From: an uncultured Acidobacteriota bacterium | GTDB lineage: Bacteria > Acidobacteriota > Vicinamibacteria > Vicinamibacterales > 2-12-FULL-66-21 | Length of the DNA: 64,000 bases | Direction of reading: 5' to 3' | Assembly (NCBI GenBank): GCA_963784195.1 | Contig: CAWARA010000013.1 | Location: 104,687-168,686, forward strand | In this document: piece by piece, positions 1 through 64,000 of the stretch | How positions within the stretch are numbered: position 1 is the stretch's first letter | Layout of the letters: each line of letters starts with the position of its first letter | Translations under genes and position numbers: made by a program | The notes under the pieces: generated by a model | What the model was told of the DNA's origin: nothing | Database searches by the model: none | What the model saw: only the letters and a program-made list of their open reading frames with translations

Positions 1-535
1 TGAAGGCCGGCCCGGTCGCTTTCATGACCTTGTCGAAGGCCTCTTCTTCCGGCGTCAGCGGCGGTGGCACCTTTCTCGCCAGATCGACCAGCGCCGTGTC
101 GACGACTGCGGTTGCGAGCACCGTCGGTATGCCTTCGTACTTCGAGATGAGGTCGGGCGTGAGGTCGAGCACGTATTCGGGCAGCCGCTGCGCGATCTCG
201 CTGGCGCTGAACCGCACGACCTCGCCGACGACCGTGACGTAAGCGTTGAGACCGATGGTCCCGTTGAGCGACGGGGCGATCACGAGCACGTTTCGTCCGG
301 TGCTCTTCGTCTTGTCCTGATCGATCGAGAACACCGACTTCGAGAGGGTTTGTTCGACAGCACCCGTGACGGTCACCAGCTGCCCGACATAGGTGTCAGG
401 CTTGTCCGCGAGGGTGCTCGCCGCGACCGGGATGAGCGGCTTTGCAATGGTGGTCTGGCCGGCCCGGACGGCGATCGTCAGGAGCAGCACGGACAGCGCA
501 GTCGCGGGCACCGCCCACTTCACGTTTGCGGTCAT
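1..535 (-). CDS. Secreted hypothetical protein, N-terminal part only (gene continues beyond window start)
   Basis: Not in the ORF track because there is no stop inside the window. ATG at 535-533 (minus) follows a GAGGG RBS-like motif. MTANVKWAVPATALSVLLLTIAVRAGQTTIAKPL... has a signal-peptide-like N-terminus, and the frame stays open to position 1. No family recognised. Confidence 0.6.
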   Translation of the reverse strand, partial: MTANVKWAVPATALSVLLLTIAVRAGQTTIAKPLIPVAASTLADKPDTYVGQLVTVTGAVEQTLSKSVFSIDQDKTKSTGRNVLVIAPSLNGTIGLNAYVTVVGEVVRFSASEIAQRLPEYVLDLTPDLISKYEGIPTVLATAVVDTALVDLARKVPPPLTPEEEAFDKVMKATGPAF

Positions 536-598
536 TTGTTTCCCTCTCAGCTCGGGCCCCTGCGGATTATACGAGCTGGCGAACTTTTAATTCATTCG

Positions 599-627
599 TT
601 GACAGGCCACAGCGTTGTGTGTATAGT
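599..627 (+). promoter_or_regulatory. Sigma-70-type promoter candidate for the BlaI/BlaR1-like operon
   Basis: TTGACA (599-604), 17-nt spacer, TATAGT (622-627), about 30 nt upstream of the ATG at 657. Read directly from sequence; no experimental support. Confidence 0.5.
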
Positions 628-656
628 CCCGCTGTAACTTTGAAAGATTTAAGAGT

Positions 657-1025
657 ATGGCGAGACGTCGCTCTCCAACGTTGACCGACGGTGAGGCCCG
701 ACTGATGTCGGTGCTCTGGGACCGGAAGTCCGCGACGGTGTCCGACGTGCTGGCCGACTTGAAGCCTAAAGGTACATACAGCACGGTTCAAACGATGCTC
801 CGGATCCTGGAACAGAAAGGATACGTGGCGCACGTGAAAGAGGGCCGGGCGTTCGTGTATCGGCCGGTTGTCGATCAGAAACTGGCCCGGCGTCGCGCAC
901 TGACTCATCTGGTTTCCCGGATGTTCAACAACTCTCCGAGCCTGCTCGTGCTGAACGTCCTCGAGAACGAGCAGATCGATCGTGCGGAGCTCGAGCGCCT
1001 CAAGAAAATGATCGAGGAAGCCTGA
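657..1025 (+). CDS. BlaI/MecI/CopY-family winged-helix transcriptional repressor
   Basis: 122-aa ORF with the family pattern LTDGEARLMSVLWD..ATVSDVL...YSTVQTMLRILEQKGYVAHVKEGRAFVYRP. Its stop lies 4 nt before the next gene. Confidence 0.9.
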   Translation: MARRRSPTLTDGEARLMSVLWDRKSATVSDVLADLKPKGTYSTVQTMLRILEQKGYVAHVKEGRAFVYRPVVDQKLARRRALTHLVSRMFNNSPSLLVLNVLENEQIDRAELERLKKMIEEA

Positions 1026-1028
1026 GAC

Positions 1029-2480
1029 GTGGACATTTTCCTGAACTGGCTCTGGCAGGGTACCTCCATCGCGCTGGCGGCGGCGCTCGCTCTCAAGGTG
1101 TCTCGACGGACCAGCGCGACGATCAGATGCTACGTCCTGTGGCTGGCGTTGCTGCTGATTCTGCTCCTGCCGCTGCGCTTGATGCCGTCCACGGTGCCCG
1201 ATCAGGTGATGGACGTACCAGGTGCCGTTGTCGCCAGCGAAGAGCCGAAGGTGATTCCAGCTATCTCGATGGGCCCGGTTTCACCCGCCGTCGTGTTCAC
1301 GCTCGCCGGGGTGGCGGCCTGCTGGTCGATCCTGCTCGTCTGGCAGGCGGCTCTGGCACTCGTCGGTCTCCATCGTCTCAAGCGCCGATGCCAGCCATTT
1401 CCACCCGCGCGCGAGGCATGCCTGGCTCACTGGAACGAGGTCAAGAACCTTGGCCGGCCTGCGCGCCTGGTGATTTCTCCCGATGTGTCCACGGCAGCGG
1501 TGCTCGGAATTACGTCGCCGGTGATTGCGTTTGCCCCGGCGCTGCTGGCGCGATTGAGCCCCGACGATCTCGACAGGATCGCGATCCACGAGTGGGCGCA
1601 CGTGCAACGCCGTGACGATGTTACGAATCTGCTGCAGATCCTGGCGCGCGCGGCGGTTGGCTGGCACCCGGGCGTGTGGTGGATCGATCGTCAGCTCCAC
1701 AGCGAGCGTGAAGCTGCGTGCGACGAACGCGCGATCCGCGTGACGGGGTCGCCTCGCGCCTACGCCGCATGTCTCGCCAGACTGGCAGAGTTGCGCGGTT
1801 CGTCGAGCGCCGCGCTGCTGACACCTGGGGCCGCGAACGCCCGTCAGCTGACTGGCCGCATCGAGCGGGTGCTCGCCCGCAGGGCGCTGCCCTCGATCGT
1901 CACCTCGTCGATCACTGGAACGGCCGCGATTGTGGTGCTCACCGCGCTGGCGGGTTCCCTTTCGAGCGTCTCACTCATCGCGATGCGCCCGGTCGTGGAA
2001 CTTGTCGCTGTCACCGCTTCGCTGGGGAGCGCAGCCTCGACGTTCCCGAAACCAATCGAAATGGTCGATCGACCACTGGCCGTGACGTCGTCGTCGGCCG
2101 GCGGGCGCCCGGCGTTGCGCAGCAGACCTTCGGATCCCGCTCGTGACACCGTGCGACCCATCGTCGCAGTTCTTGAAGACCCGTTGACCACAATCACTCC
2201 GAAGTCCGGGACCGGGCCGGCCAGCCAGCCGCCGGCCTACGACGTTCGTCCGTTGCCGCCGATACCAGAGAGCGGGGCGCTGGCCTCCCTCTCGAGCGCG
2301 CCTGGCGCCGCGCTCCCGCATCCAACGGTCGTGACCGATTTCGAAAAGCAGCGCGAGACCGCACCTTGGGGCGCGGCCGCCGACACCGGAGCGGCCGTTG
2401 CCCGCGGCTCACAGCGAGCCGCGGTCGCTACAGCCGGATTTTTCACCCGTCTTGGCAAGAACGTCGCCAAGAGCTTCTGA
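1029..2480 (+). CDS. BlaR1/MecR1-like membrane protein with peptidase M56 domain
   Basis: 483-aa ORF with a GTG start just after the repressor stop and N-terminal TM helices. HEWAHVQRRD is the HExxH zinc motif typical of M56 signal transducers. The long Pro/Ala/Ser-rich C-terminal tail has no recognisable penicillin-binding sensor domain. Confidence 0.85.
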   Translation: MDIFLNWLWQGTSIALAAALALKVSRRTSATIRCYVLWLALLLILLLPLRLMPSTVPDQVMDVPGAVVASEEPKVIPAISMGPVSPAVVFTLAGVAACWSILLVWQAALALVGLHRLKRRCQPFPPAREACLAHWNEVKNLGRPARLVISPDVSTAAVLGITSPVIAFAPALLARLSPDDLDRIAIHEWAHVQRRDDVTNLLQILARAAVGWHPGVWWIDRQLHSEREAACDERAIRVTGSPRAYAACLARLAELRGSSSAALLTPGAANARQLTGRIERVLARRALPSIVTSSITGTAAIVVLTALAGSLSSVSLIAMRPVVELVAVTASLGSAASTFPKPIEMVDRPLAVTSSSAGGRPALRSRPSDPARDTVRPIVAVLEDPLTTITPKSGTGPASQPPAYDVRPLPPIPESGALASLSSAPGAALPHPTVVTDFEKQRETAPWGAAADTGAAVARGSQRAAVATAGFFTRLGKNVAKSF

Positions 2481-2494
2481 CGACAACACTCCGC

Positions 2495-4069
2495 ATGCGC
2501 GTTCATTTCGTCAATCCGAGCGACCTGTCTTTCGGCACCGCGGTGATCACGCCGCGGTGGCTGTACGTGCTTGCGGCTGCGACGCCGGAGCACTTTGGAA
2601 CACCATCGATCGTCGACGAGACGCTCGAGCCATTCGATCCTGAGTCAGTCCAGCCGGGCGACGTCGTGGGCATCGGGATCCACACGGCGAACGTCCTGCG
2701 CGGCTATCAGGTCGGGCGTATCGCGCGTGAGCGCGGCGCCGTCGTCATCTTCGGCGGTATCCATACGAGCCTCTATCCGGACGAGGCACGCGAGCATGGT
2801 GCGGCGCACGCGATCGTGACCGGCGACGGCGATTTGATCTGGTCGACGGTTCTCGAGGATGTCGCGGCAGGCCGGCTGGCGGCACGGTACGATGGCGGCC
2901 GGGTCGATGGCGATGCTTTTCTTCCGGCGAGATGGGATCTGCTTCCCAAGGATCGCTACATGTGGGGCTCGGTGCAGACGGTCCGTGGCTGCCCGAAGCA
3001 TTGTTCGTTCTGTTCGGTCTGGCGCACTGACGGGCAAAAACCGCGACAGCGCGGCGTCACCGGCGTCGTTCGCGAGATCGTCGAGCTGAGGCGCCAGGGA
3101 TTCCGGTTCATCCTGCTTGCAGACGACAACTTCTACCCGGTGACGCTGCAGGACCTGGCCCAGGCCAAGCGACGCTCCGATTCCCGCCAGTTCGAAGTGC
3201 TCAGCGCGCTGCGACGCGAACGGTTCGAGCTGATGGAACGGCTCGAGCAGCTGCCGGGCGATTTGGTGTTCTACACACAGATCACGATGGAGGCCGCGGA
3301 GGATCCGGAATTCCTCGCGGCGATGAAGCGCGCGCGTATTCGTGGCGCGCTGGTGGGCGTCGAATCGGTTACTCCGGAGGGCTTGAAAGCGGTCTTCAAG
3401 AACTTCAACGAGGCTGGTGAGGCCCTGGTGGACAGGTTGCAGGCGTTCAAGCGGCACGGGGTCCACGTGCTGGGCTCGTTCATCTTCGGTCTGCCGACCG
3501 ACAACGCCGAGACGTTCAATGCCACGGCCGATCTCGCGAAGCGATCCGGCGTCACATTTGCGCAGTTCGTGATGTTGACGCCGTTCCCGGGTACGGTGGA
3601 CTTCAACAACTGGGAGCGCAACGCGGGTGCGGTCCAGACGGTCGACGGCGTGCCCCTTACCCGCTACTGGCTCATACCCTCGGCGTCACGACCGAAGATC
3701 TACATGCCGCATCCGAGCATGAACGCCAGCCAGATCCGCGCCGGCACGCAGGAGGCATGGGACGAGTTCTACAAGCTGTCCGCGATCTGGGAGCGCTCGT
3801 CGTGCGTCCGTTCGCTGCGCGCGCGCCTTGTATTCGTGCTGATATCCAAGCTCTATCGACAGATGTACGCGAACACCGGGATCGCCACGGATAGCGCACG
3901 AGTCGCGAGGTCGGCCAAACGCGCCCGGCTGCTGGCTCGTGGCGTCCGTCGCTTCTTCATTGCCGCGCCGATGCCCCACCTGCAGGAACCGGCAGCGCCG
4001 GCGGCGCCCGCGCCCGTGCCGGCTTACGGTGTGCGCGATGCCGCCCAGGACGTCTGGAACTCTGCGTAG
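2495..4069 (+). CDS. B12-binding-domain radical SAM protein (class B radical SAM)
   Basis: The track ORF is 2366..4069, but its 5' part overlaps the previous gene. ATG 2495 (MRVHFVNPSDLSFG...) fits better. CPKHCSFCSV is the CxxxCxxC 4Fe-4S motif and follows a B12-binding-like N-terminal domain. Confidence 0.85.
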   Translation: MRVHFVNPSDLSFGTAVITPRWLYVLAAATPEHFGTPSIVDETLEPFDPESVQPGDVVGIGIHTANVLRGYQVGRIARERGAVVIFGGIHTSLYPDEAREHGAAHAIVTGDGDLIWSTVLEDVAAGRLAARYDGGRVDGDAFLPARWDLLPKDRYMWGSVQTVRGCPKHCSFCSVWRTDGQKPRQRGVTGVVREIVELRRQGFRFILLADDNFYPVTLQDLAQAKRRSDSRQFEVLSALRRERFELMERLEQLPGDLVFYTQITMEAAEDPEFLAAMKRARIRGALVGVESVTPEGLKAVFKNFNEAGEALVDRLQAFKRHGVHVLGSFIFGLPTDNAETFNATADLAKRSGVTFAQFVMLTPFPGTVDFNNWERNAGAVQTVDGVPLTRYWLIPSASRPKIYMPHPSMNASQIRAGTQEAWDEFYKLSAIWERSSCVRSLRARLVFVLISKLYRQMYANTGIATDSARVARSAKRARLLARGVRRFFIAAPMPHLQEPAAPAAPAPVPAYGVRDAAQDVWNSA

Positions 4070-5123
4070 CTGATGAATGCCGCGCGCTCGAACGCTTCTG
4101 CGAAGGGCACGCCCTGGCCGACGAACGAGAGCAGGTTGAGGACCCCCGTCATCCCCGCGCGATCGACGAACGCCTGAGTAGCGGCGACGCTCTGGTTGTA
4201 CGCCATGCGCGCCTGCGCATCGTCGAGGCCGTCGAACGTTCGCTCGAGGCTTTTGAGAGGAATGATCGGCCCGGTCTCTTCCGGCGTCTGGCCGCCGCGG
4301 TCCGGCTCGAATAGTTGAGCGAGCCCCTCGTTGAGCCACTGCGGAACACCTCGCGGAGCGATGACTGTAGATGAGCGCGTGCGTGAACTCGTGCGCGAGC
4401 ACGCGATCGAGCTCCCGTGGATTCTCGACGGCACCGCGCATCGGCACGCGGATTCGCCCGTCGAACGATGCGACCGCCCACGTAGGTGAGCGCGTCACGT
4501 CGCGGAACTGCTCGTTCGTGTACAGGACCACCGTCAGAATGCCATTGGGATAGGCGCCGAGCGCGGTGCCGATGCGCCAATAGGACGCTTCCAGCATCTC
4601 GATGATCTTGGCCGCGAGCGCTTCTTCCTTCGGCCCCTCGAACATCGCAGTGAAGTGATCGCCGAAGCGCTGCGTGAACTTGTCGTGCAGCGCGATCTCT
4701 TTCCGCCACGTCTCCAGATTCGCGGTCAGCACCTGATTGTCCGGCGCGTGAACCAGCGCTTGCTCGTAGGTCTGGATAGCGCCGGAGAGATCGCCATCGC
4801 GATAGAGGATCTGTCCGAGCAGAATGGAGGCGTCGGTCAGGGACGGCTGCAGTTGCAGGACGGCCACCAGCTGCTGGCGGGCCTCCTCCGCACGGCCCAG
4901 CAGGTGTGCAGTCACCGCGGCCCCGAGCATCAGCCGCACGTTTCGCGGCTCGAGGCGAAGGCCCTCGCGGAAGGCATCCGCCGCTTCCTGCAGCCTGTTC
5001 GCACGAACGGCGGCCCAGCCCGAACGATCGAGCTCCGCCGCCGTGGGCCTCTGCGCAAACGTCGGCCGCATTCGCGATTGTCAACAGCAACAGCGCGAAT
5101 AAGGCAGACCTCGCTGATGTCAT
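4024..5123 (-). pseudogene. Secreted TPR-repeat protein with HExxH (MA-clan-like) C-terminal domain, read in three frames (two frame changes)
   Basis: Three parts lie in different minus-strand frames. The signal peptide MTSARSALFALLLLTIANA runs from 5123 to ~5066. The TPR body MRPTFAQ...LAHEFTHALIY runs from 5071 to ~4372. The C-terminus VIAPRGVPQWLNEGLAQLFEP... runs to 4024. The 3' end overlaps the convergent radical SAM gene by 46 nt. The lesions could be assembly errors. Confidence 0.7.
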
Positions 5124-5465
5124 AGCAGCATCAATTGTACGACGCGGGTTGCCGAGCTGCGGTGTGAGATTTTGGAGCGTCCGGGCATCCCGCGCGCGCC
5201 AAAGCAGGGACCAAGTGCAGGATCGCGAGAAAGGTTGTCAGTGTCTGCACTGTCGCGCCAAACAGTGGGCCAGATCAGCCACTTCGCGCCGCGTTCCGGG
5301 CGTATAATCTTTGTCATCGACTCTTGTGCTGCTTCGAGGTGCGCCGGGTCAATCGGCGGTTCCGAGACCGCACGTCTCAACGCCGGATGTCGCGGCGATT
5401 CGGCTTCCGCAATTTCGCTTTCCCCGATCGACAACCCACATTCTCTTGTGTTGGAGTGAACGACG

Positions 5466-6843
5466 TTGGGAGTGCCTGTTCCTGTTCCTTGTCGAACGCA
5501 CGGGCACGGTCTCTGGCCCGTGACGCGCCGTGGTCAGGTCCTCGTCGCCGGTGTCAGCTTGTTTGTTGTGTACAATCTGAATCTCCGCGCGATCGAGTCT
5601 CGAGACACGAGGACGATCGAGCACGTCGCGCTGAGCATCGCTGCGCGCGTTGACGCCGACCTCAACGAATTCCCCGCGCTATATCCGGCCGAGCACCTGG
5701 CAGATCCCAGCGGGGCCACCATCCGCGTAGATGGTCATGTGCGGGCGACGTATCCGGTGGTTACTTCGCTGGCGGCGGTGCCCTTCTTCTGGGGTGCGAT
5801 TCGTTTTGGTCTGCTTGATCCCGAGCGCCCCCATTCGATTCAGATCGAAGCCGTGGGGAAGCTGGCCGCCAGCGTCTGGACCTCGCTGGCGTGCATCGCC
5901 CTTGGGTTGCTCATTGGGAAAATGGCGGACGACTGCGCCTGCCGTCCCGTTCATGCTGGCCGCCGGATTTGCAACGCCGCTGTGGTCGTCGGCATCCCAG
6001 GCATTCTGGAGCCATGCTCCGGCCGCGTGCTTTCTCGCTCTCGCGCTAATGTGGATCATCGATAGGCCTTTGACGTCATCACGGGCAGTCATCGCAGGTG
6101 TGGCATTCGGGCTGGCCGTTGCGTGCCGTCCGCTCCTGGCCGTGTTTCCGGTTGGCGCACTCGTCGGCTTGTTATTGGTCGAACGCGACCACCGTCACTC
6201 GTTGTGGCTGGTCGCGGGATGCGCCGTGGTTCTCGCGGCGCTCGGGATATATCACCTGGCGTCGTTCGGTGCGCTGCTCGGTGGACAGGCGTCTCTCGAG
6301 TCGGCGTGGGTCCATCAGCAGACGCATCGTGTTGACGGAGCATGGTCGGGAAACCCGTTCGTCGGCTTAACAGGGATTCTGATTAGCCCGAGCAGAGGCA
6401 TTTTGACTTTTGTGCCGATCGTCTGGCTTGTGTGGCCCGCGGCACGTGCGGTCTGGACCAACAGTCCGTTTTTCCGCTGGGCGCTGATTGTTCCGAGCCT
6501 TCTGTTCGTGCTGATCTGGTCGAAGTACGCGGTCTGGTGGGGCGGTCACTCCTACGGTCCGCGTTATGCGGCCGATCTGGTGGTGCCCGTCGCCATGATC
6601 ATCGCGTGTGGCTGGGGCCGCCTGCTGTCGAGTCGAACGCGCGGCGCGACCGTCGTTGTCGTGACCGCGCTCGTCTGGTCGATCGGGGCACAAGCGATCG
6701 GCGTCTTCTGCTATCCGAATGGAGATTGGAACGGATCGCCGGTGAACGTGGACCACGCCCACGCGCGCTTGTGGGACTGGGGCGACTCGCAGATGGTCCG
6801 ATCGTGTGGCGCAGGGTTGTACCGTCCGCGATGGCTGCGGTAG
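5466..6843 (+). pseudogene. Polytopic membrane protein, possible GT-C-type (ArnT/PMT-like) glycosyltransferase, one frame change
   Basis: Frame 1 runs to ~5930 (..VGKLAASVWTSLACIALGLLIGKMA). Frame 2 runs from ~5935 (APAVPFMLAAGFATPLWSSASQAFW... to 6843). Both parts are very hydrophobic with many TM-like segments. The family call is weak and the start codon is uncertain. Confidence 0.55.
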
Positions 6844-6896
6844 TTTGCAATCAAACCGAGGATGACTGCCGGATGCGAAAACGCACAGGGCGGCGT

Positions 6897-8535
6897 TTAG
6901 TGCTGCCTGGCGGCTTTCCGTGCCGCCTCCAGGTCCGGACGATCGCCGCGCGGACACAGCTCGATCAGCTTCGCGTAGGTAGCTTCGGGCTTTCTGCACA
7001 TCGCCTGACGCCTGGGCCGCACGCGCGGCCCCCTCGATGGCTCTGTAGCGATTCGGTTCACGCGTCAGCGTTTCCTCGAATGCCGTCAACGCTTCGCCGG
7101 GACGTCCAACCTCGAGCAACATCTCGCCGAGCAGTTCGCGCGCGGGTTTGATGGGCCCGGGCGTGACCGCGGACTTTTCGGTCGCATCCTCCATGGTCGC
7201 CGCTTCGCGCAAAGTGGTCACCGCCTCCTCTTTGCGCCCCTCCGCAAACATCATCCATGCGGTGGCGGCGCGACGCTGGATTTCGACCTGATTGGCCCAA
7301 TAGGCCTCGTTCTTATCTTTCAGCGCAGCCGTCAGCGACGCCAGCTTCTCGATCGCTGCGGCGGCTGCTTTCGGATCCGCGCTTCGTGCCGCCCCGAGCG
7401 CTCGCGCGTAGTAGGTGATCGCATCGGCCCAGGGGAACGCGGTTTCGCGAGCGGGAAGCGCCGCGGCCTCCTTCCAGGCGTTGCGCTCCAGCGCCTGACG
7501 GGCGGGAATCGCGGCAAGGGCGTAGAATCCCGCGGGTGCCGGCGCGGCGTTGCCAGCCGCATCACCTTGAATGCGGACGCCAATTGCGGGCGCCGCTTCG
7601 ACGACTTTTCGTGCCGCGGCGTCCTGCGCTGTTTGCAGGTACGCGTAGACCTGGTAATCGAGCGCATGCAGCTCCTCGGTCGCTGCATTGTCCTTGCGCG
7701 CGGCAGCGGCCGACGCGAGGTTGGTCTCGATCGACTCGTCCCAGTAGCCGAGCCGCGTGAACGTGTGCGACGGCATGTGCAGCGCGTGCGGGGCATCCGG
7801 CGCGATCTTCGAATAGCTGCGCGCGGCCTCGAGTGCCTTGGGCGCGAGCGGCGGCACGTCATAGCTGTGGATGATGTAGTGAGCGATCCCGGGATGTTGA
7901 GGCTGGGCCGGCAGCTCGCGTTCGAGGATGGCGCCCGCCTTCAGCAGGTTGCCGTAGGTCCGGTCGGTGGGGAGTGCCGTCTGATCGAGCGCCAGCGCAT
8001 AGAAGATCCGGGCCTCCGAATCTTCCTTGTAGGTGTCGGCCAGTTTTTCCATCGCCTTCTCGTAGGCGACCGTCCGGGTGCGGGTGTCGACGGTGCCCGC
8101 GTCCTTGTAGAGCAGCGCAACGGCCTCGATGTAGTCACGCTCGCGCGGGGTCTTCGGCGCCGCATTACGCGCCTTGTCCACGGCTGCCTGCCCGAGCGCA
8201 ATCGCCTTCGTGCTTCGGAATCCACCGAACGGATTCCCCCACCAGCTCATCGCAATCCCCCAATGGGCCATCGCGCAGCCAGGATCCTTCGCCAGGATCT
8301 TGTCGAACGTCTCGATGGCGGCCGAGAACCAGAACGAATGGAGCAGAGCTACGCCGCGGTCGAAGTCGGCTGTGACCTCCTTCGAGCAGGAGGTGTCGAA
8401 GTGAACTTTCCCGAGCCCTTGAGGTGCAGCGCCGGATTCGTGCTGATGTTGAGCCACGGCGGTCCGGGCAGAGCCGACACCTATTGCGAGACCCAGCAAC
8501 AGAACTGCGAGTCTTCTCATCGTCACGATGGTCAT
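6897..8535 (-). pseudogene. Secreted helical-repeat (TPR-like) protein, one frame change near its 3' end
   Basis: ATG 8535 follows a GGGAGGTGG RBS and opens the signal peptide MTIVTMRRLAVLLLGLAIGVGSARTAVA. Track ORF 6367..8661 runs on for ~200 junk codons through the opposite-strand gene. Removing one base near 6976-6981 gives ..KARSY/YAKLIELCPRGDRPDLEAARKAARQH* ending at TAA 6899-6897. Conserved His motifs IIHSYD and HALHMPSH are present. Confidence 0.75.
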
Positions 8536-8551
8536 GATGGCCACCTCCCAA

Positions 8552-10528
8552 TTACTGCGATTTTGCCGCCAGCTCCACATACCCGTCGCTGATGGTGTCG
8601 TCAGGCTTCGCGCCGAACAGCGCCAGCAGCTCGGAGATGACCGCCGCCTTGTCGCGAGCATCGCGTCGCGACCATGTCCGTGATTTCACTTCCACGAAAT
8701 AGCCAGGCGTCGGTGGGCTGACCAGGCGATCGAGGTGAACGTAGAACTCCACACCCCGATAGGCCACCAGCCAGCGAAGCCTTTCCTTTTCGACCACGCG
8801 CTCGCCGGCAGGGCGGAAGTACTCGCGGTAGAAGCGCTGCGAGTGCGCCGCCGGCGCCAGGTAACGCGACCGCGAGAGCAGCACCGAGCCGAACCGATCT
8901 TCTTCGCGCGTGCGGCCGGTCAGCGTCAGCCGCGAGCGCTCGCCGGTCACCTGGCCCGACTGGTCGAGGAACTCGTCCTGACGATACCGCAGCCGTCCCT
9001 GTTCCAGATCGTCGAACGACCAGTACGTGTCGTGCTGACGGTAACGGCTGCTGCGGATGACCGTCAACTCGTCGCTGTCGATGACCCGCTGGACCTGTTC
9101 GGCCGACGGGATCCGCGCCTTCACCTGGACCTCGAAGCTTTCTTGTTGAACCGCGCCGCCGACGGCGACCAGCTTCTGCAGGACGCTGACCTCGCGGCTG
9201 CCGAGGAACGCGTCGATCCGCCGCGCGCACTCCTGCGCTTCGCGCCGCAGCTCGGCTTCGTTCAGCGTCAGCAGCCGGCGGTCGCGCATCAGCCACCGGC
9301 CGTTGCACATGACGTCGCTGACGTCGGTCGACTTCGCCGCGTAGACGATATGAGCGTAGACGCTGTTGGGATCGCGGTGGAACGACGGAACGTTGTGCAA
9401 GGCGCTCACGTCGACGACGATCAGGTCGGCGCGTTTTCCCGGCTGCAACGAGCCGGTGAGGCGATCAATGTGCAGCGCGGCCGCGCCAAGGCGCGTCGCC
9501 ATCGTCAGCGCCTGCCGCGCCGGGAGCGTGGTCGGATCCCCGCTCGTGCCTTTCGCTAGCAGCGCGGCGAGCCGCGTCTCCTCGAACATGTCGAGGTCGT
9601 TGTTGGACGCGGCGCCGTCCGTGCCGATCCCGACGTTCACCCCGAGCTCCAGCATCTTCGCGACCGGAGCGACGCCTGCCGCGAGCTTGAGATTGCTGGT
9701 CGGGTTGTGCGCGATGCCTGCGCCGGCGTTTTTCAGCGCCCGGATTTCCCCCTCGTCGACGTGCACGCAGTGCGCGGCCAGCACCTTCGCGCCGAACAGT
9801 CCCTGCTTCTTCGCCCACGGGATCACCGGCATGCCGTTGAGCCGCCGGGATTCTTCGACCTCGAGCAGCGTCTCCGACAGGTGCGTGTGCAGCGGCACAT
9901 CGAATTCCGCCGCCAGCTCCGCGCAGGCGCGCAGGATCTCGGGTGTGCACGTGTACGGCGCATGTGGGGCCGGGGAGGGCACGATCAACGGGTGCGAGCG
10001 CCAGCGGGAGACGAAATCGCGCGTGCGCGCGAGCGCGTCTTCGTAGCTGGCCGCGTCCGGCGCCGGGAATCGCAATACCGTCTGGCCGCACAAGGCGCGC
10101 ATCCCCGCGTCGGCGGTCGCCTGCGCGACGGCCTCCTCGAAGTAATACATGTCCGCGAAGCACGTGACACCAGAGCGGATCATCTCGGCACAGGCGAGGC
10201 TGGTGCCGAGCCGCACGAAGTCGGCGCTGACGAACTCGCGCTCGACCGGCATCATGTAGCCCATCAGCCAGACGTCGAGCCGGAGATCGTCCGCCAGGCC
10301 GCGCAGGAGTGTCATGGCGGCGTGGGTATGAGCGTTGACGAGGCCCGGCATGATGACGCGCCCGCGGCAGTCAATCGACTCGGCCGCTTCGAGCGTCAGG
10401 GCCTGTGGCCCAACCGCTTCGATGGCGTCGCCCCGAATCGCCACGCCGCTGTTGCGATGGATCGTCCACTGCTCGTCCATCGTGAGCACGGTCGCGTTGG
10501 TCAACAGGACGTCGCACCGGCCGGGCAT
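8552..10528 (-). CDS. Amidohydrolase (MtaD / methylthioadenosine-SAH deaminase-like) fused to a C-terminal CYTH-like domain
   Basis: Start ATG 10528 (MPGRCDVLLTNATVLTMD). The upstream part of the track ORF runs through an intergenic repeat. PGLVNAHTHAAMT, HTHLSE and GTDGAASNN are amidohydrolase metal-site motifs. The last ~200 aa (FEVQVKARI ... GYFVEVKSRTW) look CYTH / CyaB-like. Confidence 0.85.
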   Translation of the reverse strand: MPGRCDVLLTNATVLTMDEQWTIHRNSGVAIRGDAIEAVGPQALTLEAAESIDCRGRVIMPGLVNAHTHAAMTLLRGLADDLRLDVWLMGYMMPVEREFVSADFVRLGTSLACAEMIRSGVTCFADMYYFEEAVAQATADAGMRALCGQTVLRFPAPDAASYEDALARTRDFVSRWRSHPLIVPSPAPHAPYTCTPEILRACAELAAEFDVPLHTHLSETLLEVEESRRLNGMPVIPWAKKQGLFGAKVLAAHCVHVDEGEIRALKNAGAGIAHNPTSNLKLAAGVAPVAKMLELGVNVGIGTDGAASNNDLDMFEETRLAALLAKGTSGDPTTLPARQALTMATRLGAAALHIDRLTGSLQPGKRADLIVVDVSALHNVPSFHRDPNSVYAHIVYAAKSTDVSDVMCNGRWLMRDRRLLTLNEAELRREAQECARRIDAFLGSREVSVLQKLVAVGGAVQQESFEVQVKARIPSAEQVQRVIDSDELTVIRSSRYRQHDTYWSFDDLEQGRLRYRQDEFLDQSGQVTGERSRLTLTGRTREEDRFGSVLLSRSRYLAPAAHSQRFYREYFRPAGERVVEKERLRWLVAYRGVEFYVHLDRLVSPPTPGYFVEVKSRTWSRRDARDKAAVISELLALFGAKPDDTISDGYVELAAKSQ

Positions 10529-10596
10529 GACTACATCACTATAATCGCTAACGCGAATCCCACGTCTGCGGTTCCTTGTCAATAATCGCTTCCGTG

Positions 10597-10708
10597 CCGT
10601 GGTCCGTCGCTCGTCGCTCGTCGCTCGGAGTGCCCCCCGTCGCCGCCGGGCTCTTCGAGCCACGAGCGACGAACCACGGACCACGGCCCACGGACCACGG
10701 ACCACGGA
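10597..10708. repeat. Palindromic intergenic repeat, family 1 (CCGTGGTCCGTCGCTCG arms), copy 1
   Basis: Left arm ccgtggtccgtcgctcgtcgctcgtcgctcgga pairs with right arm tcgagccacgagcgacgaaccacggaccacgg, followed by extra CCACGGA repeats. It lies between divergent genes. Confidence 0.8.
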
Positions 10709-10722
10709 CTCAGTCGTTCGTC

Positions 10723-12144
10723 ATGACAGATACCGATATAGAAGCGGCTTCAGATCACAACGCCGGCGTCTTTGCCACGCTTCGTGAAGCCGTCCGCGGA
10801 TCGCGGATCGATTACACGACGGCGCCCATCGGCCGGGCTGTGATCATGCTGGCGGTGCCGATGGTGATGGAGATGGCGATGGAATCGATCTTCGCCATCG
10901 TGGACGTGTTCTGGGTCGCGCATCTCGGCGCGAATGCCGTCGCCACGGTCGGGTTGACGGAGTCGATGCTCACCATCATCTACACGGCGGCGATGGGCCT
11001 GTCGATCGGTGCGACGGCGCTCGTCGCACGGCGCACCGGCGAGCACGATCCGGCCGGCGCAGCCCGCGTCGCCGGCCAGGCGATCGTCCTCGGCGTCGTC
11101 GTCTCGATGCTGATCGCCCTGATTGCCGCGCCGCGCGCAGAGGCGCTCCTCGGCCTGATGGGCGCCACACCGGACGTCATTCAGACCGGCAGTGGCTTCA
11201 CGCGCGTGATGATGGGCGGCAATGCGACTGTCGTGCTCCTGTTCCTCATCAACGCCGTCTTTCGGGGATCCGGCGACGCGGCGATCGCCATGCGCGTCCT
11301 GTGGCTCGGTAACTTCCTGAATCTCGTGCTCGGCCCATGCTTCATCTTCGGGCTCGGGCCGTTTCCCGAGCTCGGGGTGACCGGCGCGGCGGTGGCGACG
11401 AACACCGGCCGCGGCACGGCGGTTCTCTATCAGTTGTACGTCCTCGCGCGCGGCAACGGGCGCATCCGGGTCACCGCCCGCGATCTCCGGCTCGATTTCT
11501 CGATCATGCGCAGCGTGCTGCGGCTGTCCGGTTCCGGGACGTTCCAGATCCTGATCGGCACCACCAGCTACGTCGGCCTCGTCCGCATCCTGTCGGCGTT
11601 CGGCAGTTCCGCACTCGCCGGCTACACAATCGGCATTCGCGTGATCGTCTTCGCGCTGCTGCCGGCCTTCGGCATCAGCAACGCGTCGGCAACGATGGTC
11701 GGGCAGAACCTGGGGGCGGGACGGCCGGATCGCGCCGAACAGTCGGCCTGGACCGCTGCCCGCTACAACATGCTGTTTCTCGGAGCCGTCGGCGTGGTGT
11801 TTCTGCTCGCCGCGCCGCAGATCGCCGGGCTCTTTTCACAGGATACCGTCGTGCTGTCGTATGCGATCAGCTGCCTGCGAATTGTCAGCCTCGGCTTCGT
11901 GTTCTACGCATGCGGGATGGTGCTGACTCAGGCGTTCAACGGCGCGGGGGACACCTGGACGCCGACCGTCATCAACCTGTTCGTCTTCTGGCTCTGGGAG
12001 ATCCCGCTGGCCTGGTTCCTGTCGTCGCGGGGCGGGATGGGTGCTCGAGGGGTTTTCGTGGCCCTGGCCGTGGCCTACTCGACGCTCGCCCTCGTCAGTA
12101 TCGTGATCTTCAGGCGCGGGCACTGGAAGACCAAACGAGTTTGA
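10723..12144 (+). CDS. MATE-family efflux transporter
   Basis: ATG 10723 (MTDTDIEAASDH...). The track ORF start at 10576 lies inside the repeat. 12-TM-like protein with MATE pattern (AVPMVMEMAMESIFAIVDVFWVAHLG, two homologous halves). Confidence 0.85.
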   Translation: MTDTDIEAASDHNAGVFATLREAVRGSRIDYTTAPIGRAVIMLAVPMVMEMAMESIFAIVDVFWVAHLGANAVATVGLTESMLTIIYTAAMGLSIGATALVARRTGEHDPAGAARVAGQAIVLGVVVSMLIALIAAPRAEALLGLMGATPDVIQTGSGFTRVMMGGNATVVLLFLINAVFRGSGDAAIAMRVLWLGNFLNLVLGPCFIFGLGPFPELGVTGAAVATNTGRGTAVLYQLYVLARGNGRIRVTARDLRLDFSIMRSVLRLSGSGTFQILIGTTSYVGLVRILSAFGSSALAGYTIGIRVIVFALLPAFGISNASATMVGQNLGAGRPDRAEQSAWTAARYNMLFLGAVGVVFLLAAPQIAGLFSQDTVVLSYAISCLRIVSLGFVFYACGMVLTQAFNGAGDTWTPTVINLFVFWLWEIPLAWFLSSRGGMGARGVFVALAVAYSTLALVSIVIFRRGHWKTKRV

Positions 12145-12227
12145 TCAGCCGGCCGGGACGAAACAGTGAAATAATCTGACGCCCCGCAAGCCCGGCGAGG
12201 CGCATGGCGGAGGCTGAGGAGGTTGTT

Positions 12228-12896
12228 ATGAGGCGGATATCGTCACCATTTTCATTGATCATGGGTGTTCTCACCATACTGTCGCTGACGGCAACGGTGG
12301 CCGTGGCCCAGAGTACCAAGTCCGTTCGGGGGATTCTCAAGACGATCGGGCCGGCGTCGGTGACCGTGTCCGTCGACGGGAAAGACATGGTGTTCAACGT
12401 CGACGCGAAGACCGACATCACCACGCCTGGCGGCTCGTCGAAAACGCGTGCGGCGCAGGCGCAGGGCAAGGAAGGCGTGAAGATTGCCGACCTCCTGACG
12501 GTCGGCCAGGGCGTCGTCGTCGATTACCACGAGCAGGGAATGCACGCGGCGACCATCCGCACGCTGTCGTCGCCCCCCGCACCCGCGCCGCCGGCTGGCG
12601 CCGCCCCGCCGTCACAGCCGCCGCCTCAGACTGCGAGTGGCGTCGTGACTGCGGTGACCGGCAACTCGATCACGATCAAAGCGTCGTCGGGCGAGATGAC
12701 CTTTGCGGTCGACGACAAGACCGAAGTCGTCGCGGTCGGTGGAACCACGAAGACGAGCGAGATGCGCGCCGCAGGTAAAAAACCGGTGCTGTCGGACTTT
12801 GTCGGCAAAGGCGACACCCTCCTCGTCACCTACCGCGACAACGCGGGTGCGAAGACCGCATACGAGGTCCGCGTGCGGACGAAGGCGCGCAACTAA
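12228..12896 (+). CDS. Secreted protein with two internal ~90-aa repeats, function unknown
   Basis: GGAGG RBS before ATG 12228 and signal peptide MRRISSPFSLIMGVLTILSLTATVAVAQ. Two similar modules (..VTVSVDGKDMVFNVDAKTDIT.. / ..ITIKASSGEMTFAVDDKTEVV..) are joined by a Pro/Ala linker. Confidence 0.75.
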   Translation: MRRISSPFSLIMGVLTILSLTATVAVAQSTKSVRGILKTIGPASVTVSVDGKDMVFNVDAKTDITTPGGSSKTRAAQAQGKEGVKIADLLTVGQGVVVDYHEQGMHAATIRTLSSPPAPAPPAGAAPPSQPPPQTASGVVTAVTGNSITIKASSGEMTFAVDDKTEVVAVGGTTKTSEMRAAGKKPVLSDFVGKGDTLLVTYRDNAGAKTAYEVRVRTKARN

Positions 12897-12909
12897 CTAC
12901 TGATTGACG

Positions 12910-12999
12910 CCGTGGTTCGTCGTGCGTCGCTCGTGGCTCGGAATGCCTCTAGAACGGTATGGGTCTTACGAGCTACGAGCGACGGACCACGAACCACGG
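12910..12999. repeat. Palindromic intergenic repeat, family 1, copy 2
   Basis: ccgtggttcgtcgtgcgtcgctcgtggctcgga ... acgagctacgagcgacggaccacgaaccacgg. Same arm sequence family as 10597-10708. Confidence 0.8.
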
Positions 13000-13032
13000 A
13001 TCTTCGTTCAAGCCGTTTGATACGATCCCGCG

Positions 13033-15780
13033 GTGCCCAGTTGTCCCGCCTGTGCGAGCCAGGTCGCGGCAAATTCGCGGTACTGTTCCGCCTGCGGCGC
13101 TGCGGTCACGTCGCAGCCCGCTGACCCCACCGTCACGAGTACCCAGGACAGCGTCACTGAACCAGTATCCGCGCCACCTTTGGCGGCGGCGGGGGTTGAT
13201 GTCACGAGAACCTCGCCGTCACCCGCGCCAGCCACGCGTGCGACGACGCCCGCGGATGGCACCTCAGGGCACTTCGTGCCCGGTACCGTACTCGCGAGCC
13301 GTTATCGCATCGTGGCGCTGCTCGGGCGCGGCGGGATGGGCGAGGTATATCGCGCGGACGATCTGACGCTCGGGCAGACCGTCGCGCTCAAGTTCCTGCC
13401 CAGCGACCTCGCGGCCGATGCGGATCGCCTGACGCGGTTCCGCAACGAAGTACGCACCGCGCGCGAGGTGTCGCATCCCAACGTCTGCAGGGTCTACGAC
13501 ATCGGCGAAGCCGACGGGCTGCAGTTCCTCTCGATGGAGTACGTAACCGGGGAGGATCTCGCGTCACTCCTGCGGCGAATCGGCCGGTTGCCTCGCGACA
13601 AGGGGATCGAGATCGCGCGGCAAATCTGCGCCGGCTTGCACGCCGCGCACGAACGCGGCGTGGCCCATCGCGACCTGAAGCCCGAGAACGTGATGATCGA
13701 CGAGCGCGGCGACGTTCGCCTCGCCGATTTCGGGCTGGCCGGTGCCGCGGATCGACCCGGCAAGGGGATCGCCGGCACGCCTGCTTACATGGCGCCGGAG
13801 CTCTTCGATGGCCGCGCGGGCGGTATTCGCGCAGACATCTATGCGCTCGGTCTCGTGATCTACGAGATCTTCACCGGCCAGCGCATGTTCACGAGCCAGT
13901 CGTTCGCCGAGCTGGCGCGGGACCATCGCGAGCGTCCGCCATCGAGCGCGAGCCAGATCGTGCCGGACATCGACAGCTCGATCGACACGGTGATTCAGCG
14001 ATGCCTGTCGAAGGACCCGGACGCGCGCCCCTCGTCTGCGCTTGCGGTCGCGGCCGCCTTGCCGGGCGGCGATCCGCTCGCGGCGGCGCTGGCGCGCGGA
14101 GAGACGCCCTCGCCGGCGCTGGTCGCGTCCGCAGGCGGGGAGGGGATGGTCGCTCCGTCGGTGCTCATCGCGTCGCTGCTCTTCGTGATTGCGGGGATCG
14201 TGGTGTTCGCATGGGCCAGCGCCTTCACGCACCTGCTGAGCGTGGCGCCGCTGCCGCGGTCGCCCGACGTCCTGCGCGACCGCGCCAACGCAGTCGTGCG
14301 TGATCTGGGTTATGACACGCCGCCAATCGATTCAGCGTCAGGATTCATGCTGTCCAATTTCGTGATGCACATGATTGAGCAGGCGAAGGCAGGATGGCCC
14401 TGGACCGACGCGGCCGCCGGGCGGCCATCGGCGGTGCTCTTCTGGTACCGGCAGAGCCCGGCTCCGCTCAGCGCGACGCGATTCTGGAGCGGCGGCCGCA
14501 TCGACGCAGGCGATCCGCTGCCGCCGGTATCCGGGATGATCGCGCTGCAGCTCGATGCGCACGGCCGCCTGCAGACGTTCGTCGCGGTCCCCGATCGCGA
14601 ACAGCCGCCGACGAAGCCTGACGAGATCCCGTGGCGTCGGTTGTTTACAGCGGCGGGACTGGACGAGAAGCAGTTCACCAGCGTCGAGCCGGATGTGACG
14701 CCGCCGGTCTTTGCCGACCGACGCGCGGCATGGGAGGGCGTGTACCCGGACAATCCATCGGTACGCATACGGCTCGATTCGGCTTCGGCTTTCGGGCGTC
14801 CTGTCTATTTCTCCCTGCGAGAGCCGTGGACAGCTTCAGGCCTGATGCCGACCGACATGCCGAACTTGCCGAGCGCGGTGTGGCTGATGCTGATGTTCCT
14901 CCTGCTCGGCATTACGGGCGCGCTGCTCGCCATCCGCAATCTGCGGCTCGGGAGAGTCGATCTCGCCGGCGCGACGCGTCTGGCGACCGTCCTCTTCCTG
15001 TTGCACGTGATGGCGAGCGCGCTGACGGCCGATTACCCGCATGGCGGATCTGAATTGATCACGCTCGTCACGTTGCTGATCGCCGAGGCGTTGTTCCTCT
15101 CGGCCCTGGTCTGGGTCGGTTACGCAGCACTCGAGCCGCACGTGCGACGCCGTTGGCCCGAGGCGCTGATTTCATGGGCCCGGTTGATCTCGGGCCGATG
15201 GCGCGATCCGCGCGTCGGCCGTGACGTCCTGATTGGCGTGACCACGGCCGTCGGCATCCTCCTGTGCATCGAGGCTGCCGATCAAATCAACATCCGGCTG
15301 GGGCTGATGTCATCGCTGTCGGTGACCACGCCGGAAATGCTCGATGGCTGGCGCTTTCTGATCGGCGGGCTGCTGGACAGGCCGATCGACGCCGTGTTGA
15401 TCTCGTTCGCGCTGCTTCTCCTGCTGCTCGTGACGACACTCTTCGTCCGCAGCCGCAAGCTGGCGATGGCCATCGTCGTCGTTGCGTTTCTCGGGCCGCA
15501 GCTGATCGGCGGACTGCTCCCCGTCGCAACCATCGTCGTCGCCGTCGCGGTGATCACGACTGCGGTGGTGATGTTGTCGCGGGTGGGCGTGCTGCCACTG
15601 ATCGTGAGCCTGATCAGCGGTCCTGCACTTGACGACCAACCGCTTCCGCTCGGGCTTTCGGTCTGGTTTGCACCCTTCGGATGGTTTGCCGCCGCATGCG
15701 TCGTTGCCCTGGCATGCTACGGCTTCTACGTCGCCCTCGCCGGCCGGCCCCTGTCTGCAGGTTCGCTGCTCGACGACTAG
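13033..15780 (+). CDS. Ser/Thr protein kinase with N-terminal zinc-ribbon and C-terminal multi-TM region
   Basis: 915-aa ORF with a GTG start. CPACASQVAANSRYCSACG is a zinc ribbon. Kinase motifs are GRGGMGEVY, HRDLKPENVM, DFGLAG and GTPAYMAPE. The C-terminal half has several hydrophobic helices. Confidence 0.9.
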   Translation: MPSCPACASQVAANSRYCSACGAAVTSQPADPTVTSTQDSVTEPVSAPPLAAAGVDVTRTSPSPAPATRATTPADGTSGHFVPGTVLASRYRIVALLGRGGMGEVYRADDLTLGQTVALKFLPSDLAADADRLTRFRNEVRTAREVSHPNVCRVYDIGEADGLQFLSMEYVTGEDLASLLRRIGRLPRDKGIEIARQICAGLHAAHERGVAHRDLKPENVMIDERGDVRLADFGLAGAADRPGKGIAGTPAYMAPELFDGRAGGIRADIYALGLVIYEIFTGQRMFTSQSFAELARDHRERPPSSASQIVPDIDSSIDTVIQRCLSKDPDARPSSALAVAAALPGGDPLAAALARGETPSPALVASAGGEGMVAPSVLIASLLFVIAGIVVFAWASAFTHLLSVAPLPRSPDVLRDRANAVVRDLGYDTPPIDSASGFMLSNFVMHMIEQAKAGWPWTDAAAGRPSAVLFWYRQSPAPLSATRFWSGGRIDAGDPLPPVSGMIALQLDAHGRLQTFVAVPDREQPPTKPDEIPWRRLFTAAGLDEKQFTSVEPDVTPPVFADRRAAWEGVYPDNPSVRIRLDSASAFGRPVYFSLREPWTASGLMPTDMPNLPSAVWLMLMFLLLGITGALLAIRNLRLGRVDLAGATRLATVLFLLHVMASALTADYPHGGSELITLVTLLIAEALFLSALVWVGYAALEPHVRRRWPEALISWARLISGRWRDPRVGRDVLIGVTTAVGILLCIEAADQINIRLGLMSSLSVTTPEMLDGWRFLIGGLLDRPIDAVLISFALLLLLLVTTLFVRSRKLAMAIVVVAFLGPQLIGGLLPVATIVVAVAVITTAVVMLSRVGVLPLIVSLISGPALDDQPLPLGLSVWFAPFGWFAAACVVALACYGFYVALAGRPLSAGSLLDD

Positions 15781-15846
15781 GGGCAGACTTACCTCCCGCG
15801 AACTATAATCGCGTGCTCCCGTATGTAACGCTCTGAGGACTCGACC

Positions 15847-17274
15847 ATGAAAATCGTCGTTCGCCTGATCGGTGTTTGCGCAATCTCGGCCGCCCTGTGC
15901 GCGTCGCAGGCGGGACACGCCGAGGAGCCTGGCTGGCCCCAGTTCCGCGGTCCCGGCGGTGCTGGCGTGGCCGATCAGGCGGCGTTGCCCGAGCGCTGGT
16001 CGGCGACCGAGAACGTCGCGTGGGTCGTCGAGCTGCCGGGTCGCGGCTGGTCGTCCCCGATCGTGGCCGGCGATCGCGTGTTCGTCACCTCCGCGGTGAG
16101 CCCGGGCACCTTCAAGGCGCCCTCCACTGGAATCTACGGGAACGACTACGCCGCCGAGCTCGCCAAGCAGGGCCTTTCGGAGGAGGAAGTGGTCAAGCGC
16201 GTGGTCGCCCGCGACATCGAGCTGACCAGCGAGACCGGCGAGTTGAGCTACATGGTGTTCGCGCTCGATCGGCGGACCGGCAAGATTCTCTGGAAACAGG
16301 AAGCGCACAAGGGCACGCCGTTCGGCGGACGCCACCGCAAGAACACGTATGCGTCCGAAACGCCGGCAACGGACGGCGAGCGGGTTTACGCCTCGTTCGG
16401 CGGCAACGTCGGAATCTTCGCGTACTCGCTCGACGGCACCTTGATCTGGAAGCACACCTGGCCGCCGCAGCCGATCTACCTGGATTTCGGAACGGCCTCC
16501 TCTCCTATCGTGCATCGCGGACGCGTCTACGTCCTGCACGACAACGATGGGCAGTCGTTCTTCGCCGCGCTGGACGCGACGACCGGCAAGGAGATCTGGA
16601 CGGTCAAGCGGACCGACCTTGCCAGCCGCCTGGCATCGGGCTGGGCGACGCCCTTCGTGTGGGAAAACGGCACGCGCACCGAGATCGTGACGATCGGACG
16701 CGGGTTCGCGATCAGCTACGACACCGACGGCCGCGAGCTGTGGAGGCTGAAGGGCATGACGCAGGCGACACCACTCCCGGTCGCTGCCGATGGTCTGCTC
16801 TATGTCGGATCCGGCTCGCAGGGCGAAGCCAATCGTCCGTTGTTCGCGGTTCGTCCCGGAGCGAGCGGCGATATCTCCCTCGCCAAGGAGCAGACGAGCA
16901 ATGAGTTCGTATCGTGGTTCCAGCCACGGCTGTCGGGATACACGCCGTCACCGCTCGTCTACCGCGGGCGCGTCTACGTCGTGAACGACAACGGCATCAT
17001 GCAGGTCGCCGACGCCAAGACCGGCGTCGAGGTCTTCAAGGCGCGCGTCGGCGGTGGCGGCAGCACGTTTTCGAGCTCGCCCGTTGCCAGCCAGGGGCGC
17101 ATCTATTGCCTGAGCGAGGACGGCGACATGTTCGTGCTGAAGGCTGGCGAGCAGTACGAGGAGATCGCCAAGAACAGTCTCGGCGAAATGAGTTTCGCCA
17201 CCCCTGCCGCGGATGCCGACGGCCTGCTGATTCGCACCCAGACCAAGCTCTATCGAATCGGGGTCAGGTCTTGA
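15847..17274 (+). CDS. Secreted PQQ-like / BamB-like beta-propeller repeat protein
   Basis: 475-aa ORF with signal peptide MKIVVRLIGVCAISAALCASQAGHA. It has repeated W..-.G..SSP.V.G.RV(Y/F)V blades typical of PQQ-like beta-propellers. Confidence 0.8.
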   Translation: MKIVVRLIGVCAISAALCASQAGHAEEPGWPQFRGPGGAGVADQAALPERWSATENVAWVVELPGRGWSSPIVAGDRVFVTSAVSPGTFKAPSTGIYGNDYAAELAKQGLSEEEVVKRVVARDIELTSETGELSYMVFALDRRTGKILWKQEAHKGTPFGGRHRKNTYASETPATDGERVYASFGGNVGIFAYSLDGTLIWKHTWPPQPIYLDFGTASSPIVHRGRVYVLHDNDGQSFFAALDATTGKEIWTVKRTDLASRLASGWATPFVWENGTRTEIVTIGRGFAISYDTDGRELWRLKGMTQATPLPVAADGLLYVGSGSQGEANRPLFAVRPGASGDISLAKEQTSNEFVSWFQPRLSGYTPSPLVYRGRVYVVNDNGIMQVADAKTGVEVFKARVGGGGSTFSSSPVASQGRIYCLSEDGDMFVLKAGEQYEEIAKNSLGEMSFATPAADADGLLIRTQTKLYRIGVRS

Positions 17275-17349
17275 ATCCGCACATTTTTCACGCGCCTGGG
17301 GTCAGGTCCGTCCGATCGTGAATTTCGCTGGAATTCAAGACCTGACCCC
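17260..17349 (+). promoter_or_regulatory. Alternative stem-loop element overlapping the stop of the propeller gene
   Basis: ggggtcaggtcttgaat (17260-17276) is the perfect reverse complement of attcaagacctgacccc (17333-17349). A third half-copy, ggggtcaggtc (17298-17308), can pair with the same right arm. No U-tract follows. Confidence 0.45.
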
Positions 17350-17352
17350 TCC

Positions 17353-17381
17353 TTGACCTTCTCCCGTATGTAATCTACAGT
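17353..17381 (+). promoter_or_regulatory. Sigma-70-type promoter candidate for the PadR/permease pair
   Basis: TTGACC (17353-17358), 17-nt spacer, TACAGT (17376-17381). The ATG at 17393 is only ~11 nt downstream, so the mRNA would be nearly leaderless. Confidence 0.4.
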
Positions 17382-17392
17382 AGGCTGGCAAC

Positions 17393-17743
17393 ATGAAGCG
17401 CGAACGCAGTGCGGCGTCAGACGATGCCCGGGACGTCGTGAAGGGCACGCTGGACATGCTGATCCTGAAGGCCCTCGACATCTCGCCAACCCATGGCTGG
17501 GGCGTGGCGGATCGCATCGAGACGCTGTCTCGCGGCGTTTTCCGGCTGCAGACAGGGACGCTGTATCCCGCGCTGCATCGGCTGCTGCGCAACGGATGGG
17601 TCGCGGCCGAGTGGCGCACCAGCGACAACGCGCGCCGCGCGCGCTACTACAAGCTCACGGCTGCCGGGCGCAAGCAACTGGACGAGGAACGCTCCTCATG
17701 GCTGCGCGCGGCCGTCGCGGTGAACCGAATTCTCGATGTATAG
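17393..17743 (+). CDS. PadR-family transcriptional regulator
   Basis: 116-aa ORF. KGTLDMLILKAL...HGWGVADRIE......GTLYPALHRLLRNGWV...W..S.N.RRARYYKLT..G is the PadR winged-helix pattern. It sits directly upstream of an ADOP permease, as in the acidobacterial PadR/ADOP pairing. Confidence 0.9.
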   Translation: MKRERSAASDDARDVVKGTLDMLILKALDISPTHGWGVADRIETLSRGVFRLQTGTLYPALHRLLRNGWVAAEWRTSDNARRARYYKLTAAGRKQLDEERSSWLRAAVAVNRILDV

Positions 17744-17795
17744 CACGTGGGCCCGTGAGCACGTCAGCACGTCAGCACGTCGCACGTCGCACGTG
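17744..17795. repeat. Heptamer microsatellite (GCACGTC / CGCACGT units), family 2, copy 1
   Basis: cacgtgggcccgtgagcacgtcagcacgtcagcacgtcgcacgtcgcacgtg lies between the PadR stop and the permease RBS. It is the reverse complement of the motif at 58537-58611. Confidence 0.75.
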
Positions 17796-17802
17796 AGGAA
17801 CC

Positions 17803-20436
17803 ATGTCCTGGTTCGAAGGCATCCGGCAGCGAATCAGCGAAGCATTTCGGCCCGGTCGCGCCGATCGCGACCTTCAGGACGAGCTGCGCGATCACCTCGA
17901 ACGCGAGATCGAACGTCAGCTCGCGGAGGGCGTTCCGATCGAGGACGCACGTCGGCGCGCCCTGGTGCGCGCCGGAGGTTTGCATCAGGTGCGCGAGGCC
18001 GTTCGCGACGAACGGCCGGGCCGTATCGTCGAGGATGCCATCAGCGATCTGCGGGTGGCCGTCCGGGCCGCTCGCCGCAATCCGGCGTTCACGCTCGCTG
18101 TCGTCGTGTCCCTGGCGCTCGGTGTCGGTGGCACGACGGCGGTCTTCAGCGTCGTGAACGCGGTGCTGCTGCGGCCGCTGCCGTACGTCCAGCCGGATCG
18201 CCTCTACATGATGCGAGTCTGGTGGAACGATTTCTCCTCGACCCTGTCGCCGGCAGACTTCGTTGCGCTCGAGGAGCAGGGAACCGACGTCGCCAGCGTC
18301 GCCGCATACTTCCCGCCCGAGGACGGGTTCGCGATGGGCACTGCGGAAGGTCCGCAGTTGATCGATGGATCGACGGTGACGGCGGGGCTCCCGGGTGTGC
18401 TCGGAATTTCTCCGATCGTGGGAGCAGGCTTCTCGTCGGTGCCGAATGCTCCCGAAGCGTTGATCGGTGAAACGCTGTGGCGGGAACGATATGGCGCGTC
18501 GCCCGACGCAATCGGCCAGCCGATCGTCCTCGACGGAGATTCGTACACCGTCGTCGGCGTCATGCCCGCCGGGTTCAACATTCCGGGACAACGCAACGGA
18601 CAAGCCTGGCTGAAGGCGCTGAGCCGTCAGCCGACTCGCCGCGGGCCTTTCTATTACATAACGGTCGTGCGCGTAAAGGAGGGGAACAGTCCGGACGCGG
18701 TCGCGGCAAAGCTGACGTCATCCGCGTCGGCATTCCTGCGCGAGCGCTTTGGCGTCGTACCGGACTGGCAGTACCGCCTGCGGCCTCTCCGTGACACGCT
18801 GGTCGGCGACATCCGTCAGTCGCTCCTGTTGCTGCTTGGCGCGATGGGGCTCGTGCTGACCATTGCGGTCGTCAACGTTGCGAATCTGTTTCTCGCACGC
18901 GGCTCGGCGAGAGCGAGGGAGATCGCCGTGCGCGCGTCGCTCGGTGCCGGACGCGGCCGTCTCGCTCGACATTTGCTGGCCGAATCGGCACTCCTCGGTG
19001 CCATTGGCGGCAGCGGGGGAATGGTGCTCGCCTACCTGCTGCTCAACCTGGCTGGTAAAGAAGCTGTTCGCGTGCTTCCGCGCGTGAACGAACTGCGCGC
19101 GGACACCGGGATGGCGCTCTTCGCGCTCGCGTGTGGCGTCGGCGCCGGCTTGATTGCCGGCATCGTCCCCGCGATCCGCGTTCCGTGGGGCAGGCTCGCG
19201 ACGTTTCTTCGCGAGGGCGATCGCAGCGCGAGCTCGGGCCCGGTACACGGCCGCGCGCGACAGGCACTGGTCATCGCCGAGATCGCGCTGACGGTGACCG
19301 TCCTGACCGGCGCGGTGCTCCTCGCCAAGAGCATGATGCGCCTCCAGGACGTCAACCCCGGATTCCGTGCGGACGGGTTGGCGTCTTTCCGGATCACGTT
19401 GCCCGAGAACCCGTACGACAACGACGAACGTCGCGCGGCTGTCATCGCGGCCCTCGAAGAACAGCTGCGCCGCGACGTCAATGCGTCATCTGTTGCGTTC
19501 GCGTTCTCGCTGCCGCCGCACCTGCTCGTCATGTCCAACAACTACACCGTCGAGGGCGCGGCCGTGGGCTCGGCAGGTGCGTCGGGCGTGGCTGAATGGA
19601 ACGTCGTTTCCGATCGCTACTTCTCCACGATGGGGATCCGGCTGATCGAGGGCCGGGACTTTGGATCCGTGGATCGCGCGGAGTCGCCGTCGGTCGCGGT
19701 CGTCAACGAATCTTTCGTCAGGCGTCACTATTCTGATGGCCGCGCAATCGGCAAGAGACTGAAGGGCGGCAACTGGGATCCATCGGATCCGTGGACGACC
19801 ATCGTCGGCGTTGTCGCGGACGTTCCATACGGGAAGGGATTGTGGGGCGGTGCCGACATGACGGTCTATCGACCGCACTCGCAAAATCGCTGGGTGCAGT
19901 CCACATACGTCATCCTCAAAGCGCCAGGCGACGCATCGCGCATCATGCCCGCGGTGCAGCAGTCGGTGAGGAAGATCGACCCGAATCTTCCGGTGCGTGA
20001 TTTCTCGATGATGAGCGAACGCATTCACACGTCCATGCTCGAGCCGCGCTTGCGCAGCGTTATCTTCACCATGATCGCCGCGCTGGCGCTGGCGCTGTCG
20101 ATCACCGGAATCTACGGTGTGATGGCATATCACGTCGCCCAGCGCCGCCGCGAAACCGCAATCCGCCGAGCCCTCGGCGCCCGCGTCGCCGACGTCGTCG
20201 GCCGCACGCTCGCAGCCGGCCTTCGCCTTACCGCCGCCGGCCTCGTCCTCGGGACCGTGGGCGCCCTGCTCCTGACGCGCAGCCTGTCGTCGATGTTGTT
20301 CCATGTCAGCCCGCACGATCCCGCAACGCTCGTCACGGTCGCGCTCGTTCTGGCAGGTGCGTCCGTGCTCGCCTGCTCGGTCCCCGCCCTGCGCTCGTCC
20401 CGCGTCGATCCCGCAAGCATCCTGCGCGACGAGTAA
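17803..20436 (+). CDS. ADOP-family duplicated FtsX/MacB-like permease
   Basis: 877-aa ORF. The N-terminal cytoplasmic helix region (MSWFEGIRQRISEAF...DLQDELRDHLE) is followed by two MacB_PCD/FtsX-type modules (TM, large periplasmic domain, 3 TM, twice). Confidence 0.9.
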   Translation: MSWFEGIRQRISEAFRPGRADRDLQDELRDHLEREIERQLAEGVPIEDARRRALVRAGGLHQVREAVRDERPGRIVEDAISDLRVAVRAARRNPAFTLAVVVSLALGVGGTTAVFSVVNAVLLRPLPYVQPDRLYMMRVWWNDFSSTLSPADFVALEEQGTDVASVAAYFPPEDGFAMGTAEGPQLIDGSTVTAGLPGVLGISPIVGAGFSSVPNAPEALIGETLWRERYGASPDAIGQPIVLDGDSYTVVGVMPAGFNIPGQRNGQAWLKALSRQPTRRGPFYYITVVRVKEGNSPDAVAAKLTSSASAFLRERFGVVPDWQYRLRPLRDTLVGDIRQSLLLLLGAMGLVLTIAVVNVANLFLARGSARAREIAVRASLGAGRGRLARHLLAESALLGAIGGSGGMVLAYLLLNLAGKEAVRVLPRVNELRADTGMALFALACGVGAGLIAGIVPAIRVPWGRLATFLREGDRSASSGPVHGRARQALVIAEIALTVTVLTGAVLLAKSMMRLQDVNPGFRADGLASFRITLPENPYDNDERRAAVIAALEEQLRRDVNASSVAFAFSLPPHLLVMSNNYTVEGAAVGSAGASGVAEWNVVSDRYFSTMGIRLIEGRDFGSVDRAESPSVAVVNESFVRRHYSDGRAIGKRLKGGNWDPSDPWTTIVGVVADVPYGKGLWGGADMTVYRPHSQNRWVQSTYVILKAPGDASRIMPAVQQSVRKIDPNLPVRDFSMMSERIHTSMLEPRLRSVIFTMIAALALALSITGIYGVMAYHVAQRRRETAIRRALGARVADVVGRTLAAGLRLTAAGLVLGTVGALLLTRSLSSMLFHVSPHDPATLVTVALVLAGASVLACSVPALRSSRVDPASILRDE

Positions 20437-20447
20437 GCCTCACGCCG

Positions 20448-20555
20448 GGATTCACGACGGTGTGAACGCGGGTTCATGACGCGGGTTCATACCGGGGTTC
20501 ACGACCGTCTTGAACCCTCGTCGTGAACCCTCGTCATGAACCCCCGCCCTGAACC
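20448..20555. repeat. Palindromic array of ~12-nt GGGTTCAYGAC units, family 3, copy 1
   Basis: gggattcacgac, ggtgtgaacgc, gggttcatgac, gcgggttcatac and cggggttcacgac are followed by the inverted units cgtcttgaaccc, tcgtcgtgaaccc, tcgtcatgaaccc and ccgccctgaacc. The array starts 12 nt after the permease stop. Confidence 0.8.
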
Positions 20556-20618
20556 TCCGTCGGGCGTGTATAATTCGTCCCACCGCTCGGCCCTCGTTCC
20601 TGAAATCTGGAGGTCACG

Positions 20619-22658
20619 ATGAGGCATGCACTTATCAGTATTGGCGTCCTTGGGGCGCTCATGCTGCCCGCCACTCCCACCGTTGCGCAGACGCGCGAGG
20701 GCAAGAAGCTGCAACTGGAGCAGTTCTTCGACATCGAAAGCGTCTCGAATCCCCGCATCTCACCGGACGGGACGCAGATCGTGTACACGCGGGGCTGGGT
20801 GGACAAGGTCAACGATCGGCGCAGCTCTGGGCTCTGGATCATGAATGCGGATGGCACGAAGCCGCGATTCCTGACCAACGGATCGAATGCGATCTGGTCG
20901 CCAGACGGCACGCGGATCGCGTTCACCCGTGATGGCGAGCCAAATGGGTCACAGATCTGGGTGCGGTGGATGGACGCGGAAGGCGCCACGACGCAGATCA
21001 CCCATATCGCGCAGAACCCATCGAACCTGGTGTGGACGCCGGACAGCAAGTCGATCGCCTTCACCATGCTGGTGCCGAAGCGCGACACCTGGCAGATTCG
21101 GATGCCCACGCGACCCGAAGGCGCGAAGTGGACCGAAGCGCCGCGCATCGTCGAGAGTCTGACCTATCGCGCCGACCGTCAGGGCTTCATCGAGCAGGGG
21201 CTGAACCAGATCTTCATCGTTCCCGCTGAGGGCGGCACCGAGCGGCAGATCACCGACGGCCAGTTCGAATATGGTGGCGAGTTCGGCTTCACCAAGGATG
21301 GGCAGGAGATCATCCTTTCGGCCGGACGCGGCAAGGACTGGGAGCGCGAGTACCGCCAGTCCGAGGTCTACGCGCTGAACGTTGCCACCGGCAACTTCCG
21401 TCAGCTCACCACCCGTAGCGGACCGGACACCAGCCCGGTGCTCTCGCCGGACGGCCGGTCTGTCGCGTATCTGGGTTATGACTGGACGACGGACACCTAC
21501 ATCGACAACGAGCTGTACATCGTCGGCATCGACGGCACCGGATCGAAGCAGCTGACGGCGAAGTTCGATCGATCGCCGGACAACCTGACGTGGGCGCCGG
21601 ATTCCAAGGGCATCTATTTCAGTTCCGACGACAGCGGATCGCGCAATATTCACTTCGCGTCGCTCGATGGCACGATTACTCAGGTCACCAAGGGCGTGCA
21701 CCTGATCTCGCTGAGCGACGTCAATCGCAGCGGTCAGGCAGTCGGGACGCTCACGAGCTTCTACAAGCCGGGTGACGTCATCTCGCTCTCGCTGTCGAAT
21801 CCCTCGAGCCTGAAGCAGCTCACCAACGTGAACGACGATGTACTGGGCCAGGTGAAGCTCGGGGAAGTCGAAGAGATTTGGTACACCTCGCTCGACAACT
21901 ACAAGATTCAGGGCTGGATCATCAAGCCGCCCGATTTCGATCCGAAGAAGAAGTACCCGATGATGCTCTCCATCCACGGAGGGCCGCACGCGATGTACGG
22001 CGTCGGCTTCAACTACGCGTGGCAGGAACACGCGGCAAATGGGTACGTGATTCTCTACACGAACCCGCGCGGGTCGACGGGCTATGGCAGCGCCTTCGGC
22101 AACGCCATCAAGTACGCCTATCCGTCCAAGGACTTCGACGACCTGATGAAAGGCGTCGACGCGGTCCTCGCCAAGGGCTATGTCGACGAGCGCAACATGT
22201 TCGTCTACGGCTGCTCGGGTGGCGGTGTGCTCACGGCCTGGACGGTCGGACACACGGATCGCTTCGCCGCTGCGGCGTCGCAGTGTCCGGTCATCAACTG
22301 GATTTCATTCGTCGGCAACGTCGATGGCAACCCCCTTCGCTGGTACGACGACTTCGAGAAGTTCCCGTGGGAGGATCCGAGCGAGCACCTGCGCCGCTCG
22401 CCGCTCATGTACGTCGGCAAGGTCAAGACGCCGACGATGCTGATGACCGGCGTGCTGGACATGCGGACGCCGATCAGCCAGACGGAGGAGTTCTACCAGG
22501 CGCTCAAGGCCGTCGGGGTGCCCACGGCCATGCTGCGGTTCAACGGCGAGTACCACGGCACGTCGTCGAAGCCGTCGAACTTCCTGCGCACCCAGCTCTA
22601 CCTGCGGTACTGGTTCGAGAAGTACTCGAGAAAGGGTGAGCCGACACAGCCGCAGTAG
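20619..22658 (+). CDS. S9-family serine peptidase (prolyl oligopeptidase / acylaminoacyl peptidase-like) with N-terminal TolB-like propeller
   Basis: 679-aa ORF with a signal peptide. Repeated SPDG propeller motifs are present. The C-terminal hydrolase domain has the GCSGGG nucleophile elbow (GxSxGG). Confidence 0.9.
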   Translation: MRHALISIGVLGALMLPATPTVAQTREGKKLQLEQFFDIESVSNPRISPDGTQIVYTRGWVDKVNDRRSSGLWIMNADGTKPRFLTNGSNAIWSPDGTRIAFTRDGEPNGSQIWVRWMDAEGATTQITHIAQNPSNLVWTPDSKSIAFTMLVPKRDTWQIRMPTRPEGAKWTEAPRIVESLTYRADRQGFIEQGLNQIFIVPAEGGTERQITDGQFEYGGEFGFTKDGQEIILSAGRGKDWEREYRQSEVYALNVATGNFRQLTTRSGPDTSPVLSPDGRSVAYLGYDWTTDTYIDNELYIVGIDGTGSKQLTAKFDRSPDNLTWAPDSKGIYFSSDDSGSRNIHFASLDGTITQVTKGVHLISLSDVNRSGQAVGTLTSFYKPGDVISLSLSNPSSLKQLTNVNDDVLGQVKLGEVEEIWYTSLDNYKIQGWIIKPPDFDPKKKYPMMLSIHGGPHAMYGVGFNYAWQEHAANGYVILYTNPRGSTGYGSAFGNAIKYAYPSKDFDDLMKGVDAVLAKGYVDERNMFVYGCSGGGVLTAWTVGHTDRFAAAASQCPVINWISFVGNVDGNPLRWYDDFEKFPWEDPSEHLRRSPLMYVGKVKTPTMLMTGVLDMRTPISQTEEFYQALKAVGVPTAMLRFNGEYHGTSSKPSNFLRTQLYLRYWFEKYSRKGEPTQPQ

Positions 22659-22674
22659 CGGACGTCAGAAGCCT

Positions 22675-22707
22675 CCGGGCGCACACTGAACGGCGGTGTG
22701 CGCCCGG
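22675..22707 (+). terminator. Stem-loop after the S9 peptidase gene (no U-tract)
   Basis: ccgggcgcacac / tgaacggcg / gtgtgcgcccgg forms a 12-bp perfect stem 17 nt after the stop. It lacks a T-run, so intrinsic-terminator function is uncertain. Confidence 0.4.
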
Positions 22708-22867
22708 CGTTCCCCCCACAGCTCCGCCTCATCCATCCCTTAGCTGGACCGCGTCCGGCATCACCCTCCTCCGAACGCAACTCTCGGGATCCTGGTGGCG
22801 ATGAAACGACGCCAATCTGTTGCAGATTTGCTATTATCCGGGACGAATTCGCCGATTGGAGGACGAA

Positions 22868-25756
22868 ATGAGCATTCGCTTGATGTGCGTATCGCTCGCC
22901 TTGCTGCTGGGGCTCTCCGGCAGTGCGAGCGCGCAGCTTCAGAGTGGGAACATTTCGGGCACTGTGAGAGACGAACAGGGCGCCGTGCTGCCTGGGGCAG
23001 TGGTCACGCTGGAGGGCACAGGCCCCGTCATCACTTTCACCACGCTGACGGATGGTCAGTATCGGTTCCTGAATCTTCCGCCTGGCAGCTACAAGCTCAC
23101 CGTCGCGCTCAACGGATTCAGCACGGTGATTCGCGAACAGGTCGTCGTGCAGGTCGGTCAGAACGTGGACATCCCGATTGCGATGAAGGTTGCAGCGGTG
23201 GAGGAGTCCGTCACCGTCAGCGGCCAGTCGCCGGTGGTCGACATGAAGCAGATGGGCACGGCCACGAACTTCAGCGCGGACGAGCTGTCACGTGTGCCGA
23301 ACTCGCGCGATCCCTGGGCGCTGCTCCGCACCGTGCCCGGCGTGTCGCTGGACCGCGTGAACATCGCGGGCAACGAGACCGGCCAACAGTCGTCGTTCGT
23401 GTCGAAGGGCGGGCGTCAGGGAGACGCCGTGTGGACGATGGACGGAATTCCCATTACCGACATGGCGACCAATGGCGCGTCGCCGACCTACTTCGACTAC
23501 GACGCGTTCGACGAGATCCAAATCTCCACGAGCGGCAACGACATCCGCCAGGCCACCGGCGGCGTGGGGCTGAACTTCGTCGTGAAGCGCGGGACGAACC
23601 GCATGCGGGGCACGGCGCGAGGCTACTTCACCGACGAATCGCTCGAGGCGACGAACCTGCCTGACGAGCTGATCGCGCGCGGAATCACCCCCGAGACCGC
23701 CGACCACAACCAGCAGATCTCGGAGTTCGGGATCGACATCGGCGGGCCGATCGTGCGCGAGAGGCTGTTCTATTGGGCTTCGTATGCCAACCAGGACATC
23801 CGGCTGTTCCGGCAGTCTGCCAAGGGTATCGACCGCACGATCCTCAAGACCTACAACGCCAAGGTCAACTGGCAGGCCACCCGGGACGACATGATCAACT
23901 TCCTGTTCTTCAACGGCGACAAGATCAAGAACGGCCGCGCGCCCGGGAACGCGAGCTTCGAGCCAAGCTCGGCGCGGTACAACCAGGGCAACTACTACAC
24001 CGACACCCCCTTGCACGGGCTGTGGAAAATCGAAGACAACCGGATGTTCGGGCCCAATCTGTTCGTGACTGGCAAGTACGCGTACTACAACACGGGCTTC
24101 ACGCTGGAATCGATCGGGAGCCTGGATGAACAGATGGGGATCAGCGCCCTGCAGGGCCAGACGTTCGGATCGACCAACGCGCAGTATTTCCTGCGGCCGC
24201 AGCACACGGTCAACGTCGACGCGAACCACTTCCGGACGTTTGGATCGCAGCGGCACAACTTCAAGTTCGGCATGGGCTGGCGTCGCACGGACGCGTACGC
24301 GCGGACGATCTACCCCGGCAACAACATCGTGGCGTACGAGAACTCAGCGACGAACTTCCGCGCGAGAGTCTATCGTGAGGGCGTAGGCACGAACCGCTCG
24401 CTCTATCTCAACTTCTATGTCGGCGATACGATCAGCGTGGGCCGCGCGACGTTCGATGTCGGGCTCCGTTACGATCGTCAATGGGGCTACGCGCTGGCCA
24501 GCAGCACGCAGGCCAACGAGGCTTTCCCGAACCTTGTACCAGGCATCACCTTCACCGGCTACGATGCGCCGTTCCACTGGAACAACCTGACGCCTCGCGT
24601 GGGCGTGACCTACGCGCTCGACGAGAGCCACAAGACAATTCTCCGCGCCAGCTTCAGTCGCAACGCGGGGCAGCTCTCGGGGATCAACGGCAACATCGGG
24701 CACGCGAACCCCAGCTCGAACGCGGGATGGGCGGAATATCCGTGGACTGACCTCAACGGCGATCATCTCGCCCAGACGAACGAGGTCAACACCGCCGCCG
24801 CCATCCTGGCGTCCGGGAATGGCTTCAACACGGCGAACCCGGCGGGGGTCACCTCTGCCAACCTGATCGATCCGGACTTCAGGGCACCAGTCGGCACCGG
24901 CGTGGTCCTCGGTTTCGACCGGGAGCTCATGCCCAACCTGGCGGTGCAGGTGAACTACACGTACGGCCGGACAACCGATCACCCGTACACGCCGTTCATC
25001 GGGTTGACGGCGGCCGACTATGCGCCCGGAACGCCGCTCGTCGGGACGCTCCCCGACGGCAGCACGTTCAACGTCCCGACCTACATCCCCAATGCCGACA
25101 AGGTCGCGGCGGTCGGCGGCGGCCGGTTGCTCACCAACTGGCCCGACTACTACACGTACTTCCACGGGATCGAGTTCTCGGTCAACAAGCGGATGTCGGA
25201 CCGCTGGATGATGCGGCTCGGTGCCTCCTTCAGCAATCCGCGGGAGCACTATGGGCAGGATCCGCCGGTCACCGACAACGGGCAGCCGACGCGGTCGGAC
25301 ACCTTCCCGCTCATCTCGGGTGGACAGTATGCGCCGCGGAGCGCCGGCAGCGGCTCCGGCGACGTGTTCGTGAATCAGCGCTGGAACTTCAACCTGAACG
25401 GCGCCTACCAGCTCCCATGGGACATGCAAGCGGCGGGGAACCTGTTTGCCAAGCAAGGTACGCCCTTCCCGATTTTCCGGAACGCTTCCCTCGGCCGCGA
25501 TGGGACCGTCCGGACGCTGGTCTCACCGGAGCTGGATTCGACCCGGTTCGACAACCTCTGGAACCTCGACCTGCGCTTTTCCAAGGATTTCAGGTTCGGG
25601 CGCGGGTCCTTCCAGATCATCGCGGACCTGTTCAACGTGTTGAACGCCAACACGGAGATCACCCGCGAGCGGAACATCGACGCGACCAACTTCCAGTTCC
25701 TGTCGTCGAACCTGAGCCCGCGAGTACTGCGGTTCGGCGCGCGCTTGAACTTCTAG
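22868..25756 (+). CDS. Carboxypeptidase-regulatory-like domain / TonB-dependent receptor-like outer-membrane protein
   Basis: GGAGGA RBS before ATG 22868 and signal peptide MSIRLMCVSLALLLGLSGSASAQ. The N-terminal CarboxypepD_reg pattern is GTVRDEQGAVLPGAVVTLEG...YRFLNLPPGSYKL. A long beta-barrel-like body ends ..LRFGARLNF (terminal aromatic). Confidence 0.9.
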   Translation: MSIRLMCVSLALLLGLSGSASAQLQSGNISGTVRDEQGAVLPGAVVTLEGTGPVITFTTLTDGQYRFLNLPPGSYKLTVALNGFSTVIREQVVVQVGQNVDIPIAMKVAAVEESVTVSGQSPVVDMKQMGTATNFSADELSRVPNSRDPWALLRTVPGVSLDRVNIAGNETGQQSSFVSKGGRQGDAVWTMDGIPITDMATNGASPTYFDYDAFDEIQISTSGNDIRQATGGVGLNFVVKRGTNRMRGTARGYFTDESLEATNLPDELIARGITPETADHNQQISEFGIDIGGPIVRERLFYWASYANQDIRLFRQSAKGIDRTILKTYNAKVNWQATRDDMINFLFFNGDKIKNGRAPGNASFEPSSARYNQGNYYTDTPLHGLWKIEDNRMFGPNLFVTGKYAYYNTGFTLESIGSLDEQMGISALQGQTFGSTNAQYFLRPQHTVNVDANHFRTFGSQRHNFKFGMGWRRTDAYARTIYPGNNIVAYENSATNFRARVYREGVGTNRSLYLNFYVGDTISVGRATFDVGLRYDRQWGYALASSTQANEAFPNLVPGITFTGYDAPFHWNNLTPRVGVTYALDESHKTILRASFSRNAGQLSGINGNIGHANPSSNAGWAEYPWTDLNGDHLAQTNEVNTAAAILASGNGFNTANPAGVTSANLIDPDFRAPVGTGVVLGFDRELMPNLAVQVNYTYGRTTDHPYTPFIGLTAADYAPGTPLVGTLPDGSTFNVPTYIPNADKVAAVGGGRLLTNWPDYYTYFHGIEFSVNKRMSDRWMMRLGASFSNPREHYGQDPPVTDNGQPTRSDTFPLISGGQYAPRSAGSGSGDVFVNQRWNFNLNGAYQLPWDMQAAGNLFAKQGTPFPIFRNASLGRDGTVRTLVSPELDSTRFDNLWNLDLRFSKDFRFGRGSFQIIADLFNVLNANTEITRERNIDATNFQFLSSNLSPRVLRFGARLNF

Positions 25757-25810
25757 CGAGGCGGCGTCGAGAAGGGCGGTCTTTCCGACTGCCCTGTGTC
25801 GTGATGAGTG

Positions 25811-25841
25811 CGGCCGGTCAGAAATGACCGGCCGTTTTTTT
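25811..25841 (+). terminator. Rho-independent terminator
   Basis: cggccggtca / gaaa / tgaccggccg forms a 10-bp stem followed by ttttttt, 55 nt after the stop at 25756. Confidence 0.75.
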
Positions 25842-25851
25842 GGGCGCCGCG

Positions 25852-26615
25852 CTACTTCGTCACCGTGATCCGGAATGGCATCGTGTAGTAGCCCTCGTTG
25901 ACTTTCACGACCTTGCCGTTCGTGGTGGGAACCGAGACGAGTTCGGCGATATCCGAGTCACCGGCTTCGATGACCCACTGGTTGGTTGCGGTTCGCGTGA
26001 CAGTGAGATGAGGTTGAGCCAGGATGCAGGTCCTGGATCGAAGCGAACAGTCCACAGGAGAGTCGCGCCCCGAGGGATCGGCGAAGTTCAGGAACATACG
26101 CGCAGGTGTCGACTGACCGACAGGAATACTCGCGAACCCGTTCGGAAGATCGGTGCCCATCGCGTCGACTGGATACGTGCGCGGCCCGTGCGGTGTTTCG
26201 TCCGAAATGACCGTGGGGAAATTCTTGCGACAATTCCCGGCCCCAACACATGGGGCGATGCCGTTCGGGCGCGTTAAAATCGAGCGAGATCGTGCGTCCG
26301 AGACCTGATTTGAGCACGAACAAGAACAGGTTCCCCTCCGTCAAGTAGCCGCCCATGTTGGCAGCCTGACCCTCCTGGGTAGTGGCGCTGCCCGCAGGCG
26401 TCGTGCCGCGGTACGGGCCGAAGATATCGCCTTCGATTTGATCGGGGGTGAAGCAGTCGGCACCGAGAGGGACAGCGGAATTCCGCCGTGACCGGAAACA
26501 GCGTGTTTCCCCCGCCCCCGCCTCCCGGTTTCCCGCCTTTCTGGGCGTGAATCGAACTAACAAGAACGATAGCCAGTAGGGAAGACGCGAGCGCAAACCG
26601 GTGCGAACCAAGCAT
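25852..26615 (-). pseudogene. Secreted hypothetical protein read in three frames (two frame changes)
   Basis: The signal peptide MLGSHRFALASSLLAIVLVSSIHAQKGGKPGGGGGGNTLFPVTAEF is in one frame. AVPLGADCFTPDQIEGDIFGPYRG...ISLDFNAP is in a second. NGIAPCVGAGNCRKNFPTVISDETPHGPRTYPVDAMGTDLPNG...YYTMPFRITVTK is in a third. The first change lies in or next to a C/G homopolymer-rich run (26470-26530) and the second near 26255-26270. Confidence 0.6.
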
Positions 26616-26777
26616 TGATGACTCCTGACGTGTTTATAATGGGCTAATGGCGCAGTCCATCACGAAGACCGTGCCCTCCTAGAGGATGACGCGAGGATCT
26701 CAGGGAGACTTGCTCACCGCTAAGTGGAGGGGGGCGTGGACTGAGCCCTTGACTGGTGGCGCCCGTAGCAGCAGGCT

Positions 26778-27075
26778 GTGGGCGGGCATGGGACCGAGTT
26801 GAGGGCGCCGGACGTGACGACACTGCTGCACGCCTGGAGCGCCGGAGACACCGGGGGCGCGCGACCTGCTTGTAGCGCTGGTCTACCAGGACCTCCACGG
26901 GCGCGCGGCGGCGTACCTACGTCGGGAGCGGCGCGACCACACGCTGCAGCCGACCGCCCTTGTGCACGAAGCCTACCTTCGACTGATCGATATCTCCGTG
27001 GCAACCGCTGAGCGCGACTGGCAGGCCGCGCGCGCACGGCTTTACGCGGCCTTGAAGGGTGAGCGACCCCGATGA
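26778..27075 (+). pseudogene. ECF sigma factor remnant (module 1): frameshift plus ~293-bp internal deletion
   Basis: ..APDVTTLLHAWSAGD runs in one frame. After a shift at the G-run near 26848 it continues DLLVALVYQDLHGRAAAYLRRERRDHTLQPTALVHEAYLRLID and joins directly to ISVATAERDWQAARARLYAALKGERPR*. The region present in module 2 (30879-31171: rest of sigma-2, linker, most of sigma-4) is missing. Confidence 0.75.
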
Positions 27076-29983
27076 TGCCAGATCGTTGGCGAGACGTGAC
27101 GGAGATCTTTCATACCGCCCTGGCGCGGGATGCCGCGACGCGCGGGGCGTATCTCGCAGAAACCTGCCGGGATGACGTGTCGCTGCGGGCCGACGTCGAT
27201 GCGCTGCTCGCGGCTCATGACGAGGCTGGATCATTCGGCGCAACGCCCGTCTTCATGCCAGCCGATTCGCCCCGCCTCGAGCCTGGAACCACGCTGGGTC
27301 TGTATCGCATCGAGGCACTGCTCGGCGCCGGTGGCATGGGCGAGGTCTACCGCGCCAGGGACACGCGTCTCGAACGCGACGTTGCCGTGAAGGTCCTGCC
27401 GCCGGAGGCGGCCGACGCCGAGCGCCGGCAGCGCTTTGCCCGCGAGGCCCAGATCATCGCCTCGCTCAACCACCCCAACATCGTCACCCTCCATTCCGTC
27501 GAGCAAAGCGGCGACCATCACTTCCTGACGATGGAGCTCGTGGACGGGAAGACCCTGCGCGAGCTGATTCCGTCCGGCGGCCTTCCCGCTCGATCGGCTG
27601 CTCGACATCGCCATTCCGCTCGCCGATGCGGTGGGCGCGGCCCACGCACGGGGCGTTGTTCATCGCGACCTCAAGCCTGGCAACGTGATGGTCACGCCGG
27701 ACGGACGGGTCAAGGTGCTCGACTTCGGGCTCGCGAAGCTGAAGCCGGCCGAGCGCGATCTCCGGCATGCCGGGCACAGTGGTGGCAGATGACATCACCG
27801 ATGACAAGCGCGTGCTGGGCACGGCCGCCTACATGTCGCCGGAACAGGCTGAAGGACGCGAGGTCGATCACCGATCCGACATCTTCTCGCTGGGGGTGCT
27901 GTTATACGAGCTGGCCGTCGGACGGCGGCCCTTCGCGGGAGGATCGACCGGGTTTATGCTCTCGTCCCTCCTCAGGGACACTCCGCCGGCTGTGACGGAG
28001 CTGAGACCGGAGCTGCCGCCCGATCTCGGACGCCTCATACGGCGCTGCCTCGCCAAAGACCCGAACCGCCGATGTCAGTCTGCGCTCGACCTGAGGAACG
28101 AACTGGAGGAGATCAGGACAGGATCTGGAGTCCGGCAGCTATCGAAGCCGTTGCGCAGGCGCGGCCGTGCCCGCGCCGCCTCGGCGGTTGAAGCGCCGAC
28201 TGTGGCTGGCCGTAGCTGCGATCCCGCTGGCAAGCGCCGTCGCCATTGGGTATGTCGCCTGGGCAAGGGGGCGGGGAGTAGCGCTGCACGACCGCTACGG
28301 CTCACCGTGCAGCCTCCGTCTGGCGTTCGCCTGACAGAATCGGCTGCGGCGCCCTGGCTGGCGATCTCGCCCGACGGTCAGTGGATGGCTTTTCACGGCG
28401 TCAGCAACGATCCGAATCGGAGTGGTCTGTACCTCCGGTCGGCAAGCGACCTCGAGCCGAGGCTTGTTATCGGTGGACGACCTGGTTCGACCTTCACCCC
28501 CTCTTTCTCACCCGACAGCCAATGGCTGGCCTATTGGGCGGACGGCGCGATTTGGAAGATCCCGGTTACGGGGGGCGAACCCGTACGTATTTGCGAAGCT
28601 AAGGCGACTCACTTCGTCCGGGTTGGGGTGACGATGGCACGATCGTCCTCACGAACAGGACGGACGGCGGGCTCTGGCGCGTTTCGGATCGGGGGGGCAG
28701 CCGGGCGTCCTATCGCCTCCCGTCGCGGGAGAGCGACACTTTAGTGCGCATGTCCTCCCCGGCAGCGAAGCGGCTCTGTTTACGATCAGCGCGGGCGTGG
28801 GGCGAAGCACAACGAATGATTGCCCTCGTGTCGTTGAAGACCGGCGCCATCCGCAAGTTGTTCGCGGGCAGTTCCCCTCGATACGTCCGCGGCGGGTTTC
28901 TGGTCTTCCGGCGGCTCGACGCCGTGCATGTCGCGCCGTTCGATCTCGCGCGACTGGAGGTGACCGGTGATCCGCGGCCCGTGCTCCAAGACGTCAATTA
29001 CTACCCCTACACTGGAGCTTCAGCGTTCGATGTCTCGAGTGACGGATCGCTGATCTACACGCCGGGGGCTCCGCGAACGGAGAACTCCGAGCTGGTCTGG
29101 CTCGATCGCCAGGGTCGCACCGAAGCTGCTGGCGGTCGAGCGCCAAGCCTACAGTAGAGCGGAACTGGATCGCCGAAGGTCAACGCGTCGCAGTGCACAT
29201 CAACTCGAGCCTGAATGATGGTGATCTCTCTGTGTACGACATCCGCGCCAGGAGCTGGACTCGTCTCACACAGGGGCTTGAGACGCTCAGCTCGATTGTC
29301 TGGTCTTCGGACGGACAGTGGATCTTCTTCAGTTCGAAACGGTCAGGATACCCCAAGCTGTTCCGCATCCGCGCCAATGGCGGGGCGCCCGAGCCGCTCA
29401 CGGACGGCTCGCATTGACGGAATAGGCTCTGAGCTTCTACGGCAATGTGGTGCTGTTCGCGCGCCAGGCATAGAGAGTGCAGGCGTTGTCGCCCTCTGAC
29501 GCTGACGCTCGACCCTCGAGGAGCGCCGGAGCGGCTCCCGCACATCGAAGTCATAAAGGTCCAAAAAATTAAGGAAAGTTCTCCCAGACGGCCACTGGGT
29601 AGCGTACGTCGTCGCTCGGGCGCAGCAGATCTTCGTGCAGCCGTTCGAAGGTTCGAAAGAATCCCGACGTCACTACGTCGCGGCTAGGGATGGGGCCCTC
29701 GCTGGAGTCGAGACGGCCGGAGTCTGTTCTTTCGTCGAGACCGAGAGATCTGGCAGGTTCCTGTCCACACGGGGCGGGGGCGGTAACGACTTCCAGGCCG
29801 GCACACCAGAACTCCTGATCAGGCACGATTCGCTGATCTCCGCGAGGCGACGGCCTGGTCGAGCCGTCGTCGGACGGCCAGCGGTTTCTTCTGGTCCGAA
29901 CCCCGGAGCGGGAGCGGAAGGAGCGACTCCTCGTGTATGTTCCGAACTGGCTGGACGAAGTGAAGGAGGCGTTGAAACGTTAG
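27072..29983 (+). pseudogene. Ser/Thr kinase - TM - TolB-like beta-propeller gene (module 1), multiply frameshifted
   Basis: ATGA stop/start overlap with the sigma remnant. The kinase domain (GAGGMGEVYRARD ... [26 protein letters not shown]) is split by shifts near 27586 (one extra nt vs module 2) and 27760. Propeller blades (ISPDGQW.AF, FSPDSQWLAYWA) are spread over all three frames to TAG 29981-29983. Confidence 0.8.
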
Positions 29984-30068
29984 TTCATCACGAGGGTTCA
30001 ACCACGAGGGTTCATTCCGAGAGTTAAATAAAGGAGGTTCACCGCGTCGGTTCATTACTGTCACGAAC
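29983..30068. repeat. GGTTCA-unit array, family 3, copy 2 (degenerate)
   Basis: gttcatcacgag, ggttcaaccacgag, ggttcattccgag, agttaaataaagga, ggttcaccgcgtc and ggttcattactgtcacgaac lie directly after the module 1 stop. Confidence 0.65.
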
Positions 30069-30296
30069 TGCAGCACCGGAGTCGGACCTTCTCGGTGATC
30101 TCTTCGGAGGATGGCGGATTCTCGCTGAGCTAGAGAGTGTGCAGGACCTCGTGGATGAGAGCCACACGAGTGCGCGGAACTGTCGCGCAGGTTTGCAGGA
30201 CCGAGCGGCGCAAACGAACACGACCGACTCCTGGTGCTGTGAACGCCTGGGTGTCTCCGCACGCTGATTCTGGCTTCCATCCAGAACGATGACAAA

Positions 30297-30607
30297 CGGA
30301 TAAGATAGAGATATATAAGATGAGAGATGTGAGTGTGATGAGAGAAGATTGTGTTGATATTGTAGTATTTGATAGTGAGATTATTAGAGATTATAATTTT
30401 TTTATTTTGTGACGCACAAATATGAAAAAAAAAGATGATGAGATATAGAGATAAGTATGATTAGAGAAGTGAGAAGAATTAACTAGAAAGTAAATGAGAT
30501 ATAATGAATGATAATGAAAGATGATGTTGATAATAAAAGTTTTAGATATTATTGAGAGAAATACTATAATAGATTAAAAAATAGCTTTCCAAAGAAAGAT
30601 AAGAAAA
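30297..30607. other. C-depleted AT-rich island (24% G+C) of unknown nature
   Basis: Hand count of 30301-30600 gives A133 T94 G65 C8. C-free runs are 30298-30412 (115 nt), 30418-30482 (65 nt) and 30484-30563 (80 nt). No ORF exceeds 30 codons. The flanks are G+C-rich. Confidence 0.9.
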
Positions 30608-30691
30608 TCTGGGCAGAGTTACTCAACGCCGAACGACTGTCTAGACTGATGGAGGCTGTCGCAGCAGGATTGGACCGATGAAGGGGCGCCG

Positions 30692-31255
30692 GTGAGCGCG
30701 ACAGACGTGACGACGCTGCTGCACGCCTGGAGCGCTGAGGACGCCGGAGCGCGAGACCAGCAAAGCGCTGGTACCAGGACCTACACGGGCGCGCGGCGGC
30801 ATACTGCGCAGAGAGCGACGAGACCACACAATGCAGCTGACCGCTCTAGTACACGAAGCCTACCTTCGACTGATCAATCAAAAACGAACAGCGTGGCAGA
30901 ATCGTGCGCAGTTTCTGAGCGTCGCGTAAGAGATGATGAGGCGAATGCTCGTGGACTACGCGAGGCGCGCCAAGATGGCCAAGCGGTCGGGCTGATGGGT
31001 TCAGGTCACGCTGGACGAGCGAGTGATCGGTGCTTGTTCACCGCACGTCGATGTCCTGATGCTGGATCAGGCGCTGACAGGCTGGCGGAGTTCGATCCCA
31101 GCAAGAGCCGGATCGCTGAACTAAATTTTTTAGGTGGCCTATCATTAGAAGAGATGGCGCACGTGCTGGATATCTCCGTGGCAACGGCGGAGCGAGACTG
31201 GAAGGCCGCGCGCGCATGGCTATAAGAGGCCTTGAAGGGCGAGCGACCGCGATGA
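30692..31255 (+). pseudogene. ECF sigma factor pseudogene (module 2): indels and three in-frame stops
   Basis: VSATDVTTLLHAWSAEDAGARD is followed by small indels at 30750-30810. The sequence continues ..RRERRDHTMQLTALVHEAYLRLINQKRTAWQNRAQFLSVA*EMMRRMLVDYARRAKMAKRSG*WVQVTLDE.., with TAA at 30927 and TGA at 30993 in the same frame. After a shift near 31078 it reads LAEFDPSKSRIAELNFLGGLSLEEMAHVLDISVATAERDWKAARAWL*, with TAA at 31223. This is the TIGR02999-like ECF pattern. Confidence 0.8.
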
Positions 31256-34167
31256 CACCGGATCGGTGGCGACAGGTGACGGAGATCTTTCATACTGCGC
31301 TGGCGCGCGACGTGACGATGCGCGGGGCTATCTCGCAGAAACCTGCCGGGATGACGAGTCGCTGCGGGCCGACGTCGAGCGGCTTCTGGCGGCTCATAGC
31401 GACCCGAGGCCGCATCATTCGGCGCGACGCCCGTCTTCGCGCAGAGCGATTCGCCCCGACTCGAGCCTGGAAAGACGCTGGGTCTGTATCGCATCGAGGC
31501 GCTGATCGGCGCCGGTGGTATGGGCGAGGTCTACCGCGCCCGGGACACGCGTCTCGGACGCGACGTGGCGGTGAAGGTGCTGCCGCGCGAGGCGGCCGAC
31601 GTCGAGCGCCAGCAGCGGTTCGCTCGCGAGGCACAGATCATCGCTTCGCTCAACCACCCCAACATCGTCACCCTCCATTCGGTCGAGCAAAGTGGCGACC
31701 ATCACTTTCTGACGATGGAGCTTGTAGAGGGCAAGACGCTGCGCGAGCTGATTCCGCCTGGCGGCCTGCCGCTCGATCGGCTGCTCGACATCGCCATTCC
31801 GCTCGCCGATGCCGTGGGCGCGGCCCACGCGCGCGGCGTTGTCCATCGCGACCTCAAGCCAGGCAACGTCATGGTCACGCCTGACGGACGAGTCAAGATG
31901 CTCGACTTCGGGCTCGCGAAGCTGAACAACGGTTCCCGCGATCGCCGGCGATGTGACCACGGCGGCAGAGCATGAGATCACCGAAGACAACCGCGTGCTG
32001 GGCACGGTCGCCTACATGTCGCCGGAGCAGGCTGAGGGGCACGACGGTCGATCACCGGTCCGACATCTTCTCGCTCGGGGTGCTGTTCTACGAGCTGGCC
32101 GTCGGCCAGCGGCCCTTCGCAGGCGAATCGACCGCGCTGCTGCTGTCGTCCATCCTCAAGGACACACCGTCGTCAGTGACGGAGCGCCGACCGGATCTGC
32201 CGCCCGAGCTCGGACGCCTCGTGCGGCGCTGCCTCGCCAAAGACCCGAACCGCCGATACCAGTCTGCGCTCGACCTGAGGAACGAGCTGGAAGAGATTCG
32301 GCAGGATATGCAGTCCGGCGATTTGAAGGCGAGCAGCAGCAAAGCTGTGGCTGCCGAGCGTGGCCCATTGAGACGCTCGCTGTGGTTCGTCATGAGCCTG
32401 ATGCGGCTTGCCGGCACGGCGGTGTCGCCTATCTCGCGTGGCCGAAACCGGCGACGCAGGCGCGCACGCAGAGACTACGAACCACCGTGGAGCCTCCATC
32501 AGGCGTTCAAATGCCGCGACAAAACGCGGTGCCGATCCTCGCGATCTCGCCCGACGGTCAATGGGTCGCGTTTCACGGCGTCAGCAGCGATCGAAGTAGA
32601 AGCGGTCTGTATCTCCGGTCGTTGAGCGAGCTCGAGCCCAGGTTTGTGAGGGAAGGAGAGGGGTCGTCGCCGTTCTTCTCCCCTGACAGCAAGTGGCTCG
32701 GCTTCTGGGCGAATGGATCGATCTGGAAGATGCGGGTGGATGGCACCCAACACGAGCCGATCTGCGATGCGCCAAACCAGCTTCGCGGTGCGAGCTGGGG
32801 TGACGATAACAGGATCGTCTTTACGGACGGCGCGGACGGCGCCCTCCGGCGCGTCCGGGCCGACGGGGGAACACCGACGGTCCTGACCAGTCCCACCGCG
32901 GACGTCAGAATGTATTACTTCCCGCACGTCCTGCCGGGCAGTAAAGCCGCGTTCGTGATGCTGCTCACGAAGGATCCAAAGACGATCGGACTGGTGTCCC
33001 TGGAGACGGGCGCGATTCTCCACACGTTGTTCGCGGGCAGCACCCCGCGATTTGTGCAGGGATTCCTGGTGTTCCGCAGGTTCGAGACCCTGCACGCCGC
33101 GCCCTTCGACCTCACAAGGCCTGAGGGTGACAGGTGAGTCGCAGAGGGTGCTCGAGGGTGTCAGTTTCAATCCAGGTGGCTCGGAGACCTCGGCATTCGA
33201 TGTCTCGATGACGGGAGCGCTCGTCTTCACACCACCGCTGCCGCGGGTTGCAGAGGCGGAGTTGGTCTGGCTCGACGGTCAGGGACATACTCAAGACCGG
33301 TCGTCGCCGATCGCAGGGATTACAGTCTCCCTTCTCTCGACCCCGACGGGCGGCGTGTCGCGGTCCATGTTGCGAGTGCAGGCGACCGAGGACGTCTGGA
33401 CGTACGACATCGCCACCGGGAGCGGCACGCCAGATACGCGCGGACAAATGACGGGCGGTGAGATTGTCTGGTCTTCCGACGGACGATGGATCGTGTTTTC
33501 GCAGAAGCCGGGCACTCCCACTCTGTTCCGCATCCGCGCGGACGGCGGCGAACCGCAACAACTGTCAAGAGATGCCGAGTACGGCTCGACAAGAAAGCGC
33601 ACGATGACGCGAACAGCGTTCACGGCAACGTGCTGATGTTTTCGCGCCAGGTTGGGCCCGACGACTATGACCTCCTGACGATGCCGCTCGAGCCTCCTGG
33701 CGTGCCGCAGCCGTTCCTCGGAAGTGACGTGAACACCGTCGATGCGCAGATTTCGCCCGACGGACGCTGGGTCGCGTACATCGCTCTCGATGCGACTGGG
33801 CGGCAGATTCTTGTGCGCTCGTTCTCCGACCCTGCGCGGGGTCCAGTCCATGTGGCCTCGGAGGCTCGCAGGGCCCGGTGGAGTCGGCGACGGACGGAGG
33901 CTGTTTTATAGCAAACTCAAAGGCGGTGCGATCTGGAGCGTTCAGGTCGCACCGGCTGCGACCGGGGCAGACTTCCAGGCGGGGCCCCCGGTGCTCGCGT
34001 CAGGCAGTGTCACCCTCGATCCTGAAATCGAGGCCAACTTTCCCGAGCCCTCGCTGGACGGCACCCGGTTTCACGTCGTCAAGCGGCCGCATCCAGGGCG
34101 CACCGAGCCGCAACTCTTTTATGTCCCGAACTGGCTGGCCGAGGTCAGGGAGGCGTTCAAACGTTAG
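31252..34167 (+). pseudogene. Ser/Thr kinase - TM - TolB-like beta-propeller gene (module 2), multiply frameshifted
   Basis: ATGA overlap with the sigma pseudogene. MTPDRWRQVTEIFHTALARD.., GAGGMGEVYRARD...[52 protein letters not shown] and propeller blades (ISPDGQWVAFHG, FSPDSKWLGFWA, ISPDGRWVAYIA) lie in different frames. Shifts fall near 31325, 31400, 31945, 32040, 32430, 33125 and later. The gene ends at TAG 34165-34167. Confidence 0.8.
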
Positions 34168-34210
34168 TTCATCACGAGGGTTCATTCCGAGGGTTCATAC
34201 GAAGGTTCAC
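34166..34210. repeat. GGTTCA-unit array, family 3, copy 3
   Basis: gttcatcacgag, ggttcattccgag, ggttcatacgaa and ggttcac lie directly after the module 2 stop. Confidence 0.65.
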
Positions 34211-34221
34211 CCAGTGGAGCC

Positions 34222-34380
34222 CTATCTAGCAAAATACTCCGTCGGATCGACAATCGCGTCGATGACCGCCGGCCGATCCACGCTCAGCGCTTCGCGCACC
34301 GCGGCGTCGAGTTGCTCCATCGTCTCCACCCGCCGCGCCCACGCGCCCAGCCCGGCAGACGCTGCGGCGAAATCCATGGT
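34222..34380 (-). pseudogene. Duplicated 3'-terminal fragment of the TPP-dependent enzyme gene
   Basis: The translation ..DFAAASAGLGAWARRVETMEQLDAAVREALSVDRPAVIDAIVDPTEYFAR* nearly equals the C-terminus of the 35332-36966 gene. The nucleotide match 34234-34380 vs 35364-35510 has ~7 mismatches in 147 nt. No N-terminal part is present. Confidence 0.8.
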
Positions 34381-34576
34381 GGGGAGTCTACTCGCCGCGG
34401 GCGCGAGCGCAGCGAGAGTATGAGCGGAGGCCGTTTTCCGGCTCGCGGAAGTCGGCCTCGGACGGACAAGGCCGGCGCTGCGTCGGCAGCCGCATAGCCG
34501 CGCGGGACAGCGCGGGAGCTCCGCGTGGACACCCGGCAATCAGATACGTTGGGAGTTGGGAAAGGTGACGGTGTAG

Positions 34577-34666
34577 CCGTAGTCCGTGGTTCGTAGTTCG
34601 TGTCTCGCCGGACGACTCAATCCCGCGACGAGCGACGGACTACGGACTACGGACCACGGACCACGG
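34577..34666. repeat. Palindromic intergenic repeat, family 1, copy 3
   Basis: ccgtagtccgtggttcgtagttcgtgtctcgc ... gcgacgagcgacggactacggactacggaccacggaccacgg. Confidence 0.75.
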
Positions 34667-34763
34667 ACATAGCCCATCGCCAAGGCGAGACTGTTGGTGA
34701 TAATCTTCGCGTTCGCCACCGTCATCCAGGTTGTCTCGAACCTTATCCCCCCACTAAGGAAGG

Positions 34764-35252
34764 ATGAAGATGATGCCGAAGGTCACGCGCGTCACGATCG
34801 TTTTCGCGGCGGGAATGCTCGCGGCGGCGGTGCTGGCCACCGCGCAGACCAAAGATCCGTTCGTCGGCACTTGGACCCTGAACGTCGCCAAGAGCAAGTA
34901 CGATCCGGGTCCCGGACCGAAGGGCGGGACGACTACCTATGAGCCGGCAGGGAAGGGCTTCAAGGTCACGGTAAAATCCGAGCCCGCCTCAGGGCCGGCG
35001 CTCCAGTGGTCCTATACGACCGACCTCGATGGCAAGGACTCACCGATGACGGGCAACCCGAATGCCGACTCGATCGCAGTGAAACGAGTCGACCCCAACA
35101 CCCACGAGGCGGTGGCCAAGAAGGGCGGGAAAGAGCTGACGAAGCAGAAGCGCGTCGTCAGCGGCGACGGAAAGACGCTGACCATTACGATGACGGGCAT
35201 TAATGCCCAAGGCCAGAAGGTCAATAACGTCGCTGTGTACGACAAGAAATAG
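34764..35252 (+). CDS. Small secreted lipocalin-like beta-barrel protein (function unknown)
   Basis: AAGGAAGG RBS. In-frame ATGs at 34764, 34770 and 34773 make the true start ambiguous. The signal peptide is ..VTIVFAAGMLAAAVLATAQ. DPFVGTWTLNVAKSKY... is typical of lipocalin-like small barrel domains. Confidence 0.75.
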   Translation: MKMMPKVTRVTIVFAAGMLAAAVLATAQTKDPFVGTWTLNVAKSKYDPGPGPKGGTTTYEPAGKGFKVTVKSEPASGPALQWSYTTDLDGKDSPMTGNPNADSIAVKRVDPNTHEAVAKKGGKELTKQKRVVSGDGKTLTITMTGINAQGQKVNNVAVYDKK

Positions 35253-35331
35253 CGGGCGGCACTCCGTCGCGGCGCGCGAGCCTCAATCGATCGACTTTTC
35301 GTCCTCGCGCGCCGCTTCGTCACGCGGCGCA

Positions 35332-36966
35332 TCACGTCGCGCGTGACGCTGGCTCCCTGGGGAAGTACTCGGCCGGATCGACAACCACGTCGATGACCGC
35401 CGGTCGATCCACGCTCAGCGCTTCGCGCACCGCGGCGTCGAGCTGCTCCATCGTCTCCACCCGCCGCGCCCACGCGCCCAGCCCGGCAGACGCTGCGGCG
35501 AAATCCACGGATCCATAACGGACGCCAAGCGTCGGGTATCCCCGCCGCTGCTGCGACGCATCGATCAGGCTCAGGCTGCTGTCGTTGTAGACGACGGTCA
35601 CGAAGTGCAGGCGCTCGCGGATGCACGTCTCGATCTCGCCGAGTGTCATGCTGAACCCGCCGTCGCCGATCGTGCAGAGAATCGGACGGTCCGGGAACTG
35701 CAGACGGGCGGCCATGGCGCCTGGCATGCTGTAGCTCATCGCCGAAAGGCCGTTCGACTCGAAGAAGGTCAGTGGCTCGTAACTGGTCCAGGCCTGCGAC
35801 GTAATCATCTTCACGGACCCGACGTCGGTGACGAGCACGGTGTCGCGCGGAAAGAGCTCGCGCAGCCGGAGCGTCAGCTCGTAGCCGGAGAGACCGCGGA
35901 GCGGCGCCGCCGGACGGAGCGCGGCATCCAGGCCGCTTCGGAAACTGCAGCGATCCTCGGGCGTCCAGTCGTAGGGACCGAGTCGGGCGCGGCCGAGGGT
36001 TGCGAGGAGCTCGTTGACGTCGCCGATTGCCTCCGCGGCCGGCCGGAACTCGGCGTGCGCGATGGACATGGGGCCAAGCGACACGATCCGATCGGTGTCG
36101 TGCCAAAGCTTGTCCGACTCTACCGGCTCGAAGCCGACGCCGACGAGGAGGTCCGCCCGCGCGAAGCATTCGAGCACGACGCTGTCGGCGGAAACGCCGC
36201 CGCATACGCCGTAGAAGAGCGGATGATCTTCGGGCAACATGCCCTTCGCCTTCGGCGTCACGAACACCGGGACGCCGAGACGATCCACGAACTCGCGAAC
36301 AGCTGGAGCGTCGGTGTGCGGGTTGAGGTCGAGACCGAGAATCACGATCGGCCGGCGTGCGGTCTGCAGCCTGGTGACGATTCGGTCGATCGCATCAGGT
36401 TCGTGAACGCCGCCCGTCAGAAACCCCGGCGAAAACCGGCCAGTGACGCGATCCTCGGCGCGAGCGACGTCGCTCGGCAGCGCCAGGTGCACGGGGCCCA
36501 TGCGCGGCGCGACCGCAGCTGCGAGTGCGCATCTGACCTTCGCTTCGGTATCCTCGCCGTCCAGCGTCAGCGCCAGCTTGGTAAACGGCCGATACACGGC
36601 ATTCAGATCGAGATCCTGATGCGTGGCGACGCGCGTGGCCGTTCGAGCGAGGGTCGCGGTGATGGCGACGAGCGGCGATCGATCGAGGTAGGCGTTCGCG
36701 ACGCCGAGGGTCATGTTGACGGCGCCGGGACCGAGCGTCGCCACGCAGACGCCAGGCCGGCGCTGAATCTGTCCAGTGACGTCGGCCATGAACGACGCCG
36801 TCGCCTCGTGCCGTGTCAGCAGAAAGTCGATGCCCTCCCGGCGGGCGGCATCCATGAAATCGAGAATCTCGCCGCCGGGAAGGCCGAACATCCGGGTAAT
36901 CCCCGCCTCACGCAGCGCACGCGCCAGCAGTTCCGCCGTCGTCGGCATCCGCCCGGTCACTCTCAT
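35332..36966 (-). CDS. Thiamine-pyrophosphate-dependent enzyme (acetolactate synthase large-subunit-like)
   Basis: 544-aa ORF. TAELLARALREAGITRMFGLPGGEILDF is the N-terminal TPP pyrimidine-binding domain. GDGGFSM...NN is the C-terminal TPP/Mg motif. The start may be ATG 36948 instead of 36966. Confidence 0.9.
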   Translation of the reverse strand: MRVTGRMPTTAELLARALREAGITRMFGLPGGEILDFMDAARREGIDFLLTRHEATASFMADVTGQIQRRPGVCVATLGPGAVNMTLGVANAYLDRSPLVAITATLARTATRVATHQDLDLNAVYRPFTKLALTLDGEDTEAKVRCALAAAVAPRMGPVHLALPSDVARAEDRVTGRFSPGFLTGGVHEPDAIDRIVTRLQTARRPIVILGLDLNPHTDAPAVREFVDRLGVPVFVTPKAKGMLPEDHPLFYGVCGGVSADSVVLECFARADLLVGVGFEPVESDKLWHDTDRIVSLGPMSIAHAEFRPAAEAIGDVNELLATLGRARLGPYDWTPEDRCSFRSGLDAALRPAAPLRGLSGYELTLRLRELFPRDTVLVTDVGSVKMITSQAWTSYEPLTFFESNGLSAMSYSMPGAMAARLQFPDRPILCTIGDGGFSMTLGEIETCIRERLHFVTVVYNDSSLSLIDASQQRRGYPTLGVRYGSVDFAAASAGLGAWARRVETMEQLDAAVREALSVDRPAVIDVVVDPAEYFPREPASRAT

Positions 36967-37037
36967 GCGGAGGCGCGTCGCCGCTCAAGAGCTGTCAGGG
37001 ACTTCTGGAAGAGCCTGGAGTCAGTATTCGGCGCCGG

Positions 37038-39893
37038 TCACCACTCCACCTGGAAACCTATCCGCAGGATGCGCGGTGGCACGATCGCGAGCGGACGGAG
37101 GAACGCCTCGCCTGTCGCCCAGCTGATGTTCTGCTCTGCGTTGGCGTTCAGCAGGTTGAAGACATCCACGTATGCCGTGACGCGACGGCCCGCGGCCATC
37201 GGAAAGTCCTTCGCGACACGGGCGTCCACGAGCGTGATGTTGTCCTGCCGACGCGTGCCGATGGGCTCGGCGAGGACGCGAATCGTGGCGTAATCGAGCC
37301 GCGTGCCCGTGCTCAGCGTCCGGCCAAACGGCTGGCCGGACTGATGGCGGAGAAACGGCGCAATGCGGAGCCCCCACGGCGCTTCATATGTGCCGTAGAG
37401 CTGCGCCGACCACACATGGAACTCGTGCCGGCCATGCTCGTCCGTATTGATGTAATCGTTCGGCGTGACGGGAAACTCGTTGGCGCGGACAGGCTGGCCG
37501 AAGTACGCGCTGGCGTGATCACGATTCCACGTATGCGAGTACGCGGCGACCATTGACCATCGCCGGTTCAGTCGCTTTCGTGCCGCGGCTTCCCAGGTCA
37601 GGTAGTTCATGTCGGCGTCGGGTAGGTTGCTGACGATCACGCCCGGAGCGCCCACCAGGTCAGATGGCAGGTCGAAGAGACGAATGTCGCGTCCGTCGTC
37701 TCCCGTCCCAGGTGTCGCATCGGGACCCGGATCGCGTAAGGAGCGTTCGATCGTGAACGCCTCGAGCGGCCAGGCCGCCCGCTGTCCCAGGCCTTGCTGG
37801 CGCTCGCCCCGCCACACGACGCCTGTGGCGACGCTCACCTCCGAAGCGACTTCGCGTTCCAGGCGCGCTGTGACCTCTCGGACGAACGCGAGCTTCAGCC
37901 CGCGATCCAGCGCCTCGATCGCTTCTCCGCCGCGATGATTGAGCAGGCGGGATTCCTCGCCCGGCCCCCAGACGCCGTCACCGTCGACATCCGACCAGTC
38001 GTACTGCTGCCACCAGACGCGCGAGTTCGGGTTCACGTTGAATCCCAGTTCCGCAGTTGGGGGCAGCCAGTACAAGCCGTAGCTGCCTTTGAGGATCGTC
38101 CGGCCGTCGCCTGTCAGGTCATGGCTCGCGCCGATCCTTGGCGCAACGACGTTCCAGTCCATCAGATCGACGGCAGCAAACGATTCCGCTGTCGGCGTAA
38201 GCCTGCCTGCCGCGTGGCCCTGTTCCGGGAGAAACGCGCGAAGCCGGTCGAACCGCAGTCCAAGGTTGACCGTCGTCCGGCCGCCAACCCGCCACGAGTC
38301 GCTGGCGTAGACCGCATACCACCACTGGCCGCTCTCCGAACGCGAGGGCGTCTGGAACAGATACACCTGCCGCGGGACGCCGTTCTCGTACACATGCAGC
38401 ACGTCGCCTGGGTAGCCCCGCCTCCAGGCTTCCCCGAAGACGAGACGATGGAGATCACCCCCGACCTTCACGTGGTGGCTTCCGGCCCAGCCATCTTTGA
38501 AGTAGCTCAGGGACCCGAAGAACTGATCGCGCTGCAGGTCTTCCTGCCAGCTGCGATTGCCGCCCGCGACCACCGGAGAGAAAAGATCCTCGAATCGCGC
38601 CGAGGTCCCATTTGGTGCCTCGGAGCGGGTAGCAACGAACTGGCCGCCCCGGACTTCGAAGAACACCGTCTTGCCGACGACGGCGTTCCACTCGGCCTTC
38701 CACGCGAGCCCTGTCGAAAGCTGCGACGATGTGGAGTCGACCGATTCGTTGATTGCCGTCGCCGAGCGCAGAAAGCCATCCAGCTTGATCGGCTGCCGAT
38801 TGCGCGCGCCCTGGCCGAACGCGACGAGCCGGTGGTGATCGCCGAGGCGCAATGTGCCCTTCCCCGTCGTGGTCGTTACGCGCGTCTCGAGCGGCTCAAT
38901 GGGAAAGCTCACTTGCCTCGCCTCTGTTCCCTGATCGCGGAACGAGACGTACCACCAGAGGCGATCCTTCTTGACTGGGCCGCCGGCGTCGGCGTTGACG
39001 TCGTGATAGCCGTCCAGACGATTCGCTTCGTCTGCTGGCAGTCCACTTGCGCCGGGGGCGCCCCTTGCGATCTGCTCGGTGTCGATGTTGTGCGCCTGCC
39101 AGGTCCGGTTCTCGTAGCCCGTGTAGATCGTGCCGTCGTATCGGTTCCCTCCGGACTTCGTGATGAACTGCATATGCACGCCGGGCGAGGGAAACTCCGG
39201 GCCGTACGCCCCTGTTCCGACCGAGACCTGGTCGAACGCTCCGTAGTCGAGCGTGAAGCCGTACGTGTTCATGTTCGAGACGGAAATGCCCTCGAGTGTC
39301 GGCCGGTTGTAGCCGGAGATGCCATAGGCGCTGAACGGGCCGGGAGCGAGCGCAGCGCTGCCGCCGACGTCGAACCGGGCGAGCTGAATGGACGGCGTCG
39401 CAGCGAGAATCGTGTTCATGCTGCGCGACCCAGGTAGGTAGGCGAGATCCCGCCTATCGAAGTTCGTGGCGATCATCGTGGTGTGTCGATCGACGCCGCG
39501 TACGCCACCATCGACGTTGAGATCGACCTGATGCGCTGCCACATCCATCGGAATGTTGACGGTCGTCGTGAATCCGAACGTGACCCGGACGCTTCGGCTC
39601 GCGGGCTGGAATCCCTCGAGCTTGAACACGAGTGCGTACTCGCCAGGAGGGAGCGCGGGAAAACGATAGGATCCGTCCGGACCGGTTACCTCGGTGCGTG
39701 TGCCCATGAGGGCGTCGCCCGAGACATCGATGGTGACGGCCCGTAAAACGGCGCCTGTGCGGTCGGTGACCGTGCCGTCGATGGCGCCCGTGGCTGCGCC
39801 CACCGTCTGGGCCGCATGCGCCGAAGGGCGCACGAGGACTCCCAGCACGAACACGGTCAGAAGGCCGCCGCGCCGAAACACGCCACCTTCCAC
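37038..39893 (-). CDS. Carboxypeptidase-regulatory-like domain / TonB-dependent receptor-like outer-membrane protein
   Basis: 951-aa ORF with a GTG start and a signal peptide ending ..PSAHAAQ. GTVTDRTGAVLRAVTIDVSG...YRFPALPPGEYALVF is the CarboxypepD_reg pattern. The barrel ends ..LRIGFQVEW. Confidence 0.9.
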   Translation of the reverse strand: MEGGVFRRGGLLTVFVLGVLVRPSAHAAQTVGAATGAIDGTVTDRTGAVLRAVTIDVSGDALMGTRTEVTGPDGSYRFPALPPGEYALVFKLEGFQPASRSVRVTFGFTTTVNIPMDVAAHQVDLNVDGGVRGVDRHTTMIATNFDRRDLAYLPGSRSMNTILAATPSIQLARFDVGGSAALAPGPFSAYGISGYNRPTLEGISVSNMNTYGFTLDYGAFDQVSVGTGAYGPEFPSPGVHMQFITKSGGNRYDGTIYTGYENRTWQAHNIDTEQIARGAPGASGLPADEANRLDGYHDVNADAGGPVKKDRLWWYVSFRDQGTEARQVSFPIEPLETRVTTTTGKGTLRLGDHHRLVAFGQGARNRQPIKLDGFLRSATAINESVDSTSSQLSTGLAWKAEWNAVVGKTVFFEVRGGQFVATRSEAPNGTSARFEDLFSPVVAGGNRSWQEDLQRDQFFGSLSYFKDGWAGSHHVKVGGDLHRLVFGEAWRRGYPGDVLHVYENGVPRQVYLFQTPSRSESGQWWYAVYASDSWRVGGRTTVNLGLRFDRLRAFLPEQGHAAGRLTPTAESFAAVDLMDWNVVAPRIGASHDLTGDGRTILKGSYGLYWLPPTAELGFNVNPNSRVWWQQYDWSDVDGDGVWGPGEESRLLNHRGGEAIEALDRGLKLAFVREVTARLEREVASEVSVATGVVWRGERQQGLGQRAAWPLEAFTIERSLRDPGPDATPGTGDDGRDIRLFDLPSDLVGAPGVIVSNLPDADMNYLTWEAAARKRLNRRWSMVAAYSHTWNRDHASAYFGQPVRANEFPVTPNDYINTDEHGRHEFHVWSAQLYGTYEAPWGLRIAPFLRHQSGQPFGRTLSTGTRLDYATIRVLAEPIGTRRQDNITLVDARVAKDFPMAAGRRVTAYVDVFNLLNANAEQNISWATGEAFLRPLAIVPPRILRIGFQVEW

Positions 39894-40027
39894 CCTTCAC
39901 CGCCCTGAAGCAGACCCTCAGATTGTATGCGGCGGGCCGACGAGCGCCAACCTGATTAACCGTTTCCGCCCTTCGTTTCGACCGCTCAATCTTCGAGCAT
40001 GGGGTAAGATTCGCTCACCCCTTGCCT

Positions 40028-40651
40028 ATGGCAGTTGACCGTTCGGGAAGCGACCCACTCAGGCCGGCCGTGAGGCAGGCGGCGGCGGATCTCGAATCGA
40101 CTGCCCGCCTGATTGAACGCGCTCAGGCAGGCGATGAGGAATCCCTCGACCGTCTCCTGGCCCGCCATCTTCCACGACTCCGGCGCTGGGCCCGAGGCCG
40201 ATTGCCGAAGTGGGCACGCGATATCGCGGAGACCGATGACCTGGTGCAGGACACCCTGCTCCAAACGTTCAAGAGAATCGAACACTTCGAGTGTCGTGGC
40301 GTCGGCGCGCTGCAGGCGTACCTGCGCGAGGCGATACTCAATCGCGTCCGCGACGAGCTTCGCAAGAAGGGGCGGCGGCCGATCGCAACCGAGCTCGACG
40401 GGCTCGAGGTCCACCACGGGCTGTCACCGCTCGAAGAAGCCATCGGGCGCGAGTCCATCGCGCGGTACGAGCAGGCGCTGGCGGCGTTGAATCCGGACGA
40501 TCGGGAGACGATCGTATGCCGCGTCGAGATGGGGTATACGCACGAGGAACTCGCCGACGCTTTGGGCAAGCCGAGCGCGGACGCCGCACGTAAGGCGGCG
40601 CAGCGGGCGCTCGTCCGGCTGGTTCAGCAGATGAATCTGCCGGGTAAGTAG
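40028..40651 (+). CDS. ECF-type RNA polymerase sigma factor
   Basis: ATG 40028, or TTG 40022 in the track. Sigma-2 (DDLVQDTLLQTFKRIEHFE) and sigma-4 (ETIVCRVEMGYTHEELADALGKPSADAARKAAQRAL) regions are present. No anti-sigma gene follows; a kinase gene follows instead. Confidence 0.85.
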   Translation: MAVDRSGSDPLRPAVRQAAADLESTARLIERAQAGDEESLDRLLARHLPRLRRWARGRLPKWARDIAETDDLVQDTLLQTFKRIEHFECRGVGALQAYLREAILNRVRDELRKKGRRPIATELDGLEVHHGLSPLEEAIGRESIARYEQALAALNPDDRETIVCRVEMGYTHEELADALGKPSADAARKAAQRALVRLVQQMNLPGK

Positions 40652-40734
40652 TCCGTCCCGACTTGGTGCGTGTCCGATTCTGTCCGGCGCGGCGTTTCAT
40701 CCCGAAGGTTGGGAGCCAAACGAGAGCCTGAGAG

Positions 40735-43276
40735 ATGCCAGCCAGCGAGCAACTACTCGACGACCTCGCCGGTGCCGTCCTCGATGACGCCTCGGTCGAT
40801 TGGGCTGCAGCCGAATCAAGCGCGGGGGCGGCCGCCCGGCCGCTCATTCGGGACCTGCAGCTCGTGGCATCCATCGTCAGCTTGTTCCGCGACGACCCGC
40901 CGCTGGAGTCCTTGCCTGGGTCGCCTGAGACAGGACAAGAGACCGCCGATCTCGGGCGTTGGGGCCACCTCCGCTTGCTCGAGCGCGTCGGGCGTGGCTC
41001 TTTCGGCGAAGTGTTCCGCGCCTGGGACCCGCGGCTCGCACGCGAAGTCGCGCTGAAGCTCCTGCCCGTCGAGCCTTCCTCGAACCCGCTCGCCGAAAGC
41101 GAAACCATTCAGGAAGGCCGGCTGCTCGCCAAAGTCCGGCATCCGAACGTCGTCACCGTCCACGGCGCGGAACGGATCGGCGATCGGGTTGGCGTGTGGA
41201 TGGAATTCGTCCGCGGCTCCACGCTCGAGCAACTGCTCCAGCGCGGCACGGTCTTTCGCGCGGCCGATGTCATCGGCATCGGCGTGGAGCTTTGCCGCGC
41301 GGTCTCTGCCGTGCACGCGGCCGGCCTGCTGCATCGCGATATCAAGGCTCAGAACGTGATCCGCACCGAGGACGGCCGCGCCGTGCTGATGGACTTCGGC
41401 ACCGGCAAAGAGTTCGCTGATTCTTCGTCCGATCTGACGGGCACTCCGCTGTGTCTGGCGCCGGAAGTGCTTGCCGGAAGGCCGGCGACGGTGCAAAGCG
41501 ATATCTACAGCCTGGGTGTGCTGCTTTATCACCTTGTGACAGGTACGTATCCGGTCCTGGCCCGAACGATTCGAGACCTGCGACGTGCGCACGAGCAGCA
41601 CGAACGTGTCACGGTTCGCACGGCGCGATCCGATGTGCTGCCGGCTCTCGCGCGCGTCATCGACCGCGCCAGCGATCCACAGCCGGAGCGTCGCTACGAG
41701 ACGGCCGATGCGCTCGCGCGAGACTTGACCGCCCTGCAACGGCGTCCGGGTATCGTGCGGCTTGCCTACCAGGCGACCGCGGCGGCTGCCGTTCTCCTCG
41801 TCGCGGTGTCGGCGCTGGAAGTTCGTGCTTGCCGGTACGGAGACCGCCGAGGCCCCAGCAGTCAACTCGCAAGCCTGTTTGCCGGAGCCCCAAGTCCCGT
41901 CGCGCGCCCAGTCATCGCGGTCCTGCCGTTCAAGAACTTCAGCAGTGAGCCCGGCCGCGACCTGCTGGTGGAGAGCGTCACGACCCGTCTCATCCATCAA
42001 CTTGCGAACATCGATGGGCTGCAGGTGAAGTCGCAGCACTCCTCGTTCCTGCTCAAGGACAAGCCGCATTTCCGACGTGGGCAAGCTGCTGGGCGTGAAT
42101 CTGGCCGTCGAGGGAGGCATGCAGATCTCCGGGGACAGGCTGCTGATCCACGCCGCGCTGGTGTCGGTCACCGAGGATCGGCAGCTTTGGTCCAACAAGG
42201 TCGAGCGTCATCTCACGTCCGAGGGCGACGTCGTCGGCGCAGTGGAGGAGGTGACCAGGACGATTGTCAACAAGCTTCGCCTCAAGCTGCCCCCAACGCA
42301 GCGCAGATATGACATCGACATTCCTACGTACGAAACATACTTGAGGGCTCGCGCGCTGCGCGATGCTCGCGCCAGAAAAGCTCGTGAGGCGATTCCCCTG
42401 TTCGAAGAGGTCATTCGGAAGGACCAGTCGTACGCGCCGGCGCTGGCCGCGCTCGCGGCCACATACGGGTACCTCGGCTTCTTCTACCCGGACGCATCCC
42501 TTCCTCCGATTTATATGCCCCACAGTGAAGCCGTGGCTCTGGCGGAGCCGTTGGCCATAAAGGCGCTCGAGATAGATCCGATGCTGGCCGAGGCGCACGC
42601 GGCGATGGGGTTCATTCATTCATACGCGCGGCGCTGGGCAGACGCCGAAGCGTCGTTCCGCCGCGCAATTGAATACGAGCCCACCCGCACGGCGGTGTAC
42701 GGGGATTTCGTACTGTCCACCCTGTTGCCGTGGGGAAGGCTCGACGAGTCCCTCAGTACGATGCAGAAAGCGCTTCAGGCCGATCCCTTGTCGCTGGACG
42801 TCCGGCGCGTCCTGGCAGGTGTGCAAATCAGCGCCGGCCTGTATGACGACGCGATTGAGAATTGCCAGCGAGTCCTCGACGAGCAGCCGAACTTCCCAAT
42901 CGTGGCCTTGTTCCGTGCCCGCGCGCTGCTGTTCAGAGGGCGGAGGGCTGAAGCGCTCGACTGGTTCAACGAGTACGCTGTTTCCCGAAAGTCTGCTGCG
43001 GGGCAAGGCGAAGGCGTGAAAGGCTGGATCTATGCGATCACCGGCCAGCGCGCGGAGGCCGAAGCGATCGCGGCACGGTTCGCTCACTTCCCGCAGCGGC
43101 AGGCGGAGATCTATGGTTTCCTGGGAGATTACGACCGCGCGCTGGAGGCCCTCGAGCGGCTGGCGGTCCTGAACCCAGGTCGTGCCGGGTGGCATCTTAG
43201 CCAGCCCGAACTTGCGTCACTACGTGGCGACCCACGGGTCGAGGCGTTCCGCCGGAAGCTGGGGTTTCCTCAATAG
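40735..43276 (+). pseudogene. Ser/Thr kinase - TM - TPR protein, one frame change
   Basis: The kinase domain (GRGSFGEVFRAWD, HRDIKAQNVI, DFGTGK, GTPLCLAPE), the TM and ..VIAVLPFKNFSSEP..SSFLLKDKPHF are in frame 1. DVGKLLGVNLAVEGGMQISGDRLLIHAALV.. plus TPRs to 43276 are in frame 2. The shift lies near 42066-42076 (catttccgacgtggg, apparently one nt missing). Confidence 0.8.
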
Positions 43277-43285
43277 ACCGGTATT

Positions 43286-43636
43286 TCACTCCACCGCTTT
43301 CTTGAGTCGCTCGAGCCGCTCACCCCACAGCTCCGAGATCCGTTCGAGGAACCGGCGCGCCATGTCGAGGCGGTGCTCCTCGATGTCCCAGACACGCTCA
43401 CGGCCGCGGCGCATGTCGCGGACGAGACCGGCGTCAGCCAGCACCTGCAGGTGCTTCGTGATGGCCTGACGAGTCACGCCGGTCCCTTCCGTGAGCGTAA
43501 CAATCGAGGTCGGACCGTTCGAGCAGAGCCGCGAGACGATCGACAGCCGCGTCTCGTCGCCGAGTGCCGCGAAGAGCGGCGCCGACCCCTGAAGTCCACG
43601 GTCCAGCGCCGCCGCGTTACGCGTTCGTGGCGACAT
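43286..43636 (-). CDS. ArsR/SmtB-family transcriptional regulator
   Basis: 116-aa ORF. LFAALGDETRLSIVSRLCSNGPTSIVTLTEGTGVTRQAITKHLQVLADAGLV is the ArsR HTH pattern. It overlaps the upstream SRPBCC gene by 20 nt. Confidence 0.9.
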   Translation of the reverse strand: MSPRTRNAAALDRGLQGSAPLFAALGDETRLSIVSRLCSNGPTSIVTLTEGTGVTRQAITKHLQVLADAGLVRDMRRGRERVWDIEEHRLDMARRFLERISELWGERLERLKKAVE

Positions 43637-44087
43637 GCTTCTCGATGTTCCGAACCTGTTCGGCCCAGCCCTCGTCGTTCATCTTGAGCGCATCGGCCCG
43701 GCGGTGCACCGGAAGCGAGTCGAACCCGGTCTCGATGACGGTCAGCTTCGTGCCGCCCGAGACTTCCTCGAGCTCGAACACGACGAGCGTGCGCGGTTCG
43801 CCTGAGTAGTCGACGTTCGGATCGACGGCGTACGGATGCCAGCGCCATGAAAACAGCCGTTCCGGCACCATCTGCTCGACGAGCACCTCGAAGACAACGT
43901 GACGGTATCCCTCAATCGTGATGGGCCCCCGCGCCGCCTGACCGGGGGCGAACGTGGCCCCTTTCAGGTTGACGCCGAACCACTGGCTCAGCTCGTCGGC
44001 ATTGGTCAACGCGCGCCAGACCCGCGATCTCGGGGCCTTGATGACAATCGTCTTGTGAATGCGATCCGTACTCACCATGTCGGCCAT
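43617..44087 (-). CDS. SRPBCC / AHSA1-like (activator of Hsp90 ATPase homologue) domain protein
   Basis: AGGAGG RBS before ATG 44087 (MADMVSTDRIHKTIVIKAPRSRVWRALTNADELSQWF..). This is the typical ArsR-AHSA1 gene pair. Confidence 0.85.
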   Translation of the reverse strand: MADMVSTDRIHKTIVIKAPRSRVWRALTNADELSQWFGVNLKGATFAPGQAARGPITIEGYRHVVFEVLVEQMVPERLFSWRWHPYAVDPNVDYSGEPRTLVVFELEEVSGGTKLTVIETGFDSLPVHRRADALKMNDEGWAEQVRNIEKHVATNA

Positions 44088-44162
44088 GCAACCTCCTGGT
44101 TGCATATTACCAGCGCTGTCTGAGAAATGCAACTCAACGGTTGCGCTTATGAGATGGGCACC

Positions 44163-44501
44163 GGACGGAGGGGACGGGGGTCACGGAACAGGCTTCAACT
44201 CGGAGAAACGGAGGAACGGAGGCGCCAAGTCAGAAGGCTGCGCGGGGTGGTCACCGGGTCCGCCGATGCCGCCGCTCGCGCGGCGGGCGATCAATCGACC
44301 CCCCACGGACACAAGCTGCTCCCGCACCACAGGCAGCTTGTGTCCGCGGGGGGTCGATTGATCGCTCGGCCCGGCCGATGGCCGGGCCGGCATCGGCCGC
44401 TGACCGGTGACTTGCCTGCGATGGCTTATCGGCGTTTCTCCGTTCCTCCGTGTCTCCGTTTTTGAAGCTTGTTCCGTGTTCTCCGTCTCCTCCGTCCCCC
44501 C
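44163..44501. repeat. ~340-bp nested-hairpin repeat, family 4, copy A
   Basis: Outer arms ggaggggacggggg..ggaacaggcttcaactcggagaaacggaggaacggagg pair with ctccgttcctccgtgtctccgtttttgaagcttgttccg..ctcctccgtcccc. The inner 32-bp stem spans 44288-44364 with 1 mismatch. A 9-bp hairpin ggcccggcc/gat/ggccgggcc is also present. Confidence 0.85.
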
Positions 44502-44533
44502 AAAAAGCTGGGGTGCAGGGGTCGGTGCACGAC

Positions 44534-44904
44534 ATGGCGATCTGGCTCTCGGATCCGTTTCACTTCCGGGCCTACGCCGAGATGCTGCATTCGGTGATGA
44601 CGGGTCAGCCGTCAGTGGAAAAGGCGACAGGCGTCCCGGTGTTCGAGTATTTCGGCAAGGATCGCGAGCTCTCGGAAGTATTCAACAACGCAATGACGAT
44701 GTTCAGCGCGTTCGTGATTCCCGCCGCGCTCGACGTCTACGACTTCACAGGGATTGGCACGATCGTCGACGTTGCAGGCGGTCACGGACACGTGCTGACG
44801 TCCATCCTGCAGCGCTACCCGTCGATGCGCGGCATCCTCTGGATTTCGGAAAGTTGATCGATCTGGAGATGGTGGTGATGACCGGCGGCCGCGAAGCGCG
44901 CTAA
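44534..44904 (+). pseudogene. Class I SAM-dependent O-methyltransferase remnant (N-terminus and internal part missing)
   Basis: MAIWLSDPFHFRAYAEMLHSVMTGQPSVEKATGVPVFEYFGKDRELSEVFNNAM...IVDVAGGHGHVLTSILQRYPSMRGI contains the SAM-binding motif. In another frame, ..LIDLEMVVMTGGRE.. is the typical OMT C-terminus. The dimerisation domain and ~100 central residues are absent. The remnant starts ~30 nt after repeat copy A. Confidence 0.65.
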
Positions 44905-44918
44905 GCGCCGGTTAGGCG

Positions 44919-46826
44919 CTAGGAGGCTTCGGCCTTACGTCCTTTGCGCATCGCCGTGGTGGTGGCGCTGACACTGACACTGCTGTGGCCTACCACGGCA
45001 GCAAGGTCTTGTCCGAAGGCGGTGTGCGCCTCCACGGCGGCCATGATCTGTTCGTCGAGCAGGCCGGCCGCCGCCGGGCCGTCCAACGAGGCTCGCTGCA
45101 TGAACAGCTGCCGGGCGCAGTCCAGGTTGTCTTTGAGGCGTCGCCGGATCTCGTCCTCGTCTCTGCCGCCGTCGGAGTCGGCGGTGTGCATCTCCTCGGC
45201 TTCCTTCAGGAGCAGCGCAGCGTAGTCGCGCAGCTCCGAGAGCGCCTTCAGCTCCTGCGTGAGGTGCTTCATCAGCGCGGCCGAGTGGCGAATCAGGAAC
45301 GTCGCGAACCGCATGCGTGACTGATGCACGATGCCAGTCGATTCTGTCTCGGTCGCGTCAGACTCCTCGGCGTAGACGACGGCCAGCGTCTCCTCCTGCA
45401 GGACCAGTGGAATCGCGATGGCTGATGTGGCAAGCGTGCCGAAGGGTACCAGCCTGCCGTCGCTCAGCTCTGAGCCGCTGATGCTTTCGACGTCACGAGA
45501 GGCCACGGCGCGCGTCAGGAGCGAGTCCATGGTGAGCGGGATCACCAGCTTGGACATGTCCGTGGCTTGATCGAAGCCGATCTGCTGTTCGCCCTCGAGA
45601 CGGTTGCCTTTGACGCGGAAGAGTGCCACGCGCGAGTAGTGCACCGACAGCTGACGGACGGTTGCGCTCAGCAGGTCGGTCATGCTCGTCGCGCCGGCGA
45701 GATCGTCGGCAGCGTGCACGGCAGCGTCGAGCAGCGTGCTGAGCCGCTCCACGTCGTTGCGCAGCAGGCTGGCCTCGCTCCTGGCCACGTCGCTCTCGTG
45801 CGAGCCCTCGCGCGCGCGCGCTTCGGCTTCCGCTGCGGCGGTCAGCCGATCCTCGAGATGACGAATGCTCGACTCGTAGTCGGCGTGCGCGCTCTCGAGC
45901 GCCAGCACGCGGGCGTTGCTCGCGTCGAGCCGAGCCGACAGCGCGTCGCGCTCGGCGACGACGACATCGCGCTCGGCCGCGGCGAGGTTGCGGTCCGCAG
46001 CGGCGGCATCGCGTTCGGCTGCCGTCAGGGTCCGCTCGGCGATGAGCGCGTCGCGTTCGGCGGCGATGGAATCGCGTTCCGCCCTGGCGGAATCCCTCGC
46101 GATGGCGATCTCGTCGCGCGCCATCGCGATCTCGTCGCGCTCGGTCGCGATCCCTTCTCGGGCGATCTCGAGCGCGTGGAGGTCGGCGCGGACGGCGCTC
46201 AGATCTCCGATCAGCTGGTTGTTCTCGGCCGCCTCGATCTCCAGCTGGGCGCTCAGACGCGCGGCCTCCGACAACGCCGCATCGAGCAGCCCGCGTGTCT
46301 CGCGGAGGTCGTCTTCCGCCGCGGCTCGTGCGTCCGCTTGCTCGCGCAGGGCGTTCTCCGCATCCTGACGCGCCAGTTCGGTCTGGTCGTGCGCCGCGCG
46401 GACGTCCGCGACGTCGCGTGTCAGCGCGTCGAGACGGTCCGCCTGCGTGCCGATCTCGGAGTGCAGGGATTCAATCTGGGAATTGGCGGCGGCGAGCGAG
46501 ATCTCGAGCTCTTCGGTCCTGGCGCGCTGCGTCTCGATCTCTCGATGCGCGACGTCGAGCAGGCCGCGCGCTTCGTCCTGGACCTTCTGCGCAGCGGCTC
46601 GCGCCGCCGTGCCCGCGGCGCTATGCAGCCGCCGAATCAGATCCTGCAGATCCTTCTCGATCTGCGGCGTGCCGCCGGCGGTCGTTTCCACAGTACGGAC
46701 CGCCGCATCCAGCGCCTCGCGAAGCGAGCGGATCTGTTCCAGCGAGGCCTCTGCCTGGCTGGCCAGCAGCCGCGTGAGCAGGGCCGACGTTTCTTTAGCA
46801 GCGTAGTCCCGGAATTCCATCGCCAC
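44919..46826 (-). CDS. Coiled-coil protein with C-terminal GAF-like domain
   Basis: 635-aa intact ORF. The N-terminal ~400 aa are Ala/Glu/Arg-rich heptad sequence, including 11 tandem 7-aa ERD-type repeats. The C-terminal part (..LLSATVRQLSVHYSRVALFRVKGNRLEGEQQIGFD...AIAIPLVLQEETLAVVYAEE) looks GAF-like. Confidence 0.8.
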   Translation of the reverse strand: MAMEFRDYAAKETSALLTRLLASQAEASLEQIRSLREALDAAVRTVETTAGGTPQIEKDLQDLIRRLHSAAGTAARAAAQKVQDEARGLLDVAHREIETQRARTEELEISLAAANSQIESLHSEIGTQADRLDALTRDVADVRAAHDQTELARQDAENALREQADARAAAEDDLRETRGLLDAALSEAARLSAQLEIEAAENNQLIGDLSAVRADLHALEIAREGIATERDEIAMARDEIAIARDSARAERDSIAAERDALIAERTLTAAERDAAAADRNLAAAERDVVVAERDALSARLDASNARVLALESAHADYESSIRHLEDRLTAAAEAEARAREGSHESDVARSEASLLRNDVERLSTLLDAAVHAADDLAGATSMTDLLSATVRQLSVHYSRVALFRVKGNRLEGEQQIGFDQATDMSKLVIPLTMDSLLTRAVASRDVESISGSELSDGRLVPFGTLATSAIAIPLVLQEETLAVVYAEESDATETESTGIVHQSRMRFATFLIRHSAALMKHLTQELKALSELRDYAALLLKEAEEMHTADSDGGRDEDEIRRRLKDNLDCARQLFMQRASLDGPAAAGLLDEQIMAAVEAHTAFGQDLAAVVGHSSVSVSATTTAMRKGRKAEAS

Positions 46827-47127
46827 GATTCAGTGTCCTGTCGCCTGTGGTTCGTGACCTGGCCCGCCGCGCCGGACATCCTCCGGCAGCGTGGCCTCGC
46901 GCAGTATCCCCAGCACTCCATCTAGCCAGCGGGTCGCCGCAGGTTCGACCTCTACGCCACGAGCCACCCAGGGGACACAAGGGAACCTCTCCGGTCTGCA
47001 ACTCCAGGACCGCGCCTGTGATGGTCGATCCGGGCAGATTCGGGTGGATCGGTGCTGCCGGCGGCCTACAAATCAGTTTGGGGGACTGCGCTTTTGTAAT
47101 GGCTCTGTCAAAGGTGTCAGGGGTCCC

Positions 47128-47444
47128 GGGAGGGAGGGGACGGAGAGGACGGAACGAGCTTCAAAAACGGAGACACGGGGGAACGGAGACGCGCAGAGGT
47201 CGCGCCTGGTGAGCCGATGTCGCCGCGCGCGCGCGGCGAGCGATCGACCGATGCCCCGCGGACACAAGCCGCTCCACCCTTCGCATCCGGCTTGTGTCCG
47301 TGGGGCATCGGTCGATCGCCCGGCCCGGCCGACGGCCGGGCCGACATCGGCTGGTGAGGCGCCGCGCGTCTTCCGTTTTCCTCCGTTTCTCTGTGTCTCC
47401 GTTTTTGAAGCTCGTTCCGTTCCCTCCGTCCCTCCGTTCGGGGG
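47128..47444. repeat. ~320-bp nested-hairpin repeat, family 4, copy B
   Basis: Same architecture and orientation as copy A. The outer arms are gggagggaggggacggagaggacggaacgagcttcaaaaacggagac.. / ..gtctccgtttttgaagctcgttccgttccctccgtccctcc. The inner stem spans 47241-47318 with 1 mismatch. The hairpin ggcccggcc/gac/ggccgggcc is present. Confidence 0.85.
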
Positions 47445-47446
47445 TG

Positions 47447-48962
47447 CTATGGGTGCTTTGGCGCGATTTGACGACGAATGACACCGGGCTTGCCGTCGAT
47501 GTCACGGGTGCGCGTCAGGCCGAGGAGCTCGGTCATCAGGGGATAGACATCGACGTTCTGAACTTCAGAAATGACTGTGCCGGCACTGATATCTGGACCG
47601 GCAATGATGAAGAGCGCGAGCATGCCTTCGACGGCGGGATCCCAGCCGTGTGCGCCCCACCGTTCGACCTTGCGATCCGATGATGATGGGGCGGACGTCA
47701 TCATCGTCCATGATTCGTTCATGACGACGACGACGTCGCCGATGCGGGGGTCGGCGCGGTAGTGATAGCGCTCGGGGAGCTCCTCGCGGAGATAGGCGCG
47801 GCCATGCTGAAGACGCGCGTTGATCTGATTGCGCACCGTGACCGCGGTGGTTCGCCCTCCTGTCACGTGCAAATTCGCGACAGGACCGCCGAACGCGTAT
47901 TTGATCTGGCCTGAATCGATCAGTGAGTCGAGGCGAACGGTCTGGGACACGCCGGTTTCGATCATCCCGTGGTCTGACGTCAGGACGAGGTAGACGCGGT
48001 CACGAATCGGCAGCGACTCGATACCAGCCATCAGCAGGCCCAGCATCTGGTCGACCGTGGTGGCGGCCTGCGCGATCGCGGGCGAGTCCAGCGGTCCGCG
48101 GTGCGAGGCCGTGTCCACGTCGCTGAAATACAACGTGATGACATGCGGTCGCCGCTCTTCCGGCAGGCGGAGCCAGTCGAGCAGGGCGTCGACACGGGCG
48201 GCGTTCGGGACGTCCCCGTCATACGTCCTCCAGTGCGTCGGGCGGATGCCCTTGATGGCCGCCTCCGAACCGGGCCAGAAGTAACACGCGGCCACCATCC
48301 CCTGGCGCTCCGCCGTGACCCAGATGGGTTCGCCGCGATACCAGGTGCCGTCTTCCACCGCCGTTCGATCGCCCAGCGCATAGGTCTGAGCGCGCGCTGG
48401 ATCGTAGAAGGAGTTCGCGACGATCCCATGTCGCTGAGGGCGCAGGCCGGTCACGAGCGAGTAGTGATTGGGGAACGTCAGCGACGGGAACACCGGCACC
48501 ATTCCTCGTGCCCGCGCACCCCGCTGCATCACGCGCTGGAAGTTCGGCAACTGCGAATCTGTCGAGGTAATCCGCCCGAAAGCCGTCGAATGACACCAGA
48601 ATCAGATAGGGCTTGTCGCGCTGCTCCGGACGATTGATGCCGCCGCTTCCCGCAGCTGCCGCCGGCGCCGGGTCGCCAGGCAAGGCCGCGGGGCTGACGC
48701 GGCCGCCGCAGCCGCTGATGGCAACCACGAACGCCAATGCGAGAGCGCCGCGGATCCAGGGGGCACGGGACGCGGATTTTCGCGGATCTCCCTGGGGAGC
48801 ACGGGACGCGGATTTTCGCGGATCTTCCTTGGGGGCACGGGACGCGGATTTTCGCGGATCTTCCTTGGGGGCACGGGACACGGATTTTTGCGGATCTCGT
48901 TGGGCGTCACGGGACACGGATTTTTGCCGATTGCCTTTCAAGGGATTCCGACGTTGAGACAT
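47447..48962 (-). pseudogene. Nucleotide pyrophosphatase/phosphodiesterase (NPP, alkaline-phosphatase superfamily) lipoprotein, one frame change; repeat-containing 5' region
   Basis: ..WIRGALALAFVVAISGCGG contains a lipobox. ..KPYLILVSFDGFRADYLDRF is in one frame. LPNFQRVMQRGARARGMVPVFPSLTFPNHYSLVTG (catalytic Thr motif) ... runs to 47447 in another. The shift lies near 48551-48560. The only in-frame start upstream (48962) adds 67 aa made of 12-aa repeats, so the true start is unclear. Confidence 0.75.
48757..48945. repeat. Five tandem copies of a 36-bp unit
   Basis: CACGGGA(C/A)..GGATTTT(C/T)GC.. unit starts fall at 48764, 48800, 48836, 48872 and 48908, an exact 36-nt period. All six frames are open across it. 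Confidence 0.9.
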
Positions 48963-48980
48963 GTGGCGTCAATCTGCAGA

Positions 48981-49040
48981 GATCCGCGTCCCGTACCCCT
49001 TGGATCCGCGTCCCGTACCCCCCTGGATCCGCGTCCCGTA
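48981..49040. repeat. Three inverted partial copies (~23-nt period) of the 36-bp unit
   Basis: gatccgcgtcccgtacccc occurs at 48981, 49004 and 49026. It is the reverse complement of ggggcacgggacgcggatc in the tandem units. These copies lie across the putative start codon (48962) from the direct array. Confidence 0.8.
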
Positions 49041-49130
49041 ACGATTCGGGGGATTCGCGGCTGCGGGGCGCCAGTGTACCGCTGGCGGTGGCCGGTCCCC
49101 AAACCGGTAGAATCGGCATCGACATAAGGA

Positions 49131-51107
<1,977 letters not shown>

Positions 51108-51193
51108 CGGTCTAGACCTTCGGTGTCATAGGCGCTCGCAAACCCTTCGGCCATCGTCGAGCTTGTTACAAATTCGACGCCGGTCTTTCGGAA

Positions 51194-51598
51194 TTGATCG
51201 TTGCGAAAAGGGATGTGGCGGCAGTAGACTCGCTGATTGAGTTGCAGGAACAATCCCGAATTCTTCTAGTCGTCGATGATGAGGAACTGCGGACGCGGTA
51301 CGAGATGGTACTGCGCCTCTGCGGATTCCAACCGGTGTGGGTCAGCAGCTACGCGGCTCTCGATGAGTTGCCCGGCGACCTGACGGCTGCGTGTGTCTTC
51401 TCGGATCACCGGCCCGCGCGGGAGGCCATTTGCTCGCGCCTGCTGGCACAGGCCATACCGGTCGTGCGCATCGATCCATTCATCCGCCACGGACGCGAGC
51501 GCCTGCCGTTCGACGTGGTGCTGCCGGTCGCCAGTCCGGCCAGGCGGCTCATTACCGCGATCCATCACCTCGTGCCCAACGGCGCGCGGCCGTCCTAG
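51194..51598 (+). CDS. Possible stand-alone receiver (REC)-like domain protein, degenerate
   Basis: SRILLVVDDEELRTRYEMVLRLCGFQPV...AACVFSDHRP resembles the REC acidic pocket and phospho-acceptor Asp. The later conserved T/S and K are not obvious. The start is TTG/GTG and uncertain. Confidence 0.45.
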   Translation: MIVAKRDVAAVDSLIELQEQSRILLVVDDEELRTRYEMVLRLCGFQPVWVSSYAALDELPGDLTAACVFSDHRPAREAICSRLLAQAIPVVRIDPFIRHGRERLPFDVVLPVASPARRLITAIHHLVPNGARPS

Positions 51599-51601
51599 TC
51601 C

Positions 51602-54490
51602 TTAGCTTCCCAGCTTCGCCAGTTCGGTTTTCACGTCTCGAAGGAGCGCGAGGTCCTGATCTGCGCCGCTCCAGAACTCGAGAAACGCCTGATATTCGCG
51701 GCGCGCGGCGTCGCTATTGCCAGCCGCCGCCAGCGTGCGGGCCAGACCGACGCGCGACAGCGGTTTGTTCAGAGCGAAAGGAAACGGATTCGCTCTTGTC
51801 AGGACCGCACGATAGTCGCGTTCCGCTTCGGCCAGCTGCTTCAGTGCCCGGTGCGCTTCCGCCCGCGTGTAAAGCGCATTCGCGATCATCGACTGGTTGC
51901 CGTCAGTAGCCAGGTCTTTGAGGCGATCGATCGCCTCCTGCGGCCGGCCACGGCTGATCGCCAGCACCGCTTCGAAGGTCTGGACGAGCGAGGCACGAAT
52001 CGCGTCGGGAATCGAGCCGGGCGGAATCTCACCAAAGTGCCGTCGGGCCTTCGTTTCGTCACCGAGTGCTGCGAAACAAAACGCGAGGTTGGCGGCAATG
52101 TCGAGAGTGGTCTGGGTCACGGCCGCTGCCTGCGATCGCGCCACCGCGGTTTCGCCGAGAAAAGCCGACGTGTTCGCCTGAGACGAGAGGACGAATCCCA
52201 CGCGCTCGTTCGATCCCTCCTGCTCGAGGAGCTTCACGAGCCGCGCGGTGAGCTGGCGGGACTCGCGGAGGCGACCGTAATAGGCCATCTCGTCGGCGCG
52301 CCTGCCGAGGAACGTGGAAGCGGCCGAACTGTTCTCGAGGATGGCCGCGAGCCGATCGGTTGAAGTCCGATCGCCTTTGCGCGCCGCGATGTCGTAGAGC
52401 CGCGCATGAGTCTCGGGTGTTTCGCCGAGCACCTTGACCTGGCGCTCGACCATCGCCTGGGCCTTGTCGAGCTGGCCCGTGTCGATATACGTGCCGATGA
52501 CGTTGGTGTAGGCGAGGCGGAGCGTGGGCTCGAGCTCCAGCGCCTTCAGGAACGCTTCGAGCGCCTTGTCGGTTTCACCGCGGTTTGCGTAGAGGCGGCC
52601 GCTGTTGACGTACGGTACCGCATCCCGCGGATAGGCCTGCTTCCAGATGTCGTAGGTCTCGAGGGCCTTGCTGATATCCCGGGCCACACCGTTGTGGTAG
52701 TGGGCGGTAATGTACAACCGCTCGCGCTCGCTGACCCGTTCGCGCAGCTCGTAAGCCCGGGTGCGATGCTCGATGGCCCGGGCCCCTTGACCGATATTTA
52801 CATAGACCGTTCCCAGACGCGCGTGGGCCAGAGCAAACTCCGGATCAAGCTCGATGGCCCGGCGGAAGAAAGGGACGGCTTCCTGATCGCTGGTGTTGCG
52901 CTTTTCATCGCCGAGACTGAACGCCTTCAGCGCCTCGAGCGAGGAGGTGGTGGCCTGCTCGATCGGCCGATCGTTCCTGTCGATCGAGGCCAGCGACTCG
53001 CCGAGTTTCCGGCGCATCGACGTGACCGCAGTGCCCAATGCCGTCAGCACCTGGTCCTTGCCGGCCGCCGTGGCCTGTTCCCGCGCCAGCACGTCGCCGG
53101 TCTGGCAGTTTTCAGCGCGCAGCGTCACGACGTAGGTGTTTCCGAGCGATGCGATGTCGCCGAGCAGCGAGGCCTTGATCCCCTGGCGCTGGCAGATCTC
53201 CTTGGCGACCGGCGCGGTTACCGGCGTGTCGGCCGGCCGGTTCATGTAGGCTAGCGTCTCGCGCACGCGCTGGTCGGACACCACATTCAGAAACGGCGAC
53301 TCTTCGAGTTTGACCGCGAGTGCCTGCTTGAGGGTGCCGTCGAACACGGCGTCGCCGGTCGTGTTGTTGAAGTCGGCGAGCAGGATCGCGTCGGCTTCGC
53401 CGAGTGCCTGGCTCGGGCCCCGAAGCTGCCACCACGCGATCCCGGCGGCGACGAGCACGGCCGCCGCGATCGAGAGCCACCGCGCGCTGGCAAATGCACG
53501 GCCCGGCGCCGTCGCAGGTTGGACAGGAATCGAAGGCCGGGTCGCCACCGACGGCCATTGTGTGCTGCTTGCCGGCGCGACGGCGGCGGTCGTCGCGAGC
53601 ATCCCGCCCGACTCGGTCCGTTTCTTCAGGTTGCGCAGGTCGGCTGCTAACTCTCCGGCGCCCTGATAGCGCTGGTCGCGATCTTTCTCGATCGATCTGG
53701 CAATGATCCGCTCGAGGTCTGGCGGCACGTCGGAGTTGATGGACGATGGCGCAACCGGCGTCCGGTTCAGGATGCCGTCGAAGATCACCGCCGTCGTGTC
53801 GCCGGAGAACGCCTGACGGCCGGTGACCATCTCGTAGAGGACCAGCCCCAGCGAGAACACATCGCTTCGACCGTCGATGTCCTGGCCGCGCGCCTGTTCC
53901 GGCGACATGTACGCCACGGTTCCCAACGTGGAACCGGCTATCGTCAGGTTTCCACTGTCGGCCGTCGTCGCCGCATCAGGCCTGACGGCGGTGGCGTTGG
54001 CGGATTTGGCCAGCCCGAAGTCGAGCACCTTCGCCATGCCCGCGGCAGTCACGAAGATGTTCGCCGGCTTGATGTCGCGGTGGACGATGGCCTTGGTGTT
54101 GGCGGCTTCGAGAGCTGACGCGATCTGCAGCCCGAGGTCGATCGAGTGGCCGATGGGCATCGGCCGGCCGGAGATCTCGTCTGCCAGCGTACGCCCCTCG
54201 AGCAACTCCATGGCGATGAAGGGCCGGCCTTCGTGGTCGCCGATTTCGTAGATCGTGCAGATGTGCGGATGGTTGAGCGCGGCCGCCGACCGCGCTTCGC
54301 GTGTAAATCGGTCGAGCACGTCGCTGAGCGCAGGGAAGCTGTCGGGCAGGAACTTGAGCGCGACCTCCCGACCGAGCTTCAGGTCGGTGGCGCGATAGAC
54401 CACGCCCATCCCACCGCGCCCGAGCTGTTCGATGACCTGGTAGTGAGAGATCGTGGCGCCGATCATGGACAGTCGATCATACTCGGACAC
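51602..54490 (-). CDS. Ser/Thr protein kinase - TM - TPR protein
   Basis: 962-aa intact ORF. Kinase motifs are GRGGMGVVYRATD, HRDIKPANIF, DFGLAKS and GTVAYMSPEQ. It has one TM, a periplasmic-type domain (ILLADFNNTTGD) and many TPRs. Confidence 0.9.
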   Translation of the reverse strand: MSEYDRLSMIGATISHYQVIEQLGRGGMGVVYRATDLKLGREVALKFLPDSFPALSDVLDRFTREARSAAALNHPHICTIYEIGDHEGRPFIAMELLEGRTLADEISGRPMPIGHSIDLGLQIASALEAANTKAIVHRDIKPANIFVTAAGMAKVLDFGLAKSANATAVRPDAATTADSGNLTIAGSTLGTVAYMSPEQARGQDIDGRSDVFSLGLVLYEMVTGRQAFSGDTTAVIFDGILNRTPVAPSSINSDVPPDLERIIARSIEKDRDQRYQGAGELAADLRNLKKRTESGGMLATTAAVAPASSTQWPSVATRPSIPVQPATAPGRAFASARWLSIAAAVLVAAGIAWWQLRGPSQALGEADAILLADFNNTTGDAVFDGTLKQALAVKLEESPFLNVVSDQRVRETLAYMNRPADTPVTAPVAKEICQRQGIKASLLGDIASLGNTYVVTLRAENCQTGDVLAREQATAAGKDQVLTALGTAVTSMRRKLGESLASIDRNDRPIEQATTSSLEALKAFSLGDEKRNTSDQEAVPFFRRAIELDPEFALAHARLGTVYVNIGQGARAIEHRTRAYELRERVSERERLYITAHYHNGVARDISKALETYDIWKQAYPRDAVPYVNSGRLYANRGETDKALEAFLKALELEPTLRLAYTNVIGTYIDTGQLDKAQAMVERQVKVLGETPETHARLYDIAARKGDRTSTDRLAAILENSSAASTFLGRRADEMAYYGRLRESRQLTARLVKLLEQEGSNERVGFVLSSQANTSAFLGETAVARSQAAAVTQTTLDIAANLAFCFAALGDETKARRHFGEIPPGSIPDAIRASLVQTFEAVLAISRGRPQEAIDRLKDLATDGNQSMIANALYTRAEAHRALKQLAEAERDYRAVLTRANPFPFALNKPLSRVGLARTLAAAGNSDAARREYQAFLEFWSGADQDLALLRDVKTELAKLGS

Positions 54491-54581
54491 CAGCAGCGCG
54501 CCGCTTCAGCGGCGCGCCAGCCGCCCGCGAACGTTGCGTCGCAGTGGCAGCCGCGCGGCTAAAGCCGCGCGCTGCTGGTAA

Positions 54582-57500
54582 TCAGAACAAGAACTTCACG
54601 GCCAGCTGCACCTGGCGTGGATCCCCGACGCCGACACGCAGGAAGCCGTTGAAGTCGAACAGCGCCGGCGTGCTCAGCGGGTTGATGTTGTTCTCGTTGT
54701 TGAACGTGTTGAACATCTCGAGGATCGGCATCAGCTCGTACCGTCCGCCGCCCAACCTGAAGGGCCGCTGGATGCGCCAGTCGAAGGAGAAGAACTTGTT
54801 GTCCTTCCGTTCGCCGTTGCGGCCGCGATCTTCGCCGTTGAGCACACGCGGGTCGATGGTGATCGGCTGCGCGCTGCGGGCCTGCACCCGCGTGTTGAGC
54901 TGGATGCCGTAGCGCATACCGAAGTAGCCGAACGCGTTGAACTTGTGACGGATGTCACGATCGGACGGCCCCCAGTCGCTATCGAGATCAAAGAAGTTGA
55001 GGCTGCGATCCGTGAACGGGTCGCGCTCGTTCGAGTCGTTGTCCTCGTCCTTTGCGAGCACGTAGTTGGCTTCCAGCTGATACCCGTTGGCGTAACGCTT
55101 GCGGATGCCGAGGGTCAATCCACGATAGCGTGACTCGCCGAGGCTGTTCGCCACCATGACTTCGTCGAGCTGCGGGCCCCACGGCCTGGTGTACACGAAC
55201 CTGTTGCCGGTTTGCGTGACGGTCGAGACATCGCAGCACACCGGGTTGGCGCGGTTGAAGTCGAGGAATCTGGTCAGGTTGGTGCCTTCGGCCCATGTGA
55301 AGTCGGCGTATCCTGACCAATCCGGCGCGAACTCCTGCTCGTAGCCCACGTTGTACGTGTAGATGCGCGGGTTCTTGTAGTCCCTGTGGAACACGCGCAC
55401 GCCGCTGAAGAGCGGGAACTCGCCCGGAGCCACGGGCGCTGGGGTCAGGACTCCCGGCCAGGCCGGCGTCGGCGCACCGAAACTCGTGAAGTTGGCGGTG
55501 TTGGCGAACAGCGTCTGCTGCTGAAGGCCGTTCGTCGTCACCGACCCCACCTGCGAAAGCATGTTCTGGCGCGCCGAGTAGATGCCGGCGCTCGCGCGCA
55601 GCACGGAACGTCCGTCGCTCTTGAGGTCCCACGCCACACCGCCCCTCGGCTGGAACATCGCCAATTGGTCGGGGATGGTGCCATCGGACGGGAAGGTGGG
55701 GTCGTCGAGGAACGACCCGTACACCGTCGTTCTGGGATCGACGGTCTCCGGCATGAGCTGAGCGTCCCAGCGCAGGCCGTAGTTGATCGTCAGGTTGTTG
55801 CGCGGCTGCCACTGGTCCTGGACGAACAGCGAGAACTCGTCGTTGGTGATGTTGGAGGCGCCGGTGGCGTCCGTCGCCAGCCCGTCGAGCGCCGCACCCT
55901 GCAGATACAGCAGGAGCGGTCCGCCATTGGGGGTCATGCCGGCCGGACAGGCGTTGCCCGTGACGTACGAGCTGCTCGTGGCGTTGGAGCACGCGACGGT
56001 CGTCGGTCCGAAACCTCCCGGCGCTGACGGCGACGCGTAGCGCAGGAAGCCTGACACGCTGTCGAACAGATAGCGGCCGGTGAAGAATCCACGGAAGATC
56101 TGATCGTTGAGCGTGTGCATCCACTCGCCGCCGACCTTGATCGTGTGCGAGCCCTTGACGATCGAGACGTTGTCCTTGAATTGCGTGCGCCAGATCAGCT
56201 CGTCGACGTTTGGCTGCAGGAAGAAGGGATTGCCGAAACGGAACGTGGGCACGAAGCCGATTCCGGTATCCGCCGCGAGATTCGAAGGCACCGCGGTGCG
56301 TGGCCGCTTTTCGCGCGAATACGTGAAGTGCGCCTCGTTGAGCATCCGGGACGACAGCGTCGTGAACCAGTTCAGGTTGGCAATGTTGATCCGGGCAGGA
56401 TCGCCCTCGATGCCGTTCGCCGACGTGCCGTACGTGGCGACGTCGAACGTCTCGTTCTCCTTGCGCGAGTGGTTGAAGTTATACGATCCCGACACGTTGT
56501 TGTTCGCATTGGCGACGACATCGACCTTGCCAAGCAGGGCCACGGTCTCCACCGGATGTCTGATCGGCAGCGACTCATCCTGTCCGATTCTCGTGCTCAT
56601 GAAATTCAGCAGCGCGACCCGCTGGCAGTCGGCGTTGCCGTTGATCAGCGCTTCGTTACTCTGCACCGTGGGATTCGACACCGGACAGGCGGTGTCGCCC
56701 AGCTGGCTGCCGAGATTTGGCCGCTCGAAATTGCCGTTGATCCCTTCGAGCGCGAGGAAGGCAAACGCCTTGTCCTTCTTGATCGGGCCGCCAAACGTGC
56801 CGCCCCACTGCTCGCGATGGAAGCCCTCGAGGTTCGTGCCGTCCGAGAGCTCACCGGTCAATTCCTCCATACGCTGGAAGTAAAACACGCTGCCATGTGG
56901 CGTGTTGGTGCCGGACTTGGTGATGACGTTCACGACGCCACCGGCCGTGCGGCCGAACTCCGCCGGCGCACCTGTCGCGATCACCTGGAACTCCTTGACC
57001 GCTTCGAGCGTGATGTCGATCGCCGCGCGCTGGCCGCCTGCCTGCTCGCCGAAGAAGCCGTTGTTGTAGTCGCCGCCGTCCAGGCTGATGTTGTTGAAGA
57101 TGCCGCGCTGGCCGGCAAACGTGATCTCGTCGCCGTCAGGGCCCTGCACGACGCTCACGCCAGGGGTCAGCGTCAGCAGGTCCTCGAACTTCCTCCCCAG
57201 GATCGGCGTCGTCTCGACCGTCAGCTGGTTCAGCGTGTTCGCCGACGCGGTGCGCGTCGATTCGACCACGCTGGGCGACGTGGTGACCGTCACTGTTTCA
57301 GCCACACCCGACGGCTTCATGACGACCGGCAGCGTGACCGACTGGCCGACGGTCAGCTGCACGTTCTCCTGCACGACCGAGGCGAAACCGGTGAGCGTGA
57401 TCGTCAGCCGGTAGTTGCCGGGAGGTAGCTGCAGGAAGATGAACCGGCCGTCTCCTTCCGTGACCTGCGTTCGAATCTGGTTGGTGTCTATGTTCCGCGC

Positions 57501-57644
57501 CTCGATGGTGACCCCGGGAATGCTGGCGCCTGTGGTATCCGCAACAGTTCCCTGGATGACGCCTGTGGTGATCTGCGTTTGTGCGGTGGTGACGACCGGA
57601 AGTGCGAGGGCGACGAGTAGGGCGAGCACGAGCCGTGTTCGCAT
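54582..57644 (-). CDS. Carboxypeptidase-regulatory-like domain / TonB-dependent receptor-like outer-membrane protein
   Basis: AAGGAG RBS before ATG 57644 (MRTRLVLALLVALALPVVTTAQ). GTVADTTGASIPGVTIEARN...FIFLQLPPGNYRL is the CarboxypepD_reg pattern. The barrel ends ..QVQLAVKFLF. Confidence 0.9.
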   Translation of the reverse strand: MRTRLVLALLVALALPVVTTAQTQITTGVIQGTVADTTGASIPGVTIEARNIDTNQIRTQVTEGDGRFIFLQLPPGNYRLTITLTGFASVVQENVQLTVGQSVTLPVVMKPSGVAETVTVTTSPSVVESTRTASANTLNQLTVETTPILGRKFEDLLTLTPGVSVVQGPDGDEITFAGQRGIFNNISLDGGDYNNGFFGEQAGGQRAAIDITLEAVKEFQVIATGAPAEFGRTAGGVVNVITKSGTNTPHGSVFYFQRMEELTGELSDGTNLEGFHREQWGGTFGGPIKKDKAFAFLALEGINGNFERPNLGSQLGDTACPVSNPTVQSNEALINGNADCQRVALLNFMSTRIGQDESLPIRHPVETVALLGKVDVVANANNNVSGSYNFNHSRKENETFDVATYGTSANGIEGDPARINIANLNWFTTLSSRMLNEAHFTYSREKRPRTAVPSNLAADTGIGFVPTFRFGNPFFLQPNVDELIWRTQFKDNVSIVKGSHTIKVGGEWMHTLNDQIFRGFFTGRYLFDSVSGFLRYASPSAPGGFGPTTVACSNATSSSYVTGNACPAGMTPNGGPLLLYLQGAALDGLATDATGASNITNDEFSLFVQDQWQPRNNLTINYGLRWDAQLMPETVDPRTTVYGSFLDDPTFPSDGTIPDQLAMFQPRGGVAWDLKSDGRSVLRASAGIYSARQNMLSQVGSVTTNGLQQQTLFANTANFTSFGAPTPAWPGVLTPAPVAPGEFPLFSGVRVFHRDYKNPRIYTYNVGYEQEFAPDWSGYADFTWAEGTNLTRFLDFNRANPVCCDVSTVTQTGNRFVYTRPWGPQLDEVMVANSLGESRYRGLTLGIRKRYANGYQLEANYVLAKDEDNDSNERDPFTDRSLNFFDLDSDWGPSDRDIRHKFNAFGYFGMRYGIQLNTRVQARSAQPITIDPRVLNGEDRGRNGERKDNKFFSFDWRIQRPFRLGGGRYELMPILEMFNTFNNENNINPLSTPALFDFNGFLRVGVGDPRQVQLAVKFLF

Positions 57645-57797
57645 CGCGAGGCTCCTTGAGAGCGGGCAGCGCCCGCGAACCAAATTAGAGACATGAGCGA
57701 GCGCCGCCGTAGCGGGGACGCGAACTCGTGGACTGTCCGTGGACGGTCCACTGCGTGCAGCGCAGCGGAGCCCTTGTAATTGAGACCGTCGGGCAGC

Positions 57798-58523
57798 TTA
57801 CACCGCGCCCGTAGTGGTTTCAAGACGCTGGAGGAGTACCGGAAGTTCACGAAATTGCGCAACCTGGTGGCAGCGCGCGTTGCGCATGGTGGCCGACATC
57901 GCCTCGGGCGAGATGCGCTCGTGCACCCAGGACAGTTCGTAAGGGATGTATACCGCGTGTGCACCGGCCTCGAGCGCTGGAAGGATGTCTGAACGCAGCG
58001 AGTTACCGACCATGACGAATCGATGCGGCTGCACGCCATGGCGGGCGATCAGATTGCGGTAGATCCGTTCGTCCTTCTCCGATACCACTTCGAGGCCCTT
58101 GAAAAGGTGTCCGAGCCCGGAGCTGGCCAGCTTCGTTTCCTGGTGCAACAGGTCACCCTTGGTGACCAGAATCAGCGGATAGACGGCCGCAAGCTCCTCG
58201 GCCGCTTCGCGAACGCCTTCGAGCAGTTCGACGGGGGACAGGAGCATCTCGCGCCCCCACTCGATGATCCGGCTTACATCCGCCGTCCCGAGACGGCCAT
58301 CGGTCATCTCGATCGCCGATTCGATCAGCGAGAGTACGAAGCCTTTGACGCCGTAGCCGAAATGCCGCAGGTTACGAAGCTCGACCTCGTACAGGCGGTC
58401 GTCCAGGACACCCGCCGGTTCGTACTTCGCCAGCAGCTGGCGAAATTGCTCCCGCGTCGTCGTATACAGCGGCTCGTTGTGCCAGAGCGTGTCATCCGCG
58501 TCGAGAGCGACGAGCTCGATCAT
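57798..58523 (-). CDS. HAD-superfamily hydrolase
   Basis: 241-aa ORF. VALDADDTLW is HAD motif I (DxDxT), followed by LILVTKGD and MVGNSLRSDI motifs. Confidence 0.85.
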   Translation of the reverse strand: MIELVALDADDTLWHNEPLYTTTREQFRQLLAKYEPAGVLDDRLYEVELRNLRHFGYGVKGFVLSLIESAIEMTDGRLGTADVSRIIEWGREMLLSPVELLEGVREAAEELAAVYPLILVTKGDLLHQETKLASSGLGHLFKGLEVVSEKDERIYRNLIARHGVQPHRFVMVGNSLRSDILPALEAGAHAVYIPYELSWVHERISPEAMSATMRNARCHQVAQFRELPVLLQRLETTTGAV

Positions 58524-58536
58524 GGGGACAGCGTAC

Positions 58537-58611
58537 CACGTGCGTACGTGCGGACGTGCGATGTGCGACGTGCGACGTGCGACGTGCGGACGTGCGGACG
58601 TGCTACGTGCC
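58537..58611. repeat. Heptamer/octamer microsatellite (ACGTGCG x ~10), family 2, copy 2
   Basis: The units acgtgcg, tacgtgcgg, acgtgcg, atgtgcg, acgtgcg, acgtgcg, acgtgcgg, acgtgcgg, acgtgct and acgtgcc fill the gap between the response-regulator stop and the HAD start. Confidence 0.85.
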
Positions 58612-58616
58612 GAGAA

Positions 58617-59366
58617 TCATTTGGACATTGCGGCGGTCAGTTTCTCCCCGTACGTTCGGCTGCAGCGGTATCGCCTGCCACTGTGCAAGGTCACGACGAA
58701 CTCGCCGTGGAATGCCGGTTGAAGCTCGCGGATGTGGTCTACGTTGACAATTGATGAGCGGTGGATGCGAACGAAGCGCGCGGGGTCCAGGCGGGCCTCG
58801 AGCGCGGCGATCGATTCTCGGATCAGGTGGGTCGTGGATCCTGTGTGCACCTCGAGGTAATGGCCGGCGGCCTCGATCGAATCGATGTCCTCCACGCGCA
58901 CGGCGTAGATCCGTCCCGTGGTTTTCACGAGCACGCGCCGCAGCGGCTGATGAGCGCGGACACTGTCGACGGCGGCGTGCACGCGGCGGCCGGCGTCGCG
59001 GCCGCCGGCACGCGTGGTGAGGCGTTCAATCGTCTTGCGCAGCCGCGCGCGCTCGAACGGTTTCAGCAGGTAGTCGACGGCGTGCGTCTCGAAGGCGCGG
59101 ACGGCATAGCGATCGTAGGCGGTGACGAAGACGATGTCCGGCTGCTCCCGTGGCTCGAGCGCGTCGATCACGTCGAACCCGTCGAGGCCTGGCATCTGCA
59201 CGTCGAGAAACACGACGTCCGGTCGCAGCCGCCTGATTGCCTCGACGGCGCCGGCCCCGTCCTCGCACTCTCCGACGACTTCGACGGCCGCCTCGCCCTC
59301 GAGCAGCGCCTTGAGCTTTCGCCGCGCCACCGGCTCATCGTCGACGACAAGGGCCTTGAGCGTCAC
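58617..59366 (-). CDS. LytTR-family response regulator
   Basis: 249-aa ORF. The REC domain (KALVVDDEPVARRKL..., DVVFLDVQMPGLDG) is followed by a C-terminal LytTR DNA-binding domain (..IYAVRVEDIDSIEAAGHYLEVHT...). It overlaps the kinase gene by 4 nt. Confidence 0.9.
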   Translation of the reverse strand: MTLKALVVDDEPVARRKLKALLEGEAAVEVVGECEDGAGAVEAIRRLRPDVVFLDVQMPGLDGFDVIDALEPREQPDIVFVTAYDRYAVRAFETHAVDYLLKPFERARLRKTIERLTTRAGGRDAGRRVHAAVDSVRAHQPLRRVLVKTTGRIYAVRVEDIDSIEAAGHYLEVHTGSTTHLIRESIAALEARLDPARFVRIHRSSIVNVDHIRELQPAFHGEFVVTLHSGRRYRCSRTYGEKLTAAMSK

Positions 59367-60430
59367 GATCGAGAGTCCTCGTGCGCAAGCGGAAGGTCGA
59401 GCACCGCGATGGCCCCGCCTCCCGGATTCGGCGTCAGCGAAAACGTGGCTCCCGTTCCGTAGAGCGCCTGCAGACGCGAGCGCAGGTTGCGGATCCCATA
59501 TCCCTCGCGAATGGCGGCCGGCAGTGGCGGACCGTCGTTGGTGACGGTGAGCATCAGGCGCCCGCCGGCCGCGCGCGCGTCCACGGTGAGACGGCCGGGG
59601 CCAGGCTGGTCGGCGATACCGTAGCGAATCGCGTTCTCCACCAGAGGCTGAAGAATCAGGCTCGGCACCAGGGCGTCCTTGGCCGTTGCCTCGGCCGCCA
59701 TCGAGATTCGTAATCGCTCCCCGTATCTGGTTCGCTGAATGGTCAGGTACGCGTCGATGAACTCGAGCTCGCGCCGGAGTGGCACTTCCTGGATATCGGC
59801 GGTCTCGAACGTGCGCTGGAACAACTCCGCCAGCTTGGACAGCATGACGTCAGCCGCGTCGACGTTCTCGCGCATGAGACCCGAGACGGCGTTCAGCGTA
59901 TTGAAGAGGAAATGGGGATGGAGCTGCATCTTGAGCGCTTCGACCTGCGCACGTGCCAGCTCGGTCTCGAGCTGAGCGGCGCGCAGCTCCCGCTCGCGCG
60001 CACGGCGGTAGTGCCGGGCCACGTGCGTGGCGGCGACGATACCCCAGTACGTGAGCAGCGTGAGGTGGAACTTGAGGAACGAGAACGGCCCTCGGCCTGG
60101 CCCGAGGATCAGGCTGACGATGAATCCCTCGATGACGAGCTTGAGGCCGCCGACGATGAGGCTTGCCGGAAGGTGCACGGCGAGCGCCAGGCGCCAGCTA
60201 TTCCGCGAGAAGCCGACGCGCTCGCTCAGGCGAACGATTGCAGGAGCGAGGATCGTCCACAACTCCCAGTCGATCAGCGCCACCAGCAGGGCCAGGCCCC
60301 ACGACAGCGGACGGCCGGCGTAGTTGTAGTCCACCCACACCTGGCTCGTGAACAGCAGCGCAAGGGCTGTGAAGCACCCCGCCGACGTCAGCCAGACCGA
60401 AGATGCCGGCAGCGATCGTCCGTCGCTCAC
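59363..60430 (-). CDS. LytS/YehU-type sensor histidine kinase
   Basis: 355-aa ORF with N-terminal TM helices. LHPHFLFNTLNAV is the His_kinase/PF06580 H-box, and ..LVENAIRYG.. is the ATPase domain N-box. Confidence 0.9.
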   Translation of the reverse strand: MSDGRSLPASSVWLTSAGCFTALALLFTSQVWVDYNYAGRPLSWGLALLVALIDWELWTILAPAIVRLSERVGFSRNSWRLALAVHLPASLIVGGLKLVIEGFIVSLILGPGRGPFSFLKFHLTLLTYWGIVAATHVARHYRRARERELRAAQLETELARAQVEALKMQLHPHFLFNTLNAVSGLMRENVDAADVMLSKLAELFQRTFETADIQEVPLRRELEFIDAYLTIQRTRYGERLRISMAAEATAKDALVPSLILQPLVENAIRYGIADQPGPGRLTVDARAAGGRLMLTVTNDGPPLPAAIREGYGIRNLRSRLQALYGTGATFSLTPNPGGGAIAVLDLPLAHEDSRS

Positions 60431-60440
60431 CGCGGTCAGC

Positions 60441-60846
60441 TTACATCGGGCCGAGTTCGGGTGCCGCCGGACGCATCGATACCGGTCGAACCGCAGCGCG
60501 ACGGCGCGCGATGCCCACGATTGCCAGCACGGCCAGGTAAATCAACGGCGGAGCCACGCGGTGCATCTCGCCGTGGACGAAATGTGTCAACGACGCACCG
60601 ATCATGATGATCCCGAGCATGGCCGCGGCGTACGACGCGAGGCGTGGAACGAACAGCATGAGTCCACCCACGGCCTCGAGGACGCCGACGACCATATAGA
60701 AACCGTCCGGATACCCCCATCGCGCGAAGTCTCTGCGGCCACGTGGGATCGCCGAATTTTCCAGTGCCGACCAGAACGAACAGCGCGCCAGACAGAACCT
60801 GCAGCGCCCAGAGTCCGATCGTTCCAGCGAGTCGTAACCTTCGCAT
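60441..60846 (-). pseudogene. DoxX-family membrane protein, one frame change
   Basis: MRRLRLAGTIGLWALQVLSGALFVLVGTGKFGDPTWP is in one frame. (R)DFARWGYPDGFYMVVGVLEAVGGLMLFVPRLASYAAAMLGIIMIGASLTHF... runs to 60441 in another. The shift lies near 60732-60741. Confidence 0.7.
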
Positions 60847-61058
60847 GTTCCCTCCAGTCGTCAGCCAGCATCCTCGCTGGCGAACGAGAAGGGACAGCGT
60901 TTTGTCCTGAAGCGGCCTGAATGCGACACGGACCGGTCATTCGGCCCGGTCATTCTGTTAAGAGCTACAGCGGTTGCCGGTCACGCAGTGCCGGCCTTGG
61001 ATGGCCGAGGCCCGTGGAGTCGAGGCACGTCGCTGCGTGCCAGAACCGCCCACGGTCA

Positions 61059-62150
61059 CTACTTCGACTGCATGAAGAAATTCCGGGTTGTGTTCCCAGA
61101 GACCTCGACACTGACCGTCTGAGTCTGCAGTCGCTCCGAGGACGCGCGAACTTGAATCACGCCCGGCGGCAGGCCGCGGAAACTGTACTCGCCGAAGAAC
61201 TCGTCAGTGAACGTGAAGATACCTGCGAGCGGTCCGTCCAGTATCTCAATCTTTACGCCGGGGTAGGAAGTGTTCGTGGAGCCCGCCGCGAACGCTTGGC
61301 CCCCGAGTGCGTGTGTCGCATCAACCAGCGGTTCGCTTCGTTGCAGCACCAGCTCGCGAGCGATGTTCGAACCGACCGGAAGCCGCGCATCGATGGCCGC
61401 GAATCCTGACGCTGAGGCGCGGATCTGAACGAACCCCGCAGGGAGATCGGGAATCTCGTAGAGCCCTGTTGCGTCGTTGAATTGTGCCACTCTGCCAACC
61501 GCTGGCCCGTCCGCGACCTGGAGACGGGCGCGCGACAAGCGCTGCGTACGTGAGGAATCGCCAAAAATGATCGCGCTCAGAGTCCCGCGCGGTTGGGCCG
61601 CGTCTGCGGGTATCAGGGCCGTCTCCACCGTATAGGGGACGGACTGGACGTTCGGATAGCCGGCTGGTCGACCCACATAGGCGAGCTCGACGCGATACGT
61701 CGTGCCGGCTTCAACCGGCACTCGCCCCGCCATCGGCGAGCCACAGCAGAGCAGATCTATCTGTTCTCCTGCTGCCGTCTTGAAGAACATCGCGAGCGGA
61801 GCGTCTGCCGCCCACCGAGCCGTGGCCACGAGAGTTCCCGTCGCTGGAGCCGTGACGTTGAACGCGTTGCAGAGCCCATCCCAACCGCCTGCAACCGTCG
61901 TGAACCGACAGGTAGAGTCGGACGAAGTAATCGCGCCGCTGATCGGCTCGCCAATCTGAACCACGCCAGGGCCGGGCGCCGGTGGACCGGACGGCGTGGG
62001 CGCTGAAGGACTGGTCGGCGACGGCGGTGATCCGCCGCAACCGGCGTTTGGAACCAGACAACACAGCACCAGCGCGGTGAGCATGTACCCGACGGTGATC
62101 GCGATCCTTCGTATACATGATGATGTCCTGTTCGTTAACGGCGAATGCAT
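61059..62150 (-). CDS. Lipoprotein with pre-peptidase-C-like and two carboxypeptidase-regulatory-like domains
   Basis: ..TALVLCCLVPNAGCGG is a lipobox, followed by a Pro/Ser linker. Two ..G.Y.I.DLP.G.V.I.. / ..YSFRGLPPGVIQVRAS.. modules are present. The start could be 62150, 62084 or 62183. Confidence 0.7.
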   Translation of the reverse strand: MHSPLTNRTSSCIRRIAITVGYMLTALVLCCLVPNAGCGGSPPSPTSPSAPTPSGPPAPGPGVVQIGEPISGAITSSDSTCRFTTVAGGWDGLCNAFNVTAPATGTLVATARWAADAPLAMFFKTAAGEQIDLLCCGSPMAGRVPVEAGTTYRVELAYVGRPAGYPNVQSVPYTVETALIPADAAQPRGTLSAIIFGDSSRTQRLSRARLQVADGPAVGRVAQFNDATGLYEIPDLPAGFVQIRASASGFAAIDARLPVGSNIARELVLQRSEPLVDATHALGGQAFAAGSTNTSYPGVKIEILDGPLAGIFTFTDEFFGEYSFRGLPPGVIQVRASSERLQTQTVSVEVSGNTTRNFFMQSK

Positions 62151-62246
62151 GGCTGAATGACCGAGCAATGCGCAATCGCCCATCGGAAACAGCCGTAAGG
62201 CGAATGCGCGATCGCTGTATCAGGCACGGCCGCTCAGGGGCGCGAG

Positions 62247-62750
62247 TTAGAACGGACAGGTCCCCGGGGCAGGAGCATCGAACCGCGCGGGCTGGTCGAT
62301 CGGCCGAATGTTGGCTGACGTCCATCGAGCCTCGACCGTTCCCTCGTTACGGAGAATGTGCTGGGTCTCCGGCTCGACGAAGCCTTGTCCGGCGGTGAAG
62401 ACCCGTGGCGTGCACGCGGGATCCTCTGCGTTGTACACGGTGACCGTGCCTGCCGTCACAGTGATGAACAGCGGGCCCGGGTGAGAGTGCCAGCCGGTTG
62501 TTGCTCCGGGAACTGCCACGCTGGACTGGTAAGTGATGTTGGTGAGAATCCCGTTCACTTTCAGCTTGGCTTCCCAGTTTTCCTGATCCTGTTTCACTTT
62601 GAATGGCTCGAAAATCCCCGTTGCCACAAGAACCTGCGTGATGCCGGACGAAGGGGTTCTCGCCGCAACTTCAATGGATGGCACCCCCGGCGCATATTCC
62701 GCCGCCCAGATCACGCCCATGAGCAGTAACAGTCCGATGCGTGTTCTCAT
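62247..62750 (-). CDS. Secreted cupin-domain protein
   Basis: 167-aa ORF with signal peptide MRTRIGLLLLMGVIWAAE. TTGWHSHPGPLFITVTAGTV is cupin motif 1 (G(x)5HxH). Confidence 0.8.
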   Translation of the reverse strand: MRTRIGLLLLMGVIWAAEYAPGVPSIEVAARTPSSGITQVLVATGIFEPFKVKQDQENWEAKLKVNGILTNITYQSSVAVPGATTGWHSHPGPLFITVTAGTVTVYNAEDPACTPRVFTAGQGFVEPETQHILRNEGTVEARWTSANIRPIDQPARFDAPAPGTCPF

Positions 62751-62927
62751 TGTCGCCTCCTGCAGATAGAGTTCGGGACCTCGAGACGCGCGCGGAGTAA
62801 GATGACCCGATCCGCTGCTCGCTCGATTCAGCGGACGTTACGCGACCGGCGGTCTGATGTCCTGAAAGGACCGCTCAAAAAGGCTCAAAAAGGGTGAAAG
62901 ACGACTACGCTGTTTGGTCCGTTTCGA

Positions 62928-64000
62928 GTGGACGCGCGGAAGCGGCGGCTGTGGAAGGGCGAAGAGCTCGTTCCACTCACGCCGAAAGCTTTCGAGACGC
63001 TGCTGGCACTGGTGCGGCAGGCCGGCGATGTCGTTGAAAAGGACGACCTGCTCGAGATCGTCTGGCCGAATGTCCATGTCTCCGAGGAAACGCTCACGCA
63101 GAACATCTCGACCATACGCAAGGCCCTCGGCGATACATCCGAGCACCCGGAATACATCGCCACCGTTCCGAGACGCGGCTATCGGTTCATTTCTGCCGAT
63201 TAACTGAAGCTGGACTCGGCGATCGCGGTGGTGCTCGCTGAGCCGTCTCAGCGTCGACGTCAAGGCCTTGCGCTCGCGCCGAACGAAGCGCCGCGATGTT
63301 CGCAAGTTCGGGTGGGTCGGGCCTCGCCGTTCTGTCGATGATGATCGGCGCGGCACTCGCGTTCGCGTTCCGTCGTCCGACGTCCGGGCCTTTGACAGCA
63401 GCAGAATGGGAATTGAATCCGCCAGAGGGAACAGCGCTGGTCTCCGGCGGTGCACTGTCACCCGATGGCCAGCGGCTGGCGTTCGTCACAAGGGATCACA
63501 AAGGACACGAGGTTCTGCGCGTGCGAGTGCTCGGCTCTCGGCGAGGCACCCGCCGTCCCAGGCACGGAGGGCGCCCGGGATCCCATTCTGGTCTCCAGAC
63601 AGTCGATCGATCGCGTTTTGTGCTGATGGCAAGCTGAAGCGGACCGACCTTTCGGGCCAGCCGCCGCGGATGGTTGCGGAGGTCGATCGAACCGCGCGGG
63701 GAGGCACGTGGAGTCAGTCGGGAATCATACTGATGCCCGCGGCGTTCAAATCAGCGCTCTTTCGCATCAACGCAAGAAGGAGGCACGCCTGTTCAACTGA
63801 CCACGCTTGCCGACGGCGAGCGAGCGCACGTCTGGCCGTCGTTCCTCCCCGACGGGCGGCACTTTGTCTATCGGGTTGTGGGTCTCAAGCCCGGAGCAGT
63901 CAGGCACATATCTTGGTTCTCTGGATTCGACCGAAAAAACACGGCTCCTGGATGCCCGTAGTTCCGCAGCAATTTACGCGCCGCCGGGTTACCTGCTGTT
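62928..64000 (+). pseudogene. Winged-helix (OmpR/CadC-type) DNA-binding domain - TM - TolB-like beta-propeller gene, disrupted; runs off window end
   Basis: ..FGPFRVDARKRRLWKGEELVPLTPKAFETLLALV...ATVPRRGYRFISAD is followed by TAA at 63201. Next come a TM (GLAVLSMMIGAALAFAF) and blades (LSPDGQRLAFVT, ..PGTEGARDP.., ..WPSFLPDGRHF.., ..YAPPGYLL) spread over three frames. Confidence 0.65.

Follow-up and report, generated by a model that had tools for sequence, protein, structure and literature searches.

The damaged sigma-factor and protein-kinase genes in the 64-kb window, as the whole stretch of DNA analysed is called here, are rather probably two old tandem paralogous modules within a dispensable segment, carrying a few real lesions, with the remaining ~45-50 lesions, the damaged patches and a C-free island being consensus errors. 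Module 1 (26.7-30.0 kb) and module 2 (30.6-34.2 kb) share the gene order ECF sigma factor, Ser/Thr kinase with PD40-type propeller, and are real; they are adjacent copies of a common kind of bacterial signalling module that pairs a sigma factor with a protein kinase. The features considered are listed below; lesions are called private when they occur in this record and not in the related loci (numbered with L) used for comparison.

25768..34389, no strand assigned: strain-variable 8.6-kb segment containing both modules and all excess private lesions
25850..26615, minus strand: ~250-aa gene with a signal peptide, divergent from module 1, broken by five private +1 insertions
26778..27075, plus strand: sigma-1 remnant, with one G too many in the run at ~26853-26857 and ~291 nt deleted internally (junction near 26987)
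27072..29983, plus strand: kinase-1, with N-terminal region, Pkinase domain, transmembrane (TM) stretch and PD40-type propeller; orthologue of P0001
29390..29690, no strand assigned: damaged purine-rich patch in kinase-1, with 5-nt and 9-nt insertions, the 9-nt one containing TAA
30040..30600, minus strand: remnant of a 172/174-aa gene between the modules, overwritten at 30290-30600 by a C-free AT-rich island
30692..31255, plus strand: sigma-2, with four private deletions and three in-frame stops in this record
31252..34167, plus strand: kinase-2, a paralogue with a different sensor domain
34222..34539, minus strand: duplicated C-terminal fragment of a TPP enzyme, 34232-34379 matching 35363-35510 at 94.6%

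Layout and age of the two modules

The colinearity of the two paralogous modules, proposed in an earlier note on this DNA, is borne out by BLASTN and by global nucleotide alignment. BLASTN aligns 26989-29114 with 31169-33284 at 76.9% identity over 2169 columns with 96 gap nt; the leader and the sigma 5′ end (26748-26991 and 30641-30878) are 77.9% identical, and the module 3′ ends (29860-30015 and 34044-34198) 75.9%. According to the global alignment, ~293 nt of the module 2 sigma gene (30876-31168) are missing from module 1. The finer features reported in the same note were recovered as well: ATGA stop/start overlaps at 27072-27075 and 31252-31255, GGTTCA(T) repeats 3′ of both stop codons, and a kinase domain and propeller in both copies, the conceptual translations of which match Pkinase (E 4e-49 and 9e-51) and PD40 (E 5e-13 and 4e-8). 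The 4-nt overlap is also found in an intact relative (sigma 7171-7725, kinase 7722-10604). Pkinase and PD40 lie in a single ORF in the homologous kinases P0001 and P0006 and, as this record is written, are split over ORFs.

At the intact syntenic locus, which is single-copy, a TonB receptor, a 248-aa gene, a sigma factor of 184 aa, a kinase of 960 aa and a TPP enzyme are encoded. The tandem arrangement is real, since an independent assembly of a different sample, L088, also shows the two modules in tandem. A scan of metagenome contigs with P0001 returned no close relative (the top match is 36% identical), and the only matches of a conserved 26-mer in a scan of genome contigs were the L001 contig and L005, an unrelated kinase.

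The earlier note envisaged a tandem duplication, with relaxed selection after it as one possible cause of the damage. A recent duplication followed by decay does not hold, as the copies are not mutual closest relatives along their full length: their sensor domains share 50% amino acid identity, whereas the module 1 sensor is 64% identical to that of its single-copy syntenic orthologue P0001. Judged by these identities, the paralogues are old and their sensors long diverged. The N-terminal region and kinase domain behave differently, with 79-85% identity between the copies versus 65-79% between copy 1 and P0001, and dS between the copies is 0.31 in the kinase domain versus 1.19 in the sensor, with which the ~90% nucleotide identity counted earlier in the kinase core is compatible. 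The restriction of the similarity to the 5′ halves (85% at the amino acid level) points to gene conversion, by which the leader, sigma gene and kinase domain have probably been homogenised. Such concerted evolution of the 5′ halves of paralogues is mildly interesting in itself. Conversion had also been listed as one possible means by which the lesions spread; since copy 1 and copy 2 have no nucleotide-level lesion in common, it has not done so. Cross-copy conversion or mis-polishing is not supported as the source of the substitutions in this record, the polarised counts being symmetric.

Lesions in the sigma and kinase genes

None of the four sigma and kinase genes is intact as written, in agreement with the earlier note. 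The record carries ~50 lesions in total, ~45-50 of them private. Three are corroborated in L088, namely the sigma-1 deletion, the extra G in sigma-1 and a -1 frameshift in the TM helix of kinase-2, so that at least one real inactivating mutation is present in each module.

The sigma-1 deletion has an identical junction in L088, which also shares the extra G, while L001 and L002 have other, larger deletions. What is left of the gene matches Sigma70_ECF (PF07638) at positions 3-62 only and stays under the TIGR02999 cut-off, scoring 73 bits over profile positions 3-61. Sigma-1 is a true pseudogene, lost in this lineage by internal deletion and frameshift. The in-frame TAA and TGA codons noticed earlier in copy 2 correspond to three stops in sigma-2 (TAA 30927-30929, TGA 30993-30995 and TAA 31223-31225). 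This gene is intact, with 184-188 aa, in L001, L003 and L088; the L088 orthologue reaches 209.1 bits with TIGR02999 (cut-off 126.15) and E 2.1e-53 with PF07638 over profile positions 4-183. Intact sigma-2 orthologues match TIGR02999 (Sig-70_X6) and PF07638 over the full profiles, whereas both copies of this record fall short, sigma-1 being partial and sigma-2 interrupted by stops and frameshifts.

The earlier count of many frame changes per copy is upheld by protein-to-DNA alignment with intact homologues (17 in kinase-1, 8-12 in kinase-2). For kinase-1, the frameshift-aware alignment with the 960-aa P0001 gives these 17 frame changes and 2 stops, and the list of private indels from a three-way alignment with L001 and L002 gives 19 frameshifting indels and 2 stops. 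Of 17 private single-base indels in this gene, just 2 fall within homopolymers, and there are more insertions than deletions. The changes are concentrated in the patch at 29390-29690, with 61 private changes per 300 nt compared to 3-19 in the other kinase-1 bins.

For kinase-2, 12 frame changes are called against P0001 and 8 against the closer homologue P0006; some protein-guided calls are alignment artefacts in poorly conserved stretches, for example those at residues 796/803, where the nucleotide alignment has no matching indel. The TM-helix lesion at ~32420 (GGG to GG) recurs at position 6610 of L088 and is genuine in this lineage. About nine frameshifting indels are private (31325, 31404, 31927, 32045, 33115, 33290, ~33400, 33587 and 33885). 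Lesions common to this record and L001, at P0001 residues 507, 574/578, 694/697, 828 and 869, were not counted as corroborated, because most of them are absent from L002 and L001 itself is very noisy.

Origin of the private lesions

The segment 25768-34389 is wholly absent from L086, in which the flanks are 98.4% identical, and from L087, and it is half-deleted in L001, L002 and L003: the first two retain sigma-2 and kinase-1, and L003 retains module 2 only. The locus is thus built differently in each strain examined, and lineages have lost different parts of it. The duplicated TPP-enzyme fragment, which is also found in L088, marks a past rearrangement at the segment's right edge.

Private lesions also hit the two unrelated genes of the segment (~250 aa and 174 aa), and the genes flanking it are clean. 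The gene at 25850-26615 has five private insertions and eight private substitutions in this record; its frame is unbroken in L001 and L002 (252 and 250 aa, respectively), and the P0001 contig has a 248-aa gene at the corresponding place. Within the segment, private changes reach ~3.7% and are C-biased, against 0.3-0.4%, strand-symmetric, in the flanks; on the plus strand, 69 of 1059 C but 27 of 1103 G positions are changed (Fisher p = 5e-6). The island at 30290-30600 (GC ~23%, C 2-3%) has no second example in the 64 kb. It is colinear with sequence of normal GC (67%) in L001, L003 and L088, the C positions being occupied by A or T or missing, so that over 300 nt nearly every C is gone, between flanks 98% identical to relatives.

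The excess of frameshifts is not matched by substitutions. Substitution branches of the kinase ORFs are symmetric (84 in this record vs 92 in L003; 64 vs 59 in L002), but the frameshifts number 12 against 4 and 17 against 5, respectively. Fifteen of 17 private +1 insertions lie no more than 3 nt from a polymorphic site, and at 7 of 17 the two alleles of a neighbouring strain polymorphism stand one after the other (e.g., 42067 and 32045).

This pattern bears on two of the causes that the earlier note had put forward. The decay reading stands in that each module carries a real lesion, but not for most lesions, which are private, strand-asymmetric, confined to the segment and free of excess substitutions; the same features favour assembly or polishing errors, another of the listed causes, for most of them. 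Together with the C-free island and both damaged patches, the ~45-50 remaining lesions would then be of technical origin, produced where a metaFlye/Medaka assembly built from Nanopore reads alone had thin, single-stranded or strain-mixed read support. L001 is a Microflora Danica MAG, and that project used Flye (--meta --nano-hq) and one Medaka round, without short-read polishing (PMC12313526). We infer a Nanopore origin for this record from its nearest relatives, and as these MAGs were made with metaFlye/Medaka from Nanopore reads alone, the apparent decay is probably consensus error for the most part.

Private lesions gathered in one segment without accompanying substitutions resemble errors of Nanopore-only metagenome assembly. 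So do the many +1 events on sister contigs in genes intact here: sister assemblies of the same ENA series show the same +1-dominated noise in such genes, the TonB-receptor gene of L001 containing 33 frame events. The likeness is incomplete, since residual errors of this kind usually fall in long homopolymers, outside of which most lesions lie here, and the C-free island is unusual even for such data. The island and patches are mismatch-rich and indel-poor, which is not the textbook R10.4 consensus error. We know of no documented "C-dropout" artefact. Furthermore, additional real lesions are to be expected precisely in modules that already have real ones.

A rival view is that all lesions are real and that an 8.6-kb dead island is drifting to deletion, this strain being the furthest along. 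Real decay is plausible here because the segment is dispensable, being absent or partly deleted in close relatives, and because sensor-domain substitutions are almost neutral in every lineage (omega 0.45-0.63). The three corroborated lesions, the three different sigma-1 deletions in three lineages and a frame break near the TM stretch in every copy of every assembly fit it too. Nevertheless, we regard it as unlikely as an account of every lesion, because the private indels come without additional private substitutions, fall at strain-polymorphic sites and are predominantly single-base insertions outside homopolymers. Bacterial pseudogenes are known for the opposite spectrum, deletion-biased and repeat-associated. 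The module 2 haplotype, moreover, is common to this record and L088, yet the former has ~9 private frameshifting indels and the latter 1-2; the strong strand asymmetry, and a ~300-nt stretch nearly without C beside flanks 98% identical to relatives, also speak against this view.

The asymmetry and the island might instead reflect real, localised, strand-coordinated hypermutation directed at cytosine, of a kataegis-like kind, centred at 30.3-30.6 kb and fading over 1-4 kb. Its agent would be a single-stranded-DNA cytosine deaminase, or a glycosylase with error-prone repair. The presence of C>T, C>A, C>G and C deletions on one strand only, in a gradient around the island, is in line with this, as is a mild 5′-pyrimidine context (YC changed at 8.6-8.9%, RC at 4.4-4.6%). 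However, near-total loss of C over 300 nt, combined with purine-rich and +C insertions elsewhere, corresponds to no known deaminase signature, and the same strand is damaged on either side of the centre. To our knowledge, no cytosine hypermutation process of this kind has been described in bacteria. In the flank of L088, C>X is similarly in excess among private changes (53 vs 29), which suggests a signature of the data type over biology. Such an event therefore seems very improbable, and it is equally doubtful that it inactivated sigma-2, the 174-aa gene and the kinase-1 3′ end all at once; if it had, it would be a bacterial analogue of kataegis striking a dispensable signalling island.

A chimeric mis-join of two strain haplotypes, with a junk island at the join, is the least probable account: the island lies exactly between the modules, and module 1 is nearest to L001/L002 (93%) and module 2 to L088 and L003, but the idea is largely refuted by L088, which has both full modules in unchanged order, and by L001 and L002, which independently show the adjacency of kinase-1, the 174-aa gene and sigma-2.

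Relation to known sigma/kinase pairs and meaning

Each module is predicted to encode a TIGR02999/PF07638-type ECF sigma factor and, in translational coupling through the ATGA overlap, a membrane Ser/Thr kinase, which would carry a periplasmic PD40/TolB-like beta-propeller. ECF43 sigma factors are activated by a Hanks-type Ser/Thr kinase encoded next to them and have Ser/Thr in region 2.2 instead of the DAED motif (PMC8999054). As in the ECF43 pairs EcfP/PknT of Vibrio parahaemolyticus and EcfK/PknS of Xanthomonas citri, the sigma gene overlaps a downstream transmembrane Ser/Thr kinase gene, and region 2.2 has Thr residues in place of an acidic DAED-type motif (...RDHTLQPTALVHEAYLRL...); by inspection, "RRERRDHTLQPTALVHEAYLRL" contains two Thr and no acidic cluster. 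Also in an ECF43-like manner, no anti-sigma gene was found at the locus, the neighbouring ~250-aa and 174-aa genes having no Pfam match. Unlike in those pairs, the sensor is a PD40/TolB-like propeller, and neither sigma/kinase pair is intact as written. The modules thus appear ECF43-like by gene adjacency and region 2.2, a likeness drawn from the genes. With EcfP/PknT and similar ECF43 pairs as the model, a periplasmic cue is presumably detected by the kinase in working relatives, and the kinase would then activate its own sigma factor by phosphorylation.

If most of the lesions are indeed consensus errors, what looks like a cluster of pseudogenes in a long-read MAG can stem from failure of the consensus at one place within strain-variable DNA. 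Pseudogene counts would then come out too high, and work on genome decay would be led astray; such regions can be flagged without reads by comparing shared with private lesions, by the strand symmetry of private changes and by the ratio of indels to substitutions. As to the biology, the locus adds one more pair of ECF-sigma/Ser-Thr-kinase modules to an acidobacterium (a Vicinamibacteria-like MAG) that has many.

Layout of the two modules and their frame breaks

The presence of two colinear sigma-factor/kinase modules with broken reading frames, proposed in the earlier note, is borne out by BLASTN matches, ATGA overlaps, domain hits, and frameshift-aware alignments. The locus and the matches are as follows.

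22820-25756, TonB-dependent receptor gene, left border of the two colinear stretches
26778-29983, module 1 (sigma-1 and kinase-1)
30692-34167, module 2 (sigma-2 and kinase-2)
35332-36966, minus strand, TPP-enzyme gene, right border of the two colinear stretches
26989-29114 (module 1) and 31169-33284 (module 2), BLASTN match, 76.9%, 96 gap nucleotides
26748-26991 and 30641-30878, BLASTN match of leader and sigma 5′ end, 77.9%
29860-30015 and 34044-34198, BLASTN match of the 3′ end, 75.9%

In the global alignment, module 1 lacks some 293 nt of its sigma gene compared with module 2. In both modules, the ATGA tetranucleotide ends sigma and starts the kinase (27072-27075; 31252-31255), and Pkinase and PD40 domains are found in the conceptual translations of the kinases. 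Aligned with P0001, an intact 960-aa homologue, kinase-1 needs 17 frame changes and has 2 stops, and kinase-2 needs 12 frame changes (8 against P0006, a closer homologue); sigma-2 bears 3 in-frame stops and 4 deletions.

Between kinase and sensor, the juxtamembrane/TM stretch (P0001 residues ~349-422, window ~28118-28270 and ~32420) has some frame break in every copy, both in this record (the assembly sequence holding the window) and in the related contigs L001, L002, L003, and L088, with the nucleotides usually differing among copies; this could be coincidence, error-prone sequence, or repeated kinase truncation. Directly 3′ of both kinase stop codons, (GA)GGGTTCA(T) repeats run over 29990-30060 and 34170-34215; they are kept in L001, L002, and L088 and absent from L003. 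Self-BLAST also detects palindromic or inverted-repeat stretches of 80-105 nt (10591-10694, 12910-12999, 20467-20546, and 54489-54579) and, within the same set, the repeat pair 13320-13401 and 54344-54425, all seemingly intergenic, as well as a direct repeat at 48759-48931 (72-nt offset, 88% identical). Two copies of a ~335-nt self-complementary element (44163-44497 and 47129-47441) match one another, and their own reverse complements, at 70-74% identity, and L086 also has one. Two long minus-strand ORFs (3686-5071 and 6367-8661) may hold further frameshifts, because their C-terminal parts resemble out-of-frame sequence.

Structural variation among relatives

The P0001 locus is syntenic, single-copy, and intact, and repaired kinase-1 shares 69% identity with its kinase; the genes at this locus run TonB receptor, 160-aa gene, 248-aa gene (minus strand), sigma (184 aa), kinase (960 aa), 112-aa gene, and TPP enzyme, with a sigma/kinase overlap of 4 nt. 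The comparison set comprised six related contigs of a single ENA series, among them L001 (CAVQAH010000002.1, a Microflora Danica MAG), which differ over a segment of 8.6 kb (25768-34389).

L086, 98.4% identical to the flanks of this record, segment entirely absent
L087, 96% to the flanks, segment entirely absent
L003, 98% to the flanks, only module 2 present, its 188-aa sigma intact
L001 and L002, 84-92% to the flanks, module 1 and intact sigma-2, kinase-2 deleted
L088, 94.5% over the right-hand flank and 85% over module 1, full tandem layout as in this record

Since L088, an independent assembly, has the same layout, and given the locus states of the other relatives, the tandem arrangement is real, and the locus is a structural-variation hot spot. 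A C-terminal fragment of the TPP-enzyme gene is duplicated (34232-34379 and 35363-35510, 94.6% identical), also in L088, and is a genuine scar left by rearrangement at the segment's edge. Elsewhere, a kinase gene (13154-15812) whose 915-aa product has numerous predicted membrane segments is intact here and missing from the 98%-identical L003 as a strain-specific indel, and a third sigma/Ser-Thr-kinase (TPR) module (40022-43276), absent from L086 and L001, has a single frameshift, a private +C at 42067.

Some lesions are also shared with L088: the junction of the sigma-1 internal deletion (...CTTCGACTGA joined to TCGATATC...) is identical, the extra G of sigma-1 at ~26853-26857 is present, and the −1 change (GGG to GG) in the kinase-2 TM helix lies at 32420 here and 6610 there. 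Therefore, one or more genuine inactivating lesions are present in each module. The sigma-1 deletions of L001 and L002 differ from that of this record.

Origin of the private lesions

Changes found in this record and absent from the relatives' contigs are listed below.

kinase-1, 19 frameshifting indels
29390-29690, purine-rich damaged patch in kinase-1, 61 private changes per 300 nt, including purine-rich 5-nt and 9-nt insertions, one with TAA
kinase-2, about 9 frameshifting indels
sigma-2, the 4 deletions and 3 stops
250-aa gene, five +1 insertions
30290-30600, purine-rich island between the modules, GC ~23%, C 2-3%, the sole AT-rich spot in 64 kb (G+C 63-67% elsewhere)

The island aligns colinearly with coding sequence of normal GC, the 172/174-aa minus-strand gene of L001, L003, and L088, and nearly every C in it is changed to A or T or deleted.

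Most lesions, together with the island, are best read as a local assembly or polishing failure in the strain-variable segment, as argued by location, strand bias, substitutions, indel type, polymorphic sites, noise in sister contigs, and assembly method. Private lesions are confined to the segment, and a 12.4 kb flank has 41 private substitutions and 5 gap nucleotides, strand-symmetric. Inside the segment, C sites are privately changed more often than G sites (69/1059 vs 27/1103, p = 5e-6), and the 114 private substitutions of a 3.6-kb module-2 alignment include 62 C>X and 26 G>X. Polarised substitutions in the kinase ORFs are similar in number (84 here vs 92 in L003; 64 here vs 59 in L002) and codon-position profile, while frameshifts in the same comparisons are 12 vs 4 and 17 vs 5; the 250-aa gene has 8 private substitutions alongside its 5 insertions. 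Such indels without excess substitutions argue against real neutral decay, which should add both.

Among the private single-base indels of kinase-1, 2/17 lie in homopolymers and insertions outnumber deletions. In seven of 17 private +1 insertions, the two alleles of a neighbouring strain polymorphism stand in series (at 42067, A in L088, C in L087, and CA here; at 32045, A/C becomes AC), and 15/17 fall no more than 3 nt from a polymorphic site. In sister contigs, genes that are intact here carry the same kind of noise, dominated by +1 events, with 33, 7, and 9 frame events in the TonB-receptor, S9 peptidase, and TPP genes of L001. The project behind L001 used Nanopore reads, Flye --meta --nano-hq, and one Medaka round without short-read polishing, and describes a check of its catalogue for errors associated with Nanopore data (PMC12313526). 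This record probably also derives from Nanopore reads, to judge by its nearest relatives and by its listing in NCBI and ENA.

Some private lesions may nevertheless be real, because the segment is clearly dispensable and sensor-domain substitutions are near neutral in every lineage (omega 0.45-0.63 vs 0.05-0.15 in most flanking genes). Of the earlier interpretations, assembly or polishing error is the favoured one for most lesions, and real pseudogenising events account for a minority. That the island records real strand-specific cytosine hypermutation is very improbable, even though it is mismatch-rich and indel-poor, unlike a textbook consensus error; it is probably a consensus artefact, odd as its pattern is.

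Age and kind of the modules

Amino acid identities of module 1 differ by domain.

Sensor domain, 50% to module 2 and 64% to P0001
Kinase domain, 85% to module 2 and 79% to P0001
N-terminal region, 79% to module 2 and 65% to P0001

Together with the dS between copies (0.31 in the kinase domain, 1.19 in the sensor), these values indicate that the paralogues are older than the divergence from the P0001 lineage, and the 5′ halves of the modules appear to have become homogenised, for which gene conversion is the simplest explanation. The earlier suggestion that gene conversion spread the lesions finds no support, as comparison of copy 1 with copy 2 revealed no common lesion.

By profile matches, sigma is a member of TIGR02999/PF07638. 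As in ECF43 factors, a Ser/Thr kinase gene follows sigma, with no anti-sigma gene there, and on inspection of the sequence, region 2.2 lacks the acidic DAED motif and bears Thr residues instead. A kinase neighbour, absence of DAED, and Thr are hallmarks of the phosphorylation-activated ECF43 factors, such as EcfP/PknT and EcfK/PknS (PMC8999054), so that a candidate likeness to them may be read from the genes. The modules are an ordinary example of a known sigma/kinase kind.

Follow-up and report, generated by a model that had tools for sequence, protein, structure and literature searches.

A previously undescribed family of dispersed composite palindromic DNA repeats in soil and rhizosphere Acidobacteriota

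Two large palindromic repeats, A and B, lie about 2.6 kb apart in the window (the whole 64,000-nucleotide stretch of acidobacterial DNA that was analysed) and are copies of a previously undescribed, dispersed, non-coding family of soil and rhizosphere Acidobacteriota. The reading that we hold to be probable is that they are high-copy, non-autonomous, composite palindromic DNA repeats, a form of selfish DNA and neither an RNA gene nor the limits of a cassette, which would be mobilised in trans and whose central stem would have been shaped by template switching. A repeat family with members elsewhere had been anticipated in the initial annotation, and the arm motif was indeed found at 69 public loci (3 in genomes and 66 in metagenomes), which yielded 49 non-redundant complete elements of 179-354 bp, with search patterns biased toward well-preserved copies. 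Among the identities proposed at that stage, a MITE-like or large REP/BIME-type element turned out to be the right one: further copies exist, covariation is supported, and the copies are not the ends of a known IS.

Architecture of copies A and B

Copies A and B share 73% identity over 337 nt (E 5e-48), and each matches its own reverse complement at 72-74% over the full length. Their limits as initially annotated (44163-44501 and 47128-47444) were essentially right, and so was their direct orientation, since the core runs from hp1 to hp2 in both; no third copy was found within the 64-kb window. Folding with RNA parameters, a check suggested together with that annotation, gave minimum free energies (MFE) of -275.8 kcal/mol for A and -264.9 kcal/mol for B, far below those of dinucleotide shuffles (-160 +/- 6 kcal/mol; z of -20.0 and -18.7, respectively), and 0 of 100 shuffles folded equally well.

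Each element is a composite of two inverted terminal arms (about 62-70 nt) and a core (about 135-147 nt). The arms consist of five or six conserved ACGGAG words, spaced 8-9 nt, around an ACGGAAC..GCTTCAA box; 96 of them fit one profile, with a mean identity of about 80% between elements, and 41 contain the family word GGGGACGG. In this conservation of sequence they resemble protein-binding terminal repeats. A fixed TTTTT/AGTT mismatch between an element's own arms is present in 18 of the 49 elements, the AGTT allele showing no correlation with core orientation. Facing arm pairs are never more than 210 nt apart in the 657 kb examined, and the element ends are ragged, lengthened by extra 9-mers.

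The core is made of a closing helix and two small, sequence-invariant hairpins, hp1 and hp2, with a 32-bp central stem between them that keeps its length and pairing while its sequence is free to vary. Both small hairpins have an outward-facing CCGA foot, which is the layout of a REP doublet, and this foot was found in 29/31 cores on the top strand and 31/31 on the bottom strand. Relative to the element, the core lies in plus orientation in 14 cases and in minus orientation in 17. As a single strand, the core of copy A is predicted to fold into a four-way junction. The single mismatch initially described in each central stem was confirmed (A.C in A, G.T in B), as was the perfect 9-bp hairpin GGCCCGGCC-GAY-GGCCGGGCC, here hp2. 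The features of both copies are as follows.

44163-44497, no strand assigned: copy A, complete composite element, 335 bp (arm HMM matches 44164-44229 and 44430-44497; MFE)
44163-44229, plus strand: A left outer arm, ACGGAG-word array, AGTT allele (GGCTTCAACTCGGAG) (arm HMM)
44263-44396, plus strand: A type-1 core module, 134 nt, CCGATG...CATCGG
44263-44266: CCGA foot of A hp1
44269-44286, plus strand: A hp1, CCGCCGC-TCGC-GCGGCGG, sequence conserved family-wide (helix 2: 5/6 pairs never vary)
44287-44365, plus strand: A central hairpin, 33-nt arms (44287-44319 and 44333-44365), 13-nt loop, one A.C mismatch
44368-44388, plus strand: A hp2, GGCCCGGCC-GAT-GGCCGGGCC, perfect pairing, stem invariant family-wide
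44393-44396, bottom strand: CCGA foot of A hp2
44430-44497, minus strand: A right outer arm, TTTTT allele (GTCTCCGTTTTTGAAGC) (arm HMM)
47129-47440, no strand assigned: copy B, complete composite element, 312 bp (arm HMM matches 47130-47196 and 47375-47437; MFE)
47129-47196, plus strand: B left outer arm, TTTTT allele (arm HMM)
47214-47350, plus strand: B type-1 core module, 137 nt
47240-47319, plus strand: B central hairpin, 32-nt arms (47240-47271 and 47288-47319), 16-nt loop, one G.T mismatch
47322-47342, plus strand: B hp2, GGCCCGGCC-GAC-GGCCGGGCC
47375-47440, minus strand: B right outer arm, TTTTT allele (arm HMM)

The core of copy B is bordered by a direct repeat, CTGGTGAG (47206-47213 and 47351-47358), and this 8-nt repeat is restricted to the lineage of B and L066.

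The family, its gene settings and its variation between relatives

The elements are always intergenic and have no coding capacity; the genes on either side are convergent in 11 cases, divergent in 11 and in tandem in 19. Whole composites were found again at unrelated loci with 87-91% identity, the closest relatives of A and B being L004_11062 (87% over the full length) and L006 (91%), respectively. Extrapolated to a whole genome, the 2 copies of the 64-kb window and 6 additional ones in about 550 kb lead to an estimate of the order of 100 copies. Viral contigs scanned with the arm and core patterns gave no match, nor did plasmid and phage records in distant blastn searches, and nothing scored when a spurious ORF read across the element was used against protein databases to map the spread of the family. 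The only neighbouring genes recurring across loci encode large MacB/FtsX-like permeases (ADOP-type by eye) and another large paralogous family, and therefore represent genome background.

Comparisons between relatives indicate how these elements change. Three relatives, L070, L071 and L072, share the gene order of the window and lack arms at both orthologous sites, A and B; in L073, with flanks 96-97% identical to the window, an element is present at site A. At three loci (L009/L055, window A/L073 and L006/L066), strains differ by an inversion of the interior. L034 and L065, which represent a single locus, are set apart by a clean core indel of 151 nt, which could be a deletion instead of an insertion, while the core has been replaced at the L002/L058 locus, and the same core is found within arms made of GGAGAAG words, a second arm family, in L025 and in L004/L030. 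Orthologous copies also decay, that in L001 being decayed and that in L013 intact. The composite thus reaches new intergenic sites as a unit, cores are gained, lost and swapped, and copies decay, lose modules and recombine. Inspection of 49 element ends and 36 core junctions for target-site duplications, which the initial annotation had recommended, revealed no consistent direct repeat, and the alignments of filled and empty sites were too diverged to give a base-level insertion point or define a target motif. A flank exchange was also observed at L006/L066, and site B in L070 is occupied by a different palindromic element.

The two copies had initially been described as bracketing a coiled-coil/GAF gene. 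For the enclosed 633-aa protein, Pfam returned no match to GAF at a threshold as loose as E<=10, and an exact-product look-up with two alternative starts found it not on record. The genes peptidase - phosphodiesterase - coiled-coil gene - O-methyltransferase - AHSA1 - ArsR stand in an ancestral order, identical in relatives that have neither element, and the pair does not bracket the gene in any meaningful way. That no transposase is present was correct: the element encodes none, none lies nearby and none was seen between paired elements. We give almost no credence to A and B being composite-transposon ends or integron-like cassette boundaries by which the coiled-coil gene was acquired. The direct orientation of two elements 2.6 kb apart, with similar pairs at six other loci, would fit such an arrangement, but the coiled-coil protein belongs to a widespread, conserved family, the ORFs enclosed by the other pairs lack an HUH/Y1 motif in the motif scan and, as read by eye, look like ordinary genes of metabolism, no integrase appeared in Pfam scans of the neighbouring genes, and an attC-type R-box was not apparent. 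Synteny in the element-free relatives refutes this origin; the enclosed genes are not cargo and the A-B pair defines no cassette. The O-methyltransferase gene is a pseudogene, with a deletion adjoining an element.

Compensation in the central stem and its possible origins

The mirrored differences initially seen between the central stems of A and B are real and extend to the 31 cores. In these, both sides have changed in 24 of 55 pairs overall and in 23 of 32 pairs of the central helix; the paired share of cells is 98.1%, versus 89.8% in shuffles (0/500 reached that value), and slid controls gave 28-41%. Covariation, which the initial annotation had proposed to test, is supported in the central stem, where arm identity reaches 0.95 for the two arms of one element as against 0.77 for arms of different elements. 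The same claim did not hold for the CGGAG-rich outer arms, whose identity with their own partner (0.81) hardly differs from that with the arms of other elements (0.80), and compensation across the whole nested hairpin was rejected, the outer arms being conserved in sequence without covariation. In copy A, the central hairpin is the sole part with arm compensation.

Of the explanations advanced beforehand, the copying of one arm from the other is the best fit for the central stem. The arms of this stem are closely spaced, and replication template switching or intramolecular conversion would copy one onto the other again and again, generating the apparently compensatory substitutions; elements still able to fold may in addition be copied preferentially. 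Template switching between inverted-repeat arms produces both arm homogenisation and spacer inversion (PMC8604942), and from these two signatures we infer it as the source of compensation here. Quasipalindrome template switching would account jointly for both, and also for the homogenisation of the short-spacer stem and not of the distant outer arms. Such switching is a process of mutation rather than a family of elements, and is silent on how new loci are reached. Homogenisation is not general, since 18/49 elements keep the fixed TTTTT/AGTT arm mismatch.

Selection for a foldable single strand would yield equal covariation. Only foldable copies might be recognised and copied, as in a REPIN-like quasi-species, without any mechanical copying between arms, and we regard this as possible, though somewhat unlikely. 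Compensatory hairpin changes in REPINs follow the same pattern and have been explained by such selection (PMC3116915). The sequence invariance of hp1, hp2 and their feet, beside a spacer stem that retains just length and pairing, agrees with it, as do the decay of the L001 copy with that of L013 intact, which indicates that pairing is not kept at every locus, and search patterns that favoured well-preserved copies. Selection alone, however, leaves unexplained both the inversions of spacer and interior and the lack of pairing maintenance in the outer arms, which make up most of the hairpin; it is compatible with template switching, and the two are not exclusive.

A very stable fold and strong covariation would also suit a core acting as a structured non-coding RNA, either a riboregulator or an sRNA, whose fold is under purifying selection, but we consider this highly improbable, and the undescribed structured RNA initially suggested was not borne out. 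Rfam offered no family, a scan at permissive E-value returning spurious matches only (the best, to a miRNA, scored 25.6 bits, the gathering score being 90). A scan for promoter-like sites found none, and by construction both strands form the structure equally well. Single-sided mismatches in core orientation are symmetric (about 15 G:U-type and 20 A:C-type), some copies lack the core at a locus otherwise unchanged, and the core, found in both orientations (14 plus/17 minus), points in opposite directions relative to its flanks in different strains at fixed loci. The lack of wobble bias, together with interior inversions and cores that are gained, lost and swapped, argues for mobile or recombining DNA and not structured RNA. 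Roles as host signals have been proposed for REP/BIME, ERIC and Correia elements, and host-recruited RNA or DNA signals (bidirectional terminators, mRNA 3' stabilisers, RNase III or nucleoid-protein sites) could maintain the structure here, an explanation that we find improbable, if less so than an RNA gene. Elements lie within a few nucleotides of gene ends (B begins 7 nt 3' of the phosphodiesterase stop codon), on both strands the TTTTT of the conserved arm box follows immediately 3' of a GC-rich stem, and the other palindrome at site B of L070 looks as if a hairpin were wanted there. Divergent-gene settings, however, are equally common (11/41), relatives lack elements at both sites, orthologous copies decay, and single-sided mismatches relative to flanking transcription show no wobble bias (95 G:T-type versus 101 A:C-type). 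A terminator role was discarded after a consensus scan that did not flag the elements and an allele-orientation test in which 3 cases had the T-run allele facing incoming transcription and 4 did not.

Known systems and a candidate route of mobilisation

The family is close in design to REPIN/REP doublets and BIMEs, which are likewise high-copy, intergenic, non-coding and mosaic with other motifs, lack target-site duplications, and have two small conserved inverted hairpins with a conserved 5' tetranucleotide foot and a spacer keeping length and pairing by compensatory changes. The REP foot is GTAG or CGTC, in contrast to CCGA here; hp1 and hp2 are unrelated in sequence, the spacer stem reaches 32 bp, the doublet sits inside a second, much larger word-array inverted repeat, and no RAYT was found in the 657 kb. 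With MITEs that have long terminal inverted repeats and come in modular variants (Correia, ERIC/IRU, BOX, Nezha) the elements share size range, terminal inverted repeats, intergenic dispersal, presence/absence polymorphism, internal indel variants and whole-element palindromy. They are short, non-coding, multicopy and dispersed, with common terminal inverted repeats and empty sites, but have no fixed-length target-site duplication; their ends are ragged, no cognate IS was found in the 657 kb, their arms are tandem word arrays and their interior is an independently assorting module.

In Acidobacteria, Y1 transposases have been linked to hairpins in high copy or to terminal inverted repeats, namely the class 3 TnpA-Y1-associated hairpins (Quentin et al., 2018; PMC6006769) and the TIRYT/TIRtron repeats (Di Nocera et al., 2013; PMC3733652), and this phylum, the one studied here, is a main host of both. 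Class 3 hairpins are high-copy (about 600 in Solibacter), as we infer for this family, and their foot is CnGA, with CCGA, as here, in the Solibacter and Legionella entries; the hairpin body differs from their consensus CnGA-GCCGCGACCGTnAGGGAGCGG (Table S1 of PMC6006769), and a scan of 657 kb for this canonical hairpin showed it to be absent, apart from a single chance match that had 4 mismatches. Some TIRYT terminal repeats are, as here, long, self-complementary and repeated. The TIRYT motif GGGGWSAS occurs in 10/96 arms versus about 4 in shuffles, an enrichment too small to be taken as a shared feature. In contrast to both systems, no Y1 gene was observed in the 657 kb.

Mobilisation would take place in trans, by an enzyme encoded elsewhere, and a single-strand HUH/Y1 route (RAYT, TIRYT or class 3) would be the most likely, given the lack of target-site duplication and the ragged ends. 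Six-frame motif scans of 657 kb for RAYT-type (HUH...Y(x)NP) and class 3-type (NHVH ... YV[VI]xEQ) signatures found none, nor was an autonomous IS with the same ends present in that sequence, and an HUH/Y1 enzyme as mobiliser is only a lead. A bolder and rather doubtful proposal is that of an undescribed modular system of self-folding DNA, in which the REP-doublet-like, CCGA-footed core would be mobile by itself and land in the apex of larger word-array hairpins, one or several uncharacterised single-strand HUH-type enzymes would drive both layers, and the nested repeats would serve as frequent flip-flop switches near promoters and gene ends; arm families built of ACGGAG, GGAGAAG, GTGCGCAG and CCGTGGT may then represent one architecture. 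A superfamily probably exists, of which the family described here is the visible part.

A large, well-defined repeat family is hereby added to a dominant and poorly studied soil phylum. It provides a natural example of strong base-pair covariation made at the DNA level without RNA function, and with it a practical warning for covariation-based RNA discovery. If the core is tied to a Y1 enzyme of the class 3/TIRYT type, it would offer a tractable substrate for that HUH family, whose activity, to our knowledge, has never been tested. The elements also break assemblies, the ends of many contigs falling inside one of them, adjoin deletions and rearrangements, and lie against promoters and stop codons, and therefore matter for MAG quality and genome plasticity.

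Structure and family of copies A and B

The sequence at 43900-47700 holds two copies of the element:

44163-44497, copy A, composite palindromic element
47129-47440, copy B, composite palindromic element

By BLASTN the copies are 73% identical over 337 nt (E 5e-48), each gives a full-length match to its own reverse complement, and no copies besides A and B were found in the window. The single strands fold at -275.8 (A) and -264.9 kcal/mol (B), against about -160 +/- 6 for dinucleotide shuffles (z-scores of -20.0 and -18.7, respectively). The initial annotation had described outer arms rich in CGGAG, a central stem with one mismatch and a 9-bp hairpin, and every one of these sub-features was found in A and B. 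The central stem measures 32-33 bp, its single mismatch being A.C in A and G.T in B, and the perfect hairpin reads GGCCCGGCC-GAY-GGCCGGGCC in both. A second small hairpin (CCGCCGC-TCGC-GCGGCGG in A) lies on the opposite flank of the central stem, so that a closing helix and three hairpins make up the interior and the element is polar.

A and B represent a new family of palindromic DNA repeats that are composite, nested and non-autonomous. It comes closest to REP doublets/REPINs/BIMEs and to long-terminal-repeat MITEs, yet departs from each of these kinds in a defining feature. An exact-motif scan of representative genomes returned three loci in two MAGs, and a slightly relaxed motif 66 metagenome loci, nearly all from a single set of related samples. 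With an arm profile, 137 arms were detected, always as facing pairs 60-210 nt apart and never around a gene; many are located at contig ends, as expected of a repeat that breaks assemblies. Redundancy removal left 49 complete elements of 179-354 bp (one was later found to be the reverse complement of another). By a crude ORF caller, essentially all of them lie between genes, and the adjacent ORFs are often no more than tens of nucleotides away; the contexts are convergent in 11, divergent in 11 and tandem in 19 cases. At six loci a second element lies 1.3-4.5 kb away, like the A/B pair; extrapolation from this paired-locus density and from two copies in 64 kb suggests a per-genome copy number on the order of a hundred. 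The family was absent from the viral contigs, plasmids and phages searched. A short-form element, with arms and an unrelated AT-rich core, was observed on a 1.2-Mb contig (L003 3996-4178, CAVZOM010000005.1) whose record is titled 'uncultured Actinomycetes bacterium', which could be either cross-phylum presence or a taxonomic mislabel.

Modular arms and cores

The arm consensus is GGACGGAGGGGACGGAGGGAACGGAACAAGCTTCAAAAACGGAGACACGGAGACACGGAG, in which strongly conserved ACGGA words and an ACGGAAC..GCTTCAA box are joined by low-information linkers of 2-3 nt. Termini are ragged because a variable number of extra GGGGACGGA units lengthens the ends, where no target-site duplication is visible. The box occurs as two discrete alleles, CTCCG-TTTTT-GAAG and CTCCG-AGTT-GAAG; 19 elements carry TTTTT in both arms, 18 have one of each and two are AGTT/AGTT, a class undersampled by the search pattern used. 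The core found in A and B (type 1; 133-147 nt) is present in 31 elements, in the order CCGATG, first small hairpin (hp1), central stem, second small hairpin (hp2), CATCGG. Either strand therefore opens with CCGA-TG followed by a small hairpin, and the CCGA foot is kept on the top strand of 29 of the 31 cores and on the bottom strand of all 31. In other elements the core is of a second type, or is short and not palindromic.

Composites recur whole at unrelated loci (A and L004_11062, 87% identity; B and L006, 91%), while A shares only 84% with its own orthologue in the related contig L073, even though the flanks there are 96-97% identical. Two versions of one locus (L034/L065) differ by a clean 151-nt core indel, and at another (L002/L058) the core has been replaced. 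The type-1 core also lies within arms of a second family, which combines GGAGAAG/GGGGAGAAG words with a CTTGTCTTTTGAAAAGGAG box, at two loci:

L025 2900-3290, type-1 core in GGAGAAG-word arms
L004 7380-7690 (the same locus as L030 ~3700-4010), type-1 core in GGAGAAG-word arms

Core and arm modules assort independently. In L070 (~2436-2612), a relative with the same gene order, the site orthologous to B holds another kind of palindromic element, about 190 nt long, whose arms are 8-nt periodic GTGCGCAG/GTGCGCGG repeats, a third word family. This points to a hot spot or to a superfamily whose words can be exchanged. Other repeats in the window are:

48749-49040, palindromic element in the phosphodiesterase-S15 peptidase intergenic region
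10596-10707, tandem-7-mer-armed hairpin
12910-12999, tandem-7-mer-armed hairpin
34577-34652, tandem-7-mer-armed hairpin
17742-17794, short-period tandem array, AGCACGTC x 6.9, just upstream of the permease gene 17803-20436
58538-58610, short-period tandem array, ACGTGCG x 9.9

In the first of these, 4.8 copies of a 36-nt unit (GGGGGCACGGGACGCGGATTTTCGCGGATCTCCCTG) face 2.7 inverted copies of a 23-nt unit, and the element appears in ORF lists as PRKIRENPRPVP-type peptide repeats. The three hairpins (CCGTGGT / ACGGACC, CGCTCGT) are a separate multicopy 'word-array' palindrome family of the same genome. Gene 17803-20436 encodes a large MacB/FtsX-like permease, of the ADOP type by eye.

Origin of the central-stem compensation and possible mobilisation

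In an alignment of the 31 type-1 cores, both partners changed in 24 of the 55 predicted pairs, and 23 of these lie in the central helix, which has 32 pairs. Paired cells amounted to 98.1%, against 89.8% in shuffled alignments, none of 500 shuffles reached the observed values, and pairing fell to 28-41% when partners were slid. The structural observation in the initial annotation is correct and statistically strong. The compensation is real and limited to the central stem, whose arms are 95% complementary within an element, stems of different elements being 77% identical. The two small hairpins and the closing helix are almost invariant, and hence sequence-conserved. Outer arms match their own partner at 81% and other elements at 80%, and in only 2 of 48 elements is an arm most similar to its own partner; they therefore behave as ordinary sequence-conserved terminal repeats.

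The cause of the compensation lies at the DNA level. A structured RNA, one of the identities originally considered, is not borne out: single-sided mismatches have no wobble bias, either in core orientation (about 15 G:U-type vs 20 A:C-type) or, for tandem-context elements, in the orientation of flanking transcription (95 vs 101); cores lie in both orientations within the element (14 plus, 17 minus); and an Rfam search of A and B gave no meaningful match. Moreover, interiors are flipped between strains, being inverted against identical flanks at three two-strain loci (L009/L055, window A/L073 and L006/L066). Between A and L073 the small hairpins are swapped while the central loop keeps its orientation, which means flips at two nested levels. 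L006 1717-2035 and L066 3973-4299 share an identical right flank and outer right arm, their interiors are inverted relative to each other and their left flanks differ completely; this is a rearrangement between strains that the element mediated. Template switching from one arm of an inverted repeat to the other is documented to yield exactly the two outcomes observed here, homogenised arms and an inverted spacer (PMC8604942; also PMC7202029). It would be expected to be most effective at the short-spacer central stem. The proposal that one arm is copied from the other is the best explanation for the central stem. Selection for foldability among propagated copies, already proposed for REPINs (PMC3116915), is compatible with template switching and could likewise produce the covariation; the orthologous copy has decayed in L001 and is intact in L013, so pairing is not upheld at every locus and this selection stays a live, non-exclusive explanation.

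No plausible mobiliser gene is encoded in the 657 kb of sequence examined, and six-frame scans of it gave no RAYT-type or class 3-type HUH...Y signatures. No HUH/Y1 motif occurs in the ORFs that lie between paired elements, and these ORFs look like ordinary metabolic genes. The genes that recur next to elements encode large MacB/FtsX-like permeases, assigned by eye to the ADOP type. Three features point to Y1/HUH enzymes: missing target-site duplications, hairpins arranged with a foot, and the phylum itself. TIRYTs are a sharply defined acidobacterial group with long terminal repeats on both sides (PMC3733652). Class 3 TnpA-Y1 genes occur mostly in Planctomycetes and Acidobacteria; on either side they carry hairpins that have a CnGA foot and number about 600 in Solibacter (PMC6006769). 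The foot is the sole match between class 3 hairpins and these elements, the class 3 hairpin consensus is absent from the sequence examined, and the TIRYT motif GGGGWSAS is in just 10 of 96 arms. We regard Y1/HUH mobilisation as 'a lead, not a membership'.

Gene neighbourhood and gain or loss of elements

The 633-aa protein encoded between A and B is a member of a widespread conserved family. On the contigs of relatives with 84%, 71% and 96% identity, the genes run S15 peptidase - phosphodiesterase - coiled-coil gene - full-length O-methyltransferase - AHSA1 - ArsR, and a 78% relative (a record without DNA) follows this order as far as it extends. No arms were found at the sites orthologous to A and B in L070, L071 and L072, whose intergenic regions align around the insertion points; in L073 an element is present at site A and the contig stops about 76 nt from site B. 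Since the gene order is the same without the arms, the neighbourhood is ancestral and the elements have been gained or lost within it. This rules them out as cassette boundaries, and the bracketing of the gene is incidental. A GAF domain had also been attributed to the coiled-coil protein, in which Pfam found none; the 21-nt periodic repeats at 45944-46171 in its gene translate into 7-residue repeats (AERDxxx...).

The O-methyltransferase is a pseudogene (44510-44899) with three deletions relative to L073, within surroundings that are ~97% identical: ~93 nt close to the 3' end, an internal stretch of 253 nt, and 338 nt whose loss takes away the N-terminus. The last of these deletions ends ~10 nt from element A. 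The phosphodiesterase gene (47447 to ~48870, minus strand) is apparently frameshifted at ~48500-48560, with the N-terminal YLILVSFDGFRADYL motif in ORF 48219-48962 and the remainder in ORF 47447-48550. Relatives have a single protein of 433-446 aa; the split could mean that the gene is truly a pseudogene, or it could stem from an indel in the assembly.

Just upstream of the AHSA1-ArsR operon, two TGCAACC...GGTTGCA-type palindromes (44085-44130), conserved in L070 and L071, probably form an ArsR-family operator, and the distal palindrome is about 16 nt from the end of element A.
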